Assembly (NCBI GenBank): GCA_031414955.1
Contig: JANOQV010000028.1
Location: forward strand, 1-17,889
From: Pedosphaera sp.
Lineage (GTDB): Bacteria > Verrucomicrobiota > Verrucomicrobiia > Limisphaerales > SIBH01
Length of the DNA stretch: 17,889 bases
Direction of reading: 5' to 3'
Below the pieces are notes generated by a model. It had not been told where the DNA came from. It made no database searches and saw only the letters and a program-made list of their open reading frames with translations. Positions 1-17,889 of the stretch are shown piece after piece; the stretch's first letter is position 1; every line of letters starts with the position of its first letter. The translations under genes were made by a program, and so were the position numbers.

Positions 1-2548
1 TGCTCTGCTTGAAATGCTGGATGGCCGGACCGCCCATCTTCAGATCGAGCGCGCCGGAAGCCGCGAGCGTGAAGTCGCGGAACGAATCCGCGTCGAGCCT
101 CTGACGGTTCTGCCGCCAGAGCAGCCGGTTGTCGCCGTCGAGCGCCACTGCGTCGTCGCGCTGCTGCGATGCCTGACGATACGTGGCGCTGGTCACGATG
201 AGCCGGTGCAGTTCCTTGAGCGAACCTTTCGCCTCATCACGAAACCACACGGCCAGCCAGTCGATGAGCTCAGGATGCGACGGCGTGCCGCCCATCTTGC
301 CGAAGTCGCTCGGCGTGTCGCACAGGCCGCGACCGAAGTGAAAATTCCAGACGCGGTTCACGATGCTGCGCCACGTCAGCACGTTGTCGGAGTGCGCGAG
401 CCAGTCAGCCAGTGCGGCGCGGCGTTCGCCTTCCTCCTTGGGGTTCTTCAGCGGGAAACGCGCGGGCAGATGCGTCAGCGCGGAGAGCGCGCCTGGTTTG
501 ATGACGGCGCGGGGCTTGTCGAAATCACCGCGATGAAGAACGTGAACGACCTTGGGTTCCGGTAACGATTTCGCCTGCCTCGGCGGGTCGCCGCTGAGGA
601 TGTTCACCGACGAGGCCGCCGCATAAACGACGGATTGCGCAGGCAGCTTGGTCAGCGCCGCGTTCGCGACGATCCGGAGCGCGTGGGCGGCGATGGCGAC
701 GCGCTGGGTTTCGCTTCTTTCGGCGGCAGTCGCGGCGATGGCGGCTTCGACGTCGGCGGGAAGCGCGGCGGCGTTCGACGCATCATCCGCCGTGACCGCG
801 AGGCTGAACGCGCCGATGAGATGCCCGCCGCCGTGCGCCTGCTTGAGCACAATGGCGAGACGGGAACCCGGCTTTAGCGCCAGCGGTTCCGCGAGTTCAA
901 AGACCGCTTGATGCGACTGGCCGACGGCCGGATGAATCCCCCACGCCGTCTTGATGTCGCCATCGAGCGCGCGTTCGATGCCCCAGCCTGCTTGATTGAA
1001 ATCAGCCGTGGCGCGCCGGAATTTCACCGGCCTCGATTCGGCAGCTCCAGCCTCGAAGACGCGCAGCTCGATCTCGGACAGATGCAGATTACCGTTGTCG
1101 TTCCGTCCCGGACCACGCATCGGCAGCGAGTCATGCGCGAGGACGTTCAGGCGCAGCGCCGTGACGTTCGTGAGCGTCGTGGTCGCGGTGATGGTGTAGG
1201 TGTCCTTGTCGGGCTTGAGGCCGGAGGAAAGGAACGCGCCGTTCGTGCGCGTCAGCGTCGAGCCTTCGGTCGCGAGAAATGTTTCGGCCTCCAACGATTG
1301 CCAGCGCGCGCCCGGACCTTGCTTTGAGAGCCACTGATCCACCAGCGGCGCGTTCTCGGGTGAGAGCAGAGTGGTGGCGTTCTTCTTGTCCGCCGCCGCC
1401 ACCAAGGATTTCCAACGTCGCCGCTCGCGGGCCACAGATGAGTCTTCGTCGTAGGAGATTTCGCCTTTCAACACGCCGGCGAAAACCGCCTGGAGCGCGT
1501 AATAATCTTCCTGCGAGATGGGGTCGAACTTGTGCGCATGACAGCGCGCGCAGTTCGCGGTGGTGCTGGAGAACGCGGCCATCGTCTGTGTCACGAGGTC
1601 ATCGCGGTCGAGGTAGTCGAACGTCACCGGCGCAGTGGCGTAGGTGCTCATGTCGAACGTGCCTGCGCCGAGATAGCCGAGCGCGGGCGTGAGACGCGGT
1701 TCATCCGGGAAGAACACGTCGGCGGCGAGTTGTTCGCGGATGAAGCGCGGCCACGGGGTGTCTTGGTTGAACGCGGCGATGACGTAGTCGCGGAAAGGCC
1801 AGGCGTTGTCCCGCGCGAGGTCGTGTTCGTAACCGTGCGAGTCGGCGAAGTGAATCGTGTCCAGCCAGTGCCGCGCCCAGCGTTCGCCGTGGCGCGGTGA
1901 ATCGAGCAGGCGCGTGACGAGTTTCTCGTAGGCGCGCGCGTCCTTGTCAGCGGCAAACGCCGCGACTTCCTCGGGCGTGGGCGGCAGTCCGGTGAGGTCG
2001 TAGCTCACCCGCCGGATGAGCGTGCGGCGGTCGGCCTCTGGGGAAGGACTGAGCTTCTTCTCTTTCAGCTTCGAGCGCACGAACGCGTCGATGGGATGTT
2101 CTTTTGTCTGAGCGAGAGCGGGCTTCACCAAAGGTGCGAGCGACCAATGCGGCTTTCCAGCACCGTTGGTTCCCGCCAGTGCATCCGGCCACGCTGGCCC
2201 GGCATCGATCCAATCCCGCAGGGTCTTCACCTCAGCCTCGGTGAGCTTTTGTGCGTTGCTCTTGGCTGGCGGCATGACCAGGTCGGTGTCTTCACCGCTG
2301 ACGTAGCGGATGAGTGGACTCGCCTTCGCATTGTGCGGGATGATGGCCGCGTGTCCGCTGTCGCCGCCCTTCAGCGCGATGTCGCGAACGTCCAGCCGAT
2401 AGCCGTTCTTTTGCTTCTCCGGCCCGTGGCAGCCGAAGCAACTTCGTTCCAGAATCGGCCGGACGTCGCGGGCAAAGTCCGGCGCGGCGGGCGCGTGGAC
2501 GCCCGAGGCAATCATCCACAGGAGGCATGGCCAGCGGCACGCCTTCAT
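1..2548 (-). CDS. PSCyt1 (planctomycete cytochrome c) / DUF1549 / DUF1553 domain protein; 3' end lies beyond the left edge
   Basis: Absent from the ORF track because its stop is outside the window. Manual translation from ATG 2548: MKACRWPCLLWMIASGVHAPAAPDFARDVRPILERSCFGCHGPEKQKNGYRLD... It has CxxCH motifs at 2426-2440 (CFGCH) and 1538-1552 (CARCHAHKFDPISQEDYY), the DUF1549 motifs HPIDAFV, RRVSYDLTGLPPT and GERWARHWLD, and the DUF1553-type SGALDLKMGGP near the edge, all in one frame. Confidence 0.93.
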   Translation of the reverse strand, partial: MKACRWPCLLWMIASGVHAPAAPDFARDVRPILERSCFGCHGPEKQKNGYRLDVRDIALKGGDSGHAAIIPHNAKASPLIRYVSGEDTDLVMPPAKSNAQKLTEAEVKTLRDWIDAGPAWPDALAGTNGAGKPHWSLAPLVKPALAQTKEHPIDAFVRSKLKEKKLSPSPEADRRTLIRRVSYDLTGLPPTPEEVAAFAADKDARAYEKLVTRLLDSPRHGERWARHWLDTIHFADSHGYEHDLARDNAWPFRDYVIAAFNQDTPWPRFIREQLAADVFFPDEPRLTPALGYLGAGTFDMSTYATAPVTFDYLDRDDLVTQTMAAFSSTTANCARCHAHKFDPISQEDYYALQAVFAGVLKGEISYDEDSSVARERRRWKSLVAAADKKNATTLLSPENAPLVDQWLSKQGPGARWQSLEAETFLATEGSTLTRTNGAFLSSGLKPDKDTYTITATTTLTNVTALRLNVLAHDSLPMRGPGRNDNGNLHLSEIELRVFEAGAAESRPVKFRRATADFNQAGWGIERALDGDIKTAWGIHPAVGQSHQAVFELAEPLALKPGSRLAIVLKQAHGGGHLIGAFSLAVTADDASNAAALPADVEAAIAATAAERSETQRVAIAAHALRIVANAALTKLPAQSVVYAAASSVNILSGDPPRQAKSLPEPKVVHVLHRGDFDKPRAVIKPGALSALTHLPARFPLKNPKEEGERRAALADWLAHSDNVLTWRSIVNRVWNFHFGRGLCDTPSDFGKMGGTPSHPELIDWLAVWFRDEAKGSLKELHRLIVTSATYRQASQQRDDAVALDGDNRLLWRQNRQRLDADSFRDFTLAASGALDLKMGGPAIQHFKQS

Positions 2549-2687
2549 GATTTACGGTCTGCTGAGATCATTGCTTCTGGCCGCCTGGGTGCGGAGTTTC
2601 ATGTCCCAAACCAGACGGTGAATTCGCGGGCCGCTTCAAACTGCTTCCCCTGGCCGGACGCCGGGCCTGATCCGGGCGAGGACGCGT

Positions 2688-3731
2688 TCAAACTTTAATC
2701 GCCGTCATGAAACCACGGTCGGCGATCGTGTCCTGGTACGGCCCGACTATGAAACCGAGTTCCTCCAGAATCGAAGCGTATTCCGAATGCGTGTAGCATT
2801 TGCCCTGGGTGATGTTCATCAGCAACGCGGAATACTCGGCGACGGGCAGGGGGCCGGTCTTGTCGTCGCGGATGAACGCATCGTGGATGACCAGCAGGCC
2901 GTTGACGGGCAGGGCTTGCGCGGCTTTTTCGAGCAGGGCGCGCATCTCGGGAAAATCCCAATCGTGGAGCACATTCGAAAGCAGCAGAACGTCAGCCCCC
3001 TGCGGCCACGGTTCCTTGAACATGTCAGCGGTCACGACGTTGATTTTTTCCTCCAAGCCGTGGCGCGCAATTTCCTGACGCGTGATTCGATCCACCGGGG
3101 CTTGTTCCAGCACCGTCGCCCTGAGTTGCGCATGTGCCGCGACGAGGGCCGACGAATAAACCCCCGAGCCGCCGGCTACATCCAGCACGCGCCGGCGTTG
3201 ACCGAGTAGGGGAGTTAGAGCCTTGGCCAGCTTCTGGCCGAACACGATGCCCCGGCAGTTCATCAACTCGGTGAAGCTGCGGGCGAAGTCCTCATCCAGC
3301 ATCGAGGTGTGCCAGTCGCTGCCGTCTGCCTTGGCCTGCCAGTTGGCGGGCTTGCCGGTGCGCAGGACTTTCAAATAGCCCTGCACGATGGGCGTGTCCC
3401 GAATCGGCGCGTAGTAAGGGCCGAGATACCACGGTGAGCCTTTGACCATGTACTCACGGCCGAGTGGCGTGAGTTGGTGCCGGTCGCCAGCCTCCGTCGC
3501 GAGCAACCCGCTGGCGCGACAGAGCGTCAACAACACGTCGGCGGGCCGGGCCGCGAAACCGAAATGCTGGCACAGCGCGACCGTGCTCACGCCTGGGTTC
3601 GCCTCCACCCAGGTGAACAGATCGAAGTGCAGCAGCGCCGTCGCCAGCAACTCGGCGGAGTACTGACGATCGCGATAACGCAGCAGCAGTGCCGGGTCTG
3701 CCGAAGGCAGGGTCGTGAGCGATGGATTCAT
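2688..3731 (-). CDS. SAM-dependent O-methyltransferase (Methyltransf_2 type with N-terminal dimerisation domain), 347 aa
   Basis: SAM motif VLDVAGGSG, plus ADMF and LSNVLHDW. Likely start is ATG 3731 (MNPSLTT), just downstream of the upstream gene's stop at 3755. The ORF-track extension to 4247 overlaps that gene out of frame. Confidence 0.9.
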   Translation of the reverse strand: MNPSLTTLPSADPALLLRYRDRQYSAELLATALLHFDLFTWVEANPGVSTVALCQHFGFAARPADVLLTLCRASGLLATEAGDRHQLTPLGREYMVKGSPWYLGPYYAPIRDTPIVQGYLKVLRTGKPANWQAKADGSDWHTSMLDEDFARSFTELMNCRGIVFGQKLAKALTPLLGQRRRVLDVAGGSGVYSSALVAAHAQLRATVLEQAPVDRITRQEIARHGLEEKINVVTADMFKEPWPQGADVLLLSNVLHDWDFPEMRALLEKAAQALPVNGLLVIHDAFIRDDKTGPLPVAEYSALLMNITQGKCYTHSEYASILEELGFIVGPYQDTIADRGFMTAIKV

Positions 3732-3754
3732 GCGAGAGTGCGGCGCGCCCCGTC

Positions 3755-6364
3755 CTACTTGAACATCGCGTGTTTCCGGTTGCCGCCGGAAAGGACGTAG
3801 GCGGTGAGGTCTTGAATTTCCTCCTGCGTCAGCAAGGCGAGCAGACCCTCCGGCATGGGCGAAACCTTCGAGGCCTCGATGCTCTTCACCTTCTTGCGGT
3901 CGATGGTCTCCTGCTGGAAGGGATTCGCGGCGTCGGTGTTCACCATCACGTTGTCGCCGTTCAGATTCACGATCACACCCGTCACCGCCTCGCCGTCGTT
4001 CTTGGTGATGACCATCGGGACAAACTGCTCGTTGATTTCCTTGCTCGGGTTCAGAATCTGGTCGAGGAAGTCGCGCGCGGAATAGCGTCCGCTCGCGCCG
4101 GTCAGGTCGGGACCGGTCATGCCGCCTTCGTTGCCAAAGCGGTGACAGGCGAAGCAGCCCGCCGCGGCGAACATCTTCCGGCCGTTCTCGAAGCTGCGTT
4201 TCTTCAGCTTGCCCTCGACCTGCGGGGCCAGCGTTTCCAGCTTCCAATCAGTCGTCGTGGTCCGACCGGTGAAAACCTCCGCCATCTGGGCGAGTGGTGA
4301 TTTTTTCTCAGGCTTCTTCGCCAGCACCGTCGCCAGCGCGGTCTTCTCGCTGTCGCTCAGGCTCGCCTCAGCATCGGTGCGGATGAATTCCAGAAATTTC
4401 TCAAAGCTCGCGCCGCCGCGATAGTTCGCCGCCTTGAGAAACCACTCGAATTGCTCGGTGCGCAGCGCGGTGGTCCAGCCCGCCTTCAGGAACCGCAGCG
4501 AACGGGCGTATTCCAACTGCTCCTCCTGGCCGGGTGCGTTCTTGATCATCGTCATGGCCTTGCCCGCCAGCGTGGGCGATTGCAGGGCGGCGAGCGTTTC
4601 GCAGAGCAGCCAGTTCAGGTCGAAGCTCGGCGCGGGGAACTGCGGATCGAGTTGCGCGAGGATGCGCTTGGTCATCGCCTCGTCCGGCTGGCCAAAGCGC
4701 ACCAAGGCAATCGAATACGTGCGGACGAGCGTGAGGCGCTGCTCGTGGTTCAGCTTCTGCCAGTCGAGCTTGGCCAGCGCGTCGAGAATTTTCGCGCCCA
4801 TCGCCTTGTCCAACGGCGCGGCGCTGGGCTTGCGATGTTGTGGGTCGATACCCGTCACGCGCGTGAGCGCCATCAGCGCCTCGATTTGCAGCGCAGGATT
4901 TTTCTCCTTGAGCGCGCGATCGGCCCACGTCGCGGCGGGCTGATGCTCGATGGCCGTGCGCGCGGCCCAGCGGACAAAGCGGTCTTTATTGTCCAGTTCC
5001 GGCCACGCGGCTTTCAACGCTTTGGGACCCTGCTGGCCGTGAAAGGCTTCGAGTTCATGGCGGAACTTCCGCTCCTTTGCGCCCGCTGACGTGATGGCCT
5101 TCACCGGGGCCGTCGATTCCTTGCCGGTGTAAGTCACGCGATAGAAACCCGACTGCACCCGGCGCCCGCCGATGGCGAAATACATCGCGCCGTCGCCGGG
5201 ATGAATAATCGCGTCGGTGAGGGGCAGGGGACCGCCGGAGAGAAACTCTTCCTTCGTCGCCGTGTAGGTCGAGCCGCTGGGCTGGAGATGCACCGCGTAG
5301 AGTTTGCCCCAGCTCCAGTCGAGGATGAAGAGCGCGTCCTGATACTTGGCCGGGAATTTCGCGCCGTAGCCGAAGGTCGTGCCGGTGGGCGAGCCGGGGC
5401 CGATGTTCAGCGCCGCCGGAAGATTGTCGGGATAAAACTCGGGGCGTTTGCCCGCGCCGTTGCGCCAGCCCCATTCGCTGCCGCTGGTGACGTGATTGAT
5501 CCGCGTGGGCCGGTACCACGAGGTGTTGAAATCGTACTCCATGTCGGCGTCGTAGGTGAACAGCTCGCCGTCGCGATTGAACGCGCCGTCAAAAATGTTG
5601 CGGAAGCCGGAGGCGTAAAGCTCCCACGTTTTTCCATCCGGCGAGAACTTGTAGATGAGACCACCGGGCGCGAGACGGTCTCGATTATGGCCGCGGCCAT
5701 CCGGCATCCGCGCCAGCACATGGTCCTCGCCCCAGTTCATCATCACGCGGGAGGAATTCACCGCAGTCAGGTCGGCGTTGTTGCCGGAGATGAGGAAGAG
5801 CGATTTGCCATCCGGCGACGGCAGGATGGCGTGGACGCCGTGATCGCCGCCGGCCTTGATCTCACGGAGCAGTTCCACCTTGTCGAGCGTGTCGTCGCCC
5901 TTCGAGGAAGTGATGCGATACACGCCGCTCGGGATCTTCTTCTCGTAATCATTCACGCCGACATAGAGCGCATCGAAGGCCCAGAGCATGCCGTTCACGG
6001 CGCGAATCTCCGTCGGGAGTTTCTCGACCTTGGCCGGATCGAGCGGTTGGCCGGGAGCAGGCGGCGCGAAGCGATACAGCCCGCCGTATTGATCGCTGGC
6101 GATGATGCGGCCCTTCGGGTCGGTGCAAAGATTCACCCACGACCCTTGCTCGCCGCCGGGCACGGAGTAGAGCAGCTCGACCTGAAAATCCTTGGCCGCC
6201 TTGATGCGGCTGACGGGCGTGGCCTTGTTCTCGCCGATGGCGAGGCCGGTGTTCGGATTGGCCGCACGCGCCGGGCGATTTCGGGGCGGCGCATCCGCAG
6301 CGAGGAGCGCAATTGTGCCCAGGGAACAAACGGCCGTGGCCGCAAATTGAGTCAGTGCTTTCAT
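3755..6364 (-). CDS. Secreted PVC-type heme-binding protein (sugar-dehydrogenase-like beta-propeller, helical repeats, C-terminal cytochrome c), 869 aa
   Basis: Signal-peptide-like MKALTQFAATAVCSLGTIALLAA; propeller motifs GFRNIFD, FTYDADME, WYRPTR and GPGSPTG; C-terminal CFACH (4142-4156) followed by GPDLT, ILNPS and SPMPEGL. Confidence 0.9.
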   Translation of the reverse strand: MKALTQFAATAVCSLGTIALLAADAPPRNRPARAANPNTGLAIGENKATPVSRIKAAKDFQVELLYSVPGGEQGSWVNLCTDPKGRIIASDQYGGLYRFAPPAPGQPLDPAKVEKLPTEIRAVNGMLWAFDALYVGVNDYEKKIPSGVYRITSSKGDDTLDKVELLREIKAGGDHGVHAILPSPDGKSLFLISGNNADLTAVNSSRVMMNWGEDHVLARMPDGRGHNRDRLAPGGLIYKFSPDGKTWELYASGFRNIFDGAFNRDGELFTYDADMEYDFNTSWYRPTRINHVTSGSEWGWRNGAGKRPEFYPDNLPAALNIGPGSPTGTTFGYGAKFPAKYQDALFILDWSWGKLYAVHLQPSGSTYTATKEEFLSGGPLPLTDAIIHPGDGAMYFAIGGRRVQSGFYRVTYTGKESTAPVKAITSAGAKERKFRHELEAFHGQQGPKALKAAWPELDNKDRFVRWAARTAIEHQPAATWADRALKEKNPALQIEALMALTRVTGIDPQHRKPSAAPLDKAMGAKILDALAKLDWQKLNHEQRLTLVRTYSIALVRFGQPDEAMTKRILAQLDPQFPAPSFDLNWLLCETLAALQSPTLAGKAMTMIKNAPGQEEQLEYARSLRFLKAGWTTALRTEQFEWFLKAANYRGGASFEKFLEFIRTDAEASLSDSEKTALATVLAKKPEKKSPLAQMAEVFTGRTTTTDWKLETLAPQVEGKLKKRSFENGRKMFAAAGCFACHRFGNEGGMTGPDLTGASGRYSARDFLDQILNPSKEINEQFVPMVITKNDGEAVTGVIVNLNGDNVMVNTDAANPFQQETIDRKKVKSIEASKVSPMPEGLLALLTQEEIQDLTAYVLSGGNRKHAMFK

Positions 6365-6464
6365 GGAATGGGCGGATTGAACCGAACTCACGCAGCGAAG
6401 GCAACCACTTCACCACGCGACGAGCGCGCCTGGGTGAGGCGTGCTGGAGCGAGAGCGAAAGTCC

Positions 6465-6576
6465 CGGAGTGCGCCCGTCCTCGGGCGCAGCATGTTGAGG
6501 CAGGGCGAGGCGTTTGGATAATGCGTGAGCGTTCCGGCGTGTGGATGATGCTGCGCCCGGGGACGGGCGCGCTCCG
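6465..6576. repeat. REP-like inverted doublet (REPIN-like), family A
   Basis: 6465-6493 cggagtgcgcccgtcctcgggcgcagcat matches the reverse complement of 6548-6576 at 27/29 positions. Each arm is itself a hairpin (gcgcccg-tcct-cgggcgc). Intergenic. Confidence 0.8.
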
Positions 6577-6672
6577 CGGAAGGTGTTCACAAGCCGCCAC
6601 GACCTTGCCACCCGACCTTCGCCGGGCAACGGTTCGCGCAGCGGCCACGCGAGTCAACGCAGCCCTCGCTGC

Positions 6673-7395
6673 TCACCACGCCAGGCGCAGCAGGTGACGC
6701 AATTCCTCATCGATGTCTTCGCCCTCCGCCAGCGTGTCGGCGACCTCTTGACGGAGCAGGGTGCGAAACTCGGCGCGCATTCTGCGGACGGCAGAGGCGA
6801 TGGTGTTCTCGGTCCGGCCCAGTTTGGCGGCCACTTCGGCATAGGTGGGCGCGGCCTCGGCGGGGCCGAGGAAAACTTCCAGCTCGCGCCAGGTCTCCAG
6901 CCGGCCGCGCGTGCGGAATTTCTCGCGCAAGGCGCCAAGCGTGCGCCGCAGGATGGTGCGCGCCCATTGCCGGTCAAACTCATCGTCCGGGGTCACCGCG
7001 TCCGGCAGGGCTTGCTGGAACTGGCGCTCGGCGGATTCGAGGTCGAGAGAGAAGACTTCCGTGCAGCCACCGCGCTTCTGTCGTGTGTCACGCCGGATCG
7101 CATCGGTGATGAAGTGACGGAACGCGGTCTTGAAGAACAGGCGCAACCGGCCCTCTTCGGGAGCGAGCGGGCCGAGATCCTGGTGCCGAAGCAATCGTGC
7201 GAAGAAGCCTTGCGTGTAGTCCTCCGCGTCGTGCTGGTCATGACCACAGCGCCGGGCGAAGACATAAAGTGGTTTCCAATAGGCCCGGCACAATTCCTCG
7301 AACGCCCGTTTCCGCTGGGGTTCGGAGGTCGAGCGCAACCGCTGAATCAGGGTCCAGCGAGTGCTGGGAAACGTGGATGACTTTTCGGCGCTCAC
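6673..7395 (-). CDS. ECF sigma-70 factor of the kinase-associated PVC type (~240 aa; start uncertain: GTG 7395, ATG 7419/7422 or further upstream)
   Basis: FPSTRWTLI, AFEELCRAYWKPLYVFARR, DAEDYTQGFFARLL, region 4 TYAEVAAKLGRTENTIASAVRRMR, and C-terminal DIDEELRHL. Confidence 0.9.
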   Translation of the reverse strand: MSAEKSSTFPSTRWTLIQRLRSTSEPQRKRAFEELCRAYWKPLYVFARRCGHDQHDAEDYTQGFFARLLRHQDLGPLAPEEGRLRLFFKTAFRHFITDAIRRDTRQKRGGCTEVFSLDLESAERQFQQALPDAVTPDDEFDRQWARTILRRTLGALREKFRTRGRLETWRELEVFLGPAEAAPTYAEVAAKLGRTENTIASAVRRMRAEFRTLLRQEVADTLAEGEDIDEELRHLLRLAW

Positions 7396-7512
7396 GGTAC
7401 GAGAGTATTGTCGGCCCATCATCGGCGTCGAGCTTCGGCTCAAGCGTTCTTCAGCCTCGGGGCGCATGTCAGTTTTTTTGAGCACTCCATTACGGCGAAG
7501 GCGCGGTCGATT

Positions 7513-7643
7513 CTCCCTCTCCCCTCAACGGGGAGAGGGCCGGGGAGAGGGGTGGGAACGGCGTGGCACTGTAGTGTTGTGAGAGTCACTCGACCTTACC
7601 ACCCCTCACCCTCAATCCCTCTCCCCGTTGAGGGGCGAGGGAG
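7513..7643. repeat. REP-like inverted doublet, family B (CCCTCTCCCC...GGGGAGAGGG type)
   Basis: 7513-7555 ctccctctcccctcaacggggagagggccggggagaggggtgg is an imperfect inverted copy of 7599-7643. Each arm contains the hairpin ccctctcccc-N5-ggggagaggg or a variant. Confidence 0.82.
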
Positions 7644-7742
7644 GCCTGATCGCGCCCACGCCGGAGATTGCCAAGCCTCTCGCGATTTGAAATCGTCGCG
7701 TCATGAACCAGCGGCCCTCGTCGCGTCCACTCCAGGCTTTTG

Positions 7743-10433
7743 ATGCCAACGCCTGAGGAAGAATCTTCCGACGACGATCTGCTGGCCCGCTTGGGACCAA
7801 AAGCCTTGCTGGCCCGCGGGCTGGAAGAGACCGCTTCGCCGCCGCCCTCTCCCACGCCTCCGCCCACTCCGGCTGGACCGGGCGCGAGCGCACGCGATCA
7901 GAATCTGGAGGCGGCGACGCTGGCGGAAATGTTCCCCGAGTTTCGCTTTGAAGGCGTCATCAGCCGGGGCGGCTTTGGCACCGTTTATCGCGCGGAACAT
8001 CGGCAGATGAAACGCCGCGTGGCGGTAAAAATTCTCTCCAGCGCCGTCACCCGCAACGTCTCCGCCGTGGCGCGATTCGAGCGGGAGATTGCCGCGATTG
8101 GCACGCTCGACCATCCAGGCATCGTGCGGGCCTTCGATGCCGGACAGCGCGGCGGCGTGTGGTTCCTCGCCATGGAACTGGTGGAGGGCGCGGACCTCAG
8201 CACTCTCTCCCGCGCCCTCGGGCCATTGCCGCCGGCGGAGGCGTGCGAGTTGATTCGCCAGGCGGCGCTCGCGATTCAGCACGCCCACGAACGCCATCTC
8301 ATCCACCGCGACGTCAAGCCCAGCAACATGATGCTCGCCACCGAGCCGGACGGCGCGGCGCGGGTGAAGGTGCTCGACTTCGGCCTCGCCCAACTGGGTC
8401 ACAACGAAAACACCGGCGGCGAACTGACTATTTCCGGCGAACTGCTCGGCACCGTGGACTACATCGCTCCCGAGCAAATCTCCAACCCGCGCACCGTCGA
8501 TGCGCGCGCCGACGTGTATGGCCTCGGCGCGACGCTCTACCGGCTGCTGGCCGGTCAGGCGCCGCACCAGACGACCGACGCGACCTCGTCGCTTTATGCC
8601 AAACTGATTCGCATCGCCCATGAGGCGTGCCCCGGCATCGCGACGCTTCGTCCGGACCTTGCGCCCGCGCTGGCTGCCGTGGTGGATCGCATGGTCGCGC
8701 GCGACCCCGACCAACGCTTCGCCACCGCCCGCGATGCGGCGGATGCCCTCGCGCCCTTCGCGGAGTTCAGCGCATTGCCGGCCTTGCTCGCCCGTGTGCC
8801 GCGCCTTGAGCTCCAGGAATCTCAGGAACACCTCGAACCGCTTCCCCGGCCACTCCGCCGAAAGAAGTTCATTCCTCTCGTCGTCTCCCTGTTTTCGCTG
8901 GCCGCGCTCGCCGTCGTGATCGCGGTGGCTCTCCTGAATGCGGAGAAATCTCAACCACCTCGGGCGAATGCGAATACGAACCTCCCGGCCCTCGGCGGCT
9001 TTGAACCGGGCCAGGTTCCCGGCGCCTGGCTACAGGCTGATCTCAAAGCCAGCCAACCCAAAGAGGGTGACCACTTCGGCCATTCGGTTGCCGTTTCCGG
9101 CGACACGGTGGTTGTCGGGGTTCCCGGAGTTGACACCAGCTCGACGGGCGTGAACAGCACGCCCGACGAGAACGCGGCCAACTCCGGCGCGGTTTACGTG
9201 TTCGTGCGCAGCGGTTCGATCTGGACGCAGCAGGCCTGTCTCAAAGCCAGCAACACCGCGGCGAATGATCAGTTCGGCATCTCGGTGGCCATCTCGGGCG
9301 ATACGGTGATCGTCGGGGCCGCCAAGGAGGACAGCAAAGCGGCGGGCGTGAACGGCAACCAGGCGGACAACAGCGCCTTCAATTCCGGCGCGGCCTACGT
9401 CTTCACCCGCAGCGGGACGAACTGGACGCAGCAGGCCTATCTCAAAGCCAGCAACACCGGGACGGATGATCAGTTCGGCTTTTCGGTGGCGGTCTCGGGC
9501 GACACGGTGGTTGTCGGCGCATACCTGGAGAACGCCGACAGGACGGGCGTGAACAGCACGCCCGGCGACTCCGGCGCGGCCTATGTCTTCACCCGCCGCG
9601 GTTCGACCTGGACGCAGCAGGCGTACCTCAAATCCAGCAACGCCGAGGGGGGTGACCTGTTCGGCTGGTCGGTGGCGGTGTCGGGTGACACGGTGGTCGT
9701 GGGGGCCAGTCTGGAGGACAGCAACGCCACCGGCGTGGACGGCGATCAGGCGGACAACAGCGCCAGTTATTCGGGCGCCGCCTATGTGTTCGTGCGGAGC
9801 GGTTCGACCTGGAGCCAGCAGGCCTACCTCAAAGCCAGCCACCCCGTGACCGTGGTCCATGACCAGTTCGGCCACTCGGTGGCCGTCTCGGGCGACACGG
9901 TGGTCGTGGGGGCGATGAATGAGGACAACTACGCGACGGGCGTGAACGGCAACCAGGCGAACCAGAACGGCGACAAAAACTACGGTGCGGCCTATGTCTT
10001 CGTGAGGAGCGGTTCGACCTGGAGCCAGCAAGCCTATCTCAAAGCCAGCAACCCCGGGGAGGGAGACCAGTTCGGCTACTCGGTGGCGCTATCGGGCGAC
10101 ACGGTGGTCGTTGGGGCTGTGAATGAGGCCAGCAAAGCCACCGGCGTGAACGGTGAACAGGCGGACGAAAGCGCCATCAAGTCCGGCGCGGCCTACCTGT
10201 TCGAGCGGCGCGGATCGACGTGGAGCCAGCGGGCGTATCTCAAAGCCAGCCACACCAGGAAGTATGACCGGTTCGGCCGGTGGGTGGCCGTTTCCGGTGA
10301 CACGGTGGTGGTCGGGGTGAGCAAGTTGCCCGGCACCACGGCGGGCGTGAACAGGGCGTCCGACGAAAGTGCTTCCATTCCCGGCGCGGCCTACATTTTC
10401 AAAGTAGGGGACCGCGCCGACGGCGAACGCTGA
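7743..10433 (+). CDS. Membrane Hanks-type Ser/Thr protein kinase with extracytoplasmic FG-GAP (integrin-alpha-like) beta-propeller, 896 aa
   Basis: SRGGFGTVY, VAVK, HRDVKPSN, DFGLA, GTVDYIAPE and DVYGLG; one TM helix FIPLVVSLFSLAALAVVIAVALL after RRKK; seven LKAS...DxFGxSVAxSGDTVVVG...GAAYVF repeats. Confidence 0.95.
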   Translation: MPTPEEESSDDDLLARLGPKALLARGLEETASPPPSPTPPPTPAGPGASARDQNLEAATLAEMFPEFRFEGVISRGGFGTVYRAEHRQMKRRVAVKILSSAVTRNVSAVARFEREIAAIGTLDHPGIVRAFDAGQRGGVWFLAMELVEGADLSTLSRALGPLPPAEACELIRQAALAIQHAHERHLIHRDVKPSNMMLATEPDGAARVKVLDFGLAQLGHNENTGGELTISGELLGTVDYIAPEQISNPRTVDARADVYGLGATLYRLLAGQAPHQTTDATSSLYAKLIRIAHEACPGIATLRPDLAPALAAVVDRMVARDPDQRFATARDAADALAPFAEFSALPALLARVPRLELQESQEHLEPLPRPLRRKKFIPLVVSLFSLAALAVVIAVALLNAEKSQPPRANANTNLPALGGFEPGQVPGAWLQADLKASQPKEGDHFGHSVAVSGDTVVVGVPGVDTSSTGVNSTPDENAANSGAVYVFVRSGSIWTQQACLKASNTAANDQFGISVAISGDTVIVGAAKEDSKAAGVNGNQADNSAFNSGAAYVFTRSGTNWTQQAYLKASNTGTDDQFGFSVAVSGDTVVVGAYLENADRTGVNSTPGDSGAAYVFTRRGSTWTQQAYLKSSNAEGGDLFGWSVAVSGDTVVVGASLEDSNATGVDGDQADNSASYSGAAYVFVRSGSTWSQQAYLKASHPVTVVHDQFGHSVAVSGDTVVVGAMNEDNYATGVNGNQANQNGDKNYGAAYVFVRSGSTWSQQAYLKASNPGEGDQFGYSVALSGDTVVVGAVNEASKATGVNGEQADESAIKSGAAYLFERRGSTWSQRAYLKASHTRKYDRFGRWVAVSGDTVVVGVSKLPGTTAGVNRASDESASIPGAAYIFKVGDRADGER
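9042..10400 (+). repeat. Seven intragenic FG-GAP repeats (186-210 bp)
   Basis: ctcaaa(g/t)cc anchors at 9042, 9240, 9441, 9627, 9828, 10038 and 10239; spacings 198, 201, 186, 201, 210 and 201 are all multiples of 3. Confidence 0.92.
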
Positions 10434-10437
10434 CCCT

Positions 10438-10780
10438 GACTTCAGCGCAAGTGAAGGATCGTCGGTCCCACTCAACGGCATCAAGCCGGTTTCGCCTCTG
10501 TTCCGCGCGCCCGATGGCAACTTTTACGGCACCACCGATGGCGGCGGCGCGAATAACATGGACACCGTGTACCGACTCACGACCCTCGTCGAGTTCGTCG
10601 ATCCCGGCAAAGCCATGGTACTCGCCCCCTGGGGAACTCCGATTCTGGCGGCCGACGGGAATCTCTACGGCATCACCCAGAAAGGCGGGGCGGGGCGTCA
10701 CATGATTCATCGAGTCACGCCCGAGGGCAAACTCACCACGCTGGTCGAGTTCACCGGCCCGATTGCCAAAAAGAAATCGG
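10438..10780 (+). pseudogene. Orphan 3' end of a TIGR03803 (Gloeobacter/Verrucomicrobia 'GloVer')-like repeat gene, copy A
   Basis: Reads [48 protein letters not shown]...AADGNLYGITQKGG...VTPEGKLTTLVEFTG with no convincing start. Relative to copy B it has 18-bp and 3-bp deletions, and TCG where B has the TAG stop. Confidence 0.78.
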
Positions 10781-10791
10781 CGCATACGCCC

Positions 10792-10832
10792 GCCCGGCAG
10801 TTTCTTTGTCGCGTCCAGGCCGGGTTTGCTGC
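10792..10832 (-). pseudogene. ubiD: Short remnant of a UbiD-family decarboxylase C-terminal motif (tail 1)
   Basis: Reads SKPGLDATKKLPG, resembling the UbiD GSKxGIDATKKxPG motif; 30/42 nt identical to the start of tail 2. Confidence 0.6.
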
Positions 10833-11348
10833 TCATGGTTTGGTTCGGCGGTTCGCTCGCGTGGTCTTCCGCTTCCTGACGGGCGGCTTGACCGCAGTGA
10901 TGGCGGCCAGGGTATCGCGCAAGACGGGAATGGTCAGTTTGTCCTTGGCGCGATTCGCGGCCACCTTGCTCGCAAGAATCCGTTCGAGGGAAAGCACCTT
11001 GAGCTTTTGCCGCCCGAGCGAAATTTCCACGCAGTTTCTAATTTCTTCTGCGAATGTCCCCAGGCCGTCCATGCGCAGGACGATGTCGAAGAGTTCCGCG
11101 CCCGCGCCCGCGAGCATCGGTGGATTGAAGTTACTGGGCGGGACATAGGCCGCGCCGACTTCCTGCAACGCACGGGAAATTTTCAGCTCACCCAGATTTT
11201 CAAACCAAAGGTCAACGTCCTGCGTGACCACCGGTGCGCCTTGCAAGGTGGCGGCGGAAAGCCCGACGATCATGAACCGCAATTTGCGCTTCAGCAAAAC
11301 TTGCAGCAGGCGCAGTTCACTTTCTGAAAATGGCAGTGGCGCGGCCAC
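10833..11348 (-). CDS. Pol-beta-superfamily nucleotidyltransferase (AbiEii/DUF6036-like), putative toxin, 171 aa
   Basis: FMIVGLSAATLQG..VTQDVDLW and C-terminal LERILASKVAANRAKD (K...R.KD signature). GTG start overlaps the 3' end of the upstream small gene. Confidence 0.8.
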   Translation of the reverse strand: MAAPLPFSESELRLLQVLLKRKLRFMIVGLSAATLQGAPVVTQDVDLWFENLGELKISRALQEVGAAYVPPSNFNPPMLAGAGAELFDIVLRMDGLGTFAEEIRNCVEISLGRQKLKVLSLERILASKVAANRAKDKLTIPVLRDTLAAITAVKPPVRKRKTTRANRRTKP

Positions 11349-11526
11349 GGATCAGGCTCCTTTGCAAGCGTTCCAACGGTGGTTGCTCCAGCAAAATCAA
11401 GGTGTGCCGGACGTTGTCGGGATCGGCGTGAGGATGGGCGGCGAGAACTTTTCTGACGCGCATGGTCAAACGCCGCGCCCAGCGCTGGGCTTGGGCAGCG
11501 TTGCTGATTTGAGCGCGTTGTTTCAT
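11317..11526 (-). CDS. Small basic protein, putative antitoxin/partner of the nucleotidyltransferase, 69 aa
   Basis: LILLEQPPLERLQR resembles the 'L.TPEERL' motif of small proteins found upstream of such NTases; overlaps the NTase start and follows a promoter-like sequence. Confidence 0.65.
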   Translation of the reverse strand: MKQRAQISNAAQAQRWARRLTMRVRKVLAAHPHADPDNVRHTLILLEQPPLERLQRSLIRGRATAIFRK

Positions 11527-11538
11527 GCAGGCAGCAGG

Positions 11539-11567
11539 AGGCTAAACGACACCGCAAAACTTGTCAC
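11539..11567 (-). promoter_or_regulatory. Putative sigma70 promoter GTGACA-17 nt-TAGCCT for module 1
   Basis: -35 at 11567-11562, -10 at 11544-11539, 12 nt before ATG 11526; no Shine-Dalgarno. Confidence 0.55.
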
Positions 11568-11576
11568 CGGCATTTC

Positions 11577-11694
11577 CGAACCGTGAGTTCATTTTCTTCC
11601 GCACGACCGCATCCATCTTGATGAGCGGCGGCCTGGGGCGTTTGAAACCTTCGCAGGGAAGTTTCTTCATCACGTCGATGCCGAGCTTGCGACC
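11577..11694 (-). pseudogene. ubiD: Degenerate 3' end of a UbiD-family decarboxylase (tail 2)
   Basis: Reads GRKLGIDVMKKLPCEGFKRPRPPLIKMDAVVRKKMNSRF versus the UbiD terminal pattern as I recall it (GSKxGIDATxKLPGEGFKRxWPPLIKMD). Conserved A, T, G and W are substituted, consistent with decay. Confidence 0.75.
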
Positions 11695-11704
11695 GGGCTT
11701 CATC

Positions 11705-12085
11705 TCAGGCGCGGGACAGGGCGTTCTCGCTGACGAAAAGGTTGCGCGCACGGAAGGCGGGCGGGCTTTCCAGCAGCAGCACGGCGCGCAGCGCGGCGAG
11801 CGGCGTGGCGAACCACGGGCGATGAAGCTGCCGGTTTTCTCCCACCGTCCAGCCGGGCTGCGGCAGGCCGAAGCGCCGGGCCAGTTCTTCGGCGGTGGCG
11901 GCCAGATAGGCATCCTGCACCTGGCCAAGATCGCCGAATTGCGGCGCGAGCAGCACGGGCGTGCCCATGAGCGCGGCGGCGCGGGGCGCGGCGTAAAATT
12001 CGTCGAGGAAGTTGGCGAGGCAGCGGTCAAAGGAATCGCCTTGCGCGGCAAGCACCGCGACTTCAGCGAGGGACTTGGGTCTCAT
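11705..12085 (-). CDS. Partner protein of the DUF6036-like nucleotidyltransferase (putative antitoxin, no HTH), 126 aa
   Basis: ATG 12085 overlaps the upstream stop (ATGA). Motifs DAYLAATAEELA, P.W, PWF and ESPPAFRARNLFV are typical of partners of this NTase type. Confidence 0.75.
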   Translation of the reverse strand: MRPKSLAEVAVLAAQGDSFDRCLANFLDEFYAAPRAAALMGTPVLLAPQFGDLGQVQDAYLAATAEELARRFGLPQPGWTVGENRQLHRPWFATPLAALRAVLLLESPPAFRARNLFVSENALSRA

Positions 12086-12648
12086 ATTTTCCCCTCCTCG
12101 AACAATCCTTCCACGAGATACTGCGTCTTCACCGGGATGCGGTTGGCCGGGTAATACAACCCGACCAAGTCGAGGACATCCCTGGCTGAGTTGAGTTGCA
12201 GGTGACGGATGAGGAACACGATGTCTGGCACATCGGACGATTCGCCGGTGGTGCCGCCGAGGCGCGCGGCCATGCATTTCATGGCCAGCAGATATTCGGG
12301 CACCGGCATGGTGAGACGGAGGTGCGGGAACTGCGGCAGGTTGCCCGGCGTCGTTTCGTGCCGGGCCGAGACAAAGCCCTTCACACCGTCATTGAGCCAG
12401 TCCTCCGGCAGTTGCTGTTCCGCAGCGATGAGGCGGGCCACTTCACGGATGGATTGAGAAGGTTGAAAAAGCGCATCGACGTCCTTCGTCGCGAGCCGGG
12501 CGGTGAACGCCAAAACCATGACCGTGCCGCCAAAGAGGCAAAGTTCGCCCGTGACGCCCCGCTTGCCGAGTTCATCCGCGAGGGAACCCAAGGCGCGAAG
12601 AATCATTTCGCGGGTCAAGGCGGAGCCGGTTGGTGGTGATGCACTCAT
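12082..12648 (-). CDS. DUF6036/AbiEii-like nucleotidyltransferase, putative toxin, 188 aa
   Basis: LCLFGGTVMVL, ATKDVDA, LPEDWLND, PEYLLAMKCMAAR and DVPDI. Confidence 0.85.
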   Translation of the reverse strand: MSASPPTGSALTREMILRALGSLADELGKRGVTGELCLFGGTVMVLAFTARLATKDVDALFQPSQSIREVARLIAAEQQLPEDWLNDGVKGFVSARHETTPGNLPQFPHLRLTMPVPEYLLAMKCMAARLGGTTGESSDVPDIVFLIRHLQLNSARDVLDLVGLYYPANRIPVKTQYLVEGLFEEGKI

Positions 12649-12661
12649 GCGACTGGCATCG

Positions 12662-12690
12662 ACGCTAGCGGGAACCCAAGAGCTTCTCCA
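12662..12690 (-). promoter_or_regulatory. Putative sigma70 promoter TGGAGA-17 nt-TAGCGT for module 2
   Basis: -35 at 12690-12685, -10 at 12667-12662, 13 nt before ATG 12648; no Shine-Dalgarno. Confidence 0.4.
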
Positions 12691-12715
12691 CCTTCATCTT
12701 CATCTCACCCGCTCT

Positions 12716-13212
12716 TTAATGAACTTCAACCACACGTTTTCCCAGCACATCCATCTTGGGCGTGATGCCGAGGCCCTGTGACTTCGAGGCGGCCATGCGG
12801 CCGTTCACGCGCTGCGGCGCGCCGGCGGCGGTGCTCACGGTGACGTAGCTTTTGAAGTCGGTGGTGCTGAAGAGGAACTCCGTGGGCGTGCTGTGCGCGA
12901 GATGCGCGATGGCGGCGGTGGCGATGTCGCCGCCCCAGGAATCTTCCAGCGTCATGCCGATGCTCATGCTCACGCAGAGGTCGCGGGCCTGTTTGATTTT
13001 CGTGAGACCGCCGAGCTTGCTGATCTTCAAATTTACCACGTCCATCGCTAGGTCGGACTTGGCACGGAGCAGGATGCCGAGGTCGTCGATGTTTTCATCG
13101 AGCACGAACGGGTGCGGAATCTGGCGGCGAACAGCAAGGCATTCCTCGTAGGTCAGCACGGCTGCTCGATGTAAACATCCACGTCGCGCACGGCCTTCGC
13201 GATGCGCACGGC
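12716..13212 (-). pseudogene. 5'-truncated, frameshifted mandelate racemase/muconate lactonizing enzyme family gene (hydroxyproline dehydratase/betaine epimerase-like)
   Basis: [19 protein letters not shown], then a 1-nt loss near 13155 (TGC TGA CC for TGC CTG ACC), then [49 protein letters not shown] to the stop at 12716. The N-terminal half is absent. Confidence 0.85.
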
Positions 13213-13533
13213 AGCAATCCGGCCTCCACGTTGTTCCGCGCGCCCGATGGCAACTTTTACGGCACCACCTTTCGCGGCGGTCCTTCCGACCAGGGCACCG
13301 TGTACCGACTCACGCCCGCCGGCCAGCTCACGACCCTCATCGAGTTCGTCGATCCCGGCAAAGCCATGGAACTCGCCCCTTGGGGAGCTCCGATTCTGGC
13401 GGCCGACGGGAATCTCTACGGCATCACCCAGAAAGGCGGGGCGGGTCGTCACGGCATGATTTATCGGGTCACGCCCGAGGGCAGGCTGACCACGCTGGTC
13501 GAGTTCACCGGCCCGGTGGGCAGGAAGAAGTAG
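13207..13533 (+). pseudogene. Orphan 3' end of a TIGR03803-like repeat gene, copy B
   Basis: [46 protein letters not shown]...DGNLYGITQKGG..GMIYRVTPEGRLTTLVEFTGPVGRKK*: two repeat units with an intact stop and no signal peptide or N-terminus. Confidence 0.8.
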
Positions 13534-13662
13534 GCGGAACCGCACCCCCGGCGGGCGGCGGACCGTGGTTCCCCCCGTGCTTCCAGCGTGAGTTCACCGG
13601 AAAGGGGTCGTGACAGACTTCGGCACCCTCATCCTCGATCAGTTCGTCGGGCCGGCGCTTTC

Positions 13663-14100
13663 TCAAACGGGGAAGAGGGAGAAGCCCAGCAGCTTCGCCG
13701 CATGGCGCAGAAGTTTGTCGGTGGCCACGATTTCAGTTTCGCCGGACGCGCGCGCGGAAGCCAGATGCAGGGCGTCGAAGGTGCGGATGGGCAGGGGCGG
13801 CGTGCGGCGATAGCAGGCGGCCATGAAGGCGTTGAACTCTGTTTCGACCCGCGAGTCCAACTCGACGATACGAATTTCACCGGCCGTAATGTCCTGGTCC
13901 ACCTGGGTGAGAACGGTTTCGGCAGTGCCGGCCGGGATGAGTCCTGCGCTCTCCTTGCGAAAGGCGACACGGCGCATCTCGTGGAGCGCCAGCCGGGCCG
14001 TGAGGATGACTGGCTCGCCGGCCGCCTTCTTCTCGAAATCGGCCGAGTCCGGTTCGGGAACGTAGAGTTTGCCCAACGCGGACGTGTCCCAGTAGCTCAT
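13663..14100 (-). CDS. vapC: VapC-family PIN-domain ribonuclease toxin, 145 aa
   Basis: MSYWDTSALGKLYVPEPDS, LHEM, IRTFDALHLASA and ATDKLL give the four acidic PIN residues; starts 4 nt after the antitoxin stop. Confidence 0.92.
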   Translation of the reverse strand: MSYWDTSALGKLYVPEPDSADFEKKAAGEPVILTARLALHEMRRVAFRKESAGLIPAGTAETVLTQVDQDITAGEIRIVELDSRVETEFNAFMAACYRRTPPLPIRTFDALHLASARASGETEIVATDKLLRHAAKLLGFSLFPV

Positions 14101-14104
14101 GCCG

Positions 14105-14353
14105 CTATTCGCCCCGGTCTTCGCCGAGGATTTGTTCGACGGTCGGGCCGGGCTTGCCGGTGGCGAGCCGCGCGCGGAGTGCCGCCAACCGGACCAGCCA
14201 CGCGCGGCGGTCGGTCGCCATTCGCGGCTGGGGGACTCCGGTGAGCCTGGCCACGGCCCGCCCTTCACAGGTGATGAGCACTTCCTCGCCGTGTTGCGCC
14301 ACGTCGATGAGCCGCAGCAGGTCGGATTGCGTTTGTTCCAGCGTTGCCGTCAC
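14105..14353 (-). CDS. vapB: Phd/YefM-family antitoxin, 82 aa
   Basis: LLRLIDVAQHGEEVLITCEGRAVARL Phd motif; directly upstream of the PIN toxin; GTG start. Confidence 0.9.
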   Translation of the reverse strand: MTATLEQTQSDLLRLIDVAQHGEEVLITCEGRAVARLTGVPQPRMATDRRAWLVRLAALRARLATGKPGPTVEQILGEDRGE

Positions 14354-14387
14354 GCCGTGATTTAATCACCGGCCGCAGTGAAGTCAA
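14354..14387 (-). promoter_or_regulatory. Putative leaderless promoter (TTGACT...TTAAAT) with overlapping operator palindrome GTGATT-T-AATCAC
   Basis: -35 at 14387-14382; AT-rich -10 region at 14365-14360, ending 7 nt before GTG 14353; inverted repeat 14357-14369. Confidence 0.6.
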
Positions 14388-14651
14388 TTGCGCGGACGTC
14401 GTTCTTCTTCACCGCGCACCGGAATGGGTCTCCGCCGCGATGACGTTTGGTCCTCCCACACCTCGTTCCCTTCGTCGCCGCAAAAAATAGTTTCACTTTC
14501 CGCGTCATATCTTTCCCGGAATGACGTTCTGCATGGTGAAAGCCCAGTTGTAATCACAAAGAATCACTGAATTCAGCGTTAAATCACTCGACTCACCCGG
14601 TGGAATCCGCCTCGCGTCGAGTCGCACAACAAACACAGAAGGAAAAACAGT

Positions 14652-17600
14652 ATGAATGAAGCAATAAACAAAACACCAATCGCGGGCTTCGGCTCGAACA
14701 CCGAAAGCCCACGAGTGAAACCTCACGTGAATCCTCTCTCCAAGTGGCTGCTCGTCCTCCTGGGGACCCTCCTGCTGGTGGGATTCCGCGAGTCGGCGGC
14801 AGCGGCGTGCGCACCGACGATCGTGGGCCAACTGCCTCTCGCCGGAACCTACAAGAACGACATGAAGGTCTCAGGTGACCTGGTCTTTGTTGCGGTTAAC
14901 GGCAACCCTGGCTTGCTCCATATCATCAACGCGGCGAATCCGACGAGCCCCCAGTTGCTGAGCACATTGGCCGCGCCTCACAACGTGACCTTTCGCTCGC
15001 TGGCCGTCTCGGGGAACTACGTTTACATCGGAGGCCAAAGTAGGTTTTACGTGATCGACGTCTCCAACCCGGCTTTGCCCGTGGTTGTCAGTTCGCTTGG
15101 CGGCTACTACGATGTTACTGCTGTCACATACGAAGACGGCAAGGCCTATATCTCCGGTGCTGGCCCCAATGGGTACCACCTGCAAGTGATCGACGTCTCG
15201 AACCCAGCGAATCCAATAGCCATGGGTTCCGTACAAGTTGCGTCATTTTTTTCTAACACTTTGATTGTGAAAAACGGGTTTGCCTTCGTAGGAAGGTATG
15301 CCGTCGGGTTCTTCGTCGTCAACGTCTCGAATCCGTGGCTCCCCGTGAATGTCACCCGGATCGGAACTTATGGCTCCACAGGGAACGGTGTCCTCTCAGG
15401 CACAACCCTCTACGAAAGCTATGGGTCTGGAATCTCCGTCTGGGATGTCTCCAACCCGGCGGCTGCGGTGTACAAAGGCGGAATCGGTGGCTTTGGCACA
15501 CGTCCGATTATCGCGGTTGGCCCGGGCGATGTCCTCTACCATTCGGCGTTCGCACCGGATGGTTTCAGGGTCGTGGACATCTCCAGTCCGACTGGGCCTT
15601 GGCCGTATCGTGGCGTCCTGAATGGGCTGGCCACCGAGCTCCACGCCGCCGCCACCTCGGGCTTCTACGCATATGCAACCGATGCGACCAGGTTCCTCGT
15701 TATCGGCACAGCGGGTTGCCCCAGCGCCTCCCCGGAGATCGCCGCTTACAATGGCCCGGATACGACCTCGCCGGAATTGACCGATGGCCAGGCGGCCGCC
15801 GTGGATTTTGGCAATGTCCAACTGACCCAGTCCGCGCAGCGCCAGTTCACCATCCGTAACGCCGGCACTGCCGCCTTGAGCATCAGCGGCGTCACCTTCG
15901 CCGGCACACACGCGGCTGACTTCGCGGTCAGCGGAGTGCCCGCCTCGGTCGCACCCGCCAGCACCGCCACGTTCTCCGTCACCTTCACGCCTGGCGCCCT
16001 CGGCGCGCGCGGCGCCACGCTCCGCATCGCGAACAACGACGCGAATGAGAATCCGTTCGACTTCCCCATCACCGGCAACGCCGTTCCGCTCGACACCGAT
16101 GGCGACGGCTATCCCGACTCCACGGACATCTGTCCCGGCGTCGCCAATCCGAGCCAGTCCGATTACGACGGCGACCTGCTCGGTGACGCGTGCGACCCCG
16201 ACGACGACAACGATGGCGTGCTCGACGCGCAGGACCTCGAACCCCTCAATCCGAACAACGACAGCGACGGCGACGGCATTCCCAATCTCGCGGAAATCTC
16301 GGCGGGCACCAATCCGCTCAGCACCGACAGCGACGGCGATGGCAGCGCCGATGGCGTGGATGCCTTCCCAAGCAACGTCGCCGAAAGCGTGGACACCGAC
16401 GGCGACGGCACCGGCAACAACGCCGACCTCGATGACGACAACGACGGCACGCCCGACGCCAGCGACGCCTTCCCGCTTAATGCCGGCGAAAGCGTGGACA
16501 CCGATGGCGACGGCATCGGCAACAACGCCGACAACGACGATGACGGTGACGGCGTGGCCGATGCCAGCGACGCCTTCCCGCTCAATGCCGCGGAATCCGT
16601 GGACACCGACGGCGACGCCACCGGCAACAATGCCGACGCGGACGACGACGGCGACGGTGTGCTGGATGGCGCGGACGCCTTCCCGCTGAATCCGTTCGAG
16701 AGCGTGGACACCGACGGCGACGGCATTGGCAACAACACGGAGACGGACGACGACAACGACGGCGTGGGCGATGAGTTCGACGCCAATCCGCTCGACCCGA
16801 ACAGCGACAGCGATGGCGATGGCCTGACCGACTCCGCCGAAACCGCCGCCGGACTCAATCCGCTCGCTGCCGACTCGGACAACGACGGCACCGGCGACGC
16901 GACGGACGCCTTCCCGCTCAACGCCACCGAAAGCGTGGACAGCGACAACGACGGCACCGGCAACAACGCCGACCTCGATGACGACAACGACGGCACGCCC
17001 GATGCAACCGACGCCTTCCCGCTGAATCCTGCGGAAAGCGTGGACACCGACGGCGACGGCACCGGCAACAACGCCGACCCCGACGACGACAACGACGGCA
17101 GCACCGACGCGCAGGAAGCCACCGCTGGCACCGACCCGCTCGACAACGACAGCGATGACGACGGGCTCAACGACGGAGCCGAAGCCGCCGCCGGCACCAA
17201 CCCGCTCGACAGCGACAGCGACAACGACGGCCTGCTCGATGGCACGGAGACGGGCGTTGGCACCAACCCGCTGGATGCCGACAGCGACGACGACGGACTC
17301 AACGACGGCGACGAAGTGGCCGCCGGGGCCGATCCGCTGGATGCCGACACCGACAACGATGGCATTCTCGACGGCGCCGATCCGACACCGGCCGCGCCGG
17401 GTGTGCCCGCCGACTTCATCGAAGACCGCCTCTGCGCGCTCATTGCCTACATTGAGGCGACCGCGCTCGGCAGCTTCGACGCGAAGAATGCGAATGCCCA
17501 ATCAGGTCACCGCAACGCCCTGGCCAACCAGGTTCGCGCCGTGAAGGCCAAGGTCATTGCCGGAGACTACGATGGTGCCGCCGACAAGCTCGGCGGCGAA

Positions 17601-17717
17601 GTCCGCAGAAAAGTGGACGGCGTGGCCAATCCGCCCGACTGGTTGAAAGCCGGTCAGCCGAAGGATCACGTACGATCCGAGATTGACCTCATCGTGAGCC
17701 TCTTGAGGTTGCTCTAG
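14652..17717 (+). CDS. Large secreted protein: LVIVD repeats, Ig-like (choice-of-anchor D/ASH type) domain, thrombospondin type 3-like Ca-binding repeats and a helical C-terminal domain, 1021 aa
   Basis: AAGGA upstream of ATG 14652 (alternative GTG at 14715/14727); hydrophobic [17 protein letters not shown]; repeated [44 protein letters not shown]; many DxDGDG/DAFPLN repeats. Confidence 0.92.
16362..17117 (+). repeat. 105-bp (35-aa) intragenic tandem repeats, [30 protein letters not shown]
   Basis: gccttccc anchors at 16362, 16467, 16572 and 16677, then 16908 and 17013. Confidence 0.9.
17127..17381 (+). repeat. 66-bp (22-aa) intragenic tandem repeats, GTxPLDxDSDxDGLxDGxE
   Basis: Units start at 17127, 17193, 17259 and 17325. 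Confidence 0.88.
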
Positions 17718-17730
17718 TTCGTAAGCCAAC

Positions 17731-17781
17731 GCACTCCCCGTCCTGCCGCCGGCCCGACCGGCGGCAGGACTCCGGGAGTGC
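17731..17781 (+). terminator. Strong GC hairpin after the large gene (terminator or mRNA-stabilising stem)
   Basis: Perfect 13-bp stem 17740-17752/17758-17770 with a 5-nt loop, plus outer stem gcactccc/gggagtgc; only a weak T tract follows. Confidence 0.6.
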
Positions 17782-17889
17782 GGGTTTGGCCTACCCCCAG
17801 CCGGTGGAGTGGCAGAAATCCGGGGCGGATTGCCCAGCCCCCAAAGTGGTGTACCGAAAAACATGTCAAACCGATTAAACGACGAGGCC

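Follow-up and report, generated by a model that had tools for sequence, protein, structure and literature searches.

The window, that is, the whole stretch of DNA analysed here, comprises 17,889 nt of Pedosphaera sp., a sediment bacterium (assembly GCA_031414955.1, contig JANOQV010000028.1, positions 1 to 17,889). Read on the plus strand, it carries a Ser/Thr kinase gene and then two displaced copies of that gene's own former GloVer (TIGR03803) end, between which lies a reversed block of two nucleotidyltransferase modules amid three ubiD 3′ pieces and the end of a dehydratase gene (Table 1). The three two-gene minus-strand modules reported in an earlier, sequence-only reading of this DNA are all present (a VapBC-like pair, NT1 with its partner, and NT2 with a small gene), and every recognisable spacer is indeed a 3′ part of a gene, the piece at 10833-10791 being sub-terminal. 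The identities of the spacers needed revision: there are three ubiD pieces and not two, a tip at about 12709-12665 having been overlooked; the supposed racemase is a cis-3-hydroxy-L-proline dehydratase; and "ubiD" is correctly a 3′ remnant, but more exactly of a menaquinone-pathway decarboxylase. The TIGR03803 pieces, taken for remnants of unrelated genes, lie on the plus strand and are former ends of the adjacent kinase. No gene or remnant could be assigned to 14390-14481. The locus records, in nested form, events at three genes (the kinase, ubiD and the dehydratase) and is not a single array built on one type of repeat. At the kinase locus, displaced ends are represented by the GloVer tails alone; the pieces of ubiD and dehydratase are reverse-orientation passengers, and the block that holds them comes from another hot spot (ubiD).

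Table 1. Features of the variable locus (positions in the window)
Feature	Position	Strand	Basis
Ser/Thr kinase with FG-GAP C-terminal domain; resident gene with swapped 3′ end	7740..10433	+	Pfam Pkinase + FG-GAP_2
Whole variable insert	10439..14482	.	Two-run contigs joining 10439-14482; L249 kinase-GloVer end followed by the 14492-14653 region
GloVer tail 2, the younger of the two displaced kinase ends; lacks its stop codon and has two in-frame deletions	10475..10798	+	Alignment, 81% to tail 1
ubiD piece, -124 to -85 from stop; begins at NT2 stop codon	10833..10791	-	Sequence comparison
NT2, DUF2204-like nucleotidyltransferase, putative toxin	10833..11348	-	Pfam E 0.0016, below cut-off
69-aa NT2 partner, no family	11317..11526	-	Linked to NT2 in relatives
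Promoter-like GTGACA-N17-TAGCCT, module 3	11539..11567	-	Boxes and spacing kept in 12/12 loci; activity predicted
ubiD 3′ tail separating NT1 and NT2 modules	11570..11700	-	Sequence comparison
126-aa NT1 partner, no family	11705..12085	-	Profile search
NT1, DUF6036/AbiEii-like nucleotidyltransferase, putative toxin	12082..12648	-	Profiles below cut-off + Atlas clusters
ubiD 3′ tip	12662..12709	-	Last codons and stop codon make TGGAGA-N17-TAGCGT ahead of NT1
cis-3-Hydroxy-L-proline dehydratase, 3′ 497 nt, one frameshift; passenger flank	12716..13212	-	92% to intact gene on C234
GloVer tail 1, older displaced kinase end; stop 13531-13533 and downstream bases	13208..13558	+	TIGR03803 above cut-off
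PIN (VapC-like) toxin	13663..14100	-	PF01850 E 9e-10, above cut-off
Phd/YefM-like antitoxin	14105..14353	-	PF02604 E 0.0016, below cut-off
Conserved -35-like TTGACT at VapBC cassette edge	14382..14387	-	5/5 loci

The absence of integrase, transposase and tRNA genes, also noted earlier, was borne out by family searches of 15 ORFs (no integrase or transposase) and by a tRNA/tmRNA scan of the window, which returned none. An Rfam search of the window gave no match, and no tyrosine recombinase, IntI included, was found in it. A search for a repeated inverted repeat separating the modules found none; the spacers match gene tails. Chimeric metagenome assembly of co-occurring strains could in principle have produced such a locus, as the genome is a bin of 313 contigs with 5.84% contamination and, among the pieces listed, none covers the whole stretch. 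However, contigs with zero differences from two runs, one of which may be the source sample, bridge five junction regions among the matches listed (those near 13212 and 11540 excluded), and the same junctions between modules and tails are found again in unrelated genomes, in part on contigs of 0.2-1.2 Mb, making a chimera extremely improbable.

Modules and promoter-like sequences

Module 1 has the layout of a VapBC type II TA pair, with the Phd-like gene upstream of the PIN gene and a promoter-like sequence of its own, the antitoxin matching below the Pfam cut-off. The nucleotidyltransferases matched DUF6036/DUF2204 profiles below cut-off, and Atlas clusters place NT1 with DUF6036/AbiEii-like proteins at 0.96-0.99; no solved relative was found at E<0.001, and profile searches matched no family for either partner. 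Judged from sequence, NT1 and NT2 are putative toxins of nucleotidyltransferase TA-like pairs. In relatives, NT2 follows ubiD, either intact or as a tail, and another contig holds a copy of module 3 with its ubiD tip. The earlier proposal that modules carry host 3′ ends to new places is supported by that copy and by the ubiD tips found ahead of NT1 both here and in relatives. A ubiD tip behind the dehydratase gene occurs in two other genomes as well (G001 and G007), and the dehydratase piece differs from the intact gene on C234 at 33 synonymous and 9 non-synonymous codons.

A scan with the sigma-70 consensus gave 0 sites (0.3 expected), and support for promoters was sought in conservation instead. 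Read by eye, (G/A)TGACA-N17-TAnnnT precedes module 3 in 12/12 loci, with a variable spacer sequence, and TGGAnn-N17-TAGnnT precedes NT1 in 9/9 loci; TTGACT lies ahead of VapBC in 5/5 loci, with a poor -10 box. The assignment of a separate promoter to each module is thus favoured by the conserved boxes, but not by the consensus scan nor, for VapBC, by the -10 box.

Displaced 3′ ends at the kinase gene and across the genome

Among 119 kinase homologues, 18 end in GloVer repeats and none matches FG-GAP. Among the GloVer-ending homologues, the four closest match tail 1 with their C-termini at 65-73%, and the kinase end of the relative L249 does so at 75% (nucleotides), while tail 2 matches the extreme C-termini of kinase homologues. 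The parent of the tails was revealed by a kinase query; a tail alone had retrieved only repeat proteins at 36-57% and no kinase. Scanning metagenome contigs with the kinase gave 3 close loci of 80. In L249 the kinase ends in GloVer, the insert is absent and the 14492-14653 region comes next, and one contig in each of two runs skips the 4 kb by joining 10439 to 14482 (short side, 44 nt). The locus thus differs among relatives, as would be expected if modules accumulate there. Direct repeats of >30 nt flank the insert, one copy is present at the empty site, and a mobile gene is absent. We conclude that incoming DNA repeatedly replaced the end of the resident kinase gene and that the old ends are stacked behind it.

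The same type of scar was found elsewhere in the genome. Same-contig, same-strand pairs comprised 22 downstream 3′ duplicates versus 5 mirror 5′ cases (p=0.0015), at 19 and 4 unrelated parent genes, respectively, in agreement with the 3′ bias of remnants that had been proposed from the window. The clear bias holds for pairs of this type; a first genome-wide list of remnants was too noisy (121 3′ versus 105 5′ among 691) and was discarded, and a second, covering all contigs, held 67 3′ and 41 5′ remnants. Anchor genes here include lepA, glmS, asd, pyruvate carboxylase, gcvP, ispH and ubiD. Homology between parent and duplicate ends near the stop codon, identity is 80-98%, and all 22 duplicates differ from their parents. 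The differences fall at the three codon positions in numbers of 56/29/187, and 179 of 243 codon differences are synonymous versus 39% expected for a decaying duplicate (p=3e-28), indicating that the copies are swapped alleles. For lepA the empty, ancestral form was found, with long direct repeats around the insert, a single copy at the empty site and no mobile gene.

The view that TA modules are the cargo proved partly correct: the insert holds a named TA or PIN family at 7 of the 19 parents, but others carry a methyltransferase, an AAA ATPase, large surface proteins or metabolic genes. Conversely, PIN/ParE loci had a remnant in 6/43 cases and none in 37/43. Other genomes (130 loci, 1.8 Mb, mostly ubiD-centred) yielded 3 non-ubiD 3′ duplicates, one of them spurious, so the genome-wide excess is shown for this genome only. 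All genomes analysed, controls included, are verrucomicrobial. Because the same scars lie behind housekeeping genes here and behind ubiD in many relatives, incoming DNA seems to use the ends of ordinary genes as landing sites. In these genomes, a short "ubiD" or "kinase" fragment is a scar and not a paralogue.

The ubiD hot spot in relatives

An intact ubiD followed by cassettes and tails was present in 21 of 78 loci of relatives, with up to seven tails. The start points of 69 ubiD remnants are spread from -686 to -55, and 34 of 58 start ≤25 nt from a cargo stop codon. The tails are more decayed than the genome-wide duplicates (218 synonymous and 179 non-synonymous differences, 15 indels) and many have internal deletions; at some loci it is the tail that appears foreign, next to a native-looking gene. 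Between families, intact ubiD genes are more alike at synonymous sites towards the 3′ end (0.50 vs 0.66; 169 pairs), the gradient being weaker (about 0.5 to 0.6) in a wider set of 78, and both sets were chosen for 3′ similarity; in lepA and asd, analysed as controls, it is nearly flat. Pairs with a similar 3′ and a dissimilar 5′ part outnumbered the opposite by 52 to 0 among 3003, with breakpoints at about -1000 to -260 that peak between -700 and -650. Core genes can thus have 3′ ends that are mosaic between families, a point of importance for phylogenies.

Of 36 tails, 31 have a closer match in the ubiD of another genome, and 5 are nearest to the gene in their own genome. These figures bear on a break-driven insertion with long target duplication, whereby the resident 3′ end is copied on both sides and allele differences arise later by recombination between strains. 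Sections of PMC2853133 describe such insertions for restriction-modification genes without mobile genes, mostly in competent species; one insert of the present genome is a methyltransferase locus, and the 5 tails nearest their own gene would fit. By contrast, the 31 tails closer to foreign alleles are at odds with derivation of both repeats from the recipient, as are the lack of identical duplicates and the excess of synonymous differences over neutral decay, and the domain of the kinase tails is not that of the present end. We consider target duplication improbable.

Integrase islands leave a comparable picture: the incoming end restores the gene, the displaced end lies downstream, and CIMEs, their integrase-less remnants, accrete in tandem. 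The loci described here share the restored gene, the displaced end and the stacking, but show no fixed crossover or att core, no integrase was found, and the targets are many and unrelated. Decayed or non-autonomous islands could nevertheless have inserted the replacement 3′ ends if their recombinases acted in trans or were since deleted and the att duplicates were shortened, the ubiD crossover lying near -690. A synonymous bias is expected in that case too; the breakpoint peak, the longest remnants (beginning at -686/-658) and the internal deletions of many tails would agree, and erosion could hide an att site near -690, although remnant starts vary across ubiD loci. Acquisition by mobile elements followed by streamlining is proposed in the relevant part of PMC13617665. 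However, the genome would need about 19 different integrase specificities, yet none of the enzymes remains next to a site: its 8 tyrosine recombinases are on none of the contigs holding the 19 parents, no large serine recombinase was found in the genome, and searches of 80 ubiD loci found no tyrosine recombinase, and those of 42 cargo and 68 downstream proteins no member of an integrase family. An att site fixed at -658 is disfavoured, as three -658/-656 starts abut an inserted palindrome and not cargo. No motif shared by the junctions was seen by eye, and exchanging a kinase domain does not amount to an att event. Such islands are an unlikely source, albeit one to be taken seriously.

A REP-associated Y1 (HUH) transposase might instead cut and rejoin single-stranded DNA near gene ends and so move tails with adjoining modules. 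The transposase (PF01797) and REP repeats do lie behind ubiD or beside ubiD tails on contigs C11 and C53 and in several relatives, and in two loci a REP arm stops a few bases before the tail. Yet the transposase is present in 6 and absent from 74 of 80 ubiD loci, the REP type occurs at only 2 of 22 remnant loci of this genome, and none of the tested REP core motifs was found in the window, so that we hold this route to be very improbable.

A proposed route and its relation to known systems

The anatomy of the locus, the empty sites, the swapped alleles, the variable crossover and junction points and the lack of nearby integrases are direct observations. In our judgement they are best explained, with a probability of about 0.6, by serial, integrase-independent, homology-anchored terminus replacement resembling homology-facilitated illegitimate recombination (HFIR), an enzymology proposed on the basis of sequence comparison. 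The earlier suggestion of terminus replacement is upheld in that displaced 3′ ends, serial events and the lack of a mobility gene are all supported. DNA of a relative, containing the 3′ part of a shared gene and the cargo that follows it, would pair with the resident gene; a crossover would occur inside that gene via the homologous anchor, and the far end of the incoming DNA would be linked to the resident gene by an illegitimate joint whose position, ahead of the stop codon, varies. The resident gene would remain intact with a new end, the cargo behind it and the old end displaced downstream. Later deletions may trim cargo flanks and tails, and blocks built at ubiD may subsequently move to other genes with tails as passengers, the ubiD tips perhaps being retained because they supply the NT1 promoter. 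In the window, a kinase-GloVer ancestor would first have gained VapBC, next the reversed ubiD/dehydratase block together with another GloVer end, and finally the FG-GAP end. The process may depend on RecA and on entry by transformation; ComEC and DprA are present in the genome, as they are in 10-11 of 14 control genomes. Tracing the junctions to a donor yielded none.

Several observations fit HFIR-like replacement less well. The breakpoint peak and the longest remnants could mark an old site-specific crossover, and the remnant starts lie closer to cargo stops than random joints predict. The weaker gradient in the set of 78, the decay of the ubiD tails and the foreign-looking tails belong here too, and the model begins from a donor whose cargo already lies behind the gene. 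Two other routes were dropped: circularisation by NHEJ, as the genome has no Ku, and an origin from reverse-transcribed mRNA, because many inserts lie in reverse orientation.

How TA modules without a nearby mobile element reach their sites is an open question, and these loci keep the scars. With countable, ordered events at many genes and an order-wide hot spot at ubiD, an integrase-free route becomes directly testable. On a broader and rather doubtful extension, this host-encoded route would make almost any gene's 3′ end a cassette receptor, with cargo cut near the stop codon, and ubiD tails would be portable, serving both as landing pads and as promoter parts, and so let TA cassettes move between families and even orders, much like an integron assembled from housekeeping-gene tails. 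Integron arrays consist of compact cassettes that end near stop codons, with self-promoted TA modules and the newest cassette next to the anchor, and rely on IntI and attC. The present loci share the former traits, but no IntI or attC-like repeat was seen and the separators are tails of protein-coding genes. In Neisseria, minimal mobile elements are cassettes exchanged at conserved genes by homologous recombination, likewise without a mobility gene; they differ in replacing the region between two flanking genes and leaving no displaced end.

Terminus replacement had been thought undescribed for TA modules, but the principle is in print, in portions of PMC5361080 for polymorphic-toxin arrays and of PMC2853133 for restriction-modification genes; a passage of PMC13617665 calls the integration of chromosomal TA modules unclear. 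T6SS effector-immunity and Rhs C-terminal displacement arrays, which PMC5361080 attributes to HFIR and also contrasts with integron arrays, likewise have a conserved upstream anchor with the new module beside it and the former 3′ ends behind, alleles that within an array are not each other's nearest kin, and no integrase; the kinase domain swap is a direct parallel. The same source puts HFIR at orders of magnitude rarer than homologous recombination. Those arrays occupy a dedicated locus, and the end that is exchanged there is the variable toxin (PMC5361080), whereas here housekeeping genes also serve as anchors, the end is exchanged for an equivalent allele, and the cargo consists of separate TA-like and other genes in either orientation. 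The restriction-modification insertions share selfish pairs flanked by direct repeats that are long and variable (45 to about 420 nt), no mobility gene and mostly competent hosts, but the cases in that part of PMC2853133 are few (9/760 locus pairs) compared with 19 target genes in one genome here, where the repeats end at the stop codon, differ mainly synonymously and stack up to seven deep.

Kinase ends and modules in the window

The window is one entire contig of a 6.5-Mb bin (313 contigs, 95.9% complete, 5.84% contaminated), and the metagenome runs containing stretches of it came from freshwater or sediment. Gene calls and a family scan bore out what the sequence-only reading had described, namely three two-gene modules on the minus strand separated by gene-end pieces, with no tRNA, integrase or transposase in view; the window gave no Rfam match either. 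The TIGR03803-like (GloVer) spacers, previously attributed to an unrelated gene, instead matched GloVer ends of homologues of the kinase, which carries an FG-GAP end in the window; the pieces lie downstream of it on the plus strand. Among 119 proteins homologous to the kinase part, 18 have a GloVer-repeat end and none matched FG-GAP; the window tails matched the C-terminal 100 residues of the four most similar GloVer-ending homologues at 65–73%. In a metagenome locus with the same ECF–kinase pair (L249), the kinase has a GloVer end and a match to the window begins about 57 nt after it. Two runs from a second study each yielded a contig joining 10439 to 14482, with a short side of 44 nt and the intervening letters unread. 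Therefore, the ancestral form and the FG-GAP empty form both exist. In the window, two former kinase ends have been displaced, and inserts follow each of them; the feature is real and gives good access to a broader pattern. VapBC would have arrived first, the middle block would have followed together with a new GloVer end, and the FG-GAP end would have come last. The C-terminal domain of the kinase family (P0122–P0160) comes in at least four interchangeable kinds, making up a modular set of receptor kinases. A single low-depth contig, albeit with 14 differences, joined 13387 to 10637, no more than a hint that the GloVer-flanked unit may exist as a circle or as a tandem copy.

The label TA-like is firm for VapBC and hypothetical for the other two modules, because the PIN gene scored above its Pfam cut-off, while the antitoxin and both putative nucleotidyltransferase toxins (NT1 and NT2) gave matches below cut-off and the partners of NT1 and NT2 had no family match in the searches run. 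Of the promoters proposed for each module, none was picked up by a consensus scan of the window, but alignment by eye revealed two conserved boxes with a variable 17-nt spacer, predicted promoter elements, upstream of the NT2 (12/12 loci) and NT1 (9/9 loci) modules. The −35-like box of NT1 lies within the final codons of ubiD (menaquinone-pathway decarboxylase) and its −10-like box incorporates the stop codon of ubiD, suggesting that ubiD tips were retained before NT1 because they contain these candidate boxes; at one NT1 locus the same box, at equal spacing, derived from a repeat end. The three module starts lie only about 10–20 nt past −10-like boxes, which may point to short-leader or leaderless transcripts.

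Coordinates of features in the window and at other loci
Feature	Location	Description
Kinase	window 7740–10433	FG-GAP end
VapBC	window 14353–13663, minus	Phd-like antitoxin, PIN toxin
NT1 module	window 12648–11705, minus	
NT2 module (module 3)	window 11526–10833, minus	
Unmatched segment	window 14390–14481	92 nt without match elsewhere; missing from the empty-site joint
Segment shared with L249	window 14492–14653	
Second module 3 copy	L004:3694–6426 (own C53)	degenerate, with its ubiD tip; interrupted by a REP-bounded unit (low-GC gene, intact Y1 transposase)
ubiD tail	L001:533–3379 (own C11)	with REP repeats, transposase remnant, two more antitoxin–PIN pairs; another two tails of ubiD near 9.7 and 11.0 kb
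Dehydratase tail	L007:731–790 (own C7)	60 nt; end type as in the window; precedes a restriction-type cluster that includes a Fic-like gene
Duplicate without gene cargo	L137:2486–2736 (G208)	intact ubiD, REP arm region, 150-nt tail
Mirror case	own C90:3431–7405	upstream duplicate of a restriction-type gene 5′ end, 339-aa gene between
asd duplicate	L072 (own C65)	asd end plus about 60 nt of the convergent gene's end

ubiD as a hot spot across the order

The middle block (dehydratase 3′ half, ubiD tip, NT1 module, ubiD tail, NT2 module, ubiD piece) originated elsewhere, not at the kinase locus. In relatives, the NT1 and NT2 modules either follow intact ubiD immediately or have ubiD tails on both sides. 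At loci of at least 60% identity, ubiD sequence adjoined NT1 in 11/17 and NT2 in 9/16, or 5/9 and 1/7 when restricted to loci found via the module rather than via ubiD. The dehydratase of G001 and of G007 is separated from its usual neighbour by a ubiD tip plus cargo, and thus the dehydratase end in the window is a passenger; over 998 nt, the NT1 block of G007 shares 92.6% identity with the window. Our genome holds nine ubiD remnants (two overlapping) on six contigs, and the repeated part of its intact ubiD is truncated by a contig end.

ubiD is a hot spot for tails and cargo. Its last 249 nt matched in 171 of 201 genomes of the order, with at least two matches in 48 of the 171 (three candidates scored per genome and inspected in part, G230 entering as a single-match genome); the same count gave 6/54 for lepA and 4/54 for asd, some being second full copies. 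Intact ubiD was present in 78 of 80 loci of the genome collection, with downstream tails in 21, and tails occurred in 17 of the 58 ubiD loci with at least 3 kb downstream. The longest array seen (G097, L127, contig C111) comprises intact ubiD and seven tails over about 15 kb, with an AAA/DUF4143 ATPase, VapBC, the NT2 module, ParE and metabolic genes between tails. In G148 and G002, tails also lie on large contigs other than that of intact ubiD. Searching the 80 loci with the 8 tyrosine recombinases of our genome revealed none, and no integrase family occurred among 42 cargo proteins (38 of 44 listed minus near-duplicates, plus five from other loci) or 68 of 93 listed downstream proteins, the latter including one IS-type transposase domain. 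The nearest ubiD relatives are labelled Verrucomicrobiota, many of them Limisphaerales or Pedosphaera; records 89–99% identical to a verrucomicrobial query under Klebsiella, Akkermansia muciniphila or Bifidobacteriaceae labels (L147, L160, L169, L176, L177, L182, L189, L215) look doubtfully named.

Duplicated 3′ ends and swapped alleles

The pattern extends across our genome. Among its confident complete genes, we found 43 same-contig, same-strand partial duplicates: 22 downstream 3′-end duplicates (19 parents), 5 upstream 5′-end duplicates (4 parents) and 16 of other classes. The postulated 3′ bias was thus recovered (22 vs 5, p=0.0015), in a count that detects 5′ ends less readily. Among the 3′ parents are lepA, glmS, asd, pyruvate carboxylase, gcvP, ispH, rmuC and an aldehyde dehydrogenase. 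ParE, RelE, PemK, PIN or Panacea families occurred inside 7 of 19 inserts in a scan that left out one 3439-aa insert; an eighth holds a UPF0175/DUF3368 pair, which we take to be TA-like, and further inserts hold a DNA methyltransferase, an ATPase or large genes. Behind lepA, the site is empty in five relatives; two relatives carry a RelE-like pair plus tail there and one carries VapBC without a tail, and our genome has a reversed MazF-like pair with a tail. In G003, a homologue of the window VapBC follows a DEAD helicase with a duplicated end. C-terminal remnants lay within 900 nt of only 6/43 PIN/ParE loci (a count omitting one long PIN-domain ORF) versus 3/200 control genes (p=0.001); N-terminal remnants numbered one in each set.

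Parent and downstream duplicate are, by their codon patterns, swapped alleles. Over 3304 nt, differences by codon position were 56/29/187, and 179 of 243 changed codons were synonymous, about 39% being expected for a decaying duplicate; similarity stops near the stop codon. ubiD tails were more decayed (218/397 synonymous, 15 indels), and 31 of 36 were nearer another genome's ubiD than their own. Between intact ubiD genes of different families, four-fold-site agreement rose from 0.50 in the 5′ part to 0.66 across the final 100 codons, and it was nearly flat for lepA and asd chosen likewise. A wider ubiD set gave a smaller 3′ rise, with 52 pairs 3′-high/5′-low and 0 the reverse, both sets being chosen by 3′ similarity, which favours this result. 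In one Spartobacteria-labelled ubiD, the 3′ part lies 0.10 from other lineages and the 5′ part 0.40 from its nearest neighbour.

Proposed mechanism and precedents

We propose that a homologous anchor in a shared gene combined with an illegitimate joint at the far end, which would account for a gene that stays intact yet ends in foreign sequence, for tails of varying length, for the many unrelated targets and for the lack of an integrase. Our genome encodes ComEC and DprA, weakly favouring this mechanism. The breakpoints of the 3′-high/5′-low ubiD pairs range from about −1000 to −260 relative to the stop codon and peak at −700 to −650; the peak, near −680, is possibly an old att site. For the anchor and far-joint mechanism, the choice of ubiD as target is an open point, as are the foreign-looking tails behind native ubiD at some loci and the 34 of 58 ubiD cargo–tail joints within 25 nt of the cargo stop (compared with 926/3166 co-oriented gaps of our genome).

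A search of the open-access literature (subscription papers and supplements being outside its scope) turned up no account of TA modules lying between swapped housekeeping-gene 3′ ends, or of ubiD serving as a site of this kind. The principle is already known; the target range, cargo and scale are new. The same mechanism was put forward for T6SS and Rhs arrays (PMC5361080), restriction-modification genes were described as inserted with long variable repeats and without a mobile gene (PMC2853133), chromosomal TA clusters were ascribed to transposons and then streamlining (PMC13617665), and small variable segments were flanked by repeats, mostly below 30 nt (PMC2884548).

Although frequent near ubiD, a Y1 transposase with REP repeats is missing from the window and from 20 of the 22 remnant loci of our genome. 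Short palindromic repeats lie within ubiD remnants of L032 and L133, at about −658 and −567.
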